Positions 1-64,000 of a stretch of DNA of 64,000 bases are shown here, piece after piece (position 1 is the first letter of the stretch; every line of letters starts with the position of its first letter). Origin of the DNA: an uncultured Rikenella sp. (lineage in GTDB: Bacteria > Bacteroidota > Bacteroidia > Bacteroidales > VadinHA17); NCBI GenBank assembly GCA_964537135.1, contig CAZHZC010000006.1, positions 6,669 to 70,668 of the forward strand, read 5' to 3'. The notes under the pieces are model-generated. The model did no database searches, had not been told where the DNA came from, and saw only the letters and a list, made by a program, of their open reading frames with translations. The position numbers were made by a program, and so were the translations under genes.

Positions 1-511
1 GCTCACACTCAACACCGTTGATAATCAGAAGGTCTACACTCTTGCCTGCCGGTACAGTCATCTTGATATGGGTGGGGAAGGTGGCTCCGCCAAGGCCCGT
101 CACGCCGCACTGACGGCAACGCTCGATGATCTCTTCACGGCTCAGGGTAATATCACTGACCACTGCAGGGCTGCGATCAATGCTCTCTTCCCACTCATCA
201 CCGTCAACATCAATTGTTATGGCTGTCTGCTTATACCCGGTAGCATCAATCGCAGTGTCAATCCTGCTCACCTTGCCTGATACCGGTGAATGGATATTGG
301 CAGAAACAAAACCCTTCGCCTCTGCAATAAGCTGACCTGTTTTGACAACACTACCCTTCTCAACCACCGGAACAGCCGGTGCACCTATATGTTGCCCTAC
401 CGGCACCGTTACCTGTGACGGGAGGGGAAGGGTGGTGATGGGCTTGTCAGCAGTGAGTTTGTTCTCAGGCGGATGGATACCGCCCTTTGGGAATGTCTTT
501 AATAGATTCAT
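1..511 (-). CDS. rnfC: Rnf electron-transport complex subunit RnfC, N-terminal part (gene runs off the window start)
   Basis: Minus-strand ATG at 511..509. My translation MNLLKTFPKGGIHPPENKLTADKPITTLPLPSQVTVPVGQHIGAPAVPVVEKGSVVKTGQLIAEAKGFVSANIHSPVSGKV...GLGGATFPTHIK matches the RnfC N-terminus. It lies 25 nt downstream of rnfB. It is absent from the ORF track because it is truncated by the window edge. Confidence 0.85.
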   Translation of the reverse strand, partial: MNLLKTFPKGGIHPPENKLTADKPITTLPLPSQVTVPVGQHIGAPAVPVVEKGSVVKTGQLIAEAKGFVSANIHSPVSGKVSRIDTAIDATGYKQTAITIDVDGDEWEESIDRSPAVVSDITLSREEIIERCRQCGVTGLGGATFPTHIKMTVPAGKSVDLLIINGVECE

Positions 512-535
512 CTGGCTCTTTCAGATTATATTAAG

Positions 536-1396
536 TCAGGTGCTTGTGGCCTCTGCCGCTTCAGCCTCTCTCTTGCGTACCGGAAAACCAATCTCAAGGA
601 TGGAGCCGGTAGGACAGACAGGCTCACACTTACGACATAGCTTACATTTGAATGAATCAATGAATGCCAGGTTGTTGATCATGGTTATTGCATCGTGCGG
701 ACACACCTTGACACACTTGCCGCACCCGATACATGCCACCTGGCAGGCTTTCCTGGCCGGCCCACCCTTATCTTTGTTGACACAGGAGACATAGATCTTG
801 AAATCTTTCCTGTTACGCTTGCGCAGCTCAATGATATTACGGGGGCACGCCTTTACACAGGCATTGCATGCAGTACAGTTGGCATCTATGATCACCGGCA
901 GCTCAGTAACCGGGTCCATATACATGGCATCAAACTGACAGGAGGCTACACAGTCGCCACACCCCAGACAGCCATACTGGCAGGCGGTGGGACCGCCATA
1001 GAGGGAGTGGGCTACCCGGCAGCTGACAGCACCATCATAAAATGAGGTGCGGAGAGCATTGGCAGGGGTACCGTTACAACGAACCACAGCCACCTTCGGA
1101 TCAACAGCCACAGCCTGACGACCCAGTATGGCAGCCGCCTGATCCATTACGGCTGCACCACCAACAGGGCAGTAGAGACCATCAAAGGAGGTTGATCGTA
1201 CCAGCGCCTCGGCAAAGGCACGACAACCGGTGAATCCGCAACCACCACAGTTGACACCAGGAAGAACATCGGTAACCGTATCTATACGGGGATCTTCAAC
1301 CACCCTGAACCGCTGTGCCACAAAGTAGAGAATGAGTGCTGCCAGAAGCCCCAGTGCACTCAGCATCGCTATGGTCAAAAGAATTGTGGTACTCAT
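536..1396 (-). CDS. rnfB: Rnf complex subunit RnfB (polyferredoxin-type Fe-S protein)
   Basis: 286 aa with an N-terminal TM helix, a CGGCGFxGC motif and several CxxCxxCxxxCP 4Fe-4S ferredoxin motifs. Sits between the RseC-like gene and rnfC. Confidence 0.9.
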   Translation of the reverse strand: MSTTILLTIAMLSALGLLAALILYFVAQRFRVVEDPRIDTVTDVLPGVNCGGCGFTGCRAFAEALVRSTSFDGLYCPVGGAAVMDQAAAILGRQAVAVDPKVAVVRCNGTPANALRTSFYDGAVSCRVAHSLYGGPTACQYGCLGCGDCVASCQFDAMYMDPVTELPVIIDANCTACNACVKACPRNIIELRKRNRKDFKIYVSCVNKDKGGPARKACQVACIGCGKCVKVCPHDAITMINNLAFIDSFKCKLCRKCEPVCPTGSILEIGFPVRKREAEAAEATST

Positions 1397-1399
1397 CTC

Positions 1400-1825
1400 T
1401 CAGACCTTTATTTTAAATTCAAACTTTTCACCTATCCTCTCTCTTAATCTCCAGATAAGCAGGTAGTAGAGAGTAGTAGCAGAAAATGAGACGAGGGCAG
1501 CTGTTAACTCTCCTGCACCTGCAACAAGGGAGATGGCAAGAACAGTAACCAGCACCAGAAAGGGGAGGATATAGCCTATCAGAAGAGCCTGGTAACCCTG
1601 TGACAGCTGCATCTCAACAGTGACATGGTCACCTGGCAAAAGAGTGGTATCACAACTGACCATGATCACCTTGCTCTCAGAACGGCCCGCAGAACATACT
1701 GACCGGGCATGACAGCCTGAACAGGCTCCTGATACCAGGATCTCAACCTCGGCAGTGCCGTTGCCGGAAACACTCAAGACCTTCCCCTCATGCGTTACTG
1801 TATCTCCTTTTGCCATTATTGTCAT
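1400..1825 (-). CDS. SoxR-reducing-system RseC/MucC family protein
   Basis: 141 aa with an N-terminal Cys-rich soluble part (CSGCHARSVCS) and two C-terminal TM helices. Ends 3 nt before the rnfB start, the usual position in Bacteroidota rnf operons. Confidence 0.75.
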   Translation of the reverse strand: MTIMAKGDTVTHEGKVLSVSGNGTAEVEILVSGACSGCHARSVCSAGRSESKVIMVSCDTTLLPGDHVTVEMQLSQGYQALLIGYILPFLVLVTVLAISLVAGAGELTAALVSFSATTLYYLLIWRLRERIGEKFEFKIKV

Positions 1826-2045
1826 CCATATAATTGGGGCAATTTTAACGATTTAAGAGGACTTTTCTCATAATAATGGTCATAATTTTCGACTCAACTG
1901 TTATTTGATTAACAGCTGCCTGATAATATGGTAGTTGGGTTGTGTAAGGGTTAACTGTGTGAAGCGGTGCCTGCCGGCCTGATCAGCTGGTCTGATCAGC
2001 CAGCATCGAAATGGCTGCTGGCTGCCGGTACCAGCCTGCCCTTTA

Positions 2046-2152
2046 CCTGGTATCTCAGCTGGCTCGCCTGGTATCTCTCCTGGCTCAACTGGCATTTTGG
2101 CTGGCATCTGATCTGGTGCTTCAGCTGGCATCTCAGCTGATATCTGACCAGG
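2046..2152. repeat. Degenerate tandem repeat (about 21-bp then 12-bp period, CTGGCATCTNNN-like) spanning the recG stop codon
   Basis: Read directly: cctggtatctcagctggctcg / cctggtatctctcctggctcaa / ctggcattttgg / ctggcatctgat / ctggtgcttcag / ctggcatctcag / ctgatatctgac. Confidence 0.8.
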
Positions 2153-4238
2153 AGTACTCTCTGCCAAATAATCTGTTCAATCCTGATTTGAGCAGTCTGT
2201 TTTCGGGGTGGGTCAGTTCAGGGTCATCAGCCAGCACCTCTGCAGCATATGAGCGGGCAATATTGAGTATCTGCCCATCTTTTCCCAGGTCAGCTATCTT
2301 CAGGTCAAAGGCCAGTCCGCTCTGCTGGGTCCCCTCAAGGTCACCGGGCCCCCTCATACGCAGATCAGCCTCAGCTATCTCAAACCCGTCATTGGTGGCT
2401 ATCATGGTGTCAATACGCGCGTTGGCATCAGCCGAGAGCCTATGTGAGGTCATCAGAATACAGTACGACTGATCGGCACCACGCCCCACCCTGCCACGCA
2501 GCTGATGCAGCTGTGACAGTCCGAACCGTTCAGCACTCTCAATCACCATTACACTGGCATTTGGAATGTCAACGCCCACCTCAATGACAGTGGTGGCTAC
2601 CATTATCTGTGCGTCACCCCGCCTAAACCTCCCCATAGCTATCTCCTTGTCCTTTGCACTCATCCGTCCGTGTACCACGCTGATATAGTACGCTGGTGGC
2701 GGAAAAGCCCTGCTGATACCCTCATAGCCATCTTCAAGGTCTTTGTAATCAAGTGATTCTGATTCGCTTATCAATGGAAAGACAACATATATCTGTCTGC
2801 CATCCTCTATCTGCCGTCGCATGAAACCAAACACCTTTTCACGCTCAGCATCAGTGAAAGTCATGGTTTTTATAGGCTTACGTCCCGGAGGAAGCTCATC
2901 AATTACCGAGACATCAAGATCACCGTAGAGGGTCATGGCCAGTGTACGCGGGATGGGGGTGGCTGTCATCACCAGAACATGGGGCGGGTGGCTGCTCTTT
3001 TGCCATAGCCTGGCACGCTGTGCCACCCCGAAACGGTGCTGCTCATCAATCACCACCAGGCCCAGATTGTTATACTGAACATTTTCTTCAATCAGTGCAT
3101 GTGTTCCTATCAGTATGTCAATAGTCCCGTCACGAAGCCCCTGGTCGGTTACCGTCCTCTCACTACGCTTGCTGGAGCCGGTAAGGAGAGAGACAGTGAC
3201 ACCTATACCGGTCACAAACCGGCTGACAGAGTTATAGTGCTGCATGGCCAGCACCTCGGTAGGAGCCATGAGGCAGCTCTGGTAACCGTTATCGGCAGCT
3301 ATCAGCATGCTCATCAGTGCAACCATCGTCTTGCCGCTGCCCACATCACCCTGCAACAGACGGTTCATCTGGCGGCCGCTGCCAAGATCAGCACGTATCT
3401 CACGTATAACCCTTTTCTGTGCACCGGTAAGCTCAAACGGAAGATTGTTGGCATAGAATGAGTTGAGCCGGTCACCTACCAGCGGAAAGAGGAAGCCGGG
3501 CGTGCTCTTTGACCTGATTCCCTTGTAACGCAACAGCTTAAGCTGAATAAAAAAAAGCTCCTCAAACTTGAGCCTGAACCGTGCCTTCTCAACCGACTGG
3601 TTACTGTCAGGGAAATGTATGGCATGAAGGGCATCAGCCAGTGACATAAGCTTTATGCCGGAGGTGATGCCCTGCGGCAGTGTCTCAGCAATATGTAGGG
3701 CAGGCATACCGAAGAGAGTGGATACCAGCCGGGCAATAGCCTTGGAATGAAGAAAATGATTCTTCATCTTTTCGGTGGTACCATATTGAGCTTCAAACGC
3801 TGAAGAGATTCGTGAGGTACGCTTCTCTACCTCCTCAATCTCAGGGTGAATAATATTGAAGGTGCCGCCGAAAAGAGTGGGCCTGCCATAAATAATATAC
3901 TCTTTGTCTGTCTTGTAGGTATTTGTTACCCACTTGTGGCCCCTGAACCAGACCAGCTTGACAATACCGCTATCATCGTAAAAATCTGCCGTCAGACGCC
4001 TCTTTCGTCCGGCACCATCAGTTGCAAAGCGGCTGATACGGCCCCTGAGCTGTACATACTGCATATCGGTGTCAAGCTCACTGACCCTGTAAATACGGGT
4101 CTTGTCAATATATTTGTAAGGGAAATAGTAGAGCAGATCCCTGAATGTAGAGATACCTGCCTCCTCTTTAAGCAGCTCAGCCCTCTTTGGACCCACACCG
4201 GGAAGGAATTTTATCTCACTGTCAAGTAGTTCTGGCAT
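2133..4238 (-). CDS. recG: ATP-dependent DNA helicase RecG
   Basis: 701 aa with an OB-fold wedge domain, then DEAD/DEAH helicase motifs (GDVGSGKT, DEQHRFG, TATPIPRT, QLHQLRGRVGRG). Confidence 0.95.
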   Translation of the reverse strand: MPELLDSEIKFLPGVGPKRAELLKEEAGISTFRDLLYYFPYKYIDKTRIYRVSELDTDMQYVQLRGRISRFATDGAGRKRRLTADFYDDSGIVKLVWFRGHKWVTNTYKTDKEYIIYGRPTLFGGTFNIIHPEIEEVEKRTSRISSAFEAQYGTTEKMKNHFLHSKAIARLVSTLFGMPALHIAETLPQGITSGIKLMSLADALHAIHFPDSNQSVEKARFRLKFEELFFIQLKLLRYKGIRSKSTPGFLFPLVGDRLNSFYANNLPFELTGAQKRVIREIRADLGSGRQMNRLLQGDVGSGKTMVALMSMLIAADNGYQSCLMAPTEVLAMQHYNSVSRFVTGIGVTVSLLTGSSKRSERTVTDQGLRDGTIDILIGTHALIEENVQYNNLGLVVIDEQHRFGVAQRARLWQKSSHPPHVLVMTATPIPRTLAMTLYGDLDVSVIDELPPGRKPIKTMTFTDAEREKVFGFMRRQIEDGRQIYVVFPLISESESLDYKDLEDGYEGISRAFPPPAYYISVVHGRMSAKDKEIAMGRFRRGDAQIMVATTVIEVGVDIPNASVMVIESAERFGLSQLHQLRGRVGRGADQSYCILMTSHRLSADANARIDTMIATNDGFEIAEADLRMRGPGDLEGTQQSGLAFDLKIADLGKDGQILNIARSYAAEVLADDPELTHPENRLLKSGLNRLFGREYSWSDIS

Positions 4239-4309
4239 CGGCAGATGGGAAAATGCGAATCATCGAAATTAATTAATTTTGACCGTGATTCAAATGCAGC
4301 CAGGCCATT

Positions 4310-5275
4310 ATGAACCCATTTTCGCTCTACAGCTATACCAGACACCTTGTAACTGCACGTGGCACTGAAGGCTACGGCATACACAGCCCATATATGTATC
4401 ACTTTATAACCAGGGTGCTGGGCGGACGGAGCAATGAAAGGGTGATGAAGGAAGTGCGCAGCCTGAGAAGGGAGATGCTCTCTGAAAGAGAAGAGGTGAC
4501 AGTAAGAGACCTTGGATACGGATCAGCCTGCATGCGGAAGCCTGAAAGAAGAGTAGCCACAATAGCCAGGGTGGCAGCACTGCCCGACAGAGAGGCGGGA
4601 ATCATAGCTGCCGTAGCTGAAAACCTTGACACGCTGCTGCGAATAGGAGAAGGAGCAGGAGCGGGGAGAGATGTGCGAGAAGGTGAAACCGATGCCGGAG
4701 GAGTAGGGGGAGCAGGAGCGGGGAGAGATGTGCGAGATGATGAAACCGATGCCGGGGGAGTAGAGGGAGCAGAGGGAGAGAGAGTAGGGGGAGGCCTAAA
4801 GGGTGTATATCAACAACAGCCGGTAATAGTTGAACTGGGCACCTCGCTGGGGATCAGTACGCTGGCACTGGCACTGGCAGCGCCGGCACGTGAGGTGATA
4901 ACGGTGGAAGGGTCACCCGCCCTGGCGGAGATCGCACAACAGAACCTGGCCAGGCATGGGGCAGTTAACGCAACAGTACTCTGCATGGAGTTTAGTGATG
5001 CTCTCAGCCACCTGGCACAGAGCGGTAAAAGGGTTGAACTGGCATTCATTGACGGAAATCACAGGGGGGAAGCCCTGATACAATATGTGAAGAGTATAAA
5101 GGAGCTGGGCGGCGAGATGATCATAATAGCTGATGATATACGCCTTAACAGGCAGATGAACGCAGCATGGAGAAGACTGGCAGCGGCAGAGAGTGTCTCA
5201 CTGGAGACATTCAGACTGGGTATGCTGTTTGCTGTTCAACGGCTCACCCCGCAACACTGCCTGGTACGTCGTTAA
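4310..5275 (+). CDS. Class I SAM-dependent (O-)methyltransferase with an internal tandem-repeat insertion
   Basis: 321 aa with motif I-like [17 protein letters not shown] and FIDGNH. A 57-bp in-frame repeat is inserted upstream of motif I. Confidence 0.7.
4652..4790. repeat. 57-bp in-frame tandem repeat, about 2.3 copies (19-aa unit GAGAGRDVR[ED][GD]ETDAGGV[GE])
   Basis: Units at 4652..4708 and 4709..4765, plus a partial third copy. Nearly identical when read directly. Confidence 0.9.
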
Positions 5276-5348
5276 CAAAAAAATAACAGAAGCTGACTGT
5301 GAATTATCGAGTTATTTAAGCTATTTTCGAAGCTTTAAATCTATCAGC

Positions 5349-6059
5349 ATGGAGAAGGTTATCGAAATTACAGATATCGTTAAAAATTACCAGGTGGGAA
5401 CGGTGATCGTGAGGGCTCTCCGCTCTGTCAGCGTTGACATCGGACAGAACGAGTATGTAGCTATCATGGGGCCCTCAGGATCAGGCAAGTCAACCCTGAT
5501 GAATATTCTCGGATGCCTTGACACGCCAACCCGCGGCCAATATATACTCAACGGTACAGATGTCAGTAAGATGGAGGATGACAGGCTTGCCGAGATCAGG
5601 AACAAGGAGATCGGGTTTGTCTTCCAAACCTTTAACCTGCTGCCACGTTATACCGCTCTCGAAAATGTGACACTGCCGCTTATCTATGCCGGGGTGCCCC
5701 GCAGTGAGAGAGAGGGGATGGCAGTGAAGACCCTTGATTTGGTGGGACTGGGTGACCGAATGACACACAAACCCAATGAACTCTCAGGCGGACAGCGGCA
5801 GAGGGTGGCAATAGCAAGAGCCCTGATAAACAACCCGTCGATAATCCTGGCTGATGAACCAACCGGTAATCTTGACAGTAAGACCTCACTCGACATAATG
5901 AAACTGCTTGACAAGATACATGCTGACGGCAACACCGTAATTGTAGTAACCCACGAAGAGGATATTGCAAGGCATGCCCACAGGATTATTAAACTGATGG
6001 ACGGTGAGGTGTCAGCTGACTATGTGAATGAAGACCGGAAAATAGCGGTTTCTCCCTGA
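5349..6059 (+). CDS. ABC transporter ATP-binding protein (MacB/LolD-like)
   Basis: Walker [10 protein letters not shown], signature [15 protein letters not shown], Walker [12 protein letters not shown]. Start moved to ATG 5349 ([14 protein letters not shown]), because the track ORF from 5193 overlaps the upstream gene and is non-homologous there. Confidence 0.9.
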
Positions 6060-6084
6060 TCATTTCCTCTTCACTGCTTCACTT

Positions 6085-6636
6085 ATGAAGATCTATACCA
6101 GGGGCGGAGACAGTGGTGAGACGTCACTTATCGGTGGGGTGAGACTGCCTAAACACCATCCGCGTGTTGAGGCCTACGGCACAATCGATGAGCTGATAGC
6201 ATGGATCGGTATGCTGCGCTCAGCGCCTGACAGGCAGATACCTCATGATGAGCTGGCAGCCATACAGGCAGATCTGATGTCATGCAGTGCCATTATAGCA
6301 ACCCATCAGTCAGCCAGGGTGCCTGACAACATTACAATACCCGGTACCGACAGGCTCGAGAGCGCCATTGACCGTATGGAGGGTGAGCTGCCCCGGCTGA
6401 CCTCATTCATACTGCCCGGCGGTGAGAAGGCAGCAGCTACAGCTAACCTCGCACGTACTGTCTGCAGGAGAGCCGAACGGGCAGTAGCATACATCAGCGA
6501 AACCGAAAAAAGAGAGCCCGATATCTCAGCTTACCTCAACCGCCTCTCTGACTATCTCTTCGTCATCTCCAGATGGATTATGCATAATGCAGATATTGAA
6601 GAGGTTAAGTGGAATCCTGCCAGGCCGGCAAAATAA
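6085..6636 (+). CDS. PduO-type ATP:cob(I)alamin adenosyltransferase
   Basis: 183 aa. N-terminus MKIYTRGGDSGETSL...EAYGTIDEL is the PduO-type ATR signature. Confidence 0.9.
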   Translation: MKIYTRGGDSGETSLIGGVRLPKHHPRVEAYGTIDELIAWIGMLRSAPDRQIPHDELAAIQADLMSCSAIIATHQSARVPDNITIPGTDRLESAIDRMEGELPRLTSFILPGGEKAAATANLARTVCRRAERAVAYISETEKREPDISAYLNRLSDYLFVISRWIMHNADIEEVKWNPARPAK

Positions 6637-6680
6637 TCTGTTTATTCTTTGCGTTAATCCGTTTTTATCCTAAATAATTT

Positions 6681-6688
6681 TATATTTG
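6681..6688 (+). promoter_or_regulatory. Candidate Bacteroidota -7 promoter box (TAnnTTTG)
   Basis: tatatttg lies 37 nt upstream of ATG 6725. The motif is known from Bacteroides sigma-ABfr promoters. Confidence 0.3.
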
Positions 6689-6724
6689 CGGACTCAAAGG
6701 AGGGTAACAAATAATTTTCTTAAT

Positions 6725-6946
6725 ATGTACTGGACACTTGAATTAGCATCAAAACTTGAAGACGCGCCATGGCCTGCCACCAAAGACGAGCTCATTGATT
6801 ATGCGATTAGGTCAGGTGCCCCCATGGAGGTCATTGAAAACCTACAGGAGATTGAAGATGAGGGTGATATCTATGAGAGTATAGAAGATATCTGGCCTGA
6901 CTATCCTTCAAAGGATGACTTCTTCTTTAACGAAGACGAGTACTGA
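6725..6946 (+). CDS. DUF2795 domain protein
   Basis: 73 aa from ATG 6725. PWPATKDELIDYAIRSGAPMEVIENLQEI is the typical DUF2795 core. Acidic C-terminus. Confidence 0.7.
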   Translation: MYWTLELASKLEDAPWPATKDELIDYAIRSGAPMEVIENLQEIEDEGDIYESIEDIWPDYPSKDDFFFNEDEY

Positions 6947-6973
6947 CATTTTGCTGCTACAGGCTTAACGGGT

Positions 6974-7019
6974 GCCTGAGAGAGTCAATGATACGACTAT
7001 CTCAGGCATCTGCCTTTTT
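6974..7019 (+). terminator. Putative intrinsic terminator between convergent genes
   Basis: 8-bp stem gcctgaga (6974..6981) / tctcaggc (7000..7007), followed by ...gccttttta. Confidence 0.35.
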
Positions 7020-7024
7020 ATGGG

Positions 7025-8737
7025 TTACTGCTCCGCAGTTGGCTGTTCCTGTGCGCCAGCGGGTTTCTCCTGTGCGGCAGCCGGCAGCTTTTGCTCCGTA
7101 GTTGGCTGCTCCTGTGGGGCAGCCGGCAGCTTTTGCTCCGTAGTTGGCTGTTCCTGTGCGGCAGCCGGTTTCTCCTGTGCAGCATCCGGCAGCTCCGACT
7201 CATCGTCAGGCAAGGCAATTATCGGGGGGAAGAGTATACTGATACCCATGGAGAGCCGGTCAGGCCGTAGATCGGGGTGCCACCGGAATCCGTCGAGCCG
7301 CATCTCATTGTCAGGATTCTGCAGCGGAGGGTAGAGGGTTCCCTCCGGATCCTGCTGATCTATCTCGGCTATCCTGCCGTCATCAATTAAGATATCTATA
7401 GTGGCGCTTCGTGAGCGATTGACACTGACAAGCTCCTTATCGTCAACAACGTAGTATATCGCCTCACAGTTGCCGGTCACTTTGATGGTGTGCAGCTTAT
7501 TGTCTTCAAAAAAGCCGGTAAGGCTTTTGCCGCTGATCTGGTTATAGCGCTCAATATCAACCTCACTAACCACAAAGGCATGGTTATACATCTCCATATG
7601 GTCAGCCTGATTGTTGACGGTATAGATGGTTATGGAGTCAGCCGTCATCTGATTCTCTCGTGACCACAATACCGGGTCATCATAGAGCCTGATGACCGAG
7701 TCCTGAAATGAGTAGGAGAGAGAGTCACACCGCCCCTGCATCTCTGCACTGAACATGGTACACCGGTAATAGGCTTTCAGCAGCCTGTGAAATATGCCGG
7801 TACTGTCTTCAACAGGTATAGAGCGCAGGGTGTCGGCACGCAGGGTCAGTGTGTCATTACCGGTAAAGTTGGTAAACCAGGGGCTGCCGGTAAGCAGGAA
7901 ATGTTCGGGACGCTTGACATACCAGGCATAGCTGCCCCCAACAACAATATTGTCTGTAGTATCTGTGATGGTGACATTGCCAAACGCCTCACCCTGCTCA
8001 TTACCGGCATCATACCAGAGGGTGTCACCGGTGATGTGCTGCTTGCGGTTGTCAAGTACAGCGTTGTGCATCAGCTGCGAGATCTCATTACGGGTATCGC
8101 TCCAGCCCGCCTCACAGTAAAGGTATATGCTGTCACCCACCGCCTCGGTGGGGCCGTCAAACCATGCTATCTCACGGCTGGTATCATAACGCATGGTGTC
8201 AGCGGTCATCACATAGTCAGGGTTTACAATGGTGACACTATCACGAAAATGGAGCATCTTCATCTCTGAGTAATAGATGCCGACAATACTGGTAAGTGTG
8301 TTGTCACCACTCAGTATGCGGCCGCCATTCTCATATACCGCCACCTGGCTGTTGACATCATAGTCTACCCTGTCAGTATAAAGCTCCATATCATTGTCTG
8401 ACAGCATCACATTACGCGTCAGTACCGCCTTACGGCTGTCACCGTTGTAAACAAGGTGCTCACCCCTGATATGGATAGTATCTCCCTGGTGAATATGGAT
8501 ATTGCTGTAGGCCAGCACATGGTTGGTCTCATCATAGTACCATGCGCTGTCACACTCCATCACAAGATCATTATGCTTCAGTTGTACATTACCGTTGAGC
8601 CGGTTACGGCTTCCGCTCTCCAGACGTTCATACTTCATTGAGTCAGAGTGAAGTATCTCAATGCGACGACGTCCGGGCGACTCTTGGGCAGTCAGATCGG
8701 CCAGTAAGAAGGGGAGGAGCAGCAGACAGATACCCAT
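7025..8737 (-). CDS. OstA-like (LptD N-terminal domain family) periplasmic protein with a repetitive Q/E/P/A-rich C-terminal tail
   Basis: Beta-rich repetitive sequence typical of OstA-like proteins, encoded downstream of guaB and the PPIases in Bacteroidota. Start set at ATG 8737 (MGICLLLLPFLLADLTAQ signal peptide). The track ORF extends to 8806. Confidence 0.7.
   Translation of the reverse strand: MGICLLLLPFLLADLTAQESPGRRRIEILHSDSMKYERLESGSRNRLNGNVQLKHNDLVMECDSAWYYDETNHVLAYSNIHIHQGDTIHIRGEHLVYNGDSRKAVLTRNVMLSDNDMELYTDRVDYDVNSQVAVYENGGRILSGDNTLTSIVGIYYSEMKMLHFRDSVTIVNPDYVMTADTMRYDTSREIAWFDGPTEAVGDSIYLYCEAGWSDTRNEISQLMHNAVLDNRKQHITGDTLWYDAGNEQGEAFGNVTITDTTDNIVVGGSYAWYVKRPEHFLLTGSPWFTNFTGNDTLTLRADTLRSIPVEDSTGIFHRLLKAYYRCTMFSAEMQGRCDSLSYSFQDSVIRLYDDPVLWSRENQMTADSITIYTVNNQADHMEMYNHAFVVSEVDIERYNQISGKSLTGFFEDNKLHTIKVTGNCEAIYYVVDDKELVSVNRSRSATIDILIDDGRIAEIDQQDPEGTLYPPLQNPDNEMRLDGFRWHPDLRPDRLSMGISILFPPIIALPDDESELPDAAQEKPAAAQEQPTTEQKLPAAPQEQPTTEQKLPAAAQEKPAGAQEQPTAEQ
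7028..7190. repeat. 42-bp in-frame tandem repeat, about 3.5 copies, encoding (PAA[AP]QEQPTTEQKL)n at the C-terminus of the OstA-like protein
   Basis: Unit gcagccggcagcttttgctccgtagttggctgYtcctgtgSg read directly. Several reading frames are open across it. Confidence 0.85.
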
Positions 8738-8772
8738 TAAATGCCTGCTGCGAGGAGGAGAGGGTATAGTGC

Positions 8773-10122
8773 CTATTCGAGCCATCCGGGGTAATGGAAG
8801 TTGCATCCGCGGAACTCATTGCTGATGCGGATATAGGTCTTCCGTATCTTCTCAATGATCCACTCTTCGTACCTGCTGTTCTCCTTATGGCGCAGGGCAG
8901 CCTCAGCCAGGTAGTTATAGTCATCCTTCAGGTTGACCCTGTGGGCCGGGATCTCATCATCAAGCTTTATTATGCAGTAGATGTTATTGTTTTTTGAGTC
9001 GGTAGTACGGAATGGTTCAGAGACCTCTCCCTTTCTCATGTCGCGTACCATCAGGTTGACCTCCTTGGATAACTCATCAAGCGTCAGCCAGTCAACCCTC
9101 TCTGACGGGTTCTCACTGACCATCTTGCCGCCGTTGGTACGGGTGGCCCTGTCTGATGAGTAGCGGTAGGCGGCCTGGGCAAATGTGAGTGAGTCTGTAC
9201 GTATAAGGTTAGCAATGGTATCAAGCTTCATGATAGCCCACTCAGTCTGGTCAGCGGTCAGTCGCGGCTTCATGAGTATGTGGCGTGAGTTGACCATATC
9301 GCCCCTCCTGTCAATGAGCTGTATAATATGAAACCCAAACTCACTCTCGATGATCTTTGACACTACCCCCTGCCTCAGGCTCCAGGCTGCCTCTGAGTAT
9401 GGCTTGGTAAGCTCACCCCTGGTACGATAGCCCAGCTCACCGCCGCCGGGTGCTGAACCGGGATCTTCCGAGTAGAGGATGGCGAGGGTGCTGAAGCTCT
9501 CACCATTGATGATACGGCTGCGCAGGTCAAGCAGCCTCTGGCGTACCTCAGCCTTGCTTGCCTCCATGTCAGGAGGCTCAACAGCTATCATACTGATCTG
9601 AACCCTCCTGGGGACAAGCGGCAGTGAGTCCTGACCAATGGTGGCAAAATAACGCTTCACCTCACCGGGGGTGACAGTGACATTCTGTGCTATGGATGAC
9701 TGTGTCTTCTGGACGATATGCTGGTTGGTGAGCATCTCACGCAGATCCTTCCTGATCTCGGTCATGCTCTTGTTGAAATAGGTCTCCAGGGCCTGCTCAG
9801 AGCCGGCACGCCTGATATAATCGGTGAGTCTGCCGTTAAGATCTGTCTCAACGCTCTCAGGTGTTACCTCAATTGAGTCTATCCTCGCCTGGTCAAGGAA
9901 CAGCTTCTGTATCAGCTGATCTTCAAACACGTGGCAGCGTAGCTCATCAATAGGGGTGGGGTTGCGCTCAGCCTTCATCTGAACCACCTGACTCTCAATA
10001 TCAGAAAGGTATATGACCTCATTACCCACCACGGCCACCACAGACTCAACAATCTGCTGACCGGAGGCAGCAAAGCAGGTGGCAAGCGCCATAAACATAA
10101 ATATCACAATACTTTTCTTCAT
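8773..10122 (-). CDS. SurA-like peptidyl-prolyl cis-trans isomerase (parvulin/PpiC type)
   Basis: Signal peptide MKKSIVIFMFMALATCFAASGQ from ATG 10122. Has a SurA N-domain and a parvulin domain (FGFHIIQL). Confidence 0.8.
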   Translation of the reverse strand: MKKSIVIFMFMALATCFAASGQQIVESVVAVVGNEVIYLSDIESQVVQMKAERNPTPIDELRCHVFEDQLIQKLFLDQARIDSIEVTPESVETDLNGRLTDYIRRAGSEQALETYFNKSMTEIRKDLREMLTNQHIVQKTQSSIAQNVTVTPGEVKRYFATIGQDSLPLVPRRVQISMIAVEPPDMEASKAEVRQRLLDLRSRIINGESFSTLAILYSEDPGSAPGGGELGYRTRGELTKPYSEAAWSLRQGVVSKIIESEFGFHIIQLIDRRGDMVNSRHILMKPRLTADQTEWAIMKLDTIANLIRTDSLTFAQAAYRYSSDRATRTNGGKMVSENPSERVDWLTLDELSKEVNLMVRDMRKGEVSEPFRTTDSKNNNIYCIIKLDDEIPAHRVNLKDDYNYLAEAALRHKENSRYEEWIIEKIRKTYIRISNEFRGCNFHYPGWLE

Positions 10123-10165
10123 CCCTTTTGTTCTTTTGTAAAGTGTGAGGGTGTTGATTTCTTCT

Positions 10166-11017
10166 TTAGTAGAGTTTGAGGGTGTTGTTGCTGACAGCCT
10201 CATTGTATATTCCCTCTTCAAGCTTCTGTAAAAATTCATTCCTGCGGTTGTTAAGAATGATAGTCCTGATCTGTCCGCTGATGTATTCATACGGTGCGAC
10301 GCTGTTTCTCAGCCGGTACTCTCTGATGGTTATGAAGTAGGAGAACCGGTCATCCTTAAGCTCGACAGCCCTGTTGCGTGCCAGCCACCGCTCCTGGTCG
10401 TTTGACTCAAACGGTACCTCCATCAGCAGCTGGGTGAAGGGGATCCACTCATCATTATAGTCATCATACCTCACCGAGTAGTTGTAACAGATATTTTCCA
10501 GCTCCCTGATCTCTGCAGGCTCCTGTGAGCGGTAGAGCTGTCTCACCTTCTCAAGTTCAGGCATACCGGCGGGCAGCTTGATGAAGAGTGCCTTGACAAT
10601 ATTGGTGGTGAGGGTAAAGGTGGTGAGGTTGTTGACGTAATAGTCCTGAAGCTCACTATCGGTTACAGTGGTATCCATCTTTTGGATGATCATCTGCTGC
10701 TGGTACTGATAGGTGAGCAGGTTATTGCGCATCTCGGTCATCTGACGGTTGACCTCTGCCTTATATTCAGGGGTCAGGTTGGCCTCTGCCCTGAGGGCCA
10801 TCAGCTCTTTGCGGGCCCACTGCCTGATGTAGCTCTGCACCGCGGCAATACTGTCAGCCCGCTCCATACCCTCTACCAGTAGCCTGGCAGGTACCTGGTC
10901 AAGGTAGAGCACCCTCTCACCAGCCTTTGCCACCACACGCCGCCCCTCATCTACGCTGGTCTGCTGGCATGAGATAAGCAGTGTGACGGCAACCACCGGT
11001 ATGATGAGCTGTCTCAT
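10166..11017 (-). CDS. SurA-N-domain / PPIase-like lipoprotein
   Basis: Lipoprotein signal MRQLIIPVVAVTLLISCQ from ATG 11017. Conserved position between guaB and the SurA-like gene. No clear parvulin motif seen. Confidence 0.55.
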   Translation of the reverse strand: MRQLIIPVVAVTLLISCQQTSVDEGRRVVAKAGERVLYLDQVPARLLVEGMERADSIAAVQSYIRQWARKELMALRAEANLTPEYKAEVNRQMTEMRNNLLTYQYQQQMIIQKMDTTVTDSELQDYYVNNLTTFTLTTNIVKALFIKLPAGMPELEKVRQLYRSQEPAEIRELENICYNYSVRYDDYNDEWIPFTQLLMEVPFESNDQERWLARNRAVELKDDRFSYFITIREYRLRNSVAPYEYISGQIRTIILNNRRNEFLQKLEEGIYNEAVSNNTLKLY

Positions 11018-11021
11018 GCCT

Positions 11022-12512
11022 TTAAAACTCGTTACTCTTTCTGCTGTAGTTGGGTGCCTCACGTGTGATGGTCACATCATGAGGGTGACCCTCCGTCACC
11101 CCGGCACTGGTGACCCTGACAAAATGGCCCTCCCGCTGAAGGGTGGCAATGTCAGCGGCACCACAGTAGCCCATCCCGGCCCTCAGTCCGCCCAGGTACT
11201 GGTATATCACCTCACTGAGGGTACCCTTATAGGGAACACGGGCAGTGATACCTTCAGGTACCAGCTTGTGAACATCATCCTCCATATCCTGATAGTAGCG
11301 GTCACGTGATCCCTGCTGCATAGCCTCTATTGATCCCATGCCGCGGTAGGCCTTAAATTTTCTTCCATTATAGATAATGGTCTCGCCGGGTGACTCCTCC
11401 ACCCCGGCAAAGAGCGATCCGGCCATGATACTGTCTGCCCCGGCAGCAATAGCTTTCACAATATCTCCCGAATAGCGGATACCCCCGTCGGCAATGACCG
11501 GCACACCGCTGCCTCTGATTGCCCTGGCAACATTGTATATGGCACTCAGCTGCGGAACGCCGGCACCGGCTATCACACGGGTGGTACAGATAGATCCCGG
11601 GCCTATGCCCACCTTGACCGCATCAACACCCTCATCCACAAGCCTGGTGGCCGCCTCGGCAGTACCAATATTTCCAGCTATCAGCTCCACGCCGGGGAAG
11701 AGCTTCCTGACCTCTTTCAGGAGATCAATCACACTCCTGGTATGGGCATGGGCAGTATCTATGACAACAGCATCCACATCAGCAGCAATAAGGGCCTCAA
11801 CACGTGAGAGGGTATTTTGTGCTATGCCGACGGCAGCAGCCACCCTGAGACGGCCCCGCTCATCCTTGCATGAGTTGGGCCGGTCCTTCGCCTTGGTGAT
11901 ATCCTTATAGGTGACCAGTCCCTTGAGGCGACCCTTCTCATCTACAATAGGGAGCTTCTCTATCTTGTGCTTCTGCAGCATTGAGGTGGCGGCACTCAGG
12001 TCAGTCTGATGGCTGAGGGTGATAAGCCGCGAGAGAGGGGTCATGATCTCACTCACCGGACGGGTGAAATTGGTCTCAAAGCGAAGGTCACGGTTGGTGA
12101 CAATACCGGTCAGCTCACCATCTTCATGGATAACCGGTATCCCGCCTATCCTGAACTCCTTCATCAGTGCGAGGGCATCAGCAACAGTAGCTGTGTCAGA
12201 GATGGTTACCGGATCAAAGATCATCACACTCTCGGCACGCTTAACCTTACGTACCTGTGACGCCTGCTGGCTGACAGACATATTTTTGTGTATCACTCCT
12301 ATACCGCCCTCACGTGCAATGGCGATTGCCATATCAGCCTCGGTGACAGTATCCATGGCAGCCGAAACGATAGGTGCATTGAGAGTAATGTTGCGGGTGA
12401 ACTTTGATCGCAGGGTGACATTGCGGGGCATCACCTCTGAGTAGGCCGGTAAAAGCAGCACATCATCAAAGGTAAGACCTTCAAACAACAGTTTATCTTC
12501 AAAGAATGACAT
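11022..12512 (-). CDS. guaB: IMP dehydrogenase
   Basis: Starts [27 protein letters not shown] (ATG 12512). CBS pair present, with the catalytic loop [11 protein letters not shown]. Confidence 0.97.
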
Positions 12513-12608
12513 CGGGCATGATTTTATCCTGGGGCGAAAATTACAAAAAATAGAGAAGCAGTCACCTATGATTATGCCCAATAAAGGGGAAAAGTAAGAT
12601 GGAGTTAT

Positions 12609-12616
12609 TAAATTTG
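12609..12616 (+). promoter_or_regulatory. Candidate -7 box (TAnnTTTG) for recQ
   Basis: taaatttg lies 21 nt upstream of ATG 12637. Confidence 0.3.
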
Positions 12617-12636
12617 TATGAAACAGTCGCAAAACA

Positions 12637-14547
12637 ATGCTACCGGATATCTACAGGGAGACCCTTGCACGTTACTGGGGATATACCTCCTTCAGGCCAT
12701 TACAGGAAGAGATCATCGAAGCGGTGACCTCCGGCAGTGATGTGGTGGGCCTCCTGCCTACCGGCGGCGGTAAATCGGTAACATATCAGGTGCCACCGGT
12801 GGCCGATGCGGGGCTCTGCCTGGTAATAACACCACTGATAGCCCTGATGAAAGACCAGGTGGAGAGGCTCACCTCTTTGAACATAAAGGCAATGGCCATA
12901 CATAGCGGAATGAGCCGCGAGGAGGTGGAGATATCACTTGACAACTGTCTCTACGGTGACTACCGGCTACTATATGTCAGTCCTGAAAGACTCCATACAC
13001 CACTCTTCAAGGCACGGCTGCCCAGGTTCAGCCTGACAATGGTGGCTGTTGATGAGGCTCACTGTATCTCACACTGGGGGTATGATTTCAGACCCTCATA
13101 CCTGCGTATCGCAGAGATAAGAGAGATGCTCAGCGAAAAGGTGCCCTTCCTGGCACTGACAGCCACGGCAACACCGAGGGTGGTGGAGGATATCATCGCC
13201 AGGCTGGGAATGAAAGGGGCCAAAGTGATGCAGGCAAGCTTCCGGAGGCCGAACATCACATACATGGTGAGGGAGACGGAGGATAAGGGCGCCTATGTGC
13301 TGCGAAGCCTCAAAAAGGAGAAGGGAAGCGGTATCATATATGTAGGAAGCAGAAAAAGGGCCAGGGAGGTGGCACAGCTGCTGGCGGCAAACAGTATAAA
13401 GGCAGATTTTTACCACGCCGGACTGAAACAGGAGATGCGTGACAGAAAACAGGCCTCATGGAGCTCGGGAGAGACACGGGTAATTGTAGCCACAAACGCT
13501 TTTGGGATGGGTATTGACAAGGCTGATGTGAGGTTTGTCATACACTGGGACTGTCCCGACTCGGTGGAGGCCTACTACCAGGAGTCGGGTAGGGCCGGAC
13601 GCGACGGCAAGAGGTCTTATGCGGTACTGCTCTGGTCACAGGATGAGAAGAGGAAGCTGAATGACTCGGTCAGAATAAAGTTTCCGTCGATAGATAAGAT
13701 CAAAGATGTATATGAGGCTATAGGAAACTATTGCCAGCTGCCGGTAGGAACAGGAAAGAACAGTGTACAGGACTTCGACCTCTGGAAATTTGCCTCATCT
13801 TTCCGTTTCCCGGTGACAGAGACATACAACAGCCTCAGGTTCCTGCAGAAAGAGGGATATCTTGAATTTACCGATGAGATCAACAACCCGTCAAGGGTAT
13901 ATTTTGTTGTGAGCCGTGATGACCTCTATAAGTTCCAGGTAGCCAATGAGGAGTATGACCGGTTTATTAAGCTGCTTCTACGTACCTACAGCGGAATGTT
14001 TTCAGGGTTTGTGCCGATCAATGAGGAGCTGCTGGCAGCCAGGGCAGGAGTGACACGTGAAGCAATCTATCAATACCTGCTCAGACTATCATCACAGGGA
14101 ATAATACACTTTATCCCGGGCAAGAGAAGCCCGCTGGTGATATTCACCGAGGAGCGGCTTGACCGAAACCAGCTGCGTATATCACCGGAGATATACCTCA
14201 GGGTGAAAGAGAACTATATAGAGAGGGTGGAGGCAATAATAGGGTATGCAGAGAACAGGAGACGCTGCCGCGCAGCAGCACTAACAGCATACTTTGGTGA
14301 AGAGAGCGGGAGATGTGGCATGTGCGACACCTGCCAGGAGAGGAATGAGCTGGAGCTTAGTAAGTATGAGTTTGACATGGTGGTAAGCAAGATAAAAGAG
14401 CTGCTGGCAGAGAAAGCACTGAGACCCGAGGAGCTGGAACCGCTGATGGAGCTGCCCAGAGAGAAGAGCCTCAAGGTGATAAGGTGGCTGCTCGATCATG
14501 AGAAGCTGCTATATGATGACAACCACCGGCTTGTATGGAAAAAGTGA
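12637..14547 (+). CDS. recQ: RecQ-family ATP-dependent DNA helicase
   Basis: 636 aa with FRPLQEEII, TGGGKS, DEAHCISHWGYDFRP and the RecQ Zn-binding C-terminal region (CRAAALTAYFGEE...CGMCDTC). Confidence 0.9.
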   Translation: MLPDIYRETLARYWGYTSFRPLQEEIIEAVTSGSDVVGLLPTGGGKSVTYQVPPVADAGLCLVITPLIALMKDQVERLTSLNIKAMAIHSGMSREEVEISLDNCLYGDYRLLYVSPERLHTPLFKARLPRFSLTMVAVDEAHCISHWGYDFRPSYLRIAEIREMLSEKVPFLALTATATPRVVEDIIARLGMKGAKVMQASFRRPNITYMVRETEDKGAYVLRSLKKEKGSGIIYVGSRKRAREVAQLLAANSIKADFYHAGLKQEMRDRKQASWSSGETRVIVATNAFGMGIDKADVRFVIHWDCPDSVEAYYQESGRAGRDGKRSYAVLLWSQDEKRKLNDSVRIKFPSIDKIKDVYEAIGNYCQLPVGTGKNSVQDFDLWKFASSFRFPVTETYNSLRFLQKEGYLEFTDEINNPSRVYFVVSRDDLYKFQVANEEYDRFIKLLLRTYSGMFSGFVPINEELLAARAGVTREAIYQYLLRLSSQGIIHFIPGKRSPLVIFTEERLDRNQLRISPEIYLRVKENYIERVEAIIGYAENRRRCRAAALTAYFGEESGRCGMCDTCQERNELELSKYEFDMVVSKIKELLAEKALRPEELEPLMELPREKSLKVIRWLLDHEKLLYDDNHRLVWKK

Positions 14548-14623
14548 AACCGCCACCCGGCAGCTCAACACACGCCAGACAAAACCATTTTACGTTTGGC
14601 TGAGCAGTTAAACCTTAAATCAA

Positions 14624-14631
14624 TACTTTTG
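14624..14631 (+). promoter_or_regulatory. Candidate -7 box (TAnnTTTG)
   Basis: tacttttg lies 21 nt upstream of ATG 14652. A second match, tacgtttg, is at 14591..14598. Confidence 0.3.
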
Positions 14632-14651
14632 TCAGGTGATAGATACTTATT

Positions 14652-15185
14652 ATGAAAAAAGAGGATAATGCCATATATTCAAGGCAGGCAATTGAGTTTG
14701 CGGCATCAGCCAATGAGTATTGCAAATACCTGGAGTCGGTACAGGCCGGCGGAGTGGAGATAATGAAAGTGCTGCAGAGACTGCTGCCATTTATCTATCT
14801 GAGAGCCTCACTATTGCCTCTGCTCGAGCCGGTGCTCGAGGAGCCCAATGAGAAGAGCGTAACCGAATTTGAGTGGACCAGGATACATGATGAGCTGCTC
14901 TCCAGGATAGGCAACAATGACCCATTCCCGGTGGCAGTGACCGGTGAGGGTCCCGCCGACGGACTATATACCGGTAGCATAGCTGAAAACCTGGCTGACA
15001 TCTATCAGGATCTTAAGGACTTTATTGTCAGCTACCGAAGCGGTAATGAGGAGGTGATGAATGATGCAATGTGGGAGGTGCTGATGCACTTTGAAGAGCA
15101 CTGGGGCAAAAAACTGCTGGATGTGCTCACGGCAATCCATTCCGTGCTGTACTCACCCGGCGATGACGACCTTGATGACGAATGA
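14652..15185 (+). CDS. DUF5063 domain protein
   Basis: 177 aa. Recognised as the conserved Bacteroidota protein encoded directly upstream of a 3'-5' exonuclease gene. Acidic GDDDLDDE tail. Confidence 0.6.
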   Translation: MKKEDNAIYSRQAIEFAASANEYCKYLESVQAGGVEIMKVLQRLLPFIYLRASLLPLLEPVLEEPNEKSVTEFEWTRIHDELLSRIGNNDPFPVAVTGEGPADGLYTGSIAENLADIYQDLKDFIVSYRSGNEEVMNDAMWEVLMHFEEHWGKKLLDVLTAIHSVLYSPGDDDLDDE

Positions 15186-15245
15186 TATGACCCAGATGAC
15201 CATGAGATGACCGTGAGGCGACCATGTGATGACCTAGATGACAAT

Positions 15246-15375
15246 GATACGACAAAGAGTAACAGGTTTAGTGAGACAATATCTGATGATGAGCTGAGGC
15301 AGCGGCCACTGATACGACAATGAGTAACAGGTTTAATGAGACAATAACTGATGATGAGCTGAGGCAACTGCCCCT
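15246..15375. repeat. 65-bp tandem duplication covering the start codon and first about 19 codons of the exonuclease gene
   Basis: Copy 1 is 15246..15310 and copy 2 is 15311..15375. There are 3 mismatches in the first 57 nt, and the ATG of copy 2 is AAG in copy 1. Confidence 0.9.
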
Positions 15376-16198
15376 CTTCCACTTTGAGGGGCAGGTGAGC
15401 CTGGTTGATACAATGGAGAAATTCAGAGAGGCGATGCATGAGCTGAGAGAGCCGTCACTGCTCGGCTTTGATACCGAAACCAGGCCCTCCTTCAGAAAAG
15501 GGAAAAGATATAACGTCTCCCTGCTGCAGCTGGCTGACGGTGAACGTGCATGGCTCTTCAGACTCAACGTGATTGGCCTGCCCGAGGCACTGACTGCGCT
15601 GCTGGCTGACCCCTCTGTCATAAAGACCGGCGTGGCAATAACTGATGACATAAAAGCACTGCAGGCACTCACCTGGTTTGAGCCTGACGGATTCATTGAC
15701 CTGCAGGATATAGTTGCCAGCCACGGAATCAGGGAGCTGGGACTAAAAAAGCTGTCAGCCATAACCCTGGGACACTCAATCTCAAAATCACAGCAGATAT
15801 CAAACTGGGAGGCCGATGAGCTGACTGACAGACAGCAGCTCTATGCCGCAACCGATGCATGGGTATGCCGCTGCATATATCTGGTGCTAAACGGATATAA
15901 TGTATGTGGAAACCGGCAGGGCGCCAATAGGGGTGGAGATGAAAAGCGGGATATCCATAGTCCAGGAAGGGGGAACCACGGTGCAGGAAGGGATAACCAC
16001 ATCGCAGAAAAAGGGAATCGTCGTGAGAAACGGGATAACCACATCGCAGAAAAAGGGAATCGTCGTGAGAAACGGGGTAACCACAGTGCTGCAAGAGGAA
16101 ATCACAGTGCAACGGGGGGGAATCACAGTAAAGAAAGAGGTAACCCTGGTGAAAAGCGGGGTAACCACAATCAGAAGAGGGGTGATGGAGGGAGATAA
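15320..16198 (+). CDS. 3'-5' exonuclease (DnaQ/RNase D-like DEDD domain) with a roughly 95-aa basic repeat tail
   Basis: The core (LGFDTETRP..., ...YAATDAWVCRCIY) matches the DEDDy exonuclease fold. After about residue 195 the sequence becomes G/N/H/R/K-rich repeats. Confidence 0.75.
   Translation: MSNRFNETITDDELRQLPLFHFEGQVSLVDTMEKFREAMHELREPSLLGFDTETRPSFRKGKRYNVSLLQLADGERAWLFRLNVIGLPEALTALLADPSVIKTGVAITDDIKALQALTWFEPDGFIDLQDIVASHGIRELGLKKLSAITLGHSISKSQQISNWEADELTDRQQLYAATDAWVCRCIYLVLNGYNVCGNRQGANRGGDEKRDIHSPGRGNHGAGRDNHIAEKGNRREKRDNHIAEKGNRREKRGNHSAARGNHSATGGNHSKERGNPGEKRGNHNQKRGDGGR
15945..16180. repeat. Purine-rich tandem repeat: perfect 42-bp x2 (15990..16073) flanked by degenerate GGNAACCAC-type copies
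   Basis: gggataaccacatcgcagaaaaagggaatcgtcgtgagaaac occurs twice in tandem. Five of six frames are open over 15900..16044. Confidence 0.9.
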
Positions 16199-17390
16199 CG
16201 GGGTAACAGCTCAGATAACCCTTAAAAGAGGGAAGGAGCAGTCGGTAAAGAGATACCACCCCTGGATATTTTCAGGGGCGGTTGCATCGGTTGAGGGAAA
16301 GCCGCTGGAGGGCGATACGGTTGAGGTATATGACAGTGAGGGTGGATACCTCGCTACCGGACACTGGGCACCTGGCTCAATAGCTGTACGTATCATCTCA
16401 TTCACAAAAGAGAGGCTTGACACCACCTTCTACCGAGGTCGCCTTGAGGAGGCACTGCGGTACCGCATCACAACAGGTGTGGCCGGTGAGAGTGACACCA
16501 CCGTCTGGAGGCTGCTGCATGGTGAGGGTGACGGTATACCCGGGCTGGTGATTGATATTTATGGTAATGTTGCGGTGATGCAGGCACATACGGCCGGTAT
16601 CTGGAGGATACGCTCCATGATTGCCGCGCTGCTGCCTGAGCTGACCGGCGGAGTGGTGAGGAGTGTCTATGACAAGAGTGCAGGGACACTTCCGCACAAG
16701 GCCAATCTGAACCCTGTTAATGGATACCTGAATGGTGGTGATGACGGGGCGGGAGGAGCGGTAGTGACTGAGAACGGATTCCGCTTCAGGGTAGACTGGG
16801 AGAAGGGGCAGAAGACAGGCTTCTTTATTGACCAGCGTGACAGCCGCTCCCTGCTAAAGGAGTATACGGCAGATAAGGAGGTGCTCAACATGTTCGGGTA
16901 CACCGGAGCCTTCTCGGTATATGCACTCTCCAATGCTGCTGCGGTCACCACCGTTGACAGCTCGGCAGCGGCCATCGCCATGGCCGGTGAGAATGTAGAG
17001 CTCAACTATGGCAACGAAAGAGGCCACCGCTCAGTTGTGGCAGATGCTTTCAGCTTCCTCGCCGGCGAAGAGCGCGAATATGATATTATAGTGGTTGACC
17101 CGCCCGCCTTCGCTAAACACCTGAGCGCAACAGATCAGGCACTTAAGGGCTACAGGAGGCTCAATGCCCTCGCTATGCGGAAGATAAGGCCGGGAGGGAT
17201 GCTCTTTACCTTCTCTTGCTCACAGGCGGTGAGCCGTGAACAGTTCCGCAGGTCGCTCTTTGTCGCCGCAGCAGGCATCGGAAGGAGAGTACGTATCATG
17301 CACCAGACCGGTCAGCCGGCTGACCACCCGGTAAGCCTCTTTCATCCTGAGAGCGAGTATCTCAAGGGAGTGGTGCTCTATATAGAGTAA
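16185..17390 (+). CDS. rlmI: 23S rRNA (cytosine-C5)-methyltransferase RlmI-like (PUA + class I SAM MTase)
   Basis: From ATG 16185: ITLKRGKEQSVKRYHPWIFSGAV... (PUA), then ...NMFGYTGAFSVYA, VVDPPAF. The 95 codons upstream in the track ORF are repeat read-through. Confidence 0.8.
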   Translation: MEGDNGVTAQITLKRGKEQSVKRYHPWIFSGAVASVEGKPLEGDTVEVYDSEGGYLATGHWAPGSIAVRIISFTKERLDTTFYRGRLEEALRYRITTGVAGESDTTVWRLLHGEGDGIPGLVIDIYGNVAVMQAHTAGIWRIRSMIAALLPELTGGVVRSVYDKSAGTLPHKANLNPVNGYLNGGDDGAGGAVVTENGFRFRVDWEKGQKTGFFIDQRDSRSLLKEYTADKEVLNMFGYTGAFSVYALSNAAAVTTVDSSAAAIAMAGENVELNYGNERGHRSVVADAFSFLAGEEREYDIIVVDPPAFAKHLSATDQALKGYRRLNALAMRKIRPGGMLFTFSCSQAVSREQFRRSLFVAAAGIGRRVRIMHQTGQPADHPVSLFHPESEYLKGVVLYIE

Positions 17391-19534
17391 TGATCATGAA
17401 CGCATTGAAACATATCAGTACAATAGCGAAGAAGCTGCACCTGCATGATTGGCAGGTTGAGAATACTATAAAGCTGCTTGATGACGGGGCTACAATACCG
17501 TTTATTAGCCGCTACCGGAAAGAGATAACCGGAACCCTTGATGAGACCGGGGTAGCAGCCATACGTGATGAGTATGGACGCCTCAGGGAGCTGGATAAAC
17601 GGCGTGAGGCGGTCATAAAGTCAATCACGGAGCAGGGACGGATGACCCCTGAGCTGCTGGACAAGATCAATGAGGCAGCCGCCATGTCACAGCTTGAAGA
17701 CCTCTACCTGCCATACCGGCCCAAGCGGAGGACCCGTGCCTCGGTAGCCAGGGAGAGGGGGCTGGAGCCACTGGCCCTCTGGCTGGTGGCACAGCGGCAG
17801 GGCGACCCTGAGAGTGAGGCGGAGAAGTACCTCACTGAGGAGGTGGCCACAGCCGTGGAGGCGCTGGCAGGAGCACGTGACATCATAGCCGAGATGGTGA
17901 GTGAGGATGAGAAGGTGAGGGGATCACTCAGATGGCTCTATGAGCGTGAGGCGGTGATCACCTCCAGGGTGGTGAAGGGCAGGGAGCAGGAGGGCGCCAA
18001 GTACAGTGACTACTTCGAGTGGTCTGAGCCACTGCGGCGATGTCCGTCACACCGTATGCTGGCGATGCGCCGCGGTGAGGAGGAGGGGTTTCTCAGGGTG
18101 ACCATCATGGCGCCCGCCGAGGAGGCCCTCAGCCTGGTGGAGAAGCAGTTTGTCAGGGCAGCAAATGAGGCGGCACAACAGGTGAGAGAGGCTGCCGGAG
18201 AGAGCTGGGGCAGGCTGCTGGCACCATCAATGGAGACCGAATTCAGGAGGGTGTCGAAGGAGAAGGCTGACGGAGAGGCGATAGAGGTATTTGCATCTAA
18301 CTTGAGACAGCTGCTGCTGGCACCACCACTGGGTGAGAAGAGGGTGATGGGCATTGACCCGGGGTTTCGGACAGGATGCAAGGTGGTATGTCTCGACAGC
18401 CAGGGAGCACTGCTGCACAACGATACAATATTTCCCCATCCGCCACAGAATGAGACGGCACGCAGTGTGAGCAGGCTGCTGACACTGGCTGAGACATACG
18501 GTACTGAGGCAATAGCCATAGGTAACGGTACCGCCAGCCGCGAGACCGAACAGTTTGTACGAAGATACCTGCCACCAGACTCAGAGATAAAGGTTTACGT
18601 GGTGAGCGAGGCAGGAGCATCAGTATACTCAGCCTCGAAGGTGGCACGTGATGAGTTTCCTGACCACGATGTGACGGTACGTGGGGCTATCTCTATAGGC
18701 CGGCGCCTTATTGATCCGCTGGCTGAGCTGGTGAAGATAGACCCCAAATCGATAGGGGTGGGACAGTACCAGCATGATGTTGACCAGGCACGGCTGCAGA
18801 CAAGCCTCGATGAGGTGGTGACCTCGGCCGTCAATGCTGTTGGGGTTGAGGTAAACACCGCATCACCACACCTGCTGACATATGTGTCAGGTATAGGACC
18901 CGGTATGGCACAGAATATTGTCGGTTACCGTAATGAGAACGGTCCCTTCAGGTCACGGGCAGAGCTGATGAAGGTTAAGCGTATGGGTAAAAAGGCGTTC
19001 GAGCAGGCTGCCGGATTCCTTCGCATACGCAATGCCGACAATCCGCTTGACGCCTCAGCGGTGCACCCGGAAAGCTACCATATAGTGGAACGGATGGCGG
19101 CTGACCTGGGCTGTACGGTCACCGAGCTGATAAGAGATGAAGGCCGGCGGAAGGAGATAAGGATTGAGAGGTATGTCACCCCTGAGGCGGGACTCCCGAC
19201 ACTCAACGATATCATGCAGGAGCTTGCCAGGCCGGGACGTGACCCCCGCTCAGCAATTAAGGAGTTCAGCTTCGCTGATATACACTCACTTGATGATGTG
19301 AAGGAGGGGATGGAGGTGCCGGGAATAGTGACCAATATTACAAAGTTCGGCGCATTTGTCGATATCGGGGTGGGACAGGACGGACTGGTACATGTGTCAC
19401 AGATGGCTGACCGTTACGTTGATGACCCCTCGAAGGTGGTGAAGCTGCATCAGCATGTGACTGTGAGGGTGATAGGTGTTGACCATGCCCGCAACCGGAT
19501 TCAGCTCTCCATGAAGAGCGCAAAAAAGAGATAG
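17390..19534 (+). CDS. tex: Tex family transcription accessory protein (YqgF/HhH/S1 domains)
   Basis: 714 aa. N-terminus ...WQVENTIKLLDDGATIPFISRYRKE, and a C-terminal S1 domain (GIVTNITKFGAFVDIGV). TAATG overlap with the rlmI stop. Confidence 0.93.
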   Translation: MIMNALKHISTIAKKLHLHDWQVENTIKLLDDGATIPFISRYRKEITGTLDETGVAAIRDEYGRLRELDKRREAVIKSITEQGRMTPELLDKINEAAAMSQLEDLYLPYRPKRRTRASVARERGLEPLALWLVAQRQGDPESEAEKYLTEEVATAVEALAGARDIIAEMVSEDEKVRGSLRWLYEREAVITSRVVKGREQEGAKYSDYFEWSEPLRRCPSHRMLAMRRGEEEGFLRVTIMAPAEEALSLVEKQFVRAANEAAQQVREAAGESWGRLLAPSMETEFRRVSKEKADGEAIEVFASNLRQLLLAPPLGEKRVMGIDPGFRTGCKVVCLDSQGALLHNDTIFPHPPQNETARSVSRLLTLAETYGTEAIAIGNGTASRETEQFVRRYLPPDSEIKVYVVSEAGASVYSASKVARDEFPDHDVTVRGAISIGRRLIDPLAELVKIDPKSIGVGQYQHDVDQARLQTSLDEVVTSAVNAVGVEVNTASPHLLTYVSGIGPGMAQNIVGYRNENGPFRSRAELMKVKRMGKKAFEQAAGFLRIRNADNPLDASAVHPESYHIVERMAADLGCTVTELIRDEGRRKEIRIERYVTPEAGLPTLNDIMQELARPGRDPRSAIKEFSFADIHSLDDVKEGMEVPGIVTNITKFGAFVDIGVGQDGLVHVSQMADRYVDDPSKVVKLHQHVTVRVIGVDHARNRIQLSMKSAKKR

Positions 19535-19537
19535 TAA

Positions 19538-19612
19538 AGCTGATGACCATTGCACATAGTTTAGCTGATAACCAATAAACATATTATAGCTGATAACCAT
19601 TGCACTATAAAA
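19538..19612. repeat. 25-bp direct repeat x3 in the tex-ptrB spacer
   Basis: agctgatgaccattgcaca (19538), agctgataaccaataaaca (19563), agctgataaccattgcact (19588). Confidence 0.8.
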
Positions 19613-19629
19613 AATACAATTAAAGACCT

Positions 19630-21768
19630 ATGAAACGAATAAGTTTGCTTATGACTGCTGCTCTGTTAGCCCTGATGTCATGTGGCAGGAAACCTGCTCC
19701 GCCGGTAGCTGATAAAATACCTTACCTGGTAGAGAACAACGGCAATGAACGTGTTGACAACTATTTCTGGATGCGCCTCAGTGATGAACAGAAGAACGCT
19801 GAGACACCTGATGCCCAGACAGAGAAGGTGGTTGATTACCTTAATGCGGAGAATGAGTATGCCGCTGCCGTCATGAAACATACCGAACAGCTTCAGGAGA
19901 AGCTGTTTGATGAGCTTAAGGGACGGCTGAAGGAGGATGATGAGACCGTTCCCTATCTTGACAACGGCTACTGGTACCAGACCAGGTACTTCCCGGGCAA
20001 GGAGTACCCGGTCATCTACAGGAGAGCCGATGGTGCTGACGGGGAGGAGCTGTTGCTTGACGTGAACCAGCTGGCTGAAGGGCATGACTATACCGGCGTG
20101 GGAGGGGTGGCAGTATCGCCTGACAACACCCTGGCAGCCTATAGCGTTGATCATGTCAGCCGCAGGCAGTACACCCTCAGGGTCAAAGATCTCAACAGCG
20201 GTGAGCTGCTGGCCGACGAGATAGTCAATACTACCGGTCAGAGTGTATGGGCCGGTGACAGCAGGAGGCTCTTCTATGTCAGCAAGGACCCCGAGACGCT
20301 CAGGGCGGCAACCATCATGATGCATACCCTGGGTACGGAGGTGTCAGAAGACCTGATGGTCTATCATGAGGCTGATGAGACCTTCTCGGTGAGCCTCGGA
20401 AAGACCAAGAGCAGGAAGTATATAACCATAACATCATATCAGACACTCTCTACCGAGGTGCGGATAATAGAGTCAGAGAGTCCGGAGAGAGGAGCCATCA
20501 TCTTTGAGCCGCGGGGAAGAGACCACCTCTACTCGGTTGACCACCTCAACGGACAGTTCTTTATACGTACCAACGGTGAGGGCGCTACCAACTTCAGGCT
20601 CATGAGCTGTGGTGAGAATGTCACCGCCATGAAGGGATGGAAGGAGGTGATCCCCCACCGCAGCGATATCCTGCTTGAAGATTTTGACCTCTTTGATGAC
20701 TACCTGGTGGTCAATGAGCGGATCAGCGGTCTTACCAACCTGCGTATCATCAACATGCATGACAGCTCTGAGCATTTCCTTGACTTTGGTGAGGAGACCT
20801 ATACCGCAGGCATAGGCATCAACCCCAACGCCAACACCACCATGCTGAGATACAGCTACTCATCACTCACCACGCCGGGATCTACCTATGACTATGACAT
20901 GTCTGACCGCACACGGGTGCTGCTCAAGCAGGATAGCGTGCTGGGCGGGTTTGACAGCAGGAACTACGAGTCGAAGCGCCTCTGGGCGACAGCCGCAGAC
21001 GGTACCCGGGTACCCATCTCGGTGGTCTACCGTAAAGGGTTTGAACAGAACGGTATGGCACCGTTGCTGCTCTATGGCTACGGCTCTTACGGACTATCCA
21101 CAGACCCATATTTCCGTACAACCATTATCAGTCTGCTCGACCGTGGGTTTGCCTACGCCATAGCACACATCAGGGGAGGGAGCGAGATGGGACGCCAGTG
21201 GTATGAAGATGGCAAGCTGCTGAAGAAGATAAACACCTTTACCGATTTTAATGACTGTGCACGATTCCTGATAGGTGAAAAATATACTTCGGCCGACCAC
21301 CTCTATGCGCAGGGAGGCAGTGCCGGCGGCCTCCTGATGGGTGCCGTGATCAATATGGAGCCTCAGCTCTACAAGGGAGTAGTGGCTCAGGTGCCGTTTG
21401 TGGATGTGGTGAGCACCATGATTGATGAGACCATACCCCTCACAACCTTCGAATGGGATGAGTGGGGTGACCCGAGGAAGCAGGAGTACTATGACTATAT
21501 GATCTCATACTCACCCTATGACCAGGTGAAGGAGCAGGCCTATCCAAACATGCTGGTCACCACCGGCTACTGGGACTCACAGGTACAGTACTGGGAGCCT
21601 GCCAAGTGGGTGGCCAAACTGCGTGAGATGAAGAGTGATGACAATATCCTGATAATGGATGTCAATATGAGTGCCGGCCATGGAGGCGCCTCGGGCCGTT
21701 TTGAACGGCTTAGGACCACAGCACTGCAGTATGCATTCATGCTTGACCTGGAAGGGATTAAGAAGTAG
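19630..21768 (+). CDS. ptrB: S9 family serine peptidase, oligopeptidase B (protease II)-like
   Basis: 712 aa with a lipoprotein-type signal (LALMSCG), a beta-propeller region and a catalytic GGSAGG nucleophile elbow. Confidence 0.85.
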   Translation: MKRISLLMTAALLALMSCGRKPAPPVADKIPYLVENNGNERVDNYFWMRLSDEQKNAETPDAQTEKVVDYLNAENEYAAAVMKHTEQLQEKLFDELKGRLKEDDETVPYLDNGYWYQTRYFPGKEYPVIYRRADGADGEELLLDVNQLAEGHDYTGVGGVAVSPDNTLAAYSVDHVSRRQYTLRVKDLNSGELLADEIVNTTGQSVWAGDSRRLFYVSKDPETLRAATIMMHTLGTEVSEDLMVYHEADETFSVSLGKTKSRKYITITSYQTLSTEVRIIESESPERGAIIFEPRGRDHLYSVDHLNGQFFIRTNGEGATNFRLMSCGENVTAMKGWKEVIPHRSDILLEDFDLFDDYLVVNERISGLTNLRIINMHDSSEHFLDFGEETYTAGIGINPNANTTMLRYSYSSLTTPGSTYDYDMSDRTRVLLKQDSVLGGFDSRNYESKRLWATAADGTRVPISVVYRKGFEQNGMAPLLLYGYGSYGLSTDPYFRTTIISLLDRGFAYAIAHIRGGSEMGRQWYEDGKLLKKINTFTDFNDCARFLIGEKYTSADHLYAQGGSAGGLLMGAVINMEPQLYKGVVAQVPFVDVVSTMIDETIPLTTFEWDEWGDPRKQEYYDYMISYSPYDQVKEQAYPNMLVTTGYWDSQVQYWEPAKWVAKLREMKSDDNILIMDVNMSAGHGGASGRFERLRTTALQYAFMLDLEGIKK

Positions 21769-21859
21769 CAGATCACTGTCCGCCGGAAAGGGTTGGCAGG
21801 CGGCGGAGGCAGCCGGACCGGAGGTTGATCGCTCCGACCCGTCCTCTCAGCCCGTTTAC

Positions 21860-23434
21860 TCAGAACCCAAACCCGAACATAGAGCTCTGCCTGGTTGACT
21901 TCACCTCAGGCTTGCGCGGTATCATCTCATTCATCATGGCCGCGTTGTAGGCAAACCAGGCAGTGATGATGGCATTATGCCGCAGGTCAGGTACCAGCAG
22001 TCGCTCACGGGTGTCAGCCAGGGTGTGATACCCTCTGCGATAGTCTATCTCATCCTGTATAAACTGGAAGCCCGGCAGGCCGGCGCCGTCAAAGCTCTGA
22101 TGGTCAGTGCCACCGGTATTCCTGATGGTTATTGTGGTGAAGCCCATATCTCTCATGGGTGCCATCCAGGCCTCAAACCAGGGTTTTACAAGGTTGTTCT
22201 CCTGAAGGTAGATACCACGGTAGCGGCCGGTGCCATTATCCATGTTGAAGTAGACTGAGAACTTGTCAAATCCAGGCTTTTTCTTGTCTTCTGCCCTGTC
22301 ATAGAGATATTTGGTGACATAGCCCCTTGAGCCGATCAGTCCCTGCTCCTCACCTCCCCACAGTGCTACCCGTATGGTACGGCGCGGCTTCACATCAAGA
22401 GCCTTCAGTATGCGCAGCGCCTCAATCATCACAATACATCCGGAGGCGTTGTCAGCGGCACCGGTACCGCCATGCCATGAGTCGATATGTGCACCAAGAA
22501 GTACCACCTGGTCTTTTAGCTTCGGGTCACTGCCGGGTATCTCACCGATGACATTATAAACCTTCTTGCCGGGGGTGAAGCTGGCTGCTATCTCAGCCTC
22601 CACCTCTACCTTCTCACCCTCCCTGATCAGTCTCTCCATGCGGCCGTAAGGCTCCAGCGGGATACTTATCTCAGTCACCGGCTTGTCACTCTTGCCGTCA
22701 TACATGGCACCTGACGATTTGGGTATGTTGAAGGGGTTGCCCTGGCTGATGGTCATCAGGATACCCTCAGTGCGAAACAGCTCGGCTATCTTGCCCCTGA
22801 GCGCAAACTGTGCCATAAAGTTACCCATCATCCTGAACTGCCCCCTGCCACCACCGGCATCAGCCATGGAAAGGTCAGAGAGCTCCTGATCGGTATAGCG
22901 AATGGCCTGAGGATCAAAGCTCACCTCATACTGGGCTGATTGTGGTACCATCACTATCTTTCCTTTTAGCTTGCCACGGTACTTCTCAATATCCTCCTCA
23001 CTCTTGATATCTACAAGCACAACCTCACCACGTATGGTGCCAGAGGTGCCGGAGCTCCATGCCACCGGGGTGACCGCAAAGTTGTTGTAGTATGGGGAAA
23101 CCATGGCGGCATAAGCCTTCGTATAGTCCCATCCGCCACGCGGGAACTGATCAGCCTCCTCGATACGGACATTGGAGAAACCATACTCGGCCATCCTGGC
23201 CCTGGCGATCTCATTTGCCCTGTCAAGGCCCTCAGAGCCGGTAAGACGCGGACCGGCAAGGTCGGTAAGCAGATAGGCAAGTGTCTCAATGTCAGAGTTA
23301 CGCTGACCCTCCTGCCTGATCTTGTAAACCATCTCAAGGTCAACTGAGGCCTCCTGTGCGAGGGCCGGGATGACCATAGCAGAAAGAAGGAGTGCCACCA
23401 GCAGAATCCTGTACTGTTTGAAGCAAATTTTCAT
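21860..23434 (-). CDS. M28 family metallopeptidase with PA domain
   Basis: Signal peptide from ATG 23434. Zn-ligand contexts LGAHIDSW, ...GAADNASG, ...[11 protein letters not shown]. Confidence 0.85.
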
Positions 23435-23633
23435 GTTGATTAGATTTAGTCGGATTAAATATAGATTCATTAATACCAGCAGAGTGTAACATTAACATTA
23501 ATTAACTTTACTTTTGTCGCTCTGCAGCTATAAATTCCGGATCTGGTTGTAGCGGCTCTGGTCACTCTCTGCAAAACCCTTTTGTCAGTAGAGTGATAAT
23601 CCCGATATTTGATTTTGATCAGGCAGACCAATT

Positions 23634-26123
23634 ATGACCTACCCCGATACATATGAGACCAAGATAGGTTTTGACCAGGTGAGAGAGCTGCTGGCAGCGC
23701 ACTGTCTCAGTGAGGCGGGGGTGAGGCAGGTAACGGCCATGACGGTCGCCGCTGATGCAGAGATGGTTAGACATCAGCTGGCCCTCACTGCCGAGTTTCA
23801 GCAGATACTCTCCTATGGCGAACCATTCCCCTCAGATAACTATAATGATACGGAGGCTATCCTTGACAAGCTGCGTATTGAAGGCACCTTTCCCGAAGCA
23901 GCAGAGGTGATGCTGCTGAGGAGCTCGCTTGATACGGTGAGACGGATCATCGCCTTCCTGCGCAACAGGAAGGATGGCCGCTATCCGCTGCTGGCAGCGA
24001 TGGCTGCCGGGGTGACCTGGTATCCGTTTGTGACAGAGGCAATAGACCGTGTTATTGATAGTGAGGGAAGGGTACGTGACAGCGCATCACCCGACCTGAA
24101 GCAGATAAGGGGTGAGCTGACCTCCAGGAGAAATGCGGCAGTAAGAAGGCTGCATGCCATAATGCGACAGGCACAAACTGACGGTATCGTTGAACGTGAC
24201 GCTACCGTGGCAGTACGGCACGGCAGGGGTGTGATACCGGTCAGTGCAGCCAACAAGAGGGCATTGAGGGGCTTTGTGCATGATGAGTCAGCATCAGGAA
24301 AGACAGTCTTTATTGAGCCGTCAGAGGTGGTTGAGATAAACAATGAGATAACTGAGCTGGAACACAGGGAGAAGCGTGAGATAGTACGGATACTTACAAC
24401 CCTGGCTGACACCCTGAGACCATATATCGGTGAGCTGCATGACACCTTCAGGTTCATGGCCAGGATAGACTTTATCAGGGCAAAGGCAATCTTTGGCAAC
24501 CGGCTGGGCTCGCTTATGCCATCAGTAGCCGACGATCCGCATATAAGGTGGATCAATGCACGCCACCCGCTGCTGACACTGGCATTTGCACGCAGCGGCG
24601 ACAGGAAGGTGGTGCCGCTGACAATAACCATCGGGAGCCGCGACAGGATACTGGTAATCTCAGGTCCTAATGCCGGAGGTAAGTCGGTATGCCTCAAGAG
24701 CGTGGCACTGATACAGTATATGCTTCAGTGTGGAATGACAATACCGGTTGATGAGGGGAGTGAAGCGGGCATATTCAGTCGCTTCTTTATCGATATCGGT
24801 GATGAGCAGAGTCTGGAGAATGATCTGAGTACCTACAGCTCACACCTTCTCAATATGAAGAGTATACTGCGGCATGCCGACGCCTCCTCACTGGTGATGA
24901 TAGATGAGTTTGGTACAGGAACGGAGCCGCTGCTGGGAGGGGCCCTGGCAGAGGCAGTGCTGGCTGAGCTTAACAGGAGACGGGCTTATGGGGTGATAAC
25001 CACTCACTATACCAACCTGAAACACTATGCCACCTCACATGAAGGTATCAGTAACGGCGCAATGGCTTTTGACAATCAGCTGATGCAGCCCCTCTTCAGG
25101 CTTGAACAGGGTAAGCCGGGCAGCTCATTCGCATTTGAGATAGCCAGGAAGATAGGACTGCCGCGGGAGATACTGGCCGATGCTACGGCAAGGGCAGGTG
25201 AGGGAAATGTTAACTTTGACCGCAACCTGAGGGAGATAGCGCGTGATAAACGCTACTGGGAAAAGAAACGTGAGGCGGTGAGAAAACATGAGAAACGGCT
25301 CGAAGAGATGATAACAGCATATGAGACACAGCTGGGAGAGATTAAGAGCCAGAAAAAAGAGATCATAGGTGAAGCACGCACCAGGGCTGAAGAGATGTTG
25401 CGCGACACCAACAGGGTGATAGAAAATACTATACGCCTCATACGCGAAGAGCAGGCTGAGAAGGAGAGGACCAGGGAGCTGAGGGAGGAGCTGGAGCGGT
25501 ACCGCAGGGAGCTGAAGGAAGAGGAGCTGCAGGAGGAGGAGCTGAAGGAGGAGGTGAAAGGGAGAGGGAAAGAGGAGGCGAAAGGGAGAGGGAAAGAGGA
25601 GGTGAAAGGGAGAGGGAAAGAGGGGACGAAAGAGAGAGGGAAAGAGCGAGCCAAAGCACCCGCCCCTGGTGACTATGTCAGGATCAGCGGAACAGGGAGC
25701 GTGGGTGAGATAGTAGAGATACGCGGAACCAAAGCACAGATAGTGGCAGGAGGGGTGAAGATGATCATTGATATCAGTAAAACCGAACCGGTGAGTAGCG
25801 GTGAGTACCGCAAAAGCCTGTCTGACAGCACAGTGAGACAGCAGTCCGCCTGGGGAGAGGTACCGCAACGCAGTAGCTTCAGTCCGGAGATAGATGTCAG
25901 GGGGATGCGGGCTGAAGAGGCACTCAGGGAGGTGCAGGAGCTGATAGATACCGCCCTGGTGATACAGTTCAGGCAGCTGAGGATAGTGCATGGAAAGGGT
26001 AACGGTATACTGAGAGAGCTGATACGGCGCTACCTGGAATCGACCGGCGTGGTGAGCAAGGCCGGCGATGAGCATGTTGACAGGGGAGGTGCCGGGGTCA
26101 CCATCGTTGAACTTGATATCTGA
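23634..26123 (+). CDS. mutS2: Endonuclease MutS2 (MutS domains + C-terminal Smr)
   Basis: 829 aa with Walker A GPNAGGKS, DEFGTGTEP and a C-terminal Smr domain (IDVRGMRAEEAL...LRIVHGKGNGILR). Confidence 0.93.
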   Translation: MTYPDTYETKIGFDQVRELLAAHCLSEAGVRQVTAMTVAADAEMVRHQLALTAEFQQILSYGEPFPSDNYNDTEAILDKLRIEGTFPEAAEVMLLRSSLDTVRRIIAFLRNRKDGRYPLLAAMAAGVTWYPFVTEAIDRVIDSEGRVRDSASPDLKQIRGELTSRRNAAVRRLHAIMRQAQTDGIVERDATVAVRHGRGVIPVSAANKRALRGFVHDESASGKTVFIEPSEVVEINNEITELEHREKREIVRILTTLADTLRPYIGELHDTFRFMARIDFIRAKAIFGNRLGSLMPSVADDPHIRWINARHPLLTLAFARSGDRKVVPLTITIGSRDRILVISGPNAGGKSVCLKSVALIQYMLQCGMTIPVDEGSEAGIFSRFFIDIGDEQSLENDLSTYSSHLLNMKSILRHADASSLVMIDEFGTGTEPLLGGALAEAVLAELNRRRAYGVITTHYTNLKHYATSHEGISNGAMAFDNQLMQPLFRLEQGKPGSSFAFEIARKIGLPREILADATARAGEGNVNFDRNLREIARDKRYWEKKREAVRKHEKRLEEMITAYETQLGEIKSQKKEIIGEARTRAEEMLRDTNRVIENTIRLIREEQAEKERTRELREELERYRRELKEEELQEEELKEEVKGRGKEEAKGRGKEEVKGRGKEGTKERGKERAKAPAPGDYVRISGTGSVGEIVEIRGTKAQIVAGGVKMIIDISKTEPVSSGEYRKSLSDSTVRQQSAWGEVPQRSSFSPEIDVRGMRAEEALREVQELIDTALVIQFRQLRIVHGKGNGILRELIRRYLESTGVVSKAGDEHVDRGGAGVTIVELDI
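25547..25645. repeat. 24-bp in-frame tandem repeat, about 4 copies (EE[VA]KGRGK), in the MutS2 coiled-coil linker
   Basis: gaggaggtgaaagggagagggaaa-type units read directly. Confidence 0.85.
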
Positions 26124-26169
26124 CCAAAAGACAAAATGAATAACTTTACATAACGCAAAAACCGAGACC

Positions 26170-28098
26170 ATGAAAAAGCTTACACTGCTTTCTGCTGCCC
26201 TGGTGCTGACTGCGCTGCTGCAGCTCCACGGACAGACCAATGATTTTTATGACGATGCTCCTACCAATCAGCTGAAGGGTAACAGGAAGATAGTAGTCAC
26301 CGGGGAGGTACAGAGGGATATGACTATTGATTTAAACCGGCTGCCGAAGCACAGCATCACTGTCAAGGAGACCACCCTCAGTGATGGTGAGATAGGCTTC
26401 ACCGGTGCCTACAGGTATGACGGCTGCTCCCTCTATGACATTCTCGACAGGGTGGTGCTGAAGAAAAAGAATGAGGAGCAGTTTCCGCCAATAGTAGACC
26501 TCTATGTGGAGGTGACAAATGACAAGGGTGAGAGTGTGCTCTTCAGCTGGGGTGAGATCTACTACCCGGTCAACAGGCACCGTATCATGATTGCCACCTC
26601 CGTGGCACGTATAGTACCCTCCAAAGCGAAGGATCTGTGGCCACTGCCCCTGGAGACAAAGATTGTGGCCGGCAATGACCTGATCACATCACGTAATATT
26701 GGTAACCCGGTAAAGATCACGGTTAAGTCGCTCGACAGCAGCTACCCCATCCACAAGGGTATGGAGTCACCATACTCAGAGACCATGCGTATAAGCGTTA
26801 ACGGCAAGCAACGCTCCCTGCTGGCTGAGCTGCCCGCCACCTTGTATCAGCATACATATCAGACGGTCTTCTATGGCCGGGGAATGGGTATTCACGGAAC
26901 AACACCCTTTACCGGCGGCATGCTGCATGAGCTGCTTAAAGATCATTACAGGCTCACCCCGCTCGCACTGCAGCAGGGTATGGTGGTGATAGCAGGTGTT
27001 GACGGGTATCGCGCAGCCTTTACCCTCAGTGAGATAGTCAACCGCAATGACCAGCAGGAGGTGCTTGTTATTGATCGTAACAACTATGAGGGGGCAGGAC
27101 GGTTTTCTATCTTTCCGGCAGCAGACTTCTTCTCTGACCGTGCCATCAAGGCGGTGATGGAGACAGACCTGTTGCTGCCGACGGAGGGTGCTCCCTGGGC
27201 AATAGTGATCCATGGCGGCGCAGGAGCGATAGCACGTGAACGGATGAACCCGGAGGCTGAGGAGGCCTACCGTGCCATGCTGCAGGCAGTCGTCGACAGC
27301 GGCGCTGCGGTGCTCAGCAGCGGAGGGTCAGCCCTCGATGCCATAGAGAAGGCTGTCAGAATGATGGAGGACTCACCCCTCTTCAATGCCGGCAAGGGGG
27401 CGGTCTTCACCCATGAGGGACGCAATGAGCTCGATGCAGCCATAATGGATGGCAGTAACCTGGAGGCAGGGGCTGTGGCAGGGGTGACCGATATACGCAA
27501 CCCGGTAACTGCAGCACGAACGGTGATGGAGAAGTCAGTGCACGTACTGCTCACCGGCAGTGGAGCATCTGAATTTGCTGCAGAGCAGGGTCTTGAGATA
27601 GTTGACCCGTCATACTTCCGGGAGGAGTCGCGATACAGGGAGCTGCAACGTGCACTCGAGAGAGAGAAGCATGGCACGGTAGGGTGTGTGGCACTCGACA
27701 TGAATGGTGACCTGGCAGCCGCCACATCAACAGGAGGGATGACCAACAAGAGGTATAACCGGCTGGGTGATGTGCCGGTGATAGGAGCAGGCACCTACGC
27801 CAACAATGCCACCTGCGCCATATCGGCAACCGGGCATGGTGAGTTCTTTATAAGGTATACCGTGGCACATGATATCTCGGCACTGATGGAGTACCGGGGG
27901 ATGACTCTCGATGAGGCAGCACGCGAGGTGGTAAAAGAGAAACTGGTCAGGGCAGGCGGAACAGGCGGTGTGGTGGCGGTAGACAGGAAGGGCAACATCA
28001 GCATGCCGTTCAATACGGCAGGGATGTACCGCGGGTACCGTACCTCACAAGGGAAGAGTGGTGTATACATCTTTGATGATGAGCCTGACAGGCTGTAA
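26170..28098 (+). CDS. Secreted fusion protein: unknown roughly 340-aa N-terminal region + isoaspartyl peptidase/L-asparaginase (Ntn hydrolase)
   Basis: Signal peptide. The C-terminal half has VIHGGAG..., HGTVGCVALD (Thr nucleophile), GAGTYA..., ATGHGE. The N-terminal half looks internally duplicated (FTGAYRYDGCSLYDIL...FSWGEIYY vs FTGGMLHELL...DGYRAAFTLSEI). Confidence 0.8.
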   Translation: MKKLTLLSAALVLTALLQLHGQTNDFYDDAPTNQLKGNRKIVVTGEVQRDMTIDLNRLPKHSITVKETTLSDGEIGFTGAYRYDGCSLYDILDRVVLKKKNEEQFPPIVDLYVEVTNDKGESVLFSWGEIYYPVNRHRIMIATSVARIVPSKAKDLWPLPLETKIVAGNDLITSRNIGNPVKITVKSLDSSYPIHKGMESPYSETMRISVNGKQRSLLAELPATLYQHTYQTVFYGRGMGIHGTTPFTGGMLHELLKDHYRLTPLALQQGMVVIAGVDGYRAAFTLSEIVNRNDQQEVLVIDRNNYEGAGRFSIFPAADFFSDRAIKAVMETDLLLPTEGAPWAIVIHGGAGAIARERMNPEAEEAYRAMLQAVVDSGAAVLSSGGSALDAIEKAVRMMEDSPLFNAGKGAVFTHEGRNELDAAIMDGSNLEAGAVAGVTDIRNPVTAARTVMEKSVHVLLTGSGASEFAAEQGLEIVDPSYFREESRYRELQRALEREKHGTVGCVALDMNGDLAAATSTGGMTNKRYNRLGDVPVIGAGTYANNATCAISATGHGEFFIRYTVAHDISALMEYRGMTLDEAAREVVKEKLVRAGGTGGVVAVDRKGNISMPFNTAGMYRGYRTSQGKSGVYIFDDEPDRL

Positions 28099-28193
28099 CA
28101 TCAGATATGGCAGAACATCAGATGGGTGAGCACCCTCAGGTGTGGCAGTACTCTGAGATAAGACAGAACATCAGATAAGGCCGAACATCAGAT
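28097..28193. repeat. Four dispersed or tandem copies of AACATCAGAT in the spacer after the asparaginase fusion gene
   Basis: Copies at 28097, 28114, 28167 and 28184. The first overlaps the stop codon. Confidence 0.75.
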
Positions 28194-28216
28194 GGGGCAG
28201 AATTCTCTGCCCCATC
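28191..28216. terminator. Perfect 11-bp-stem hairpin between convergent genes (candidate bidirectional terminator)
   Basis: GATGGGGCAGA-ATTC-TCTGCCCCATC read directly. There is no strong U-tract. Confidence 0.4.
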
Positions 28217-28274
28217 TCATTGTAAAACAGCAGGCTGAATGGTTGTGGCTCCGGCACCGGGCGGCTATATGCTG

Positions 28275-29363
28275 TCAGTTGAGCCTCACCGAGCCGTAGG
28301 AGGCCCTGATACTGACACGTGATACCGGTGAGCTGCATGAGCCTACCCTGCCTGACAGCTCAGATGAGTTGGATCCGATGATTCGTCGCTCAGCATCGAA
28401 TTGTGAATCGCTCATATTGATACTGCCATATGAGCTGCGGGCATCAAGCCGGTAGCAGGCATCACGGGCTATGGCCAGCCTGACATGGCTGTAGCTGCTC
28501 TTCAGTGATACATCTTCAAACTGTGCAGGTATCTGATCAACAGTCAGGTTGCCATACCTCGTATCAGCCTCAAGCTTCATGTTGACCTTTCCAAACCGAA
28601 AATCAGTATACCCTCCTGTCACTACAATGTTGTTGGCCTTGCCTATGTTGTAGCCGTCATACCTGCAGTCAGCCACCAGTGAGCTCAGCTCACTGACCGA
28701 TATCTTTGAGTACCTGCTGTCTATCAGCAGTGCCCTCGCCTTCCCGATAGTTATTGCGTTGGCATAACGGGCATTGATCTCTGCCCAGCCCAGCTCGTCA
28801 ACGTTGAGTTTGCCGTACGCTATGTTGATGCTGTTCAGGGGTCTGCTCTCCCCGCGGGTGAGCCTGCCGATAGCCAGGTCTCCATACTTCACATTGACCC
28901 TGACATGCCCCGAGAGCTCATCGATGAGTGTCTTGCCATACATGTTTGTCAGGTCAAGGCTGATCCATGCCGGCATGCTTACCTTGTAACTGATACTGAA
29001 TGTCTGACCGCTGCCTCTCCAGCGCCATGATGAGAACTCCCTTGAGAAATCTCTGTTGAAGATGGTCTCAGCCCTCAGGTTCCCTTCTGCCTCAGTGAAT
29101 TCAATACTGATCATCTCAAGTATACGGCTGGCTCTCTCTCCGGAAGGATGTTCCACTTTTACCTTCACATCGATGACAATCTGGTTGCGGTCCCATGTCT
29201 CGGTAACCACATCACCATACTTATTGATGATGGTCAGGGTTGTGCCCTTTACCGGTACCATCTCATGGTGATACTCTTTACTCACCTCCGTGGCATATAG
29301 TGAGAGGGAGAAGAGGAGGAGAAGCGGCACTATGAATGCCAGCCTAGTAGATAACTTTTTCAT
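28275..29363 (-). CDS. DUF4097-like putative adhesin / beta-helix protein (third gene of the ECF sigma module)
   Basis: Signal peptide MKKLSTRLAFIVPLLLLFSL. Repetitive ...YG.I.V... beta-strand pattern. Overlaps the upstream anti-sigma-like gene. Confidence 0.55.
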   Translation of the reverse strand: MKKLSTRLAFIVPLLLLFSLSLYATEVSKEYHHEMVPVKGTTLTIINKYGDVVTETWDRNQIVIDVKVKVEHPSGERASRILEMISIEFTEAEGNLRAETIFNRDFSREFSSWRWRGSGQTFSISYKVSMPAWISLDLTNMYGKTLIDELSGHVRVNVKYGDLAIGRLTRGESRPLNSINIAYGKLNVDELGWAEINARYANAITIGKARALLIDSRYSKISVSELSSLVADCRYDGYNIGKANNIVVTGGYTDFRFGKVNMKLEADTRYGNLTVDQIPAQFEDVSLKSSYSHVRLAIARDACYRLDARSSYGSINMSDSQFDAERRIIGSNSSELSGRVGSCSSPVSRVSIRASYGSVRLN

Positions 29364-29907
29364 GGCCATCTGTTTTTGAGGTTTCTGCTTTTATTTCTCT
29401 GAGTTGTTCAAGGATATAGCTCAGCACATCAATCTTGGTCTGGTAATGATTTATCATGGCATCAATAATCCGCTGGTCATTGGGGTTGACCCTCAGCTCA
29501 CGTTGCAGGTCATGATATATTGAGTCCATGGCAGCCATCTCATCGAGGAGTGCCCTCTGCTGCTCAGGTGTGGTGAGCTCTGCTGACGATATCTCATTCT
29601 CCATCAGGGCCACCTCCCTGACATAGTAGCGCTCAGCCTCACGGTATTCGGGTGAGACCTGGCTGAGGGTCATCTTCCTGTTAAGATTGGGTTTGATGAA
29701 ATGGTCAAAGCTCCACAGTGATGAGAGTGTCACCAGCAGGGTGACCACTGCAGCCCTGAGCAGGTAGGGGACGATACTCCTCTTTGCCGGCCGCGCATGA
29801 AGCCGGGTGGCAAGCTTAAAGCTGAACCGTTCGGCATGCCCCTCCGGTGGCTCCTGATCATCAAACAGCCCCCGTTCTCTTCTTATTATATCTTCTATAC
29901 TACTCAT
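29344..29907 (-). CDS. Putative anti-sigma factor (single-pass membrane protein)
   Basis: 187 aa with one central TM (IVPYLLRAAVVTLLVTLSSLW). Lies directly downstream (25 nt) of the ECF sigma gene. Confidence 0.5.
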   Translation of the reverse strand: MSSIEDIIRRERGLFDDQEPPEGHAERFSFKLATRLHARPAKRSIVPYLLRAAVVTLLVTLSSLWSFDHFIKPNLNRKMTLSQVSPEYREAERYYVREVALMENEISSAELTTPEQQRALLDEMAAMDSIYHDLQRELRVNPNDQRIIDAMINHYQTKIDVLSYILEQLREIKAETSKTDGHEKVIY

Positions 29908-29932
29908 AACTCTGATTCACTACTTCTCATCA

Positions 29933-30550
29933 TTAAAAGAGATTACGTTTTTTCATCTCACCCACCAGCTTCTGTTTTGCCCTTGAGAGCTGTGACCGTG
30001 AGGTGCTGCTGTTGATATGCAGCATCTCGGCTATCTCATCATGGTCATACCCCTCAATCAGGTAGAGCGAGAGTATCACGCGGTACCCTTCCGGCAGCTG
30101 GCTGATGGCAGCCTTTATCTCTTCGGCCTTCATCTCTACCTCCTGGTGGTAGGCTGCCTCATCGCCGCTATCATCATAGATGCTGGTATGCTTCTCAATA
30201 TCTTCAAAGATCATCTTACGTTTTCCCAGGGCATCGAGTGACCTGTTTACAACGATCCTCTTGAGCCAGGCTCCGAAGCTCACCTTTCCTGAATAGGTCT
30301 CTATCTTCTCAAAAGCAGAGAGAAATGCTTCCTGCATAATATCTTCCGCCTCCATCTGATCATTCACTATACGCAGGCTGGTGTTGTACATCGCCTTGTA
30401 ATAGAGCTTGTAGACCTGAAACTGTGCTTTCTGGTCACCTGCCAGACAGCCATCTATCAGCTCCTGGTGGATATTTTTGAATGCTGCTTCAACACTCTCC
30501 ATCTTTTTCCCAAGAACGGTATTAGTTATGTTTGATGCTGCACCCACCAT
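29933..30550 (-). CDS. RNA polymerase ECF-type sigma-70 factor
   Basis: Region 2 (DIMQEAFLSAFEKI) and region 4 (EGYDHDEIAEMLHINSSTSRSQLSRAKQKL). ATG 30502 is an alternative start. Confidence 0.85.
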   Translation of the reverse strand: MVGAASNITNTVLGKKMESVEAAFKNIHQELIDGCLAGDQKAQFQVYKLYYKAMYNTSLRIVNDQMEAEDIMQEAFLSAFEKIETYSGKVSFGAWLKRIVVNRSLDALGKRKMIFEDIEKHTSIYDDSGDEAAYHQEVEMKAEEIKAAISQLPEGYRVILSLYLIEGYDHDEIAEMLHINSSTSRSQLSRAKQKLVGEMKKRNLF

Positions 30551-30635
30551 TTTCTACTCTTCTACCCAATGACGAAGGTGATGGATGATTGCTGCATCCA
30601 AATTAAGAAAAAGCGTGATAAAAGGAAGAAAAAAA

Positions 30636-31442
30636 TTATCCCTGTGTCACTGCACCGGTAGCATAGTCGAGCTCAGAGCCGAACAGGCTGTGTGGGATAG
30701 AGTATATCAGCAGCAGCAGGATAGCTGCTGCAATGGTATAACCGGGGCGTCTCTTGCGGTGGTTCATCACCACTGCCACCACCCACCCTATCACGGCAAT
30801 AAGTGTCTTGTTGTCAGTGAGGTCCCACCCGAAAGGCACACCTGTCCAGAAGTCACCAAAGGCATACTTCTGTACCACCGGGCCCAGCACCATCCCGCCG
30901 GCGAGCAGCAGCCAGAGGGCCAGCCGGCCATACCTTCGCTGTGACTCCATACCTGTTGCGGCAGTGATTCCTGCCACGTTGGAGAGCAGCATGGCCATGA
31001 ACATGATAAGGATGTGGGGTATCATCACCAGTGCAGGTACATCACCCTTGAAACGTATCACCACCGGAGCCTCCCTCATGACAGCTGCCTCACCGCCGGA
31101 GGGGTCAGTCAGCACAAGGTAATACTCAAGCTTGCCGGCAGGAGGCTGTGATGGCAGCTCACCGGAGAGCCACCGGCCATCATGCTTCATCTCAACCCGG
31201 CTCCACTCATCATCCGTCCGGTAGCGGCGGTAAAAAATCTCTCCGGCAAACTCTTCAGGCAGCTCAGCCCTGATCAGACAGGGGTGAGTGTTTGTCTGGC
31301 TACGCTTCAGTGAGAGGGAGTAGCTGGTATCACCAAGGGTCACACTGGTACGGTAAGGGTAGGTGGGACCGGTAGTGCGCTGGTAGAGTGCCGCAGCGAC
31401 AGTGATTATTATGGCTGCTATCCAGGGTAGTGAACGCTTCAT
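30636..31442 (-). CDS. Hypothetical membrane protein (N-terminal anchor, soluble beta-rich domain, then about 4 TM helices)
   Basis: Hydrophobicity pattern only. No family recognised. Confidence 0.45.
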   Translation of the reverse strand: MKRSLPWIAAIIITVAAALYQRTTGPTYPYRTSVTLGDTSYSLSLKRSQTNTHPCLIRAELPEEFAGEIFYRRYRTDDEWSRVEMKHDGRWLSGELPSQPPAGKLEYYLVLTDPSGGEAAVMREAPVVIRFKGDVPALVMIPHILIMFMAMLLSNVAGITAATGMESQRRYGRLALWLLLAGGMVLGPVVQKYAFGDFWTGVPFGWDLTDNKTLIAVIGWVVAVVMNHRKRRPGYTIAAAILLLLIYSIPHSLFGSELDYATGAVTQG

Positions 31443-31483
31443 GGTCTATATGTGATGATTGACAATCTTAACATCCTGATGTG

Positions 31484-32698
31484 TCAGGCTCCAAACTGCA
31501 GTATCGCTCTCTTTATCAGTGACAGGGCCTCTCTCAGCTGCTCCTCGGTGATCACCAGGGGAGGGGCAAAGCGGATAATATCACCATGGGTCGGTTTGGC
31601 CAGCACGCCCAGCTCTTTCATGGCTATGCAGACATCCCAGGCCTCCTTGCCGTTCTTGGGCTTTATCACCACCGCATTGAGCAGTCCTTTCCCCCTGACA
31701 ATACTTATCATGTCAGACTTGATACTCTTCAGCTCCTCACGGAATATCTTGCCCAGGTGATCAGCTCTCTCAGCCAGCTTCTCATCCCTGACCACCTCAA
31801 GGGCTGCTATGGCCACTTTGCAGGCGAGAGGATTGCCGCCGAAGGTTGAGCCATGCTCTCCGGGCCTGATGGTCAGCATGATAGGGTCATCGGCCAGTAC
31901 AGCCGATACCGGGAAGACACCACCTGACAGTGCCTTGCCAAGTATCAGTATGTCAGGCCTGACACCTTCATGATCACATGCCAGCATCTTTCCTGTACGG
32001 GCAATACCGGTCTGTATCTCATCAGCGATGAAGAGTACGTTATGCTTCCTGCAGAGATCGTACGCCCTCTTCAGGTAGCCCTCATCAGGTACGTAGACAC
32101 CTGCCTCACCCTGTATAGGCTCTACCAGGAATCCTGCAACATCAGGGTCAGCCAGTGCCTTTTCCAGGGCCGGGATATCATTGTAGGGTATGGTTACAAA
32201 GCCAGGGGTGAACGGACCATAGTCTTTACGTGCATCGGGGTCGGTTGACATGGAGACAATGGTGATGGTACGGCCATGGAAATTACCTTCACAGACAATG
32301 ATCTTGGCCTGGTTTTCAGCTACACCCTTTACCTTGTAGGCCCACTTGCGGCACAGCTTCAGGGCGGTCTCGTCACCCTCGGCACCGGTATTCATTGGCA
32401 GTACCTTGTCATAACCGAAATAGCGAGTGATGAACTCTTCATACTCACCCAGCACCGAGTTGTAGAAGGCACGTGAGGTGAGGGTCAGCCTGGCAGCCTG
32501 CTCTGTCAGGGCATCTATGATCCTGGGGTGACAGTGCCCCTGGTTGACAGCTGAGTATGCAGAGAGAAAGTCATAGTAACGCCTGCCATCAGTATCCCAG
32601 ACAAATACACCCTCACCCCGGTCAAGCACTACCGGTAGTGGATGATAGTTATGGGCTCCGTACTTCTCTTCTCTCGCAATGTAATCTTCAGGTTTCAT
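31484..32698 (-). CDS. rocD: Ornithine--oxo-acid aminotransferase
   Basis: 404 aa with [16 protein letters not shown]..., [24 protein letters not shown] and the class-III PLP aminotransferase lysine context LGKALSGG. Confidence 0.9.
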
Positions 32699-32797
32699 GG
32701 TAATATGATTTTGTTTTTTTGTTCGGAAGGATACAATAATACAAACCTTTTGTGATATAATGAAGGGTGTGAATCATCTTTTGTCAACCGGCAGGTG

Positions 32798-32975
32798 AGG
32801 CCTTTTGTTCATCCGGCAGGTCAGATCTTATCTCATTCGACAGATCAGGCCTTTTGTTCATCCGGCGGATCAGCTCTGTTGCCATCCGGCAGGTCAGGCC
32901 TTTTGTTCATCCGGCGGATCAGCTCTGTTGCCATCCGGCAGGTCAGGCCTGTTGTCATCCATCAGGTCGGGTCTT
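32798..32975. repeat. 49-bp tandem repeat array, about 3.6 copies, spanning the trmD stop codon
   Basis: Units start at 32798, 32847, 32896 and 32945. Units 2 and 3 are identical: aggccttttgttcatccggcggatcagctctgttgccatccggcaggtc. Confidence 0.92.
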
Positions 32976-33628
32976 TTTTCAGCGGTAAGACGAAGCGACT
33001 GCTCCAGCCGCCACCTCTCTATCTCAGGCGTATTGCCTCCCAGCAGAATGTCAGGCACCTGCCAGCCGCGAAACTGAGAGGGGCGTGTATAGACGGGAGG
33101 GGCAAGCAGGTTATCCTGAAAAGAGTCACTAAGGGCTGACCCTGAGTCGGAGATGGCCCCGGGGAGGAGTCTCACCAGGGCATCGGTTATAACAGCTGCA
33201 GGAAGCTCACCGCCGGTAAGCACATAGTCGCCCAGGGAGATCTCGCGCGTGATGAGGTGGTCTCTGATGCGTTGGTCAATACCTTTGTAGTGCCCCGCCA
33301 GGATAATAATATTACGCTTCATCGAGAGCTCATTGGCCATCGGCTGGGTAAAACGCTCGCCATCGGGAGAGGTGTAGATGATCTCATCATAATGGCGCTC
33401 AGAGGTGAGGCGGGTGATGCAGTTGTAGACCGGCTCAACCATCATCACCATACCGGGACCTCCGCCAAAGGGATAGTCATCAACACTCCTGTGACGGTCA
33501 GTAGCATAGTCACGCAGATCGATGAGATTGATCTCCACCACACCCCTCTCACGTGCCCGTTTTATTATAGACTCCTCCAGCGGACTACGGAGGAGTGCCG
33601 GGAGTACTGTTATAATGTCAATTCGCAT
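32894..33628 (-). CDS. trmD: tRNA (guanine37-N1)-methyltransferase TrmD with a repeat-derived C-terminal extension
   Basis: [10 protein letters not shown]...GGGPGMVM...[11 protein letters not shown]...[14 protein letters not shown]. The tail [26 protein letters not shown] is encoded by the 49-bp array. Confidence 0.93.
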
Positions 33629-33664
33629 AAGTACCAGTTTGTTAAAACTAATTATCTTTTTTTA

Positions 33665-33672
33665 TATCTTTG
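33665..33672 (+). promoter_or_regulatory. Candidate -7 box (TAnnTTTG) for yegP-like gene
   Basis: tatctttg lies 42 nt upstream of ATG 33714, in an AT-rich divergent spacer. Confidence 0.3.
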
Positions 33673-33713
33673 GGCAAAATTTTTTAAAAGTATTTCTTCT
33701 AAAATGTTCAACT

Positions 33714-34049
33714 ATGGGAAAGTTTGTTATCACAAAAAGGAAAAATGGTGAGTTTCAGTTCAATCTGCTTGCAACAAATGGTCAGGTGATTCTCTCAAGT
33801 GAGGGTTATACCACTAAGCCTTCATGCATCAACGGCCTCAATTCAGTCATGAAGAACGCCTCTGACCCCAACAGGTTCGAAACAAAGCTAGCCAAGGATG
33901 GCCGGTTCTTTTTCAACCTGAAGGCAGCAAACGGACAGATCATAGGCAGCAGCCAGATGTACAAGTCAGAGGCCAGCCGTGACAACGGTATTGCTTCAGT
34001 GCAGAACAATGCGCCTGATGCAACCGTTGATGATCAGACCACAGCTTAG
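33714..34049 (+). CDS. YegP family protein (tandem DUF1508 repeats)
   Basis: 111 aa from ATG 33714. MGKFVITKRKNGEFQFNLLATNGQVILSSEGYTTK... is repeated as ...GRFFFNLKAANGQIIGSSQMY. Confidence 0.85.
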   Translation: MGKFVITKRKNGEFQFNLLATNGQVILSSEGYTTKPSCINGLNSVMKNASDPNRFETKLAKDGRFFFNLKAANGQIIGSSQMYKSEASRDNGIASVQNNAPDATVDDQTTA

Positions 34050-35743
34050 AGACTCTCAGCTTTTCTCTCATATACAATCTTGCCATCAACGATTGTATAG
34101 TCAGCTTTAACAGACATAATCATCTCCTCAGGGATATTGAATATATCTTCAGAGAGGATGGTTATGTCTGCCAGGTAACCTACTCTTATCATCCCCTTTC
34201 TCTCCTCCATGAACTGTGCATAGGCTGATCCGAGTGTATAGTACTCAATCGCCTTCTCCATGGTGATCTTCTCCATAGGGAACCATCCGTCACCCTCCTC
34301 ACCCTTGCGGTCTTTCCTTGTCACGGCTGCGTAGAGCCCCTCCATAGGGTTCAGCGGTTCAACGGTATAGTCAGTGCCGAAGGCGAGCCTGGCACCGTTG
34401 TCGGCAAGACTCTTCCATGCGTAGGCCCAGCGGCTGCGTTCCGGGCCTATCCTCTTCTCGGCAAAGCGCTTGTCGGTAATGCAGTGTACAGGCTGCATAG
34501 AGGCTACCACCCCCAGCTCTGCAAAACGGGGGATATCCTTCTCAATAAGTATCTGCGCATGCTCTGAGCGGTGACGGCTGTCACGCACACCGTTCACCTC
34601 ACCCGCCTTCTCAAAGGCATTCAGTATCCAGTTGTTGGCCATCGGGCCAATAGCATGTATACCTATCTGGAAGCCGCGACTGTCAGCTGCCAGCACACGT
34701 CTCTCAAGCTCCTCATAGCTCATCTGTGGCAGACCGCTCTTGTCAGGCTCATCTTCAAACGGCTCAAACATCATGGCTGTGGCTGACCCCAGTGTGCCAT
34801 CCATAAAATCTTTCAGGTAGCCAAACCTGATCCAGTCACCTGACAAGGGGTACCTCTCCCTCAGCCTCTCATACCTCTCCAGCCTGTCAGGGTCAGCAGT
34901 GAGGGTACCACCTATGTCTATACGGCAGGTGAGAAGGGCGGCAGCCAGGAGTGAGTCATAGACCTCAAAGCTGGCCTCACCAGGTATCTGTATGCTTGTG
35001 ATACCATAGCCGGCAGCCTGCTCAAGGGCCATGAGGTAGCCACGAAGCTCCCTGTCACGCTCCGCATCAGGGTCGCTCACCGAAGGCAGGGCACCGGTAC
35101 GTATGAGTGACATGGCACTCTCCTTCAGCACACCGGTCGGCTCACCGGTGACAGGGTCACGCATGATCTCACCACCATAAGGGTCAGGGGTGGCACGGGT
35201 GATACCTGACTCCCTGAGAACAAAGCTGTTGACCAGTGCACTGTGACCATCGGTACGGCGCAGGACTACCGGATTATCGGGAGAGACAGCATCGATGAGC
35301 TCCCTGGAAGGCCATGCCGGTACAATAAACATCTCATGATCCCAGTGGCCACCGTAGATCAGCTCTCCCTTATGTGAACGGGCTGCCTTCTCACCTACCT
35401 TCCTGGTGATGAGTGACGGGTCAGTGGTGTAACGAAGCTCAATATAGTCGGGGTCTACCGGACCAAAATGGGCATGGGCATCATTAAACCCCGGAATGAC
35501 CGTCCTGCCACCGGCATCAATAACCCTGGTGAGGGAGGGGGCTATGTGCCGGCGTACCGCCCTCTCTGAGCCAACGGCAATGATACGGTTACCACGTATA
35601 GCCACCGCCCCGGCGTAAGGATTCTCTGCATCGGCAGTGAACACCTTGCCGCCGGTAATGACAATATCAGCTTTTTCGGCCTCACGGCACCCTGATGAGA
35701 CGATCAGCATGAAGAGGAAGAGAAGAAGAAAATTTTTATTCAT
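34046..35743 (-). CDS. Amidohydrolase family (amidohydrolase-3 / TIM-barrel metallohydrolase) lipoprotein
   Basis: Lipoprotein signal MNKNFLLLFLFMLIVSSGC from ATG 35743. Has PGFNDAHAHF metal-binding and ...GTDY... motifs. Confidence 0.8.
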   Translation of the reverse strand: MNKNFLLLFLFMLIVSSGCREAEKADIVITGGKVFTADAENPYAGAVAIRGNRIIAVGSERAVRRHIAPSLTRVIDAGGRTVIPGFNDAHAHFGPVDPDYIELRYTTDPSLITRKVGEKAARSHKGELIYGGHWDHEMFIVPAWPSRELIDAVSPDNPVVLRRTDGHSALVNSFVLRESGITRATPDPYGGEIMRDPVTGEPTGVLKESAMSLIRTGALPSVSDPDAERDRELRGYLMALEQAAGYGITSIQIPGEASFEVYDSLLAAALLTCRIDIGGTLTADPDRLERYERLRERYPLSGDWIRFGYLKDFMDGTLGSATAMMFEPFEDEPDKSGLPQMSYEELERRVLAADSRGFQIGIHAIGPMANNWILNAFEKAGEVNGVRDSRHRSEHAQILIEKDIPRFAELGVVASMQPVHCITDKRFAEKRIGPERSRWAYAWKSLADNGARLAFGTDYTVEPLNPMEGLYAAVTRKDRKGEEGDGWFPMEKITMEKAIEYYTLGSAYAQFMEERKGMIRVGYLADITILSEDIFNIPEEMIMSVKADYTIVDGKIVYERKAESL

Positions 35744-35837
35744 CACAATGATTTGTTGAAAACTGGTACAAGATAAAAAAATAGGCGTTACTTTAGTCGT
35801 CGGTAAATCTTTGAAAAACAACTCCAATTCTCAGATT

Positions 35838-37124
35838 ATGAAAAATAAGCCGATACCGCCCGGATATCTCTATTCGAAAGGGTATACCAACTACGTCTTT
35901 ATCCTGCTCTTCCTGCTATACATGTTCGACTATATAGACAGGATGATCGTAACGTCGATGTTCGTGCATATTGAGCAGGACCTTGGCCTTACCCATACCC
36001 AGAGCGGGCTGCTCGTATCATCGGTCTACTGGGCAATAGTGCTGCTCACCTTTCCTGTATCAATTCTTGTTGACAGGTGGAACCGTACCAAGACGATCAG
36101 TATCATGGCGGTTCTGTGGAGCCTGGCAACCGCCCTCTGTGCCCTTACCGGCAACTTTGTACAGCTGGTGCTGGCCAGGGCTCTGATAGGAATAGGGGAG
36201 GCCGGCTATGCACCGGGAGGCAGCGCAGTGATATCGGGCCTCTACCCTGTGGAGAAACGGTCACGGATGCTGGGGCTATGGAATGCATCCATACCGCTGG
36301 GGACAGCTATAGGGGTACTGCTGGGTGGTATCATAGCATCAAGCCTGGGGTGGAAGCATGCATTCGGTATTGTGGCACTGCCCGGACTGATAGTGGCAAT
36401 AATGTTTTACTTTGTCAAAGACTACAAGACGGTAGACCTCTCATTTGTTGACAAGAATAACCTGAGAGTGAAGATGAAGAGCTCTGACATGGTCAGGGAG
36501 TTTCTCTCCAGACCATCGCTCATCTTTACCTATTTCGGATTTGCATCAGTGGTCTTTGTGACAACCTCACTGATTACCTGGCTCTCAACATACTTTCATG
36601 TGACGCGTGACCTGCCGATAGAGAAGGCCGGCTCAATGGCAAGCGCGGTAATGGTGCTGGCTATTGTGGGCGCTCCCGTGGGCGGAATAATAACCGACCG
36701 ATGGCGTAAAACAAACCTACGGGCGAGGCTGCTCTTCCCTACCATCACCTCGCTGCTCTCGGCTGCCTTCCTGCTCATAGCCCTGTGGCTGACCAAAGGA
36801 GCGGTGCAGTACATATTCTTTTTGCTGATGGGAGTGACCATAACAGCCTTTGTGTCAGCCGCATCAGCTGTGACACAGGATGTGATACATGCCGGTATGA
36901 GGGCTATGTCATACGCGGTGGCAGTGGTGGTGCAGAACCTGCTGGGAGCATCTACCGCACCGCTGGTGATAGGGAAACTCTATGACCTCCACTCAATTGA
37001 GACGGCACTGGCTGTATTGCCATTCATGCTGATACTGGGTGCCATATTCTTTTTTACCGGCTCACGCTACTATGTGAGAGACCTTGAGAAGACTGCAAAG
37101 ATCAGGCTTGAGGTGGAAGGATAG
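35838..37124 (+). CDS. MFS transporter
   Basis: About 12 predicted TM helices, with the MFS loop motif DRWNRTK between TM2 and TM3. ATG 35838 is preferred over the track's non-ATG start at 35811. Confidence 0.8.
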   Translation: MKNKPIPPGYLYSKGYTNYVFILLFLLYMFDYIDRMIVTSMFVHIEQDLGLTHTQSGLLVSSVYWAIVLLTFPVSILVDRWNRTKTISIMAVLWSLATALCALTGNFVQLVLARALIGIGEAGYAPGGSAVISGLYPVEKRSRMLGLWNASIPLGTAIGVLLGGIIASSLGWKHAFGIVALPGLIVAIMFYFVKDYKTVDLSFVDKNNLRVKMKSSDMVREFLSRPSLIFTYFGFASVVFVTTSLITWLSTYFHVTRDLPIEKAGSMASAVMVLAIVGAPVGGIITDRWRKTNLRARLLFPTITSLLSAAFLLIALWLTKGAVQYIFFLLMGVTITAFVSAASAVTQDVIHAGMRAMSYAVAVVVQNLLGASTAPLVIGKLYDLHSIETALAVLPFMLILGAIFFFTGSRYYVRDLEKTAKIRLEVEG

Positions 37125-37157
37125 GGGAGAGGATCAGCTGGTTTGAATTAATTATAG

Positions 37158-37165
37158 TAGATTTG
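37158..37165 (+). promoter_or_regulatory. Candidate -7 box (TAnnTTTG) for lepB
   Basis: tagatttg lies 18 nt upstream of ATG 37183. Confidence 0.3.
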
Positions 37166-37182
37166 CCCTCCGAAAACTGAGC

Positions 37183-38586
37183 ATGATGAAAGAGCTTATA
37201 CGGAACAGATACTTTAAATTTGGAGTAGCCGGAGTACTCTATCTGCTGTGGGTCATTTGGGTGGGTAACTTCTGGCTGCTGCTCGGGCTGCCGGTGCTGT
37301 TTGATATCTATGTGACCCGTAAGGTCAACTGGGCATTCTGGAAAAAACGTCATGGCAAAAACAATGTCATTATTGAATGGCTTGATGCACTGATATTTGC
37401 TGTGATAGCGGTGACGCTGATAAATATTTTTCTCTTTCAAAACTACCGGATACCAACTCCTTCTATGGAGAAGACACTGCTGGTGGGTGACCATCTGGCA
37501 GTGAGCAAGGTGGCCTATGGCCCGCGTATGCCCAACACTCCGTTGGCCTTCCCCTTTACACAGCATACCCTGCCACTCTCCGGAGGAAAGGCGAAGTCGT
37601 GGTCAAACCTTATAAACTGGAAATACAAGAGACTGAAGGGTTTTGGCCATGTGAAGAACAATGATATTGTGGTCTTTAACTTCCCGGCAGGAGACACCGT
37701 CTGCCTCGAGCTGCAGGCAGTGAGCTACTATGAGATACTGCGCGAGCGGATGGAGATGCTCAATGCCGAAGATATCAGGGCCGGCAAACCGCTCAGAAGC
37801 AGGGATCAGTACTATGCCGAGGCGCGTGGGATGATCTGGAATGAGTATACCGTGATATACAGACCGGTTGACCGTCGTGATAACTATGTCAAGAGATGTG
37901 TAGGTATTCCCGGTGATACCATCACGATAAGAGGGGGTGAGCTCTTTGTCAATGGCAAAGAGGCTAAGGAGCATGAGACACAGCAGACATCATACTATGT
38001 ACGAACCAATGGTACCCGGATAAACCCCAAGGCCTTTGAGAGGATGGGGGTCTCAAAGGCTGACCAGTCGCTTATGCTCTCGGGAACAGTCTACCGGCTG
38101 CCGCTGACACGAAAGAATGCTGAGACAATAGCAGGGTTTGCAAATGTGACCGGGCTGGAGGCTGACTACCGGAGACCGGGTGAATATTCACCGCCTGTGT
38201 TTCCCCATGACCCGCAGTACCGGTGGAATGAAGACCACTTTGGTCCTCTCTGGATACCGGAGATGGGAGCCACCGTCAAGCTTGACATGACCAACATAAG
38301 CATCTACTCATCAATAATAGGTATCTATGAAGGTAACCACCTGGAGGTGGCCGACTCGGTGATATATATCAACGGATCGCCGGCCGGCAGCTACACCTTT
38401 AAGATGGACTACTACTGGATGATGGGTGATAACAGGCACGACTCTGCCGACTCACGCTTCTGGGGCTTTGTGCCGGAAGATCATATCGTGGGACGACCCG
38501 TGCTGGTATGGCTCTCACTTGACAAGGAGGCACAGGGCCTCAGAAAGATCAGGTTTAACAGGTTCTTCAAGGGAGCAAAGAGATAG
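37183..38586 (+). CDS. lepB: Signal peptidase I (long Bacteroidota form)
   Basis: 467 aa with IPTPSMEKTLLVGDHL (catalytic Ser box), VKRCVGIPGD (Lys box) and GDNRHDSADSRFWGFVP. Confidence 0.92.
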   Translation: MMKELIRNRYFKFGVAGVLYLLWVIWVGNFWLLLGLPVLFDIYVTRKVNWAFWKKRHGKNNVIIEWLDALIFAVIAVTLINIFLFQNYRIPTPSMEKTLLVGDHLAVSKVAYGPRMPNTPLAFPFTQHTLPLSGGKAKSWSNLINWKYKRLKGFGHVKNNDIVVFNFPAGDTVCLELQAVSYYEILRERMEMLNAEDIRAGKPLRSRDQYYAEARGMIWNEYTVIYRPVDRRDNYVKRCVGIPGDTITIRGGELFVNGKEAKEHETQQTSYYVRTNGTRINPKAFERMGVSKADQSLMLSGTVYRLPLTRKNAETIAGFANVTGLEADYRRPGEYSPPVFPHDPQYRWNEDHFGPLWIPEMGATVKLDMTNISIYSSIIGIYEGNHLEVADSVIYINGSPAGSYTFKMDYYWMMGDNRHDSADSRFWGFVPEDHIVGRPVLVWLSLDKEAQGLRKIRFNRFFKGAKR

Positions 38587-38613
38587 CTCAATGCCGGGTT
38601 TTAAAATAAAAAA

Positions 38614-38631
38614 AGCGGGCCGAAACCCGCT
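38614..38631. terminator. Bidirectional intrinsic terminator between lepB and rplT
   Basis: Hairpin agcggg-ccgaaa-cccgct. The A-run on the plus strand upstream gives a U-run for the minus-strand rplT transcript. Confidence 0.5.
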
Positions 38632-38648
38632 CTCTCTGTCTACTCTCT

Positions 38649-38996
38649 CTACTCTTTCACTTTATCCACTATAGCCTTGAAGGCTTCCGGATGATTCATG
38701 GCCAGATCAGCCAGGGTCTTGCGGTTGAGGGTGATACCCTTCTTCTCAAGTCCGCCCATAAACTGTGAATAGCTCATACCATGAAGACGTGCACAGGCAT
38801 TGATACGCTGTATCCACAGTGCACGAAACTCACCTTTCTTGTTCTTGCGGTCACGATAGGCATAGGTCAGACCCTTCTCAAGGCGGTTTTTGGCCACGGT
38901 GTAAACATTGGCACCGCTGCCATAATAGCCTTTGGTCTGCTTTAATACCTTTTTCTTTCTTGCCTTTGATGCTGGTGCATTTTTTGCTCTTGGCAT
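38649..38996 (-). CDS. rplT: 50S ribosomal protein L20
   Basis: 115 aa, [26 protein letters not shown]... Confidence 0.98.
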
Positions 38997-39094
38997 TGGT
39001 TCTCTAATTTTCGGATGTAAGCGCCGGTAACGGACTTTGAGGCTTCACATCCCGGTTAATAATTGTGTTGATTAACTCAGACAGGTGACTCACA

Positions 39095-39292
39095 TTACTT
39101 CAGTCCGAGAAGATGCTTCACATTCTTCTCATCAGCCTTATCCACCAGTCCGCTATAGGTAAGATTCCTCTTACGCTTGGTTGACTTCTTGGTGAGTATA
39201 TGGCTCTTGTAAGCATGCTTGCGCTTGATCTTACCTGTACCGGTCAGCGTAAATCTCTTCTTTGCTCCCGGATTTGTCTTAATTTTTGGCAT
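39095..39292 (-). CDS. rpmI: 50S ribosomal protein L35
   Basis: 65 aa, [14 protein letters not shown]...[20 protein letters not shown]. Confidence 0.97.
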
Positions 39293-39315
39293 TGTAACAG
39301 ATATATATGTAAAAA

Positions 39316-39888
39316 CTATTTTTTCTTCTTTGGTGAGAGTATGATGATCATCCTCTTACCTTCCAGTCTGGGGGTCTGGTCAACCTTTGCATACTCATCA
39401 AGATCTTCTACAAACCGTTGCAGCAGCTTCTCACCCTGCTCCTTGAAGAGGATTGACCTCCCCTTGAAAAATACATAGGCCTTCACTTTGGCACCCTCTT
39501 CCAGAAAGTTGATAGCATGCTTCAGCTTGAAGTCGTAGTCGTGGGCATCAGTATTGGGCCCGAAGCGTATCTCCTTTACCACTATCCTGGTGGTATTGGC
39601 CTTCATCTCCTTCTGCTTCTTCTTTTGCTGGTAAAGGAATTTTTGATAATCAATTATCTTACAGACAGGCGGCTCAGCATTGGGTGAAATCTCAACAAGA
39701 TCGAGTTCCATCTCGTCTGCAAGCCTCAGGGCCTCATTCAGACTCATGATCTGCGCCTCTATGTTGTCTCCCACAACCCTGACTGTTCTGGCTGTGATCC
39801 TGTTGTTTATCCGGTGTTCCGGTTCGGGCTTTCTTCCGGGCCTCGGCCTCGGCCTGGGCCTCGGTCTGGAATAGGTTGCTCTTGCTAT
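39316..39888 (-). CDS. infC: Translation initiation factor IF-3, probably starting at a non-AUG (AUA) codon
   Basis: The track ORF starts at GTG 39774 but lacks the conserved N-terminus. The frame stays open upstream to a stop at 39906..39904 and encodes ...[20 protein letters not shown] at 39888 is preceded by GGAGGA. Confidence 0.8.
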
Positions 39889-39956
39889 AGTTTTGTCCTC
39901 CAGTTAAGTTAATACTATTTGATTATCAGTCGCTTCAATCTTGATTGTCAGCTGCT

Positions 39957-41897
39957 TCAATTACCTCTCTCCTCATTCATAACATCTCTGACCAGTTGAA
40001 CAAACTGTTCAGGCATCATTGTTCCCTTATCTCCTTCACCCTGCCTTCTGACAGAAACCGTACCCGCCTCAACCTCTTTTTCACCTATCACCAGGAGGTA
40101 TGGGATGCGCTTTAACTCATTATCCCTTATCTTTTTACCTACCTTTTCGTTCCTGTCATCAATCAGGGTGCGAATATCGGAATTATTAAGGAAATTTAAA
40201 ATAGTTTTTGCATAATCATTGAATTTTTCGCTTATAGGCAAAATCACCGCCTGGTCGGGTGCCAGCCATACGGGGAAGCGGCCGGCACTATTTTCAATGA
40301 GTATTGCAACGAAACGCTCCATAGAGCCAAATATTGCACGGTGTATCATCACCGGCTGATGCTTCCGGTTGTCACTGCCGGTATATTCAAGTCCGAACCT
40401 CTCAGGCAGGTTATAGTCAACCTGCACTGTCCCCAGCTGCCATTTGCGGCCTATGGCATCCCTGACCATAAAGTCAAGCTTCGGTCCGTAGAAGGCAGCC
40501 TCACCTATGGCAATGGTGGTGGCCAGACCCTTCTCACCGGCAGCCTCTATGATAGCCTGCTCAGCCTTCTTCCAGTTCTCATCACTGCCAATATATTTCT
40601 CACGCTGCGCAGGGTCACTGAGTGATATCTGTGCCGAATATTCGGTAAACCCTACTATGCCAAAGACATACTGTACCAGGTCAATAATACTTTTGAACTC
40701 ATCCTTGAGCTGGTCAGGCCTGCAGAAGTGATGGGCATCATCCTGGGTGAAGCTGCGCACGCGGGTGAGGCCGTGCAGCTCACCGCTCTGCTCATAGCGG
40801 TAGACAGTACCAAACTCGGCCATACGTACCGGCAGCTCACGGTATGAGTGAGGGGTGGCGCTGAAGATCTCACAGTGGTGCGGACAGTTCATCGGCTTGA
40901 GCATAAAGGTCTCACCCTCCTGTGGGGTGGCGATAGGCCTGAATGAGTCAGCACCATACTTCTCAAAATGACCTGAGGTCTTGTAGAGCTCTATGTTGCC
41001 GATGTGGGGTGTGGAGACCATACTGTAGCCCCGCTCTCTCAGTATCCTGGTCATGAAGTCGATAAGCCTCTGCTTCAGGTCAGCACCCTTGGGAAGCCAG
41101 AGAGGCAGCCCAAGACCTACCCTGGGGGAGAAGGTGAAGAGCTCCAGCTCCCTCCCTATACGACGGTGGTCACGCTTCCTCGCCTCCTCCAGCATCACCA
41201 TATACTCCTTGAGCATCGACTCTTTGGGGAAGGTGATACCATAGACACGGGTCATCATCTTACGCGTCTCATCACCACGCCAGTAGGCACCGGCAAGGCT
41301 GAGAACCTTGATAGCCTTGATGGCTGAGGTGTCAGGCAGGTGGGGACCGCGGCACAGATCGGTGAAGCCACCCTGACGGTAGAGGGTGATGGTGCCATCC
41401 TCAAGCTCTGAGATGAGCTCTGTCTTGTACTCATCACCCTTGGAGGCAAACAGCTCCATAGCATCCCGCTTGCTTATCTCACTGCGTACAATAGGACTGT
41501 TATGTGAGGCCAGCTCCTTCATCTTCTCTTCAATAAGAGGAAGGTCGCTATCAGTGATGACATGACCCTGACCGGGGTCAACATCATAGTAAAAGCCATT
41601 CTCAAGGGCAGGACCTATGCCAAACTTGGTGCCGGGCCACAGAACCTCAAGAGCCTCAGCCAGAAGGTGAGCTGAGGAGTGCCAGAAAGCATGCTTCGCC
41701 TCAGGATCATCCCACTTGTGAAGGGTGAGGGTAGCGTCAGTGGCCAGCGGACGTGTCAGGTCCCACAGCTCACCATTGACAGTGGCTGAATAGACCTCAG
41801 AGGCGAGCCGCGGACTGATGGAACGGGCAACCTCGTAGCTGGTGACTCCCTGATGGTATTCCCTTGTTGATCCGTCAGGAAAGGTTATGTTGATCAT
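39957..41897 (-). CDS. thrS: Threonine--tRNA ligase
   Basis: 646 aa with TGS, editing, class II core and anticodon-binding domains (HWSSAHLLA..., [12 protein letters not shown]). Confidence 0.97.
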
Positions 41898-42046
41898 AAA
41901 TAGTCTTATTTTTTAACAATCTGCAAAGATAATCTTTTTTGCAGCTTATGCCATAGAACCTGCTCTTTGTCAACCTAAGGGATCATGAAATTTTGTTTAT
42001 TGGCACAGATTTTGGAATTTGTAAGAGAGCACCAAAACCCATAGAG

Positions 42047-42736
42047 ATGAAGAGAGCACTAATCCTGGCAGCCGCAGCGGTGATGATCCTTGCAGGTTCA
42101 TGTCATCCGCTTCCTGAATCACGGTTCAGTACCAATAAGTTAAAGGTTCAACTGGGCGAAGTGGTTGAGTTCTATAACCGCTCAAACAATGCGGTGGAGT
42201 ATGAGTGGGATTTCGGTGACGGCACCTACTCAGTGAACTATGAACCTTCACACGCCTATCAGGCGTCAGGCATATTTACAGTGGTGCTGACCGTCTACTC
42301 AAGATCAGGCCAGATAGACAAGTCCTATCTTGACATAGAGGTGGTGGCACCCGTGATGCTCGAGGTGGAGGTGCTTGAATATTACGACTTCTACCCGGTA
42401 GCCGGCGCCAGTGTTATTCTCTATCCCACTGAAAAGGACTGGGACAATGAAACCAATGGCCTTGTGGAGGGGTTCACCAATGCATCGGGTAAGGTGATCT
42501 TTACAGATCTTGAACCCAGGGTATACTATATAGATGTGTGGCACGAGACACACAATAACTATACCCTGAGGGCTGAGGATGTGGGTTTTATCAGGACTGA
42601 CAGACTCACTGCTGATCAGCTTAACCACTTCATAGCCTTTGTCGATTATATTGGGGAGAAGGGCACACAGGCACGTGGCAGCAGAACACCGGGCATCCTG
42701 AAAAACAGGAGCGTGCCAACAACAGCAAAAAAGTGA
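42047..42736 (+). CDS. PKD-domain lipoprotein with a CarboxypepD_reg-like C-terminal domain
   Basis: Lipoprotein signal MKRALILAAAAVMILAGSC from ATG 42047. PKD signature WDFGDG...H.Y...G.FTV.L.V. Confidence 0.7.
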   Translation: MKRALILAAAAVMILAGSCHPLPESRFSTNKLKVQLGEVVEFYNRSNNAVEYEWDFGDGTYSVNYEPSHAYQASGIFTVVLTVYSRSGQIDKSYLDIEVVAPVMLEVEVLEYYDFYPVAGASVILYPTEKDWDNETNGLVEGFTNASGKVIFTDLEPRVYYIDVWHETHNNYTLRAEDVGFIRTDRLTADQLNHFIAFVDYIGEKGTQARGSRTPGILKNRSVPTTAKK

Positions 42737-42790
42737 GTGCCACAGGTAGTGAAAACTGATCATCAGTGAATCAGGTTTGATATAATTTTT

Positions 42791-42798
42791 TAAGTTTG
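42791..42798 (+). promoter_or_regulatory. Candidate -7 box (TAnnTTTG) for the symporter gene
   Basis: taagtttg lies 30 nt upstream of ATG 42828. Confidence 0.3.
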
Positions 42799-42827
42799 CC
42801 TGATGCTAACCTAATCTGTACCACTTC

Positions 42828-44561
42828 ATGGATACAAAATTTGCGCTTCATGGAATAGACTACCTGATAATGGCGGTCTATTTTGTCTTTGTGCTGGGCA
42901 TAGGATGGGTCCTGAGAAAATATATGAAAGATGCCTCCGCCTTCCTGGAGGCGGGACGCTCAATGCCTGCCTGGGTGGCCGGACTGGCATTTATCTCCAC
43001 CAACCTGGGAGCACTGGAGGTGATGGGAATGACTGGGTCAGGACTGAAATATGGTATGCTGACCACACACTTCTACTGGATAGGGGCTATTCCTGCAATG
43101 GTCTTCCTGGCGATCTTTATGATGAGATTCTACTACGGATCAAAAGCCAGGTCAGTACCGGAGTATCTGAAGCTGAGATTCAATGAGAAGACACGCGCAC
43201 TCAATGCCGGACTCTTCGCACTGATGACGGTGCTGGCCTCAGGGATCTCAATGTATGCACTGGCAATACTGCTCGAGAATGTGCTGGGGTGGAACTTCAA
43301 CCTGTCACTGCTGGCCTCGGCTGGTATAGTTCTGATATATACCTACCTGGGCGGACTATCCTCAGCCATATACAATGAGGTGCTGCAGTTTTTTATTATA
43401 ATCATAGGGCTGATGCCAATGGCCATCCTGGTGATGATTGACGTAGGAGGGTGGGGAGGAATGCAGCAGAGCCTGGCACCGATAGTAGAGAGCAAGGGGT
43501 TTGCAGCTGACACATGGACAACCACCTGGAAATATACAGCATCGGCAGGAGCCAACCCGATGGGGGTAGAGTGGTATGGCATATTTGCCGGACTGGGATT
43601 TGTACTCTCATTCGGATACTGGTGTACCAACTTCCTGATAGTACAGCGAGCCATGTCAGCCGAGTCAATGACAGCAGCACGTAAGGTGCCCCTGATAGGT
43701 GCAATACCGAAGATGTTCATACCATTCCTGATAATAATTCCGGGAGTAGCTGCACTGGTGCTGATGAACAACCCGATCAAGGGGTTTGCGCTGCCACTCA
43801 ATGAGATAGGAGAGCCGATCTACGACTACACAATCATAATGCTGCTCAAGCAGTACCTGCCGGCCGGGGTGCTCGGACTGGGTATTACCGCACTGCTGGC
43901 ATCATTCATGTCAGGTATGGCAGGAAACGTGTCAGCCTTCAATACCGTATGGACATATGATATCTACCAGACCTATATAAGACCGGCGACAGGTGTGAAG
44001 GATGCCGATGAGCGGCACTACCTGAAGGTGGGAAGGATGGCAACCATAGTAGGGGTGCTGGTGAGTATAGCAGCTGCATACATAGCCAGCAAGTTCGGGA
44101 ATATTATGGACTTCCTGCAGACAGTCTTCTCAATGATCAATGCGCCACTCTTTGCAGTCATATTCCTGGGTATGTTCTGGAAACGGTCAACAGGTAATGC
44201 TGCCTTTACCGGACTGCTGGCAGGCTTTCTGGTGGCGCTGCTGCACCACGGAGTGACAATGCCGGCAGGGGCTGTCACACTGGTGAAGGGCGGATGGACA
44301 GGAGTGATACTGCATACCTACCCGGTGGAGATGGCGCAGAACTTCTGGACAGCCATATTTGCATTCTCATCGGCGGCACTGCTCACCGTAACCATCTCGC
44401 TCCTCTCAAGGCGTGAGAAGAGTGATGAGGAGCTTAACGGACTGGTTTACTCCATGACACCCAGGCTCGATGACAGCGGGGTGAAGTGGTACAGCAGACC
44501 CTGGTTCCTCGCACTGATCGTGGGCCTTATAATGATTACACTCTCAATAATCTTCTGGTAA
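42828..44561 (+). CDS. Sodium:solute symporter (SSS) family transporter
   Basis: 577 aa with about 13-14 TM helices and SSS-type N-terminus (...DYLIMAVYFVFVLGIGW...GRSMPAW). Confidence 0.85.
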   Translation: MDTKFALHGIDYLIMAVYFVFVLGIGWVLRKYMKDASAFLEAGRSMPAWVAGLAFISTNLGALEVMGMTGSGLKYGMLTTHFYWIGAIPAMVFLAIFMMRFYYGSKARSVPEYLKLRFNEKTRALNAGLFALMTVLASGISMYALAILLENVLGWNFNLSLLASAGIVLIYTYLGGLSSAIYNEVLQFFIIIIGLMPMAILVMIDVGGWGGMQQSLAPIVESKGFAADTWTTTWKYTASAGANPMGVEWYGIFAGLGFVLSFGYWCTNFLIVQRAMSAESMTAARKVPLIGAIPKMFIPFLIIIPGVAALVLMNNPIKGFALPLNEIGEPIYDYTIIMLLKQYLPAGVLGLGITALLASFMSGMAGNVSAFNTVWTYDIYQTYIRPATGVKDADERHYLKVGRMATIVGVLVSIAAAYIASKFGNIMDFLQTVFSMINAPLFAVIFLGMFWKRSTGNAAFTGLLAGFLVALLHHGVTMPAGAVTLVKGGWTGVILHTYPVEMAQNFWTAIFAFSSAALLTVTISLLSRREKSDEELNGLVYSMTPRLDDSGVKWYSRPWFLALIVGLIMITLSIIFW

Positions 44562-44578
44562 CCTGAAAAACTGATGCC

Positions 44579-44791
44579 ATGCTCGATATAAGATTTCCGA
44601 TAGGATTGATGTTCACCATAGTGGGACTTATCATTACCATCTACGGATTAGTGACACATGGTGAGGCGATGTATGCCATGTCACTCAACATAAATGTCAA
44701 TCTGCTCTCAGGGCTGGGCACCCTTATCTTCGGAGTGGTGATGTTACTCTTCTCTGACCCTGTCAGGAAGAGAAAGAGGAGGAGAAACTGA
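44579..44791 (+). CDS. Small two-TM membrane protein downstream of the symporter
   Basis: 70 aa with two hydrophobic helices and a KRKRRRN tail, 17 nt after the symporter stop. No family recognised. Confidence 0.4.
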   Translation: MLDIRFPIGLMFTIVGLIITIYGLVTHGEAMYAMSLNINVNLLSGLGTLIFGVVMLLFSDPVRKRKRRRN

Positions 44792-44833
44792 GAGGCAGCG
44801 GCACTGCAGCCCTGCCTCACCCGGAATGGTAAG

Positions 44834-44918
44834 GCTGTCATATCAGAGGCGCGAAGAGCTGTCATGCCAGAGGTGCGCAGAGCGCTCTCATTCCAAAGGC
44901 GCGAAGGGCTCTGATCAG
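44834..44918. repeat. 24-26-bp tandem repeat, about 3.4 copies, abutting the lysA stop
   Basis: gctgtcatatcagaggcgcgaaga / gctgtcatgccagaggtgcgcagagc / gctctcattccaaaggcgcgaagg / gctctgatcag. Confidence 0.8.
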
Positions 44919-46054
44919 ATAAAGAGAGAAGGGGGCAGCGGGCGCAGGTTATACCTCGAGGCCATCACCTCACCATAGGCACCGGCAGAACGGATAGCCA
45001 CCAGGTCACCACGACGTGTCTCAGGTAACAGTATATGCCTTCCGAAAGTGTCAGTGGTCTCACATACCGGACCCACAACCGTATATCTCATCTCATCTCC
45101 CTCAGAGGTGAGGTTCTCAATACGGTGAGTGGCATTGTAGAGTGCCGGCCTGATCAGCTCGGTCATGCCGGCATCAAGTATCACAAAGGTCTCCAGCGGC
45201 CCCGGCTTGACATAGAGTACCCTTGAGATAAGCGATCCACATCCGGCCGTCAGTGAGCGTCCCAGCTCAAACGAGATGGTACTCTCTATCTTCTCATCAA
45301 GGTGTTTACTGAATATGTCAAAGTAGGAGGCGAACGGAGGGAACTGCTCAGGATCATCATAACTGACACCCAGCCCCCCTCCAACATTGATATCGTCAGG
45401 CTCAAGGCCCCTGACCTTCAGCCAGTACCACAGCTCATTGATCTTGTTGCACAGGTTACGGAACACCTGCAGGGAGGTGATCTGTGACCCTATATGAAAG
45501 TGGACGCCACGGTAGCGGAGGTGATCAAGCTCACCCAGCAGTGTGATCACCTTCTCAAGGTCAGAGACCCTGATACCAAATTTGTTCTCATCAGTGCCGG
45601 TGGTAATATTTTTGAGGGTGAGTGCTTCAACATTGGGGTTTATACGCAGTGCCACCGGCGCCACCTTACCCATCCGGCCGGCTATCTCATTGATAACCTC
45701 AAGCTCCCCGACCGACTCAACATTGAAACACTTTATGTTGTTGGTGAGGGCCAGCTCAATCTCACGGTCACTCTTGCCCACCCCGGCAAAGAGGGTCTGG
45801 CCGGCAGGGAAGCCGCAGGCAATGGCATGCTCAACCTCATAGCCGCTGACACAGTCAGCCCCCAGGCCATACCCTGCAATAACCTTCATTATCTCAGGAT
45901 TGAAATTGGCCTTGACAGCATAATGGAGATGAAAACCTCTGCTGGCAGCCTCACCGGAGGCTACGGCAAGGGTCTCATTGAGCCGGTCAAGATCATAATA
46001 GTAGAACGGGGTCTGATGACCTGACAGCTTTTCAATTATCTCTTTACTGATCAT
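44915..46054 (-). CDS. lysA: Diaminopimelate decarboxylase
   Basis: 379 aa with TPFYYYD, the PLP lysine context YAVKAN, and ...GGGLGV... Confidence 0.9.
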   Translation of the reverse strand: MISKEIIEKLSGHQTPFYYYDLDRLNETLAVASGEAASRGFHLHYAVKANFNPEIMKVIAGYGLGADCVSGYEVEHAIACGFPAGQTLFAGVGKSDREIELALTNNIKCFNVESVGELEVINEIAGRMGKVAPVALRINPNVEALTLKNITTGTDENKFGIRVSDLEKVITLLGELDHLRYRGVHFHIGSQITSLQVFRNLCNKINELWYWLKVRGLEPDDINVGGGLGVSYDDPEQFPPFASYFDIFSKHLDEKIESTISFELGRSLTAGCGSLISRVLYVKPGPLETFVILDAGMTELIRPALYNATHRIENLTSEGDEMRYTVVGPVCETTDTFGRHILLPETRRGDLVAIRSAGAYGEVMASRYNLRPLPPSLFI

Positions 46055-47381
46055 TATCTTCAGGAAATAGTTTACTGTTGAGTGCTCTGAGAGCAGTTAT
46101 CTTGTCACTGGTGTTGATGAGTATCGATGCACTGTTCTCACTGCCACCGTAAGAGATCATCTTGACCGGGATCTCATTGAGCGCCTCAAACATCTCAGGG
46201 GCTGACCCTACACGGTCAGGCCTGAAGTCGCCCACCACACATATTATTGACTGCTCACGGTCAACCTCAACAAACCCCATGACACTGAGTGCCCTGACAA
46301 TATCATCAAGATGGGTGGGGTCATCAATGGTGAGTGAGACAGATACCTCTGAGGTGGAGATCATATCTATGGGTGTCCGGTAGGTCTCAAACACCTCAAA
46401 TATACGCCGCATGAAACCGTAGGCAAGGAGCATGCGGTCAGATCGTACCCTGATGGCTGTCACCCCATCCTTGGCCGCAATCGCCTTGTAGTCTTCCAGC
46501 GGGGCCGAGGAGGAGATCAGGGTACCCTCGTCGGCAGGATCAAGCGTGTTCTTGATCCTTACGGGTATGTTCATGAGCCTGGCAGGGTTGATACTGGAGG
46601 GGTGAAGGATCTTGGCACCAAAATAGGCCAGCTCGGCAGCCTCATCAAAGGAGAGGCTCCTGATCACCCTGGTGTTGTCTACATACCTGGGGTCATTATT
46701 GTGCAGGCCGCTGATGTCTGTCCAGATCTCAACCTCCTCAACCCTCTCACGCCCCAGGGCAGCACCAATGATGGTGGCACTGTAGTCGCTGCCGCCACGC
46801 CGCAGGTTATCTGTCTCACCAAAGACGTTACGACAGATAAACCCCTGGGTGATAATAATTTTTTCATTGCTGACAGCCTGCAACTCACGCTGCAGGTTCT
46901 CCCTGATATAGTAGTAGTCGGGCTCACCATCCTTGTCAATTCTCATAAAGCTGAGCGCCGGAATGACCAGTGACGCTATACCCTCCTCTGAGAGCAGCAG
47001 GTGAAGCAGGGTGGTGGAGATCAGCTCACCCTCAGCCAGTATCTCCTTCTCACTCTGACTGGTATATCTGCCCGACAGGAGTGTGGCAACTCCGTTGAAG
47101 TGATCATCAATGCAACGATGAGCCCGCCCCCTGATCTCATCTGTAACAAAGAGCTCGTCAGCAAGAAGGTGATAATCGCTACGTAACCTCTCCGAGACCC
47201 CGTGGGCAGCATCGCACCTGCCAGAGGCAAAAAGAGCCGATACCTCTGCCTGAATATTGGTGGTGCCGGCAATGGCCGAGAGAACAACGATCTTCTGATG
47301 ACCGTCATTTATAATGGGGATCAGTGACCTGAAACGGGCCGGACTCCCTATTGAACTCCCTCCGAATTTGTAAACCTTCAT
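46044..47381 (-). CDS. lysC: Aspartate kinase
   Basis: From ATG 47381: MKVYKFGGSSIG. Amino-acid kinase fold plus C-terminal ACT domains. Overlaps the lysA start by 11 nt. Confidence 0.9.
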   Translation of the reverse strand: MKVYKFGGSSIGSPARFRSLIPIINDGHQKIVVLSAIAGTTNIQAEVSALFASGRCDAAHGVSERLRSDYHLLADELFVTDEIRGRAHRCIDDHFNGVATLLSGRYTSQSEKEILAEGELISTTLLHLLLSEEGIASLVIPALSFMRIDKDGEPDYYYIRENLQRELQAVSNEKIIITQGFICRNVFGETDNLRRGGSDYSATIIGAALGRERVEEVEIWTDISGLHNNDPRYVDNTRVIRSLSFDEAAELAYFGAKILHPSSINPARLMNIPVRIKNTLDPADEGTLISSSAPLEDYKAIAAKDGVTAIRVRSDRMLLAYGFMRRIFEVFETYRTPIDMISTSEVSVSLTIDDPTHLDDIVRALSVMGFVEVDREQSIICVVGDFRPDRVGSAPEMFEALNEIPVKMISYGGSENSASILINTSDKITALRALNSKLFPEDNDQ

Positions 47382-47583
47382 ATCTGAGGCTGTCAGTGAT
47401 ACTATACCGGCCAATCACCGGTTTTGGGGAACAAATATATATAAAAGTAAAATCTGTAATTAATTTTTTGCTCTTTCAGCTTAAGAGGTTTACCATAATT
47501 AAAAAAAAGGTTATTTTTGCACCCGCAATAACTGGTCAGGAAAGAGTGCATGAAGAATAAACTCAATAATGACCGGTGATGTG

Positions 47584-47667
47584 GCCCAGATGGCGAAATT
47601 GGTAGACGCGCTAGTTTCAGGGACTAGTGTCAGCAATGATGTGCAGGTTCGAGTCCTGTTCTGGGCA
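47584..47667 (+). tRNA. tRNA-Leu (anticodon CAG), type II with long variable arm
   Basis: Folded by hand: acceptor GCCCAGA/TCTGGGC, anticodon arm CTAGT-TTCAGGG-ACTAG, T-loop TTCGAGT. CCA is not encoded. Confidence 0.9.
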
Positions 47668-47749
47668 CAGGAGAAGTGAGGAATTCATTACTCAGTGTAT
47701 AGACCGGATTATCGTTTAATACTCTGGGTAATTGATTCTGAAGCAATCT

Positions 47750-47833
47750 GCCCAGATGGTGGAATTGGTAGACACGCCAGCTTGAGGGGCTGGTGCCGGC
47801 AACGGTGTGCAAGTTCGAGTCTTGTCCTGGGCA
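47750..47833 (+). tRNA. tRNA-Leu (anticodon GAG), type II
   Basis: Acceptor GCCCAGA/CCTGGGC (one A-C mismatch), anticodon arm CCAGC-TTGAGGG-GCTGG, T-loop TTCGAGT. Confidence 0.88.
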
Positions 47834-47842
47834 CAAAAAAAT

Positions 47843-47875
47843 GGGAGCAGCTGAAAGAGATGCTCCCTTTTTTTT
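47843..47875 (+). terminator. Rho-independent terminator after the tRNA-Leu pair
   Basis: Stem gggagca (47843..47849) / tgctccc (47861..47867), followed by an 8-nt T-run. Confidence 0.65.
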
Positions 47876-48088
47876 ATCACTTGACTTTTGTCAGTAAATC
47901 GAAGAGGGCAGTAACCTATTTTTAAGCTGTTTTACGGGTGAGAGCTGGAAAAGAGTGCCTGACTGCCCGGGGGCAATACCTTCTTTTGCAGCGTTGCTGA
48001 TAATCAATAACTAAGAGAATGTTTGAAGTGGTCATGAGAGAGGGTGAGCTGATGCAGAGGGATATGAAAATAAATACCTATTGCTGCC

Positions 48089-48529
48089 ATGATTAGAGAT
48101 CACCTGGCCGAAGCCTCTGAGATGTTCAGCTCAGGCTTTAACTGTGCTCAGGCTGTGGCACTCCCTTTCTGTGAAGAGTATGGTGCTGACCGTGCCACCC
48201 TGCTGAAGGTCACTGCCGCCTTTGGCGGTGGTTATGGCGGAAGCGGAAGGACCTGTGGTGCGGTGACGGGCGGCCTTATGGTGATTGGCGCCAGGTATGG
48301 CTCCCTTCACCCTGCAGACCACACCTTAAAAAATATAATAGCCGAAAAGAGCCTCGCGCTTATTGAGTGCTTCACCCGGGCACACGGCACCCTGATGTGC
48401 AGTGAGCTGACAGCACCGGCGAGGCGGCAGGGGAGCGATTCCGGCAGTACATTCACTGCCGTGGAGATGATCAGACTCTGTCCCCGGTTCCTGGAGACGG
48501 TCATAATTTTCCTTGAAGAGGAGCTGTAA
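48089..48529 (+). CDS. C_GCAxxG_C_C family (putative redox-active) protein
   Basis: 146 aa with FNCAQAV, TCGAVTG, LMCSEL and RLCPRF, which is the family's Cys pattern. First gene of the aldehyde oxidoreductase operon. Confidence 0.8.
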   Translation: MIRDHLAEASEMFSSGFNCAQAVALPFCEEYGADRATLLKVTAAFGGGYGGSGRTCGAVTGGLMVIGARYGSLHPADHTLKNIIAEKSLALIECFTRAHGTLMCSELTAPARRQGSDSGSTFTAVEMIRLCPRFLETVIIFLEEEL

Positions 48530-48568
48530 CTAAAAAATGCAATAAACAATCAAATCAGGAGGATCAAT

Positions 48569-51490
48569 ATGAGACTGAGAAAAATGTGGCTTAATATCAA
48601 CGGTGTCAACAGGATGTTCATGTGCAACCCTGAGAAGGACTCCCTTGCTGATGTCATTCGGCGTATGGGACTTACCGGTACCAAGGTGGGTTGTAATACC
48701 GGGGTCTGCGGCTCCTGCTCGCTGATACTGAATAATAAACTTGTTCGCGCTTGCACCAGGAAGATCAGGAATGTGGAGGAGTACAGCAGCGTGGTAACCA
48801 TTGAAGGCATCGGGACGCCGACCAACCCGCATCCGCTGCAGGTGGCATGGATGAATGCCGGGGCGGTGCAGTGCGGATTCTGTACTCCGGGGTTCATCGT
48901 CTCATCCTATGCCCTGCTGCTTGAAAACAACAAACCTACCCGTGAGGAGGTGCGTGACTGGTTCCACAAGCACAAGAACGTATGCCGCTGTACCGGTTAT
49001 GTGCAGATAGTTGATGCTGTCATGCTGGCGGCTGAGGTGATGAGAGGCGAAAAGAGTATAGAGGATATAAGTTTTAAGGATCCTGCTGATGGTGAGTATT
49101 ATGGTAAACCGGTGGTCAGGCCGACCGCCCTGGCCAAGGTGTGCGGGCTGGCTGACTATGGTGATGACCAGGAGCTTAAGATGCCTGCCGAGACACTCAA
49201 GGTGGCCCTTGTACAGCCGCGGGTGGCGCACCATGCAAAAATCCTCTCCATAGATACCTCTGAGGCAGAAAAGATGCCGGGCGTATATAAGATTGTCACT
49301 GCACAGGATATCAAGGCTGCCGGCGGCACCAACCTGATGGCTGAAGGTCACTTCCATGAGCGCACAACCCTGGTGGTGCCTACCAGGCATGTGCTGGCTG
49401 AAGATAAGATCTTCCGGTATGGTGATGTGGTGGCCCTGGTATGTGCCGATACCAGGGAGCATGCCCGTGAGGCAGCTGAAAAGGTGAAGGTGGAGATAGA
49501 AAAACTGCCTGAATACCTTAACTATCTTGATGCCGTGATGCCCGATGCCATGCGTATCCATCACGATACCCCCAACCTCTTCGCCATGCAGCCGGTACTT
49601 AAGGGAGAGGGACTTGATGATCCGGCAAAGGTGGCTGAGATAATAGAGAGCTCACCATACAGTGTGGAGGGAAGCTTCTATTCAAGCAGGGAGCCTCACC
49701 TCTCAATAGAGGGTGATACCATACAGGTCTACTACGATGAAGATGACATGCTTACCATACAGTGTAAGTCGCAGGGGGTCTACTCCTCAATAGGACGAAT
49801 AGGTAACTCGGTAGGGGTGCCCAAGAGCAGGATCAGGGTGGTGATGAACCCCACCGGCGCCAGCTTCGGATGGTCAACCAATGCCGGTAACCTCTGCCTG
49901 GCTGCTGCCGCCGCCGTGGTGACCGGCAGGCCGGTGGCTCTCTCTATGAGCTATGAAGAGCACCAGCACTTCTCAGGCAAGAGAAGACCCAGCTACTCTA
50001 ATGGCAGGGCAGCATGTGACAGTAATGGTAAGATCACTGCGGTGGAGTTTGACTACGGGCTTGACCAGGGTGCCTACACCTTCGGTGGAGATGATATTAT
50101 CACCAAGCCGGCCCGCTTCTCATTCTTCCCCTATAGCATACCCAATGTGGCCGGCCTCTCGCGTATAGCTATCACCAACCATAACTTCGGAACAGCATAT
50201 CGCAGCTACGGCTCACCACAGGCATACACCCTGAGTGAAGCGCTGGTGGATATGCTGGCTGAGAAGGCAGGTATTGACCCGTTTGAGTTCCGCTGGCGGA
50301 ATATAGCACGTGAGGGTGAGACAAATATCAACAGCAGACCCTTCCGCCTCTATCCGATGGAAGAGATGATGAAGACCATGAAGCCGCACTATGAGCAGGC
50401 GGTGAGAGAGGCAAAAGAGAAGAGCACACCCGAAAAACGTCGGGGCGTCGGACTTGCATGGGGTGGGTTTAATGTCTCGGAAGGACCGACAGACCATGCT
50501 ACCGTACGGCTGCAGCTCAATTCTGACGGCACCATAACCAAGTATGACACCTGGCAGGAGCTGGGACAGGGCGGCGACATAGGGTCACTCATGGTTACCC
50601 TCGAGGCCCTGAAGCCACTGAAGATAAAACCTGATCAGGTCAAACTGATACAGAGTGATACAAAAATATGCCCCGACAGCGGAATGTCAGCCGGCAGCCG
50701 GTCTCACTACATGAACGGCAATGCAACAATCGTTGCTGCCAGAAAGCTGATGGATGCCATGCGCAGGGAGGATGGTTCATACCGTACCTATGATGAGATG
50801 GTTAAAGAGAATATACCTACTGTCTATGAGGGTAAATTCAGCAATGTGGCTACACCCGGACTGACACGTCTCGATCCCAATACCGGTATAGGAGACCCGA
50901 CACCAGCCTTTACCTATGCTCTTAACCTGGCTGAGGTGGAGGTAGATATCAACAGCGGCAAGACCACGGTGGTGAGGTTTGTATGTGTGGCTGACGTTGG
51001 CAAGGTGGGTAATATCGATTCGGTGAACGGACAGGCCTTTGGCGGAATATCACACAGCATCGGGTTTGCACTCTCTGAGAACTATGATGATGTAAAAAAA
51101 CATACCAACATAGCCAGCAGCGGAGTACCCTATATAAAGGATATCCCTGATGAGGTGATACTACACTACAATGAGAGCCGTGACCTGCACGGTCCCTTCG
51201 GCTCTTCCGGCGCATCAGAGGCATTCCAGTCGTCAGGACATATGGCGGTGCTCAATGCCATCAACAATGCTACAGGCGTGAGGGTGCATGAGCTGCCGGC
51301 CACAAAGGAGAAGGTGAAGGAGGGTATTGAGAGACTCGCCAGAGGTGAGAAGCCCTATGCTCCCGGCAAATATTTCCTCGGCTCAGACCTCTATGATGAG
51401 CTGGAGAATATGAAAGCCAATCCGGTACCCTATGGCGGTGACGACTTTTTCAAGCCAATGGGGTCAGACGGCGCTGAGAAGTTCTTCTGA
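48569..51490 (+). CDS. Molybdopterin-dependent aldehyde oxidoreductase (Mop type: two [2Fe-2S] domains + Moco domains, no FAD domain)
   Basis: 973 aa. The N-terminus aligns by eye to Desulfovibrio gigas MOP (GLTGTKVGCNTGVCGSCSLIL...CGFCTPG...CRCTGY). AGGAGG lies 7 nt upstream of ATG 48569. ATG 48584 is an alternative start. Confidence 0.9.
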   Translation: MRLRKMWLNINGVNRMFMCNPEKDSLADVIRRMGLTGTKVGCNTGVCGSCSLILNNKLVRACTRKIRNVEEYSSVVTIEGIGTPTNPHPLQVAWMNAGAVQCGFCTPGFIVSSYALLLENNKPTREEVRDWFHKHKNVCRCTGYVQIVDAVMLAAEVMRGEKSIEDISFKDPADGEYYGKPVVRPTALAKVCGLADYGDDQELKMPAETLKVALVQPRVAHHAKILSIDTSEAEKMPGVYKIVTAQDIKAAGGTNLMAEGHFHERTTLVVPTRHVLAEDKIFRYGDVVALVCADTREHAREAAEKVKVEIEKLPEYLNYLDAVMPDAMRIHHDTPNLFAMQPVLKGEGLDDPAKVAEIIESSPYSVEGSFYSSREPHLSIEGDTIQVYYDEDDMLTIQCKSQGVYSSIGRIGNSVGVPKSRIRVVMNPTGASFGWSTNAGNLCLAAAAAVVTGRPVALSMSYEEHQHFSGKRRPSYSNGRAACDSNGKITAVEFDYGLDQGAYTFGGDDIITKPARFSFFPYSIPNVAGLSRIAITNHNFGTAYRSYGSPQAYTLSEALVDMLAEKAGIDPFEFRWRNIAREGETNINSRPFRLYPMEEMMKTMKPHYEQAVREAKEKSTPEKRRGVGLAWGGFNVSEGPTDHATVRLQLNSDGTITKYDTWQELGQGGDIGSLMVTLEALKPLKIKPDQVKLIQSDTKICPDSGMSAGSRSHYMNGNATIVAARKLMDAMRREDGSYRTYDEMVKENIPTVYEGKFSNVATPGLTRLDPNTGIGDPTPAFTYALNLAEVEVDINSGKTTVVRFVCVADVGKVGNIDSVNGQAFGGISHSIGFALSENYDDVKKHTNIASSGVPYIKDIPDEVILHYNESRDLHGPFGSSGASEAFQSSGHMAVLNAINNATGVRVHELPATKEKVKEGIERLARGEKPYAPGKYFLGSDLYDELENMKANPVPYGGDDFFKPMGSDGAEKFF

Positions 51491-51498
51491 TCATACCT

Positions 51499-53736
51499 AT
51501 GGCTTACCTGCATCCGCTGGTTAAAGAGTGTATACAGTATGAACGGGCATTTTGTACTGCAAGATGCCCGTTCGGCCTTGATGTGCGTGACTTTGTCATG
51601 AAGATCACGCAGGGCCGTTTTAATGCTGCCTACAAGACCTACCAGTACAGCGTGGGCTTCCCCGGTATAGTCTCACGGTTATGTGATGAGCCGTGCCGCC
51701 TGGTGTGCCCGATGCATGAGCATGGAGGTGCTATCGCAATGCAGAGGCTCGAGCAGGCTGTGATGCAGCATGCCAGGTCACAGATGCCTGACCAGTACAA
51801 CATGCCCCCCAAGGAGGGCAGGATAGCTGTTGTGGGAGGAGGGATCAGCGGACTGGCCTGTGCGCTGAGGCTCGCCACCAGAAAGTACCAGGTGACGGTG
51901 TATGAGCGCAGTGACCGCGTGGGAGGGCACCTGCATCAGCTCATGCCCTCCGGGCTCCTGATGGCTGACATTGAGATGCAGTTTGCACATGAGAACTATG
52001 AGCTGCTGGCTGATAACAACATAACAGACCTGCAGTCGCTGAACCATGATGCTCTCTATGTGGCCACCGGGAAGGGTGGTGACCGGTTCGGACTTGAGAA
52101 GAGCGATGAGGGACCGTTCGCTACCAACCGTAAAGGGGTCTTTATGGGAGGGTCACTGACCGGCGCCGGCACCATGAAGGCTATTGCTGACGGACTGGCT
52201 GTGGCCGGAGTGATTGAGGCGTACCTCAAGACAGGAAGCATGACCCACGAGGCAGGCCCGGGAGAGGAGACAAAGCTACGCCGTGAGGTGATAAGGGTGG
52301 TGGCTGCCGATGAAGTATGGCCGGGAGATAACGGTATATATACGCGTGAGGAGGCACGCGCCGAGGCCGGGCGATGCCTCAGGTGCAGCTGTGATGCGTG
52401 CGTGCACTACTCACCATTGCTGGCATATTACAGCAAGTTTCCAAGGAGACTGACTGAAGAGGTGGAGGTGACAATAACACCCAGCTCACTCGACGGGGAG
52501 GCTACACTGGTAACCAGGCTGATATCGTCATGCAACCACTGCGGGCTGTGCAGGGAGGTGTGCCCCGTGGATATTGATACGGGTGCGTTCCTGCTGGAGA
52601 GCCACTACACCATGCGCGAGAAGGGTAAGATGCCATGGGCATTCCACCATTTTTATCTGCGTGATATGGCGTTTGCCAACAGCGAGGCGGCAGTGGCAAA
52701 AATGCCGGCAGGAAGCTCTTCAGCCCGTTACATGTTTTTTCCGGGCTGTCAGCTGGGTGCCTCCGACCCTGAGCTGGTACGACAGAGCTACAACATGCTC
52801 CTGGTCCATTACCCTGAGACAGCACTGCTGGCACACTGCTGCGGCGCCCCGGCAGACTGGGCCGGCGAGAGGGAGATACATCAGCAAACCATCACCTCTG
52901 TCAGAAACGAATGGGTGAGGATGGGAAAACCGGAGGTGCTCCTCGCATGCCCCATGTGCCGGCAGATGTTTCAGAGACACCTGCCCGAGATACCTGCACG
53001 GTTCATCTATACGCTGCCGGGCGTTAAGGGAGCGGTACCTGCTCTGGTCAACAACGTGGCAGCATCGGTCTTTGACCCTTGTGCGGCCAGAGATGAGCCA
53101 CAGCTGCAGGAGAGAGTGAGAGAGATAGCCAGAGAGGCGGGGTTTGACCTGAGACCGCTGCCGATGGAGGGGAAGATGGCTGAGTGCTGCAGCTATGGCG
53201 GCCAGGTGGCAGTGGCAAACCCCGGGTATGCCGGGCAGTCAGTAAAAAAGAGGATTGAGCAGAATGATCTGCCATATATAACCTACTGTTCAAACTGCAG
53301 GGATATATTTGCCAGGGCAGGAAAGAGAACATGGCATATACTGGAGCTGATACTGGGAACAGAGACACAGCGGCAGCCGACACAATCTGACAGGAGACGC
53401 AACAGGCTGCGGCTGAAGGAGAGCATGACAGAAGATAATCGTACTGAAGAGGAGAGAACCATGAAGAAGGAAGAGGAAAAGGAAAAGGGAGAACTGATCA
53501 TTTCAGATCAGCTGCGTGAGAAGCTTGACAGGGAGCTGATCCTGGAGCAGGATGTGATTGAGGTGATAAGAGCCTGTGAAGAGAGTGGCAATAAGTTGTA
53601 TGACCCGGCAAATGACAGTTTTACAGGACATCAGATGGTCGGGGAGATGACATGCTGGGTGGTCTACAGGGACAGGGATGATGGCCGACGGGAGCTGGTT
53701 AACAGCTACTGCCACCGAATGAAGATTGAGGAGTAG
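51499..53736 (+). CDS. Multidomain flavo-FeS protein: GltD-like N-terminus, FAD/NAD(P) Rossmann, 4Fe-4S dicluster, two CCG (HdrB/GlpC-like) Cys-rich domains, extra C-terminal domain
   Basis: 745 aa with VVGGGISGLACALRLA, CNHCGLCREVCP, FFPGCQLG...CCGAP and DPCAARD...ECCSYGG. Lies 8 nt after the oxidoreductase gene. Confidence 0.8.
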   Translation: MAYLHPLVKECIQYERAFCTARCPFGLDVRDFVMKITQGRFNAAYKTYQYSVGFPGIVSRLCDEPCRLVCPMHEHGGAIAMQRLEQAVMQHARSQMPDQYNMPPKEGRIAVVGGGISGLACALRLATRKYQVTVYERSDRVGGHLHQLMPSGLLMADIEMQFAHENYELLADNNITDLQSLNHDALYVATGKGGDRFGLEKSDEGPFATNRKGVFMGGSLTGAGTMKAIADGLAVAGVIEAYLKTGSMTHEAGPGEETKLRREVIRVVAADEVWPGDNGIYTREEARAEAGRCLRCSCDACVHYSPLLAYYSKFPRRLTEEVEVTITPSSLDGEATLVTRLISSCNHCGLCREVCPVDIDTGAFLLESHYTMREKGKMPWAFHHFYLRDMAFANSEAAVAKMPAGSSSARYMFFPGCQLGASDPELVRQSYNMLLVHYPETALLAHCCGAPADWAGEREIHQQTITSVRNEWVRMGKPEVLLACPMCRQMFQRHLPEIPARFIYTLPGVKGAVPALVNNVAASVFDPCAARDEPQLQERVREIAREAGFDLRPLPMEGKMAECCSYGGQVAVANPGYAGQSVKKRIEQNDLPYITYCSNCRDIFARAGKRTWHILELILGTETQRQPTQSDRRRNRLRLKESMTEDNRTEEERTMKKEEEKEKGELIISDQLREKLDRELILEQDVIEVIRACEESGNKLYDPANDSFTGHQMVGEMTCWVVYRDRDDGRRELVNSYCHRMKIEE

Positions 53737-53740
53737 TGCC

Positions 53741-53935
53741 ATGGAGGAGAAGAGGGTACTTATTTGCCATAAATGCAACAGGGAGCTGGAGATGAGACGG
53801 ACAGACTTCACATACCTGGGACATACATTCCATACAGACCTGCCACGCTGTCCGGAGTGCGGAATGGTCTATATCTCTGAAGAGCTGGTGAAAGGGCGTA
53901 TTTCAGATGTGGAGACACAGCTCGAAGATAAATAG
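53741..53935 (+). CDS. Small zinc-ribbon protein (YgiT-like CxxC...CxxC)
   Basis: 64 aa from ATG 53741: MEEKRVLICHKCNRELEMRRTDFTYLGHTFHTDLPRCPECGMVYISEE. GAGGAG upstream. 4 nt after the previous stop and 1 nt before the radical SAM start. Confidence 0.65.
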   Translation: MEEKRVLICHKCNRELEMRRTDFTYLGHTFHTDLPRCPECGMVYISEELVKGRISDVETQLEDK

Positions 53936-53936
53936 T

Positions 53937-55364
53937 ATGGATCACCGTGAAACTATTGCCTCCACCTGGAGCCTCTGTCCGGTATGCCTGAAGAGAGTGC
54001 CGGCTGAGAGGGTCAGACAGGGGAGGATGATCTTCCTTGAGAAGGAGTGTCCGGAGCATGGAGCCTTCAGTACCGTTATCTGGCGTGGCTACTATGACTT
54101 TGCACGGCGCGCTGCCAGCAGCGGTGAGCTCTTCACCGCCGAGCCGGAGTGTCCCGACAGGTGCGGGCTGTGTGATGACCATCAGCAGAAGACATGCTGC
54201 ACACTGCTCAATGTGACCGATAACTGTAACCTGGGATGCCTCTTCTGCCTGGCTGACCAGAGAAATGGCTCCACAGACCCGCCGCTGGAGAGAGTGAAGG
54301 AGTCACTTGAGAGACTGGTGGTAAAGGGCAGGACACTGGTACAGCTCAGCGGAGGAGAGCCTGCCACGCGTGATGACCTGCCCGACATCGTGGCGGCAGC
54401 ACGTAAGGCAGGAGCCAGGTACGTACAGCTCAACAGTAACGGGATCAGGCTGGGAGAGGAGCCTGACTACGTTAAGAGACTGGCTGATGCCGGACTCTCA
54501 TTCCTGTTTTTACAATATGACGGTACCGATGATCAGATAAACCTTAAGCTGAGGGGAAGAAGCCTGATAGAGATTAAGCAGCAGGCCATCAGCAACTGTG
54601 CTGACCATGGTATCGGTGTGACACTGGTACAGACACTGGTGAGGGGTGTCAACCTCAACAATATAGGTGAGCTGATACGCTATGCCGTGACAGCGTCACC
54701 GGCAGTGCGGGGGATACACTTTCAGCCGGTGAGCTATTTCGGCAGGATACCCGCCATGCCGGATGACAATGACCGTATAACAATGGATGAGCTCCTCTGT
54801 GAGATTGAACGGCAGACCGGCGGAATGGTCGGCGCCGACTATCTGAGACCATCATGCTGTGACCACCCGCTCTGTAAATTTCATGGTGACTTTGTGGTTA
54901 CACCTGACAATAACCTTATGCCGCTGCACAAGGAGCCGGCAGCGGGAATCGCGTCGTGTGCAGTGCAGCCCCCCGGGGCGCTCTCCTTTGCGGAGCCGGC
55001 CCCCGGAAAGCACCCCTCGGCTGATCCTGCTTCCGGAAACACCTCATGTGCGGAGCCTGCCGCCACTGCTGACATGGATAATAGGCGGCTGCAGGTAGCA
55101 GCCGACCGTAACAGGGAGTTTATCGGGAGGCGCTGGAGCAGGCCGCAGGGAGCGGCAGAGGCAGTGCCGCCGTCAGGTGATATGCACGATATGGACTACT
55201 TCCTCTGGAGAGCAAAGAACTATGGTTTTACCATCACCTCAATGATGTTCCAGGATGCCGGAAACATTGACCTTGACCGGCTGAGAAAGTGTGGATTCCA
55301 TGTGTGGGACAACGGCAGGCTTATCCCTTTCTGTGCCAACTATCTTACCCCGTGGCAGCGATGA
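53937..55364 (+). CDS. Atypical radical SAM enzyme with N-terminal zinc ribbon and additional Cys motifs
   Basis: 475 aa from ATG 53937. C14xxC17...C38xxH41. C72x3C76x2C79 plus C87C88. Canonical C97x3C101x2C104 (CNLGCLFC). Downstream SCCDHPLCKFHG. Low-complexity A/P/S/G insert near the C-terminus. Confidence 0.85.
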   Translation: MDHRETIASTWSLCPVCLKRVPAERVRQGRMIFLEKECPEHGAFSTVIWRGYYDFARRAASSGELFTAEPECPDRCGLCDDHQQKTCCTLLNVTDNCNLGCLFCLADQRNGSTDPPLERVKESLERLVVKGRTLVQLSGGEPATRDDLPDIVAAARKAGARYVQLNSNGIRLGEEPDYVKRLADAGLSFLFLQYDGTDDQINLKLRGRSLIEIKQQAISNCADHGIGVTLVQTLVRGVNLNNIGELIRYAVTASPAVRGIHFQPVSYFGRIPAMPDDNDRITMDELLCEIERQTGGMVGADYLRPSCCDHPLCKFHGDFVVTPDNNLMPLHKEPAAGIASCAVQPPGALSFAEPAPGKHPSADPASGNTSCAEPAATADMDNRRLQVAADRNREFIGRRWSRPQGAAEAVPPSGDMHDMDYFLWRAKNYGFTITSMMFQDAGNIDLDRLRKCGFHVWDNGRLIPFCANYLTPWQR

Positions 55365-55987
55365 GTGGGAACGGTGATACCGCGGTGAGAAGGCCTGGAG
55401 GGTTCATTATCACTGACAGGGCATTGACTTTCTGCGGGCTGCCGGAGGGTGCTGCTGTACTTGACATAGGATGCGGCTCGGGAGCTACCGTGATGCACAT
55501 GAGAAGCCATTATGGCTACACCGCCTGGGGGATCGACAAAAGGGGCGGGAACGGTAGCAGCTACCTGAGAGAGGGGCAGGGTGAGAGGATACCCTGGCCA
55601 GACAACTCATTCGACGCCGTAATGATGGAGTGCAGCTTTACACTGATGGATGACCAGTGCGCAGTGCTGAAGGAGTGCCTGAGGGTGCTTGTGCATGGCG
55701 GCAGGCTGATCATCTCCACCATCTATGCGTTGGGTGAGCCGGCAATACTGCCAGAGAGCATAGGACGGATAGAGAGTCGTGAAAACCTTCTCCGTAAGAT
55801 AGAGCAGCACCGGTTTAAGACTATCCTCTTTGAAGAGTATACACCCCACCTGAAAACCATGTGGGGGCAGATGATAATGGAGCGGGGGGCCGGGGCGCTC
55901 TATCAGACCCTCGGCGCAGACTATGATGAGATGAGACGTATCAGGTGCGGATACTGCCTGATCATTGCAACAAAGGAGGATCAGTGA
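55361..55987 (+). CDS. Class I SAM-dependent methyltransferase
   Basis: 208 aa from ATG 55361 (ATGA overlap with the radical SAM stop). Motif I VLDIGCGSGATV. The post-I acidic residue is not confirmed by eye. Confidence 0.8.
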   Translation: MSGNGDTAVRRPGGFIITDRALTFCGLPEGAAVLDIGCGSGATVMHMRSHYGYTAWGIDKRGGNGSSYLREGQGERIPWPDNSFDAVMMECSFTLMDDQCAVLKECLRVLVHGGRLIISTIYALGEPAILPESIGRIESRENLLRKIEQHRFKTILFEEYTPHLKTMWGQMIMERGAGALYQTLGADYDEMRRIRCGYCLIIATKEDQ

Positions 55988-57262
55988 ATGGGCTCTCCCG
56001 TGACGGAATGGACAGCCGGCAGGAGCGGACTGCCAACGGGCCATAGCTATGAGGAGATGAGAGAGTGGCAGGGCAGATGCCTGGATGAGACGCTGAGCTA
56101 TGCAGCACACAACACCAGGTTCTATAGTGAGAGGGTCAAGCCGGGGATGAGGCTCGATGAACTCCCTTTTACCTGTCCGGATGACCTGGCTGCAGACCCG
56201 CTGGCATTTCTGGCTATACCCCGCAGCAGCGTGGCAAGGGTGACAACCCTGGCAAACTCAGGCACTACACTCCTCAGGAAGAGCATATTCTTTTCCGGTG
56301 ACGACCTGCAACGGACCAGGGACTTTTTTGCTGCAGGCATGAGAAACCTGGTCACCAGAGGTGAGAGGGTTGCCATATTGATATCAAACCTCACTGAGAA
56401 CAGCCTCGGCTCACTCCTCCATGAGAGCCTCCTGCAGATAGGTGCCCTGCCCGGCCTAAAAGGAGTGATACGGTCGGCAGAGGAGGCGCTGGAGGCTGCC
56501 CGTGGCGCAGACTGTATCGTCGGCATGCCCGCCGAACTGCTCTATATGTGCCGCAGAGACCCATCACTGAGGCCGCGGACAGTACTGCTGGCAGCAGATA
56601 TCGTCCCGGAGGCGGTCAGGGAGGCAGTGAGGAGCGCCTGGAGGTGTGACCCCTACATACACTGGGGACACTCCGAGCTGGGATATGGCTGTGCTGTCGA
56701 CTGCTCATATCATGAGGGTCTGCACCTGCGTGATGCCGAGATGATCTTCGAGATCATTGATACCAATACCGGCAGGCCACTGCCACAGGGCAGCAGCGGT
56801 GAGATAGTTGTTACCACCCTCACCCGCAGGGCGATGCCCCTGATCCGTTATCGTACAGGACACTTTTCATCACTGTTAGCTGACCCGTGCGGCTGCGGTG
56901 GTGTGCTGCCGCGACTGGGGCGGATAGAGGGCAGAATGACCGACGCCGTGACCCTGCCGGGAGGAGAGACCATTGATATGCTTACGCTGGATGAGATACT
57001 CTTCTCAGACCCCGCCGTCAGAGGATTTGAAGCTGTATTGGAGCTGCGGGATCGGATGGGAGAACGGGATCGGATGGGAGAATGGGATCGAATGAGAGAA
57101 CGGGATCGGATAGCGGTATTGAAGCTGCTGATAGATGCTGACACAGATGTGGATATCAGCTCACTGGTGAAGAGAGTGCCGGAGGGGACCATGGTTGAGA
57201 GTCATCGGGGAGAGGCCGACCCGTTCGCCAGACGCAGAAAAAGAAGGATAGCAATTGTGTAG
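55988..57262 (+). CDS. PaaK/F390-synthetase-like adenylate-forming (AMP-dependent) ligase
   Basis: 424 aa. The start abuts the methyltransferase stop (0-nt gap), with AAGGAGG upstream. Has an NSGTTLLRKS P-loop-like motif and GEIVVTTL...PLIRYRTGH. An 18-bp repeat lies in the C-terminal subdomain. Confidence 0.7.
   Translation: MGSPVTEWTAGRSGLPTGHSYEEMREWQGRCLDETLSYAAHNTRFYSERVKPGMRLDELPFTCPDDLAADPLAFLAIPRSSVARVTTLANSGTTLLRKSIFFSGDDLQRTRDFFAAGMRNLVTRGERVAILISNLTENSLGSLLHESLLQIGALPGLKGVIRSAEEALEAARGADCIVGMPAELLYMCRRDPSLRPRTVLLAADIVPEAVREAVRSAWRCDPYIHWGHSELGYGCAVDCSYHEGLHLRDAEMIFEIIDTNTGRPLPQGSSGEIVVTTLTRRAMPLIRYRTGHFSSLLADPCGCGGVLPRLGRIEGRMTDAVTLPGGETIDMLTLDEILFSDPAVRGFEAVLELRDRMGERDRMGEWDRMRERDRIAVLKLLIDADTDVDISSLVKRVPEGTMVESHRGEADPFARRRKRRIAIV
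57048..57118. repeat. 18-bp in-frame tandem repeat, about 3.7 copies ((R)DRMGE hexapeptide)
   Basis: cgggatcggatgggagaa x2, then tgggatcgaatgagagaa, then cgggatcggatagcggta. Confidence 0.9.
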
Positions 57263-57268
57263 TAACAC

Positions 57269-58084
57269 TCAGACGGTTTTACCATCTTTCATGATACATA
57301 TCTTGCGGGCACAGTAGTGGAAAAGGTGGTAGCCAGAACCACACTCACTCACCAGAGGGAACAGCATCTCAGGCCTGGTTATCTGGGTGGCTCCAATAAC
57401 AGTTACCTTGTTACGGAACAGCACGTCGGGAATAATACTGCTGGAGGGGCCGGTAACAATAACCGTGGTACCGGGGGCGACAGCAGCCAGCAAACCATCT
57501 ATGGTGTTGTTGACAAGGGTCATGCCGGTGATGATGACAATCTCGGAGGAGGGAAGGATGGAGGCATATTCATCGGCCGGCACAAAATATTGCATCTGGT
57601 CAGATGAGAGAGTGTCAGGGTCAAGCTCAAGCACCTTCAGACGGCTGCCATAGCCTGAGAGCCGGTGTATGTACGACTGAAAAGCACCTACCAGGGTGAT
57701 CAGACCCCTCTTCTCCGGGTCGACCAGCTCAATGGGATCCATGTCAGGAATGATGGTGTAGGCGCCGTTTGCAAGGTGAGCAGATGAGATGGCATTCAAT
57801 ACGGCAATCCTCACCGAATCAATCATCGCGTTCTGCTTAGGAGTCTCAAAGAGTGAGGTGACACTGCTGCCAGCCACCTTTGTCGGACTGAACTCACCGT
57901 AGTCACGGCCCTTGCAGCTGGCATGCCTCTCTGTCTCAGGCAGGGTGCTGGCAACACCATGGGAGCCGTCAGAGAGTCTCACCGCCGTCAGACGTGCACC
58001 TATTACCAGCTTGTCTATCATGAGTCTCTTCAGGCGCTCACTCTGCATGCTCCTGACAAAATCGTATGTCTCTTTAATAATCAT
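57269..58084 (-). CDS. DUF4213/DUF364 Rossmann-like (putative metal-chelation) protein
   Basis: 271 aa. Recognised by overall pattern (VIGARLTAVRLSDGSHGVAST... N-domain; ITLVGAF...VIITGMTLVNNT... Rossmann half). Its stop is only 6 nt from the convergent ligase stop. Confidence 0.6.
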   Translation of the reverse strand: MIIKETYDFVRSMQSERLKRLMIDKLVIGARLTAVRLSDGSHGVASTLPETERHASCKGRDYGEFSPTKVAGSSVTSLFETPKQNAMIDSVRIAVLNAISSAHLANGAYTIIPDMDPIELVDPEKRGLITLVGAFQSYIHRLSGYGSRLKVLELDPDTLSSDQMQYFVPADEYASILPSSEIVIITGMTLVNNTIDGLLAAVAPGTTVIVTGPSSSIIPDVLFRNKVTVIGATQITRPEMLFPLVSECGSGYHLFHYCARKICIMKDGKTV

Positions 58085-58134
58085 CCCCCCGGGTTGTTAA
58101 ATAGTTACCTCCCGCTCCCTGACGGCAACAGGAA

Positions 58135-58908
58135 TTACTCCTCTGACTGCATCCTGTTTCTTACATCTATCAGCTTGGCAACAATGCTGATAGCAATCTC
58201 TGACGGAGTCACTGCATTGAATTTTATACCGATAGGCATATCTACCCTGTCTAGCTCCTCACCGGTGAGTATCTCCTCTTTCAGGAACCTCCTGCGGAGT
58301 GTCTCAATCTTCCTTTTACTGCCGATAAGCCCTATATATGCCGCCTCCCTCTTCCCTACCGCGGCAAGGATATCCTCATCCATCTCATGGTTGGGTGTTA
58401 CTATCACGATGTAGCTCTGCCGGTCAAAGGTGATCTCGCTGACAGCCTCCAGGTAGGGTCTCACCATGACTGAGTACTCATGAGCACCCGGTTCGTGAAG
58501 CAGCTCCTCACGCCAGTCGATCACACAGGTCTCAAAGTCGAGCCCTGAGGCATATTGTGCCAGTTGGGCACCGATGTGTCCGGCACCGAAGATGTAGAGC
58601 CTGGCACTTTTGCGCAATGGCTCGATATAGACGGTCACGCTGCCGCCACAGGTCATAGACAGGTCAGCACCCAGGTTGTACTCTCTCGAGACAGTGCCTC
58701 CCCTGCGTATCACCTCCAGCGCATCCTCAATAACCTGCTTCTCGATAGCACCACCCCCGACGGTGCCGTCAATGGTACCATCACTGAAGACTATCATCTT
58801 CGCGCCCGCCTTTCCGGGAACGGAGCCCCGTATGGCAGTTACTATACAGAGCGCTGAGAGACGCCTCTCTTCAAGGGCGTGTATCACTTTATTGTAAAAC
58901 TTGCTCAT
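58135..58908 (-). CDS. xdhC: XdhC/CoxI family molybdoenzyme maturation (Moco sulfuration/insertion) factor
   Basis: From ATG 58908: MSKFYNKVIHALEE...ALCIVTAIRGSVPGKAGAKMIV..DG...GTVGGG, then the Rossmann half LYIFGAGHIG. The track start at 58929 is GTG. Confidence 0.85.
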   Translation of the reverse strand: MSKFYNKVIHALEERRLSALCIVTAIRGSVPGKAGAKMIVFSDGTIDGTVGGGAIEKQVIEDALEVIRRGGTVSREYNLGADLSMTCGGSVTVYIEPLRKSARLYIFGAGHIGAQLAQYASGLDFETCVIDWREELLHEPGAHEYSVMVRPYLEAVSEITFDRQSYIVIVTPNHEMDEDILAAVGKREAAYIGLIGSKRKIETLRRRFLKEEILTGEELDRVDMPIGIKFNAVTPSEIAISIVAKLIDVRNRMQSEE

Positions 58909-59071
58909 TCTTAAACAGGTTGTGCTCACCGGAACCCTCCTGACACTGTCACAGAGCGGGAGCTGTTTCTTTATGCTAATGGCCGTAAAACTACCCTGAT
59001 TATTGTAATTAATGCATAACTAAAGTCATGGTTTGATATCGGGCAGTGGCCTGTGCAGAGCAGCACCCGAA

Positions 59072-59165
59072 AGCAGGTGCCGGCGGCTACCGGCGATGCA
59101 TGACTGTGACAGATAGCAGGTGCCGGCGGTTACCGGCGATGCATGACTGTGACAGATAGCAGGTA
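59072..59165. repeat. 43-bp direct tandem repeat, about 2.2 copies, in the spacer upstream of xdhC
   Basis: agcaggtgccggcggYtaccggcgatgcatgactgtgacagat at 59072..59114 and 59115..59157, with a partial third copy. One mismatch between the full copies. Confidence 0.92.
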
Positions 59166-59190
59166 CTCTCTGTAGCAGTCCGAACCTCTT

Positions 59191-62175
59191 TTACAGCCTG
59201 GCATCATAAACAGCCTGCAATATTCTGCCTCTCACTGACAGGTCTGACAGCAGGCTGTTTCTCCTGGTGGGATAGACCCTGTTGCTCAGGAAGAGGTATG
59301 AAATCTCCTCATCCGGGTCAACCCAGATAAAGGTGCCGGTGAATCCTGAATGGCCATAGCTGGAGGGTGAGGCCGACGGGCAGGGGTAGGCCTCATCAGC
59401 CGGTATGGTATCATTACCCAGCAGCGGCTTGTCAAAGCCGAGTGCCCTGCGGTTGTCATTCTCAGGGTACTGAACGGTAGTATATCTCTGCAACACCTCA
59501 CGGCTCAGTATCCTCACCCCGCCATACTCACCACCGCGACGGTACATCTCTATCACCTTCATCAGGTCGTTGCCTGAGGCAAACAGGCCTGCATGACCTG
59601 AGACACCTCCCAGCAGAGAGGTGGCCTCATCATGAACGGTACCCCTGATAAGCTGCTTACGGAATAGCGAGTCATACTCAGTAGGTACTATACGGGCACG
59701 CGGATACTTCTCAAGAGGCCGGTAGGTGATATTGAATGCTCCCAGGGGACGGTAGATATTGGCAGGTGCAAACTTGTCAATAGTACTGTCGGTCAGGCTC
59801 TCAATGATCTCTGCTGCCAGTATAAAGGTGAGGTCGGAATAGAGATATTTTTTAGGTCCGAGCGGACTGTCACGGATAGCCCTGAACATCTCCTTCAGAT
59901 AACTCCTGTTGATATACAATGAGTCACTCACCGGCAGGGCAAACCTGCGGTTGGCATAGTCCCTGTAGAGGCCACGCCGGTAGGTGCTGTCATTCTCCAT
60001 GGTGTTCTGCCAGAAAGGGAGGCCGGGACGAAGGCCCGCCTGGTGGGCCAGCATATCACGGAGCAGCATGTCACCCTTGTTTGAGAAACGATACCATGGG
60101 AGATAGTACCCCAGGGTCTTGTCAGGGTCAAACAGTCCGCGGTCATCAAGCACCATCAGTGAGGGGGTGGCTGAAGCCACCTTGGTGACAGAGGCCAGGT
60201 CCCAGAGATCATATTCGGTAACCGCTTCGGTACTGTCAAACAGGTGAAAGCCGTAACACTTGTTGAAAACCACCGTACCACGACGAGCTATTATGACATG
60301 GCAGCCGGGAAAGGCGAGGGTGTCAAGCGCCTCATTGACGATAGAGTCAACACGGCTGATCAGCTTCTCAGAGGATAGGCCGGCATTCTCAGGGTAGGCG
60401 TAGCGCAGACGCAGGCTGCCGGCTGTCTTTATACCGGTACCGGCAGGGTAGCTGTCACCCACAGTGACGGGAAGCCTGCCGGAGGCGCCGATGGCACCAA
60501 AGAGTACCTGTACGGCAATATCCTGAGTGAAGCTGTTGTCCTGATAGGCTACAAGCATGGCAGCCGGCTTCCGCGAGAGGTCAAGCCTGGCAAGACCATA
60601 GGGGCTGCCGAACCATATGACGGCAGAGTGCTCCAGGGCAGCTATCTCACTGAAGATGCGGGAGAGGGCAGGGGTGACACCATAACCGCCTGAGGGCTTC
60701 TGTGCCATGGCACCAAACCCGGCAATCACCAGATCGTAATCCTTAAGCTTAGACATGATAAAGCGTGCACCCACCTCATTGGAGGGGTCAATAAAATAGT
60801 GGTCAGCACTGGCATAGCGGTCTACCATCTTCTGAAAGCCGGTCATGGCCAGCCTGTTGACAGAGACAGTGGCTATCCTGATCAGGTCAGGACGGGCAAG
60901 AGGAATCAGGTTGGCACGGTTCTCTACCAGGGTCATGGCGCCGGCATAGAGCTCATGTATAAGCGCCGGCTGCCCCGGGCCTGCTGTGGAGCCGTCGGGC
61001 ACCCTGCCCTCCTGATCGCCGCCGCTGTTCATCGCATGCTGATCATTCTTCCCAGGCTGGCAGCTGGCGATCCACAGCTTGGCGGCCAGCACACGGCGTA
61101 CGCGGTCAGTAATCTGGCTGGCAGCCAGCTCACCACTCTCAACCCTGGAGGCTATCTCATCCAAAGCCTTCAGCGGGCTGACCGGGAACTCGATTACATC
61201 ATTGCCTGCAATAAGTGCATTGAAGTCGGCTACTCCCGGAGGAAAGGTCTTTGTGGCAGCAGCCATATTCATGGCATCGGTAATGATCAGTCCGCCATAC
61301 CCGGCCTCCTCCCTAAGCAGGCCGGTGACCACCTTGTGTGAGAAGGTGGATGGCAGCCCGCTCTCATCGAGGGCGGGCACGCTGATATGGCCTGTCATCA
61401 AAGCACCAACACCTTCATTGATGAGACGCATGAAAGGGAGCAGCTCAATATTGTCAAACCGCTGCCGGTCACCACTGATGACCGGTACACTCTTGTGCGA
61501 GTCGGTATCGGTATCACCATGGCCGGGGAAGTGCTTGGCACAGGCCAGGATGCCGTTGTCCTGCATACCCTTCATAAACATCGCTGCCTTGGCAGCAACC
61601 CTTACGGGATCCTCACCAAATGAGCGGTAGTTGATGACAGGGTTGAGCGGGTTGTTATTCACGTCAGCCACAGGGGCAAGGTTAATATTGACACCCACAT
61701 CATGGCACTGCCGGGCAATGGCTGCGCCCATACGATAGATCAGTGAGTCATCTTCAAGGGCACCCAGGGTGAGCTGCCAGGGAAAATTTTCTATGTCACT
61801 GAGCCGCATACCGGTACCCCATTCAGCATCTATGGCTATGATAAGAGGCAGCTTCGACACCTCCTTTATCCGGCGGGTATACTCACGCTGTAGCTCACTG
61901 CTGCCCTCAAAAAAGATGATACCGCCGATGCCATGCCGCGATACCAGCTCCTCAATGGAACGGTAGTTGCCACCCATGGCATCTGCATAGGCGGGTACCC
62001 AGATGAGCTGACCAATCATCTCCCTGAGAGTCATGGTATTAAGTATAGAGTCGATGGTCGGGTCAGTGAGATATCCCTGCCATGGCGGGTTTCCTTTGTC
62101 AGCTTTGACAGATGGTGTCGTCAGGATAAACAGCCCCAGAAGGAGAGCGAGGCGGGTTGATCGTTTTGTTATCAT
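59191..62175 (-). CDS. Bifunctional GH3 beta-N-acetylhexosaminidase (NagZ-like) / serine beta-lactamase-family hydrolase fusion
   Basis: 994 aa with a signal peptide, the GH3 motif KHFPGHGDTDTDSH, and a C-terminal class-C/PBP-like SxxK box (ASVTKV). Confidence 0.88.
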   Translation of the reverse strand: MITKRSTRLALLLGLFILTTPSVKADKGNPPWQGYLTDPTIDSILNTMTLREMIGQLIWVPAYADAMGGNYRSIEELVSRHGIGGIIFFEGSSELQREYTRRIKEVSKLPLIIAIDAEWGTGMRLSDIENFPWQLTLGALEDDSLIYRMGAAIARQCHDVGVNINLAPVADVNNNPLNPVINYRSFGEDPVRVAAKAAMFMKGMQDNGILACAKHFPGHGDTDTDSHKSVPVISGDRQRFDNIELLPFMRLINEGVGALMTGHISVPALDESGLPSTFSHKVVTGLLREEAGYGGLIITDAMNMAAATKTFPPGVADFNALIAGNDVIEFPVSPLKALDEIASRVESGELAASQITDRVRRVLAAKLWIASCQPGKNDQHAMNSGGDQEGRVPDGSTAGPGQPALIHELYAGAMTLVENRANLIPLARPDLIRIATVSVNRLAMTGFQKMVDRYASADHYFIDPSNEVGARFIMSKLKDYDLVIAGFGAMAQKPSGGYGVTPALSRIFSEIAALEHSAVIWFGSPYGLARLDLSRKPAAMLVAYQDNSFTQDIAVQVLFGAIGASGRLPVTVGDSYPAGTGIKTAGSLRLRYAYPENAGLSSEKLISRVDSIVNEALDTLAFPGCHVIIARRGTVVFNKCYGFHLFDSTEAVTEYDLWDLASVTKVASATPSLMVLDDRGLFDPDKTLGYYLPWYRFSNKGDMLLRDMLAHQAGLRPGLPFWQNTMENDSTYRRGLYRDYANRRFALPVSDSLYINRSYLKEMFRAIRDSPLGPKKYLYSDLTFILAAEIIESLTDSTIDKFAPANIYRPLGAFNITYRPLEKYPRARIVPTEYDSLFRKQLIRGTVHDEATSLLGGVSGHAGLFASGNDLMKVIEMYRRGGEYGGVRILSREVLQRYTTVQYPENDNRRALGFDKPLLGNDTIPADEAYPCPSASPSSYGHSGFTGTFIWVDPDEEISYLFLSNRVYPTRRNSLLSDLSVRGRILQAVYDARL

Positions 62176-62277
62176 ATTCCGGTGATTTGAACAGAGCCAA
62201 AAATAGTACTTTTCCTCAACTCTTTTTCCGGCTGGTTAGCTTCAAATTGTTATTTTTACGCGACCAACAGTTCAGAT

Positions 62278-63408
62278 ATGGCAGCAATTATCACCTCAGG
62301 CAAACCAGCCGGGAAGAGTGCCCGGCTATTGTCACTTGACATCTTCAGGGGTATGACCATAGTTTTTATGATCATAGTAAATACCCCCGGCTCATGGAGT
62401 CATGTATATGCTCCGCTACGGCATGCCAGCTGGCATGGCTGTACCCCCACTGACCTGGTCTTCCCCTCATTTCTCTTTATCTCGGGGGTGGCTATGTGGT
62501 ACTCATTGCGTAAGTACAACTTTGAGTTTTCCGGACCGTCACTCTGGCGTCTGTTGCGAAGGGTTGTACTGATCTTTGCAGCAGGCCTCTTCCTCAATAT
62601 CTTCCCCTACTTCGGACGTGACTACAGCACGCTGCGTATCCTGGGTGTGCTGCAGAGGATAGCACTGGCATGGGGGCTGGGCGCGCTCCTGGTGCTGCTG
62701 ATCAGGAGAAACTACATCTGGCTGACAACAGCCATACTGCTCTTCGGCTACTGGGCTCTGATGTTTTTCCTGGGAGGGGGTGATGACCCCTACTCGCTGG
62801 AGACCAACTTCGCCCGTACCGTCGATATCGCCGTGCTGGGTGAGAATCACCTCTACAAGGGATATGGTATTCCGTTTGACCCCGAAGGGTTACTGAGTAC
62901 CATTCCGGCTGCTGCTACCGTGCTGCTGGGCTTCATGGCGGGCGGACTGATCAGCAGCAGCGGCAAGAGCTGGAAGACACCGGGGTGGCTCACCGTGGCA
63001 GGTGTGGTACTGATAGGGGCCGGGCTCCTCTGGGGTCAGTACTTCCCGATAAACAAGCCTATCTGGTCAAGCTCATATGTGCTCTACACAGCGGGTATAT
63101 CGATGCTCGTACTGGCGGTGCTGTTTGTCATAATAGATATGTGGAACCTAAAGGGATGGACCGGATTCTTCAACACCTTTGGTACCAATGCCCTCTTCAC
63201 CTATGTGCTGGCAGGTATATGGACCAAGATCATGATTGCCGTCAAGATAGGCGATATCTCTCTCTATGGGTGGATTTTTAAAAACATCTGCAGTCCCCTC
63301 TTTGCCGAACAGAAGCTTGCCAGCCTGCTGTTTGCAATAATGCAGGTGATGATAATATGGGTATTCGGATATATATTGTACAGAAAAAAGATCTTTATCA
63401 AATTCTAA
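62278..63408 (+). CDS. HGSNAT-like acyltransferase membrane protein (DUF5009/DUF1624 family)
   Basis: 376 aa with about 10 TM helices. N-terminus RLLSLDIFRGMTIVFMIIVN...WHGCTPTDLVFPSFLFISG is typical of heparan-alpha-glucosaminide N-acetyltransferase-like proteins. Confidence 0.75.
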   Translation: MAAIITSGKPAGKSARLLSLDIFRGMTIVFMIIVNTPGSWSHVYAPLRHASWHGCTPTDLVFPSFLFISGVAMWYSLRKYNFEFSGPSLWRLLRRVVLIFAAGLFLNIFPYFGRDYSTLRILGVLQRIALAWGLGALLVLLIRRNYIWLTTAILLFGYWALMFFLGGGDDPYSLETNFARTVDIAVLGENHLYKGYGIPFDPEGLLSTIPAAATVLLGFMAGGLISSSGKSWKTPGWLTVAGVVLIGAGLLWGQYFPINKPIWSSSYVLYTAGISMLVLAVLFVIIDMWNLKGWTGFFNTFGTNALFTYVLAGIWTKIMIAVKIGDISLYGWIFKNICSPLFAEQKLASLLFAIMQVMIIWVFGYILYRKKIFIKF

Positions 63409-63409
63409 A

Positions 63410-64000
63410 GTGGACGCAAGAAGCAGAGTAGAAAAGGCCTTTGAGCGGTGGAAAGGCTCAGCACCGGAAGTGATAACCCGCCTGCCGCAATCGGGCTCAG
63501 ACCGTATATATTTCAGACTCATATGCCGTGAAGACAGGCTTATAGGAGCATATAACCCCAGCCGTGAGGAGAATAATGCCTTTGTAGGCTTCTCCAACCA
63601 TTTCCGGTCAAAGGGGCTGCCGGTGCCTGAGATCTATATCTATTATCCTGATGAGAAGGTCTATTTCCTCGAAGACCTGGGTGATATCAACCTCTTCACC
63701 TGGCTGGCACAACGGCCCGAAGAGGAGCGGTTCAACAGGGAGACCGAAGAGCTGTTTCTTACAATAGCATCTGACCTGGTAAGGATACAGACCGAAGGGA
63801 TCAGAGGGCTTGACCTCTCACTCTGCTACCCGCACCGCAGCTTTGACCGCCAGAGCATCGTATGGGATATGAACTATTACAAGTACATGTTCCTGAAGCT
63901 TATAGGTGCTCCCTTCAACGAGACGAGGCTGGAGCGCGACTTTGAGCGGCTGACACTGTTCCTGCTTGATGCCGGACAGGATTATTTCCTCTACCGCGAC
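63410..64000 (+). CDS. Aminoglycoside-phosphotransferase-fold kinase, AmgK-like (MurNAc/GlcNAc anomeric kinase candidate), 5' part
   Basis: Open frame from GTG 63410 to the window end: VDARSRVEKAFERWKG...LPQSGSDRIYFRL...YFLEDLGD. Not in the ORF track because it runs off the edge. Start codon uncertain. Confidence 0.6.
   Translation, partial: MDARSRVEKAFERWKGSAPEVITRLPQSGSDRIYFRLICREDRLIGAYNPSREENNAFVGFSNHFRSKGLPVPEIYIYYPDEKVYFLEDLGDINLFTWLAQRPEEERFNRETEELFLTIASDLVRIQTEGIRGLDLSLCYPHRSFDRQSIVWDMNYYKYMFLKLIGAPFNETRLERDFERLTLFLLDAGQDYFLYRD

Follow-up and report, generated by a model that had tools for sequence, protein, structure and literature searches.

A nine-gene cluster in the 64-kb window (the whole 64,000-nucleotide stretch of DNA that was analyzed) was found to belong, in a Cys form, to a conserved gene island whose NCBIfam designation derives from D. 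vulgaris DVU_1551-1557. This island is tied specifically to the Mop-type molybdenum aldehyde oxidoreductases (AORs) of anaerobes. The accessory genes co-occurred with Mop-type AOR genes whether loci were anchored on the radical SAM enzyme TrsS or on the AOR itself. The same synteny identified the genes as one conserved functional unit, as the preliminary description had proposed from their tight packing.

Gene content and family membership

The cluster is built around the AOR gene, with seven genes on the plus strand and two on the minus strand (Table 1). The ORF listing and direct reading of the sequence confirmed all nine genes in the order described, as well as the gaps among the seven plus-strand genes, which are, in order, 39, 8, 4, 1, -4, and 0 nt. 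On the minus strand, the XdhC gene precedes the DUF364 gene; 6 nt separate the stop of the latter from that of the ligase gene, and the two units are therefore convergent. Family alignment supported the ATG at 53937 as the start of trsS and disfavored a longer radical SAM open reading frame from 53907. The ATG at 58908 as the start of the XdhC gene was supported by tblastn. MocA, DUF5714, and mod genes were not present in the 64-kb window.

Table 1. Genes of the cluster, with positions in the window
Position	Strand	Product	Length (aa)	Family model
48089..48529	+	C_GCAxxG_C_C protein, four-Cys	146	PF09719
48569..51490	+	Mop-type molybdopterin aldehyde oxidoreductase (AOR)	973	NF045668
51499..53736	+	Flavo-FeS protein ("diclust_near_Sec")	745	NF045663
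53741..53935	+	DVU_1557-family Zn-ribbon protein	64	NF045645; PF24292
53937..55364	+	Radical SAM enzyme TrsS, Cys form	475	NF045646
55361..55987	+	DVU_1556-family class I SAM methyltransferase	208	NF045667; Methyltransf_11
55988..57262	+	DVU_1553-family PaaK-like adenylate-forming enzyme (ligase)	424	NF045666
57269..58084	-	DUF4213 + DUF364 protein	271	PF04016; PF13938
58135..58908	-	XdhC-family Mo-cofactor chaperone or insertion factor		XdhC_CoxI + XdhC_C (Pfam)

All of the family assignments made from the sequence alone were upheld by NCBIfam and Pfam profile searches. Six of the nine proteins scored above curated NCBIfam cut-offs: the AOR (1155 bits; cut-off, 1100), the flavo-FeS protein (748; 530), the Zn-ribbon protein (83.5; 60), TrsS (502; 490), the methyltransferase (166.5; 155), and the ligase (330; 300). 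The proposed link to D. vulgaris is confirmed by the NCBIfam names DVU_1551, DVU_1553, DVU_1555, DVU_1556, and DVU_1557, with DVU_1559 being Aor. Likewise, the statement that the radical SAM member is sometimes a selenoprotein agrees with the family name, "(seleno)protein." The novelty of the cassette had been overstated. Its neighborhood is already catalogued by database curators in other anaerobes, though uncharacterized, with TrsS listed from Haft and Tolstoy (2025), and is not a new discovery. A literature search found no paper assigning a function to the cluster, and its characterization as conserved but mechanistically undescribed appears still to be true. New here are the retention of GDGT-MAS motifs in TrsS, the domain fusions, the pairing of the Zn-ribbon and flavo-FeS proteins, and the missing NAD(P)H domain.

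Synteny and gene fusions across genomes

The TrsS-anchored sample comprised 80 loci from at least five phyla (Bacteroidota, Bacillota, Synergistota, Acidobacteriota, and Vecturithrix). AOR and ligase genes were each present in 53 of these, flavo-FeS genes in 58, methyltransferase genes in 55, and Zn-ribbon genes in 54. Anchoring on the AOR in metagenome loci yielded 10 informative Mop-type loci. All 10 contained the Zn-ribbon gene and a flavo-FeS gene placed after the AOR gene, and 7 contained TrsS. [quoted passage not shown] Recurrence of the arrangement across phyla under either anchoring indicates more than chance.

In rearranged operons (L018, L046, L057, and L076, and the DvH-type loci L092, L094, and L095), XdhC and MocA genes are interspersed among those for the methyltransferase, Cys-rich protein, ligase, DUF5714, and TrsS, all running in one direction. 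Three fusions were found: MocA with a His-phosphatase and DUF5714 (L046), DUF5714 with TrsS (P0013), and methyltransferase with ligase (P0246). Genes for molybdate transport and a ModE-like regulator lie near the cassette in related loci. Some Mop-type loci (L089 and L100) have no TrsS, methyltransferase, or ligase gene nearby and keep the order AOR, flavo-FeS, Zn-ribbon, while the TrsS-AOR loci L040, L068, and L074 are without methyltransferase and ligase.

Proposed redox core and accessory proteins

The AOR aligned over its full length with the D. desulfuricans (1DGJ) and D. gigas (1SIJ) structures (814 bits) and retains the catalytic Glu. It consists of two 2Fe-2S domains, Mo-cofactor domains, and a C-terminal tail of ~52 aa, and shares 54 to 83% identity with the AORs of syntenic loci. 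The flavo-FeS protein matched Fer4_20, NAD_binding_8, Fer4_17, and CCG in Pfam. Its domain order is a GltD/NfnB-like module with two [4Fe-4S] clusters and FAD, a ferredoxin-like dicluster, two HdrB/HdrD-like CCG domains, and a conserved C-terminal domain. Compared with GltD-like chains, its alignment skips ~160 residues that correspond exactly to the NAD(P)H domain, which this protein lacks. GltD-like modules fused to Mo enzymes are known in the PDB (9BOV and 8OH5). Six accessory proteins had been regarded as lacking a required role; this need not apply to the 745-aa protein, whose most plausible role is to accept electrons from the AOR.

The Zn-ribbon protein travels with the flavo-FeS protein and AOR rather than with the radical SAM enzyme. 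Its gene is always downstream of the flavo-FeS gene in TrsS- and AOR-anchored loci, is retained where TrsS is missing (L089 and L100), and is not found at TrsS loci that have no AOR. None of the 69 homologues is fused to another domain, and C9, C12, C37, C40, V57, E58, E62, D63, and K64 are invariant among them, as is the C terminus, which ends in E-D-K. The AF2 model displays a Zn-ribbon hairpin and a C-terminal helix, and the closest fold is the N-terminal domain of MqsA.

The methyltransferase is distantly ArsM-like, with RPGG, D85, and E90-C91 invariant in 44 sequences. The ligase matched PaaK (4R1L; E = 3e-22) and contains the family-conserved motifs SGTT, YRTG, GR, and a C-terminal GKRR. 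The C_GCAxxG_C_C protein scored 90.8 bits against PF09719 and 65 against TIGR01909 (cut-off, 47), and fell below the specific DVU_1555 model (45; cut-off, 103). Homologues occur in 43 of the 80 TrsS loci. In other gene orders the gene lies between that of the methyltransferase and that of TrsS or the ligase, and in some genomes DUF5714 replaces it; we assigned the protein to the tailoring module. XdhC, found in 23 to 25 of the 80 loci, scored below the cut-offs of NF045664 (213 bits; 350) and TIGR02964 (143; 162). The DUF364 protein matched PF04016 (119 bits) as well as PF13938 and is present in 17 of the 80 loci, mostly adjoining XdhC and a membrane-NTPase gene. Members of this family have been found in modABC operons, and one characterized member acts on SAM; the protein may be a molybdate- or cofactor-related helper.

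TrsS is a homologue of the archaeal tetraether lipid synthase GDGT-MAS/Tes (PDB 7TOL; E = 5e-69), and this specific relationship constrains its chemistry. All four GDGT-MAS metal-cofactor motifs are retained. Invariant features include a rubredoxin-like motif (CX2CX20CX2H), N-terminal cluster ligands C72, C76, C79, and H82, the radical SAM motif CX3CX2C, and M436, the equivalent of the labile Met439. The AF2 model (pLDDT, 80.6) gave a Foldseek TM score of 0.73 to GDGT-MAS (7TOM).

Possible functions of the island

We tentatively favor, at somewhat less than an even chance, a redox core (AOR, flavo-FeS, and Zn-ribbon proteins) combined with a tailoring module for the molybdenum cofactor. The AOR would oxidize aldehydes at its molybdopterin cytosine dinucleotide site and pass electrons through its two 2Fe-2S clusters to the flavo-FeS protein. 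Because the latter has no NAD(P)H site in its GltD-like FeS/FAD module and also carries two HdrB-like CCG domains and a dicluster, a disulfide/thiol-type partner is a likelier acceptor than NAD(P)+. The Zn-ribbon protein, with its invariant tail, may be a docking subunit for the AOR/flavo-FeS pair. XdhC, and MocA where present, would perform standard cofactor-handling steps. A metal- or cofactor-bound intermediate could be held by the C_GCAxxG_C_C protein (DUF5714 elsewhere), with the methyltransferase and ligase working on it in succession. TrsS might then act by GDGT-MAS-type radical chemistry, removing a hydrogen from an unactivated sp3 carbon that is most likely part of a methyl group, with its Met-gated C-terminal [4Fe-4S] cluster trapping the radical for bond formation. 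The product would be a labile or hitherto unseen feature of the AOR cofactor or Mo site.

Of the roles originally considered (tailoring or maturation of the pterin cofactor, an alternative metal or ligand, or electron transfer and substrate activation), cofactor tailoring or maturation gains the most support, since the tailoring genes are interleaved with XdhC and MocA and fusions link MocA, His-phosphatase, DUF5714, and TrsS in a chain. The neighboring molybdate-transport and ModE-like genes, and the ArsR metal sensor and CobW metallochaperone found beside TrsS relatives outside AOR loci, also favor such a module. Co-transcription with XdhC and MocA could, however, simply represent regulation shared with the AOR. 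In high-resolution D. gigas and D. desulfuricans AOR structures, the cytosine dinucleotide cofactor is an ordinary one and residue modifications are not known, so any modification would have to be labile, substoichiometric, or lost on aerobic purification. Furthermore, as some AOR loci are without TrsS, or without methyltransferase and ligase, these genes may be dispensable for active enzyme. The sole characterized homologue of TrsS acts on lipid tails, and the absence of MocA, DUF5714, and mod genes from the 64-kb window also counts against cofactor tailoring.

A substrate pathway, catabolic or biosynthetic, seems rather unlikely. Here the AOR would convert a specific aldehyde to the acid, the ligase would form acyl-AMP/acyl-CoA, and TrsS and the methyltransferase would modify the product. 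Aldehyde to acid to thioester is an established sequence, as in anaerobic phenylalanine degradation, and the ligase falls within the phenylacetate-CoA ligase clade and retains its adenylation motifs. L018 has CoA-transferase and enoyl-CoA hydratase genes between TrsS and ligase, and AOR identity of 70 to 83% across phyla is expected with a single fixed substrate. Nevertheless, such a pathway leaves unexplained the two DUF5714 fusions, the Cys-rich metal-binding partners, and the ArsR/CobW neighbors of TrsS relatives; the loci contain no conserved transporter or further catabolic genes, and some TrsS-AOR loci lack ligase and methyltransferase. In another, unlikely arrangement, aldehyde oxidation would supply very low-potential electrons, via the flavo-FeS and Zn-ribbon proteins, to TrsS. 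TrsS would perform metal- or metalloid-centered (organometallic) chemistry on a C_GCAxxG_C_C- or DUF5714-bound species with a methyl group from the methyltransferase, and its product would lie outside the AOR. Radical SAM enzymes require a low-potential reductant, and TrsS-like genes without AOR adjoin an ArsR metalloregulator (metal sensor), a CobW GTPase (metallochaperone), or DUF5714, which resembles the "metal-binding double selenoprotein MbdU." The invariant Cys of the methyltransferase lies in a segment aligning with arsenic methyltransferases, and may correspond to an As-binding Cys. Against this, the CobW/ArsR-linked genes are a single derived clade, whereas AOR linkage covers both main branches of the tree, and a link limited to one Mo-enzyme clade, with XdhC, MocA, and Mod genes, exceeds the needs of electron supply. 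Proteomes of D. vulgaris also contain the AOR in abundance and list it under ethanol metabolism, suggesting a role of its own.

A narrower maturation reading, in which the cassette serves to install or repair the terminal ligand (sulfido or selenido) of Mo, appears quite improbable. The C_GCAxxG_C_C protein would serve as an S or Se relay, and reduction of persulfides would fall to the CCG domains, which act on disulfides. Xanthine-oxidase-family enzymes need such a ligand, D. gigas AOR is in the desulfo form as isolated, sulfurated cofactor is a known cargo of XdhC-family proteins, and NCBIfam names indicate selenocysteine variants in several cassette families. However, S/Se transfer needs no GDGT-MAS-like C-H-activating enzyme, methyltransferase, or adenylating enzyme; the loci share no conserved cysteine desulfurase or selD gene, and the AOR scored 373 against the selenium-dependent xanthine dehydrogenase model (cut-off, 830). 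Highly improbable is a TrsS that synthesizes bacterial tetraether or membrane-spanning lipids and merely adjoins the AOR gene, although bacterial Tes homologues have been proposed to make brGDGTs (Zeng et al. 2022). Lipid-synthesis genes are absent nearby, whereas TrsS is closely and specifically linked to AOR, XdhC, and MocA, and it scored 295 against the Tes model (cut-off, 450). TrsS resembles GDGT-MAS in full-length fold and cofactors and departs from it in a middle segment, at about residues 305 to 427, that does not align.

Organization of the operon and family membership

All seven co-directional genes are tightly packed, and the gaps of 39, 8, 4, 1, -4, and 0 nt that the preliminary description had reported between them were reproduced from the ORF list and by reading the sequence. 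The same applies to the DUF364 and XdhC genes, which converge on the operon end with a stop-to-stop distance of 6 nt. For the radical SAM gene (trsS), the short start at 53937 was backed by homologue alignment, and comparison with homologues also supported the XdhC start at 58908. Flanking genes are unrelated housekeeping genes, with lysC and lysA upstream on the opposite strand and a NagZ/beta-lactamase-like gene and NagX downstream. Just 5' of the operon lie two tRNA-Leu genes, followed by a GC-rich hairpin and T-run that resembles a tRNA terminator. Given these borders, the unit spans from ~47880 to ~59000, and the operon should have its own promoter between ~47880 and 48088. Searched with Rfam at gathering thresholds over its full length, and at E <= 1 in the leader region, the window yielded only the two tRNA genes and no Moco riboswitch. 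Sigma-70 promoters and terminators predicted across 47300-59300 did not outnumber those in shuffled sequence, a scan of this kind being unsuited to Bacteroidota promoters.

Positions of the features, with bit scores against curated models where these were compared
Feature	Position	Strand	Model	Score (cut-off), bits
tRNA-Leu, anticodon CAG	47584-47668	+		
tRNA-Leu, anticodon GAG	47750-47834	+		
GC-rich hairpin and T-run	~47836-47878			
C_GCAxxG_C_C protein (CGC) gene	48089-48529	+	NF045669	45.4 (103)
Mop-type aldehyde oxidoreductase (AOR) gene	48569-51490	+	NF045668	1155.2 (1100)
AOR C-terminal tail, residues 922-973	51332-51487			
Flavo-FeS protein gene	51499-53736	+	NF045663	747.7 (530)
Zn-ribbon protein gene	53741-53935	+	NF045645	83.5 (60)
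Radical SAM (TrsS) gene	53937-55364	+	NF045646	502.3 (490)
Tandem repeat in TrsS gene, period 30, 2.4 copies	54989-55061			
Methyltransferase gene	55361-55987	+	NF045667	166.5 (155)
Ligase gene	55988-57262	+	NF045666	330.3 (300)
Tandem repeat in ligase gene, period 18, 3.6 copies	57047-57111			
DUF364 gene	57269-58084	-		
XdhC gene	58135-58908	-	NF045664	212.6 (350)

Profile searches confirmed and sharpened all the family assignments of the preliminary description. AOR passes the equivalog model for molybdopterin-dependent aldehyde oxidoreductases. The flavo-FeS protein, the Zn-ribbon protein ("DVU_1557 family redox protein"), the radical SAM enzyme ("radical SAM (seleno)protein TrsS"), the methyltransferase ("DVU_1556 family"), and the ligase ("DVU_1553 family AMP-dependent CoA ligase") also exceed their cut-offs, TrsS only narrowly; the TrsS of the window is divergent and carries an insert. 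The Desulfovibrio vulgaris cluster of DVU_155x genes to which the preliminary description had pointed is borne out by these curated NCBIfam names, with DVU_1559 being Aor. The "Aor" named in the D. vulgaris fitness data of Trotter et al. (2023) refers to DVU1179, which is the tungsten enzyme and not of the Mop type, so it is irrelevant here.

Other members of the neighborhood fell below their specific models. CGC missed the DVU_1555-family model and passed only the general TIGR01909 and PF09719, with its gene position 5' of AOR kept in 43 of 80 TrsS loci. XdhC missed the model for XdhC family AOR maturation factors; Pfam XdhC domains are present, and the match is confined to the C-terminal half of the 346-position model. 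No tblastn match to a DVU_1551-family NTP transferase (MocA with or without a histidine phosphatase domain) was obtained in the 64-kb window. A 2026 review, with Haft and Tolstoy 2025 (mSystems 10:e0141724) as its source, lists TrsS as a selenoprotein family. An in-frame TGA was sought in the TrsS genes of the window and of all 87 loci having TrsS, and none was found, all of them encoding Cys forms.

Conservation of the gene neighborhood

Gene presence was scored by tblastn in a TrsS-anchored scan of 80 loci, taking one genome per species. AOR was detected in 53 of the 80, the flavo-FeS protein in 58, the Zn-ribbon protein in 54, the methyltransferase in 55, and the ligase in 53, many of the loci outside these counts being short contigs. 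The order AOR, flavo-FeS protein, Zn-ribbon protein, TrsS, methyltransferase, and ligase recurs in Bacteroidales, Lentimicrobiaceae, Clostridia, Synergistaceae, Holophagaceae, and Vecturithrix. A second scan, anchored on AOR, was made in metagenomes, which supplied a natural identity gradient. Flanking sequence was sufficient for a judgment at ten loci whose AOR is of the Mop type, with identity of 44% or more (L086, L087, L088, L089, L091, L092, L094, L095, L096, and L100). The flavo-FeS and Zn-ribbon proteins were encoded in all ten, TrsS and the methyltransferase in seven each, and the ligase in six. Three of them (L092, L094, and L095) follow the D. vulgaris order of AOR, flavo-FeS protein, Zn-ribbon protein, methyltransferase, CGC, TrsS, ligase, XdhC, and MocA. 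None of the five genes was found at about 60 other xanthine-oxidase-family loci (identity of 34% or less, many encoding two-subunit enzymes). Since the two scans agree and these other loci are empty, the association is two-way and specific to the Mop clade. Conserved co-localization across genomes, as the preliminary description had supposed, was thus found from both anchors.

To identify further neighbors, all ORFs of the 80 TrsS loci were clustered. This yielded a MocA-like NTP transferase of the DVU_1551 family (25 loci), XdhC (23), DUF364 (17), a membrane plus THEP1-like NTPase protein (14), a PpnP-like cupin (13), stand-alone DUF5714 (12), a ModE-type regulator (9), CobW (8), ModA or ModB (5 to 6), and ArsR (5). 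MocA, DUF5714, PpnP, and Mod genes are all absent from the window.

Five types of locus can be distinguished. The canonical type is the same as in the window. In a divergent type, AOR lies opposite an operon of methyltransferase, CGC, ligase, XdhC, DUF5714, and TrsS. A third consists of flavo-FeS protein, Zn-ribbon protein, DUF5714, TrsS, and AOR, with neither methyltransferase nor ligase; a fourth, of DUF5714 and TrsS alone; and the fifth, of ArsR, CobW, and a TrsS-like gene without AOR. CGC stays with the methyltransferase, TrsS, and ligase when gene order changes. On a neighbor-joining tree, the proteins linked to CobW/ArsR group together in a single derived clade, and linkage to AOR occurs in both main branches. 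The clade without AOR nearby was seen at L038/L081, L042, L043, L045, L049, L050, L060, and L069, where the TrsS-like gene comes after genes for an ArsR/SmtB metalloregulator and a CobW (COG0523) GTPase. This arrangement suggests a metal-linked role for the AOR-free branch.

Several gene fusions were found. DUF5714, which weakly matches the "metal-binding double selenoprotein MbdU," is fused to the N terminus of TrsS in several proteins encoded within AOR loci (P0004, P0013, and P0048). At L046 (7996-9996, + strand), one 666-aa ORF directly 5' of TrsS encodes a MobA/MocA-like NTP transferase, a histidine phosphatase, and DUF5714 as a single protein. The first two are likewise fused at L057 (8021-9280, + strand), with DUF5714 next as a separate gene, and in P0246 the methyltransferase is fused to the ligase. 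Some Clostridia loci have an HD-domain gene after MocA instead. The arrangements of MocA with histidine phosphatase or HD-domain genes hint that nucleotidylation of the cofactor is coupled to a phosphatase step.

Properties of the encoded proteins

TrsS is related to GDGT-MAS (Tes), the archaeal tetraether lipid synthase, matching it with E = 5e-69 (7TOL). An AlphaFold model built from 30 sequences (pLDDT 80.6, pTM 0.82) superimposed on 7TOM over its full length with a TM score of 0.73, the next best structure being MoaA at 0.39. GDGT-MAS has four metal sites: one of rubredoxin type (C9X2C12X20C33X2H36); an N-terminal cluster held by C73, C77, C80, and a His; the radical SAM cluster; and, at the C terminus, a cluster that has Met439 as its labile ligand and at which a carbon-sulfur intermediate with the lipid methyl carbon forms. 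In alignments, the TrsS family keeps the motifs of all four metallocofactors: C14X2C17X20C38X2H41; C72, C76, C79, and H82; C97X3C101X2C104; and an invariant M436 aligned to Met439. About 120 residues (~305-427) cannot be aligned with 7TOL and have conserved CxHxxCxxH and CC motifs of their own. From these comparisons, we infer that TrsS would apply the radical logic of GDGT-MAS to another substrate. Methylation of a pterin is suggested by the Pfam name "HMPTM" and by IMG annotation, and we treat it as unproven; Lloyd et al. could not reproduce the pterin-methylating activity of MJ0619. IMG still labels some TrsS-type proteins "7,8-dihydro-6-hydroxymethylpterin dimethyltransferase." The in-frame tandem repeat of the TrsS gene sits in an insert that is missing from 29 of 29 aligned homologues and disordered in the AF2 model (residues 337-376). 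Another in-frame repeat, in the ligase gene, encodes RDRMGE repeats within a nonconserved stretch of the family alignment.

Over its entire length, AOR can be aligned with the sequences of the crystallized enzymes from D. desulfuricans and D. gigas (1DGJ and 1SIJ; 814 bits), and it keeps the catalytic Glu. AORs of ~973 aa have a C-terminal tail that is absent from the 907-aa crystallized Desulfovibrio enzymes and from the metagenome relatives of 44% identity. Ten of its residues are invariant (G926, P932, K934, Y935, L937, G938, D940, K949, N951, and P952), and the tail may be a docking site for a partner.

The N terminus of the 745-aa flavo-FeS protein aligns with GltD/NfnB-type modules, skipping ~160 target residues that correspond to the NAD(P)H domain. 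Beyond this module come a dicluster domain, two CCG motifs, and a C-terminal domain that is conserved. Pfam recognizes the dicluster and one CCG domain; the second CCG was seen by motif only (VFDPC...ECCSYGG) and is conserved in 48 sequences. The protein resembles HdrA, HdrC, and HdrB joined in one chain, an architecture that suggests an acceptor of the disulfide type instead of NAD(P)+. Because the NAD(P)H domain is missing, the NCBIfam name "pyridine nucleotide-disulfide oxidoreductase" may be misleading as to the electron partner.

With a mean column identity of 75%, the Zn-ribbon protein is more conserved than the enzymes, and its C terminus, V-E-x-x-x-E-D-K-COOH, is invariant. Its structural model consists of a Zn-ribbon hairpin and a terminal helix of low confidence. 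A carrier role like that of LysW was considered; the fold search returned only the protein-binding N-terminal domain of MqsA as the nearest fold, and this match was not significant. The protein stands alone in 69 of 69 homologues, which argues against its being a fused domain. A role as partner of the radical SAM enzyme was rejected in view of co-occurrence across loci: it always accompanies the flavo-FeS protein, is retained in L089 and L100, which have no TrsS, and is absent wherever TrsS occurs without AOR.

In the methyltransferase, RPGG, D85, and E90-C91 are invariant. C91 lies within the segment aligned to ArsM, and C196 is conserved in just 50 to 80% of the family. Its best named relatives are arsenite methyltransferases, far under their cut-offs (46.7 bits against 263 for the ArsM family model). 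The DVU_1556-type methyltransferase gene of a Lentimicrobiaceae MAG (L021, ~11317-11904) has an in-frame stop aligned to residue 64 of the window protein, which may reflect selenocysteine if the codon is TGA, or else a pseudogene or an error of assembly. A search of the PDB returned no sequence-related structure for CGC. Members of the DUF364 family are found in modABC operons and are cofit with nitrogenase genes in a methanogen, and the sole characterized member cyclizes a SAM derivative. In Bacteroidales loci (e.g., L003, L014, L019, and L071), DUF364 is regularly paired with a 571-aa multipass membrane and THEP1-like NTPase protein, the pair adjoining XdhC and a ModE-like regulator; the DUF364 gene of the window is without this partner.

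Possible functions and comparison with known systems

Mop-type AOR is a textbook molybdenum enzyme that is thought to need only the cytosine dinucleotide cofactor and two 2Fe-2S clusters. In at least five phyla, its gene is accompanied by genes for a dedicated flavo-FeS/CCG protein and a homologue of the enzyme by which inert carbons are joined in archaeal lipids. We tentatively favor a division into two modules, a reading that we hold with slightly less than even confidence. AOR, the flavo-FeS protein, and the Zn-ribbon protein would form a redox core, and XdhC (with MocA elsewhere), CGC or DUF5714, the methyltransferase, the ligase, and TrsS would form a maturation or tailoring module. The main argument for a cofactor-related role is that, by way of a Cys-rich domain, the fusions connect TrsS with the enzyme responsible for making the cytosine dinucleotide cofactor. 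Two points argue against the two-module reading: the published Desulfovibrio AOR structures contain an ordinary cofactor, and some Mop-type loci have no TrsS, methyltransferase, or ligase nearby. It is a bolder and, in our estimate, unlikely proposal that TrsS, the methyltransferase, the ligase, and a Cys-rich protein together make an undescribed labile modification in Mop-type AORs, either of the Mo cofactor or of the coordination sphere around Mo. Methylation and subsequent methyl C-H activation of the GDGT-MAS type could, for example, give a carbon-bridged or alkylated ligand. If so, decades of work on the aerobically purified Desulfovibrio enzyme have overlooked its native cofactor.

Other roles for the cassette were weighed against this two-module reading. 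A substrate pathway leading from aldehyde to acid to acyl-adenylate is doubtful. The ligase keeps its adenylation motifs, including the C-terminal Lys. It scores only 81.7 bits against 646 for the PaaK equivalog TIGR02155, with which just the adenylation core and motifs are in common. We regard it as rather improbable that AOR supplies electrons for metal- or metalloid-centered chemistry of TrsS. Installation of a labile S or Se ligand is very unlikely, and AOR stays below the equivalog model for selenium-dependent molybdenum hydroxylases (TIGR03311; 373 against 830 bits). That TrsS itself is a lipid synthase is scarcely credible, its score against the Tes/GDGT-MAS model NF045702 being 294.6 bits for a cut-off of 450. 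The relationship nevertheless bears on lipid surveys. Zeng et al. (2022) counted 456 bacterial "Tes homologs" as candidate brGDGT producers at E < 1e-50 and identity > 20%; the E value of TrsS falls within this BLAST criterion, and palaeoclimate-proxy surveys may therefore include false positives.

The neighborhood is already catalogued, so the window contributes a new member and the finding itself is not new. Should the cassette tailor the cofactor, a classic enzyme would have a native form still to be described, and genetics in D. vulgaris would give access to a new branch of Mo-cofactor biosynthesis. Otherwise, the cassette would nonetheless put radical chemistry of the GDGT-MAS type to a new use.

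Compared with the TrsS/DVU_1551-1557 neighborhood of NCBIfam (NF045645, NF045646, and NF045663 to NF045669), the window has the same families, six of them above curated cut-offs, and a gene order that matches many Bacteroidales loci and differs from the D. vulgaris type. Its own features are the Cys rather than Sec form of TrsS, the lack of a nearby MocA, the DUF364-XdhC pair, and the tandem-repeat insertions in TrsS and the ligase. As in the XdhC/MocA maturation systems (Rhodobacter capsulatus XdhC, Escherichia coli PaoD, and MocA), an XdhC-family gene adjoins the enzyme gene. XdhC, MocA, and a cysteine desulfurase suffice for known maturation of xanthine-oxidase-family enzymes, and we know of no such system with a radical SAM enzyme, a methyltransferase, an adenylating enzyme, or Cys-rich carriers.

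The 745-aa protein has, in a single polypeptide, an HdrC-like dicluster, one HdrB-like CCG domain, and a putative second one, a combination reminiscent of HdrABC and HdrD, and it shares a GltD-like FeS/FAD module with the GltD/NfnB-type partners of Mo enzymes (E. coli YgfK with XdhD; 9BOV and 8OH5). It differs from both systems in the missing NAD(P)H domain and the extra conserved C-terminal domain. NifB, in FeMo-co synthesis, and HydE and HydG, for the H-cluster, follow a like logic, in which radical chemistry on a scaffold protein processes a small ligand or a methyl group derived from SAM, which is then delivered to the enzyme. This is an analogy only: TrsS has no close sequence kinship with NifB or HydE, and the generic radical SAM core matches with a TM score of ~0.35. 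With GDGT-MAS/Tes (7TOL and 7TOM; Lloyd et al. 2022; Zeng et al. 2022), TrsS shares the same overall fold and all four metal sites. It probably works like GDGT-MAS at the level of radical chemistry, in the context of a molybdenum enzyme instead of lipid synthesis.

Follow-up and report, generated by a model that had tools for sequence, protein, structure and literature searches.

A Cys-form TrsS radical SAM protein in an aldehyde oxidoreductase cassette and its likeness to archaeal GDGT-MAS

Within the 64,000-nt stretch of DNA analysed here (hereafter, the window), an uninterrupted plus-strand reading frame at 53937..55364 encodes a radical SAM protein of 475 aa, in which several further Cys motifs accompany the canonical cluster motif and whose gene lies close to that of a molybdenum enzyme. 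The locus thus raises the question of which family this protein belongs to and what its additional motifs may do. By its sequence, we assign the ORF to TrsS (NF045646), the bacterial sister family of the archaeal GDGT-MAS/Tes, as a Cys-form member. TrsS is a known family that is already catalogued together with its neighbourhood, and it has been given as a selenoprotein family with credit to Haft & Tolstoy 2025 (mSystems 10:e0141724; PMC13188914). The window copy is an ordinary all-Cys member. A literature search on the D. vulgaris locus tags returned no functional study.

The NCBIfam TrsS model matches across the whole protein with 502.3 bits against a curated cut-off of 490. The margin over the cut-off is 12 bits because a low-complexity insert cuts the match into two stretches. 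All Cys, His, and Met residues that are invariant in the family are present, and the domain architecture is of the HMPTM type, with PF23545 (HMPTM zinc-ribbon, residues 7–50, E 3.8e-20) at the N-terminus followed by PF04055 (Radical_SAM, residues 92–249). Together with GDGT-MAS/Tes as the best solved relative (PDB 7TOL/7TOM), this architecture bears out the kinship with archaeal pterin-methylating and lipid-crosslinking radical SAM enzymes of which the first-pass annotation had been reminded. The nearest database relative shares 57% identity with the window protein. When 301 genomes from the phylum of the window were sampled, this protein was the only TrsS among them. An alternative upstream ATG at 53907 would yield a protein of 485 aa. 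We favour 53937 as the start, as homologue alignments begin at this Met, a 64-aa zinc-ribbon gene (53741..53935) stops one base 5' of it, and a start at 53907 would run into that gene.

The remaining radical SAM NCBIfam models all score far under their own cut-offs, and the earlier judgement that the protein is not MoaA-like holds. MoaA models reach 66–68 bits against cut-offs of 284–325, PqqE reaches 53 bits against 381, and other SPASM families reach 32–58 bits against 265–650. A Pfam search at E ≤ 0.001 found no SPASM domain in TrsS. What MoaA and TrsS have in common is the radical SAM core, over which about 200 residues align, and the fold match is likewise restricted to this core (TM 0.35–0.39), whereas the N-terminal ribbon and the N-terminal cluster domain are both absent from MoaA.

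We next consider the Cys and His motifs, for which conservation was counted in 110 homologues from several phyla. The positions reported at first pass (C14, C17, C38, and H41; C72/C76/C79; the CC at 87–88; and C97/C101/C104) are exact in the translation, and the further downstream Cys motif, SCCDHPLCKFHG, is located at residues 306–317. Motif positions are Cys/His in 101–110 of the 110 homologues, the exceptions being C88 (85/110) and the variable C307, and such conservation across several phyla argues against a chance set of motifs. The invariant set comprises C14, C17, C38, and H41; C72, C76, C79, and H82; C97, C101, and C104; C87; C308; C313; and M436, C452, and C466, each of which is kept in 102–110 homologues. 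The suggestion of auxiliary clusters or metal sites also fared well, in that the motifs correspond to the four metallocofactors of GDGT-MAS.

From the N-terminus, the first of these sites lies in a rubredoxin-like domain (residues 7–50; 53955..54086, plus strand), where C14-X2-C17-X20-C38-X2-H41 is predicted, from PF23545 and the GDGT-MAS spacing, to form a mononuclear metal site (Cys/His in 109–110/110). The alignment with GDGT-MAS then points to an N-terminal auxiliary [4Fe-4S] motif, C72-X3-C76-X2-C79 with H82 (54150..54182, plus strand; 107–110/110). C97/C101/C104 (54225..54248, plus strand; PF04055), which are Cys in all 110 homologues, make up the canonical CX3CX2C and hence the predicted radical SAM [4Fe-4S] site, accompanied by 5'-deoxyadenosine-binding residues. 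Finally, M436, C452, and C466, kept in 110/110, lie with H455 in a C-terminal segment (55224..55334, plus strand) that aligns with the GDGT-MAS auxiliary-cluster segment, and they are predicted to form a [4Fe-4S] site with a labile Met ligand. Other Cys positions are specific to TrsS: the pair C87-C88 (54195..54200, plus strand), of which C87 is Cys in 110/110; C308 (102/110) and C313 (110/110) of the motif P-S-C-C308-D-H-P-L-C313-K-F-H-G (54849..54887, plus strand); and two loop Cys. Taken together, C87, C308, C313, and the loop Cys are Cys in 101–110 of the 110 homologues. Neither the pair nor the motif has a GDGT-MAS counterpart.

The low-complexity stretch pointed out at first pass corresponds to residues 335–379 (54939..55073, plus strand) and falls in a loop of variable length. 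Between residues 333 and 392, the window protein has 59 aa, the second longest loop among 111 sequences, 104 of which have 12–25 aa (mostly 13–19). The insert has a local GC of up to 0.71 and contains a degenerate tandem repeat at 54989..55061 with a period of 30 bp and 2.4 copies by TRF. In the AF2 model, which is of moderate quality (pLDDT 75), pLDDT falls below 50 over residues 341–390. The alignment, the repeat, and the model are consistent with a variable surface loop that has grown by repeat expansion in this lineage and is predicted to be disordered; we read these 45 aa as no functional module.

TrsS lies in a cassette of overlapping or closely packed genes. Upstream on the same strand are a Cys-form C_GCAxxG_C_C family protein (48089..48529; TIGR01909, 65 bits against 47.4; PF09719), a Mop-type molybdopterin-dependent aldehyde oxidoreductase (48569..51490; NF045668, 1155 bits against 1100), a pyridine nucleotide-disulfide oxidoreductase/dicluster-binding flavo-FeS protein (51499..53736; NF045663, 747.7 bits against 530) with Fer4_20, NAD_binding_8, Fer4_17, and CCG domains by Pfam, and the aforementioned 64-aa zinc-ribbon protein, which has a CxxC...CxxC pattern and belongs to the DVU_1557 family (NF045645, 82.2 bits against 60). 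This last gene, directly upstream of TrsS, had been overlooked at first pass. Downstream, also on the plus strand, follow a DVU_1556-family class I SAM methyltransferase (55361..55987; NF045667, 166.5 bits against 155) and a DVU_1553-family PaaK-like adenylate-forming ligase (55988..57262; NF045666, 330.3 bits against 300). The ATGA overlap with the methyltransferase that had been described is indeed present, the TrsS stop TGA lying at 55362–55364 and the methyltransferase ATG at 55361–55363. The five NF-model partners of TrsS are therefore all above cut-off, adjacent, and on the same strand. Within the ligase gene, we also observe an in-frame 18-bp repeat of 3.6 copies at 57047..57111. On the minus strand are a DUF4213/DUF364 "putative heavy-metal chelation" protein (57269..58084; PF04016, E 1.4e-34; PF13938, E 5.8e-10) and an XdhC-family Moco insertion/maturation factor (58135..58929; PF02625, PF13478), the latter under the cut-offs of NF045664 (212 bits) and TIGR02964 (142.8 bits).

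The same gene order recurs in most of 80 related loci sampled from Bacteroidota, Bacillota, Synergistota, Acidobacteriota, and Desulfobacterota. The flavo-FeS gene adjoins TrsS in 57 loci, the aldehyde oxidoreductase, methyltransferase, and ligase are each found in 53, and a zinc-ribbon homologue is found in 54, mostly 3–100 nt upstream of TrsS. An XdhC-family protein occurs in 25/80 and the DUF4213/DUF364 protein in 8/80, the latter in Bacteroidota only. In roughly a quarter of the related loci, TrsS has no oxidoreductase within 8 kb, and many of these are short contigs. In whole-genome samples, 44 of 268 genomes of Synergistota have a TrsS above cut-off, as do 40 of 401 genomes from the phylum of a Desulfobacterales locus and 28 of 401 from the phylum of a Syntrophomonadaceae locus. 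The cassette is widespread among anaerobes, and TrsS has as its companion one of the best-studied molybdenum enzymes.

Given the family's description as a selenoprotein family, the status of the window copy is of interest. It carries Cys at both C308 and C87, yet its membership in TrsS stands because the family name admits Cys forms. SelA and tRNA-Sec were looked for in the window's genome and neither was found, from which we conclude that this is a true Cys form, in agreement with the first-pass annotation. SelD is present, and an orphan SelD was considered as a sign of a selenium-dependent molybdenum hydroxylase; this idea was rejected, as the genome also has SelU (selenouridine synthase), which explains SelD.

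That other species might carry TGA at one of the Cys positions, a possibility raised at first pass, is borne out in Synergistota. An in-frame TGA occupies the C308 column in four genomes (L133–L136) and the C87 column in four others (L137–L140), SelA is found in 8/8 of these genomes, and one of the Sec forms sits in the same cassette. We therefore predict that some Synergistota TrsS have selenocysteine in place of C308 or C87. As for a downstream SECIS, which the first-pass annotation proposed to look for, Rfam found none in the Sec-form loci, and the hairpins that are present downstream of the TGA lie within conserved coding sequence and for this reason are not counted as proven SECIS elements.

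Among the searches for Sec forms, only that in Synergistota succeeded. No in-frame TGA was found in TrsS across the 80 genome loci, in the 40 TrsS genes from the phylum of the Desulfobacterales locus, or in the 28 from the phylum of the Syntrophomonadaceae locus; in the last of these phyla, a lone match with one TGA (G996) proved to be a true stop codon. A similar match, L003, from a genome of the same order, turned out to be a Tes-like paralogue with a normal stop. A metagenome scan for Sec at C313 (DHPL-TGA-x-FHG) returned three chance matches only. Five short C-terminal fragments were fetched as candidate split Sec genes, and each is otherwise explained: L130 is a frameshifted assembly, L128 is a deleted pseudogene of Desulfosporosinus fructosivorans, L129 is the same pseudogene from a sequencing run, and L131 and L132 are contig-end truncations.

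Taken as a whole, the best explanation is probably a Cys-form TrsS with GDGT-MAS-like metal sites and a non-functional insert, for which we propose, by analogy, the mechanism and electron route outlined below. TrsS would cleave SAM reductively, and the resulting 5'-dA radical would take a hydrogen from an unactivated C–H bond. As in GDGT-MAS, the substrate radical might then come to rest on the C-terminal cluster region or be coupled there, and Cys/Sec 308 or 87 could serve at this site as a nucleophile or redox partner. Low-potential electrons may derive from aldehyde oxidation by the Mop-type enzyme and reach TrsS by way of the flavo-FeS and small zinc-ribbon proteins. As for the substrate, we tentatively suggest, with some doubt, that it is neither Moco nor a protein but a small molecule on which the coupled methyltransferase and the PaaK-like ligase act as well.

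A protein substrate is nonetheless conceivable. A pterin- or protein-directed modification had been put forward with reserve at first pass, and the sequence weighs neither for nor against it. TrsS could be a maturase that modifies the aldehyde oxidoreductase, the C_GCAxxG_C_C protein, or the zinc-ribbon protein by radical chemistry, for instance by forming a thioether or selenoether crosslink. TrsS is strictly co-located with these candidate targets, with the zinc-ribbon gene usually lying just upstream, and its family-specific positions carry Cys/Sec chemistry. In several organisms, a DUF5714 domain, distantly related to C_GCAxxG_C_C, is fused to the TrsS N-terminus, which argues for a direct physical partnership. 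We nevertheless consider a maturase unlikely, as TrsS is without a SPASM, twitch, or RiPP-recognition domain and the cassette also includes a small-molecule-type methyltransferase and the ligase. The high-resolution structures of Desulfovibrio gigas Mop are said to have revealed no unusual protein modification, which we count against this reading. Likewise, the substrate of the closest characterised relative is a lipid, not a peptide (PMC9433317).

The family-specific Cys residues could also be taken further, as a fifth reactive site, missing from the lipid synthase, that TrsS would build from C87, C308/C313, and the loop Cys pair. Here, a single chalcogen nucleophile, Cys or Sec at 308 or 87, would either trap the substrate radical or pass on S/Se. 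The cassette as a whole would carry out an undescribed radical modification that the classic Mop aldehyde oxidoreductase needs, its target being a partner protein, a cofactor, or an electron carrier. If this were true, the window would hold an all-Cys, selenium-independent version, but we regard this extended proposal as improbable.

A third possibility, a pterin-modifying enzyme acting on Moco/MCD together with the adjacent methyltransferase, takes its cue from MJ0619, to which a methanopterin C-methylase activity had earlier been ascribed. HMPTM gives the Pfam domain its name, some sources label homologues as "7,8-dihydro-6-hydroxymethylpterin dimethyltransferase", and the gene adjoins those of a Moco enzyme and XdhC. 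Pfam, however, finds no cobalamin-binding or other methyl-carrier domain in TrsS, and the MCD cofactor in the D. gigas Mop structures is reportedly unmodified. Since the pterin-methylase assignment was moreover not corroborated by the GDGT-MAS authors, who showed MJ0619 to be a lipid synthase (PMC9433317), we find this reading very unlikely. Finally, a true Tes/GDGT-MAS orthologue making membrane-spanning lipids in the window's bacterium is barely credible despite the full-length fold match to 7TOM/7TOL and Tes being the second-best NCBIfam match, as the Tes model (NF045702) gives 294.6 bits where 450 are required, GDGT-MAS Y459 and C438 are not kept, the C-terminal region of the TrsS consensus is about 40 residues shorter, the surrounding genes form an aldehyde oxidoreductase cassette and include none for lipids, and a separate Tes-like paralogue exists in Bacteroidota in a membrane-protein context and is absent from the window's genome.

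Returning to the preferred reading of a Cys-form TrsS with GDGT-MAS-like metal sites, the most informative comparison is with GDGT-MAS itself. This tetraether lipid synthase, MJ0619 of Methanocaldococcus jannaschii (PDB 7TOL, 7TOM), holds four metallocofactors, and Met439, a labile cluster ligand, and Tyr459 are strictly conserved among its archaeal homologues (PMC9433317). In the PDB, it alone matches TrsS over the full length by sequence (7TOL; E 5e-69 with the single protein, 1.8e-98 with a profile), and the same is true of the fold comparison (7TOM; E 9e-34, TMq 0.72, 28% identity). The overall fold and the radical SAM CX3CX2C are common to both. The C-X2-C-X20-C-X2-H spacing of TrsS is identical to that of the GDGT-MAS mononuclear Fe site, C9X2C12X20C33X2H36, while C72/C76/C79 and H82 align with C73/C77/C80 and a conserved His of [Fe4S4]N. 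The 5'-dA-binding residues R210, Q268, S271, and R275 correspond to R206, Q263, S266, and R270 of TrsS, and M436, C452, and C466 align around Met439, C455, and C470. Metal-ligand and 5'-dA-binding residues thus map onto invariant TrsS residues, except for C438 and Y459 at the C-terminus. By this correspondence in sequence and fold, TrsS keeps the four predicted metallocofactor sites, the C-terminal one being matched in part.

The differences are concentrated towards the C-terminus. S435 and V456 take the places of C438 and Y459, so that Met439 has its counterpart in M436 and Tyr459 does not, and the Y459 position is Val/Ile in 104 of the 110 homologues. In addition, the two proteins cannot be aligned over the stretch that links the core with the C-terminal cluster segment. 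The loss of C438 and Y459 and the unalignable stretch together suggest that the C-terminal site of TrsS has been remodelled. As far as the window is concerned, the outcome is chiefly a clean annotation, in which the "extra" Cys motifs find structural counterparts and the insert is explained. Relative to GDGT-MAS, which has ..STT.. at the position of C87-C88 and FYPVPSVAP in place of the C308/C313 motif, TrsS has gained C87 (and C88), the PSxCDHPLCxFHG motif, and the loop Cys pair, and it resides in a molybdoenzyme operon rather than in a lipid context. The Sec-replaceable positions C308 and C87 belong to these TrsS-specific Cys and do not descend from ligands of the lipid synthase, and the predicted occurrence of Sec there makes them the likeliest seat of the chemistry particular to the family.

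The gene at 53937..55364 (+) is a regular member of a family, in a neighbourhood, that curators had already named. Its NCBIfam match is NF045646, 'radical SAM (seleno)protein TrsS': the score is 502.3 bits (curated cut-off, 490), and an insert splits the alignment into two stretches. Scores with other models lie below their cut-offs: 294.6 bits for Tes, the archaeal tetraether lipid synthase (cut-off of 450), 66-68 bits for MoaA (284-325), 53 bits for PqqE (381), and 32-58 bits for other SPASM families (265-650). The only Pfam domains are the HMPTM zinc-ribbon (PF23545) and Radical_SAM. TrsS is listed among selenoprotein families in a 2026 review (PMC13188914), which credits it to Haft & Tolstoy 2025.

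Among solved structures, sequence search finds a sole strong relative, the Methanocaldococcus jannaschii Tes enzyme, GDGT-MAS (5e-69 when the protein is searched alone, 1.8e-98 for a profile built from 20 TrsS proteins). An AlphaFold2 model of the window protein (pLDDT 75, pTM 0.80) aligns with the GDGT-MAS structure 7TOM from end to end (E 9e-34, TMq 0.72, 28% identity), whereas MoaA, SkfB, viperin, NifB, and HydE match the core only (TM 0.32-0.39). Because of this difference in fold coverage, and with MoaA scores under the cut-offs, the first-pass annotation was correct in calling the protein not MoaA-like; its interpretation was largely right, the reservation being that the family and neighbourhood already had names.

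The open reading frame is uninterrupted and translates to 475 aa, in which C14, C17, C38, H41, C72/C76/C79, and C97/C101/C104 fall exactly where they had been listed, as do the CC at residues 87-88, the downstream Cys motif (SCCDHPLCKFHG, residues 306-317), and the ATGA overlap of the stop codon with the next gene's start. An alternative upstream ATG at 53907 is possible; 53937 is nonetheless the right start, since homologues align from its Met and a 64-aa gene ends one base before it. The low-complexity insert is likewise real, comprising 45 Ala/Pro/Gly/Ser-rich residues (335-379; DNA 54939..55073). Its DNA reaches a GC content of 0.71 and, at 54989..55061, contains 2.4 degenerate copies of a 30-bp unit in tandem. 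The surrounding loop, between residues 333 and 392, spans 12-25 residues in 104 of 111 sequences (mostly 13-19) and 59 in the window protein, the second longest; at this position, six other sequences carry loops of 25-85 residues. Residues 341-390 are disordered in the model (pLDDT < 50). Low-complexity runs also occur elsewhere in this genome: an in-frame 18-bp repeat of 3.6 copies encoding RDRMGE units in the PaaK-like ligase gene (57047-57111, +), a tail (GPEGPEGPEGPE) in SelD, and a linker (EKGEKGERGEK) in a YedF-like protein, the last two on contig C2 (205774-207569). The genome thus seems prone to in-frame repeat expansions, and given the variable, disordered loop, its tandem repeat, and these other runs, the insert seems to reflect a tendency of this lineage to expand repeats where loops tolerate them, rather than to be a functional module.

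TrsS lies in a co-directional, tightly packed cassette on the + strand, consisting of genes for a C_GCAxxG_C_C protein (48089-48529), a Mop-type aldehyde oxidoreductase (48569-51490), the NF045663 flavo-FeS protein (51499-53736), the NF045645 zinc ribbon (53741-53935), TrsS (53937-55364), the NF045667 methyltransferase (55361-55987), and the NF045666 PaaK-like ligase (55988-57262), with successive gaps of 39, 8, 4, 1, -4, and 0 nt. On the opposite strand, the DUF364/DUF4213 and XdhC genes run towards it. The zinc-ribbon gene, absent from the first-pass list, occupies the apparent gap between the flavo-FeS and TrsS genes and encodes 64 aa with a CxxC...CxxC pattern (DVU_1557 family, 82 bits against a cut-off of 60). 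The oxidoreductase extends about 50 residues past the end of its family model (51250-51490, +; match to residues 5-920 of 973).

Across 80 related loci from Bacteroidota, Bacillota, Synergistota, Acidobacteriota, and Desulfobacterota, the flavo-FeS gene is found near TrsS in 57, a zinc-ribbon homologue in 54, and the oxidoreductase, methyltransferase, and ligase in 53 each. Among the loci without these neighbours, many are short contigs. Several organisms have TrsS with a fused DUF5714, a domain distantly similar to C_GCAxxG_C_C (proteins P0004, P0006, P0013, and P0048; 665-695 aa). TrsS is joined to a G3E-family P-loop GTPase in locus L086 (6900-9362, 820 aa), and locus L061 (7048-8850, 600 aa) has the methyltransferase and the PaaK-like ligase as a single protein. 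These natural fusions point to physical partnership. At a Desulfosporosinus fructosivorans locus (L128, 5830-6594), the oxidoreductase, flavo-FeS, zinc-ribbon, and ligase genes are still present, and TrsS is an apparent pseudogene, a remnant of about 200 aa in which the radical SAM core is internally deleted.

In its own phylum, TrsS exceeds the cut-off in the window's genome only, out of 301 sampled. A different, Tes-like radical SAM paralogue occurs in 25 of the 301 (loci L003-L013; 192-368 bits to the TrsS model, below cut-off) and is absent from the window's genome. It has differing C-terminal motifs without an equivalent of Met436; in the one locus inspected closely (L003), its neighbours are genes for membrane proteins, not an oxidoreductase cassette.

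Specific to TrsS are C87(C88), the motif P-S-x-C308-D-H-P-L-C313-x-F-H-G, and a loop Cys pair that aligns to C341 and C371 of the window protein. Among 110 homologues from genome loci of several phyla, C87 and C313 are invariant (110/110 each), C308 is found in 102, the two loop Cys in 101 and 103, and C88 in 85, while C307 is variable. The extra Cys motifs, for which a lack of conservation had been named as a point against the original reading, are therefore highly conserved.

Most searches, including the 80 loci and two 401-genome phylum samples, yielded no in-frame TGA in TrsS, and a metagenome scan for Sec at C313 gave three chance matches only. The exception is Synergistota, where TrsS is over cut-off in 44 of 268 genomes and ten matches carry one in-frame TGA, eight of which were read. 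In four species (loci L133-L136; genomes G1246, G1251, G1248, and G1245; 588-596 bits), the TGA falls within ...PPG-U-EHSLCSWHGDF, at the column of C308 of the window protein; the L133 copy is located in the same cassette. In four other loci (L137-L140; genomes G1140, G1144, G1153, and G1168; 467-487 bits, just below cut-off), it falls within ...FG-U-SFVVEVTRRCDL, at the C87 column, with Gly or Val at position 308 and C313 kept. Frame and conservation persist beyond the TGA in all eight, and SelA is over cut-off in all eight genomes. Rfam found no SECIS element in these loci. A 6-bp hairpin starts 3 nt past the UGA in the first group and a conserved 7-bp hairpin 16 nt past it in the second; because both lie within conserved coding sequence, they are only suggestive as SECIS elements.

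The window's genome encodes SelD and the selenouridine synthase SelU at two side loci (contigs C2, 205774-207569, and C4, 52229-53188), with the YedF-like gene adjacent to SelD on C2. SelA was not found there, nor was tRNA-Sec among its 40 tRNAs, and tRNA modification is thus apparently its sole use of selenium. As this genome cannot decode Sec, the window's TrsS is a true Cys form, as had been proposed.

That selenium takes the place of sulfur at precisely the family-specific positions 308 and 87 speaks for a chemically active role there, and not a merely structural one; the Cys or Sec at either could serve as a redox or nucleophilic partner. Electrons from aldehyde oxidation would pass through the flavo-FeS and zinc-ribbon proteins to TrsS, where reductive SAM cleavage would be followed by H abstraction from an unactivated carbon. 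As substrate, we tentatively rank first a small molecule common to the methyltransferase and ligase. A protein partner ranks second and is rather unlikely, a pterin is improbable, and a membrane lipid, ranked last, is very improbable. By analogy with GDGT-MAS, in which the substrate was trapped bound to the cluster through a C-S bond (PMC9433317), the substrate radical may be stabilised at a remodelled C-terminal cluster region.

GDGT-MAS contains four metallocofactors (PMC9433317). C9-X2-C12-X20-C33-X2-H36 binds a rubredoxin-like Fe; C73, C77, C80, and a His bind an N-terminal [4Fe-4S] cluster; the other two are the radical SAM cluster and a C-terminal [4Fe-4S] cluster to which Met439 is a labile ligand. 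In our HMMER alignments, its PDB chain numbers equal the native numbers plus 20. The spacing of C14-X2-C17-X20-C38-X2-H41 in TrsS is identical to that of the rubredoxin-like site, and C72/C76/C79 with H82 are counterparts of the N-terminal cluster ligands. Through this ligand-by-ligand match, the 'Zn ribbon' and 'second CX3CX2C box' of the first-pass annotation hold up as inherited metal sites of the class. The radical SAM motif is C97/C101/C104, and R206, Q263, S266, and R270 correspond to the 5'-dA binders R210, Q268, S271, and R275. Toward the C-terminus, the TrsS profile is about 40 residues shorter between the core and the cluster segment, and C438 and Y459 of GDGT-MAS are replaced by S435 and V456; M436 corresponds to Met439, and C452 and C466 to C455 and C470. 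Each of the inherited ligands is shared by 107-110 of the 110 homologues. At the level of aligned residues, TrsS has, in conserved form, all four predicted cofactor sites of a working GDGT-MAS-type enzyme, as well as the residues that bind SAM.
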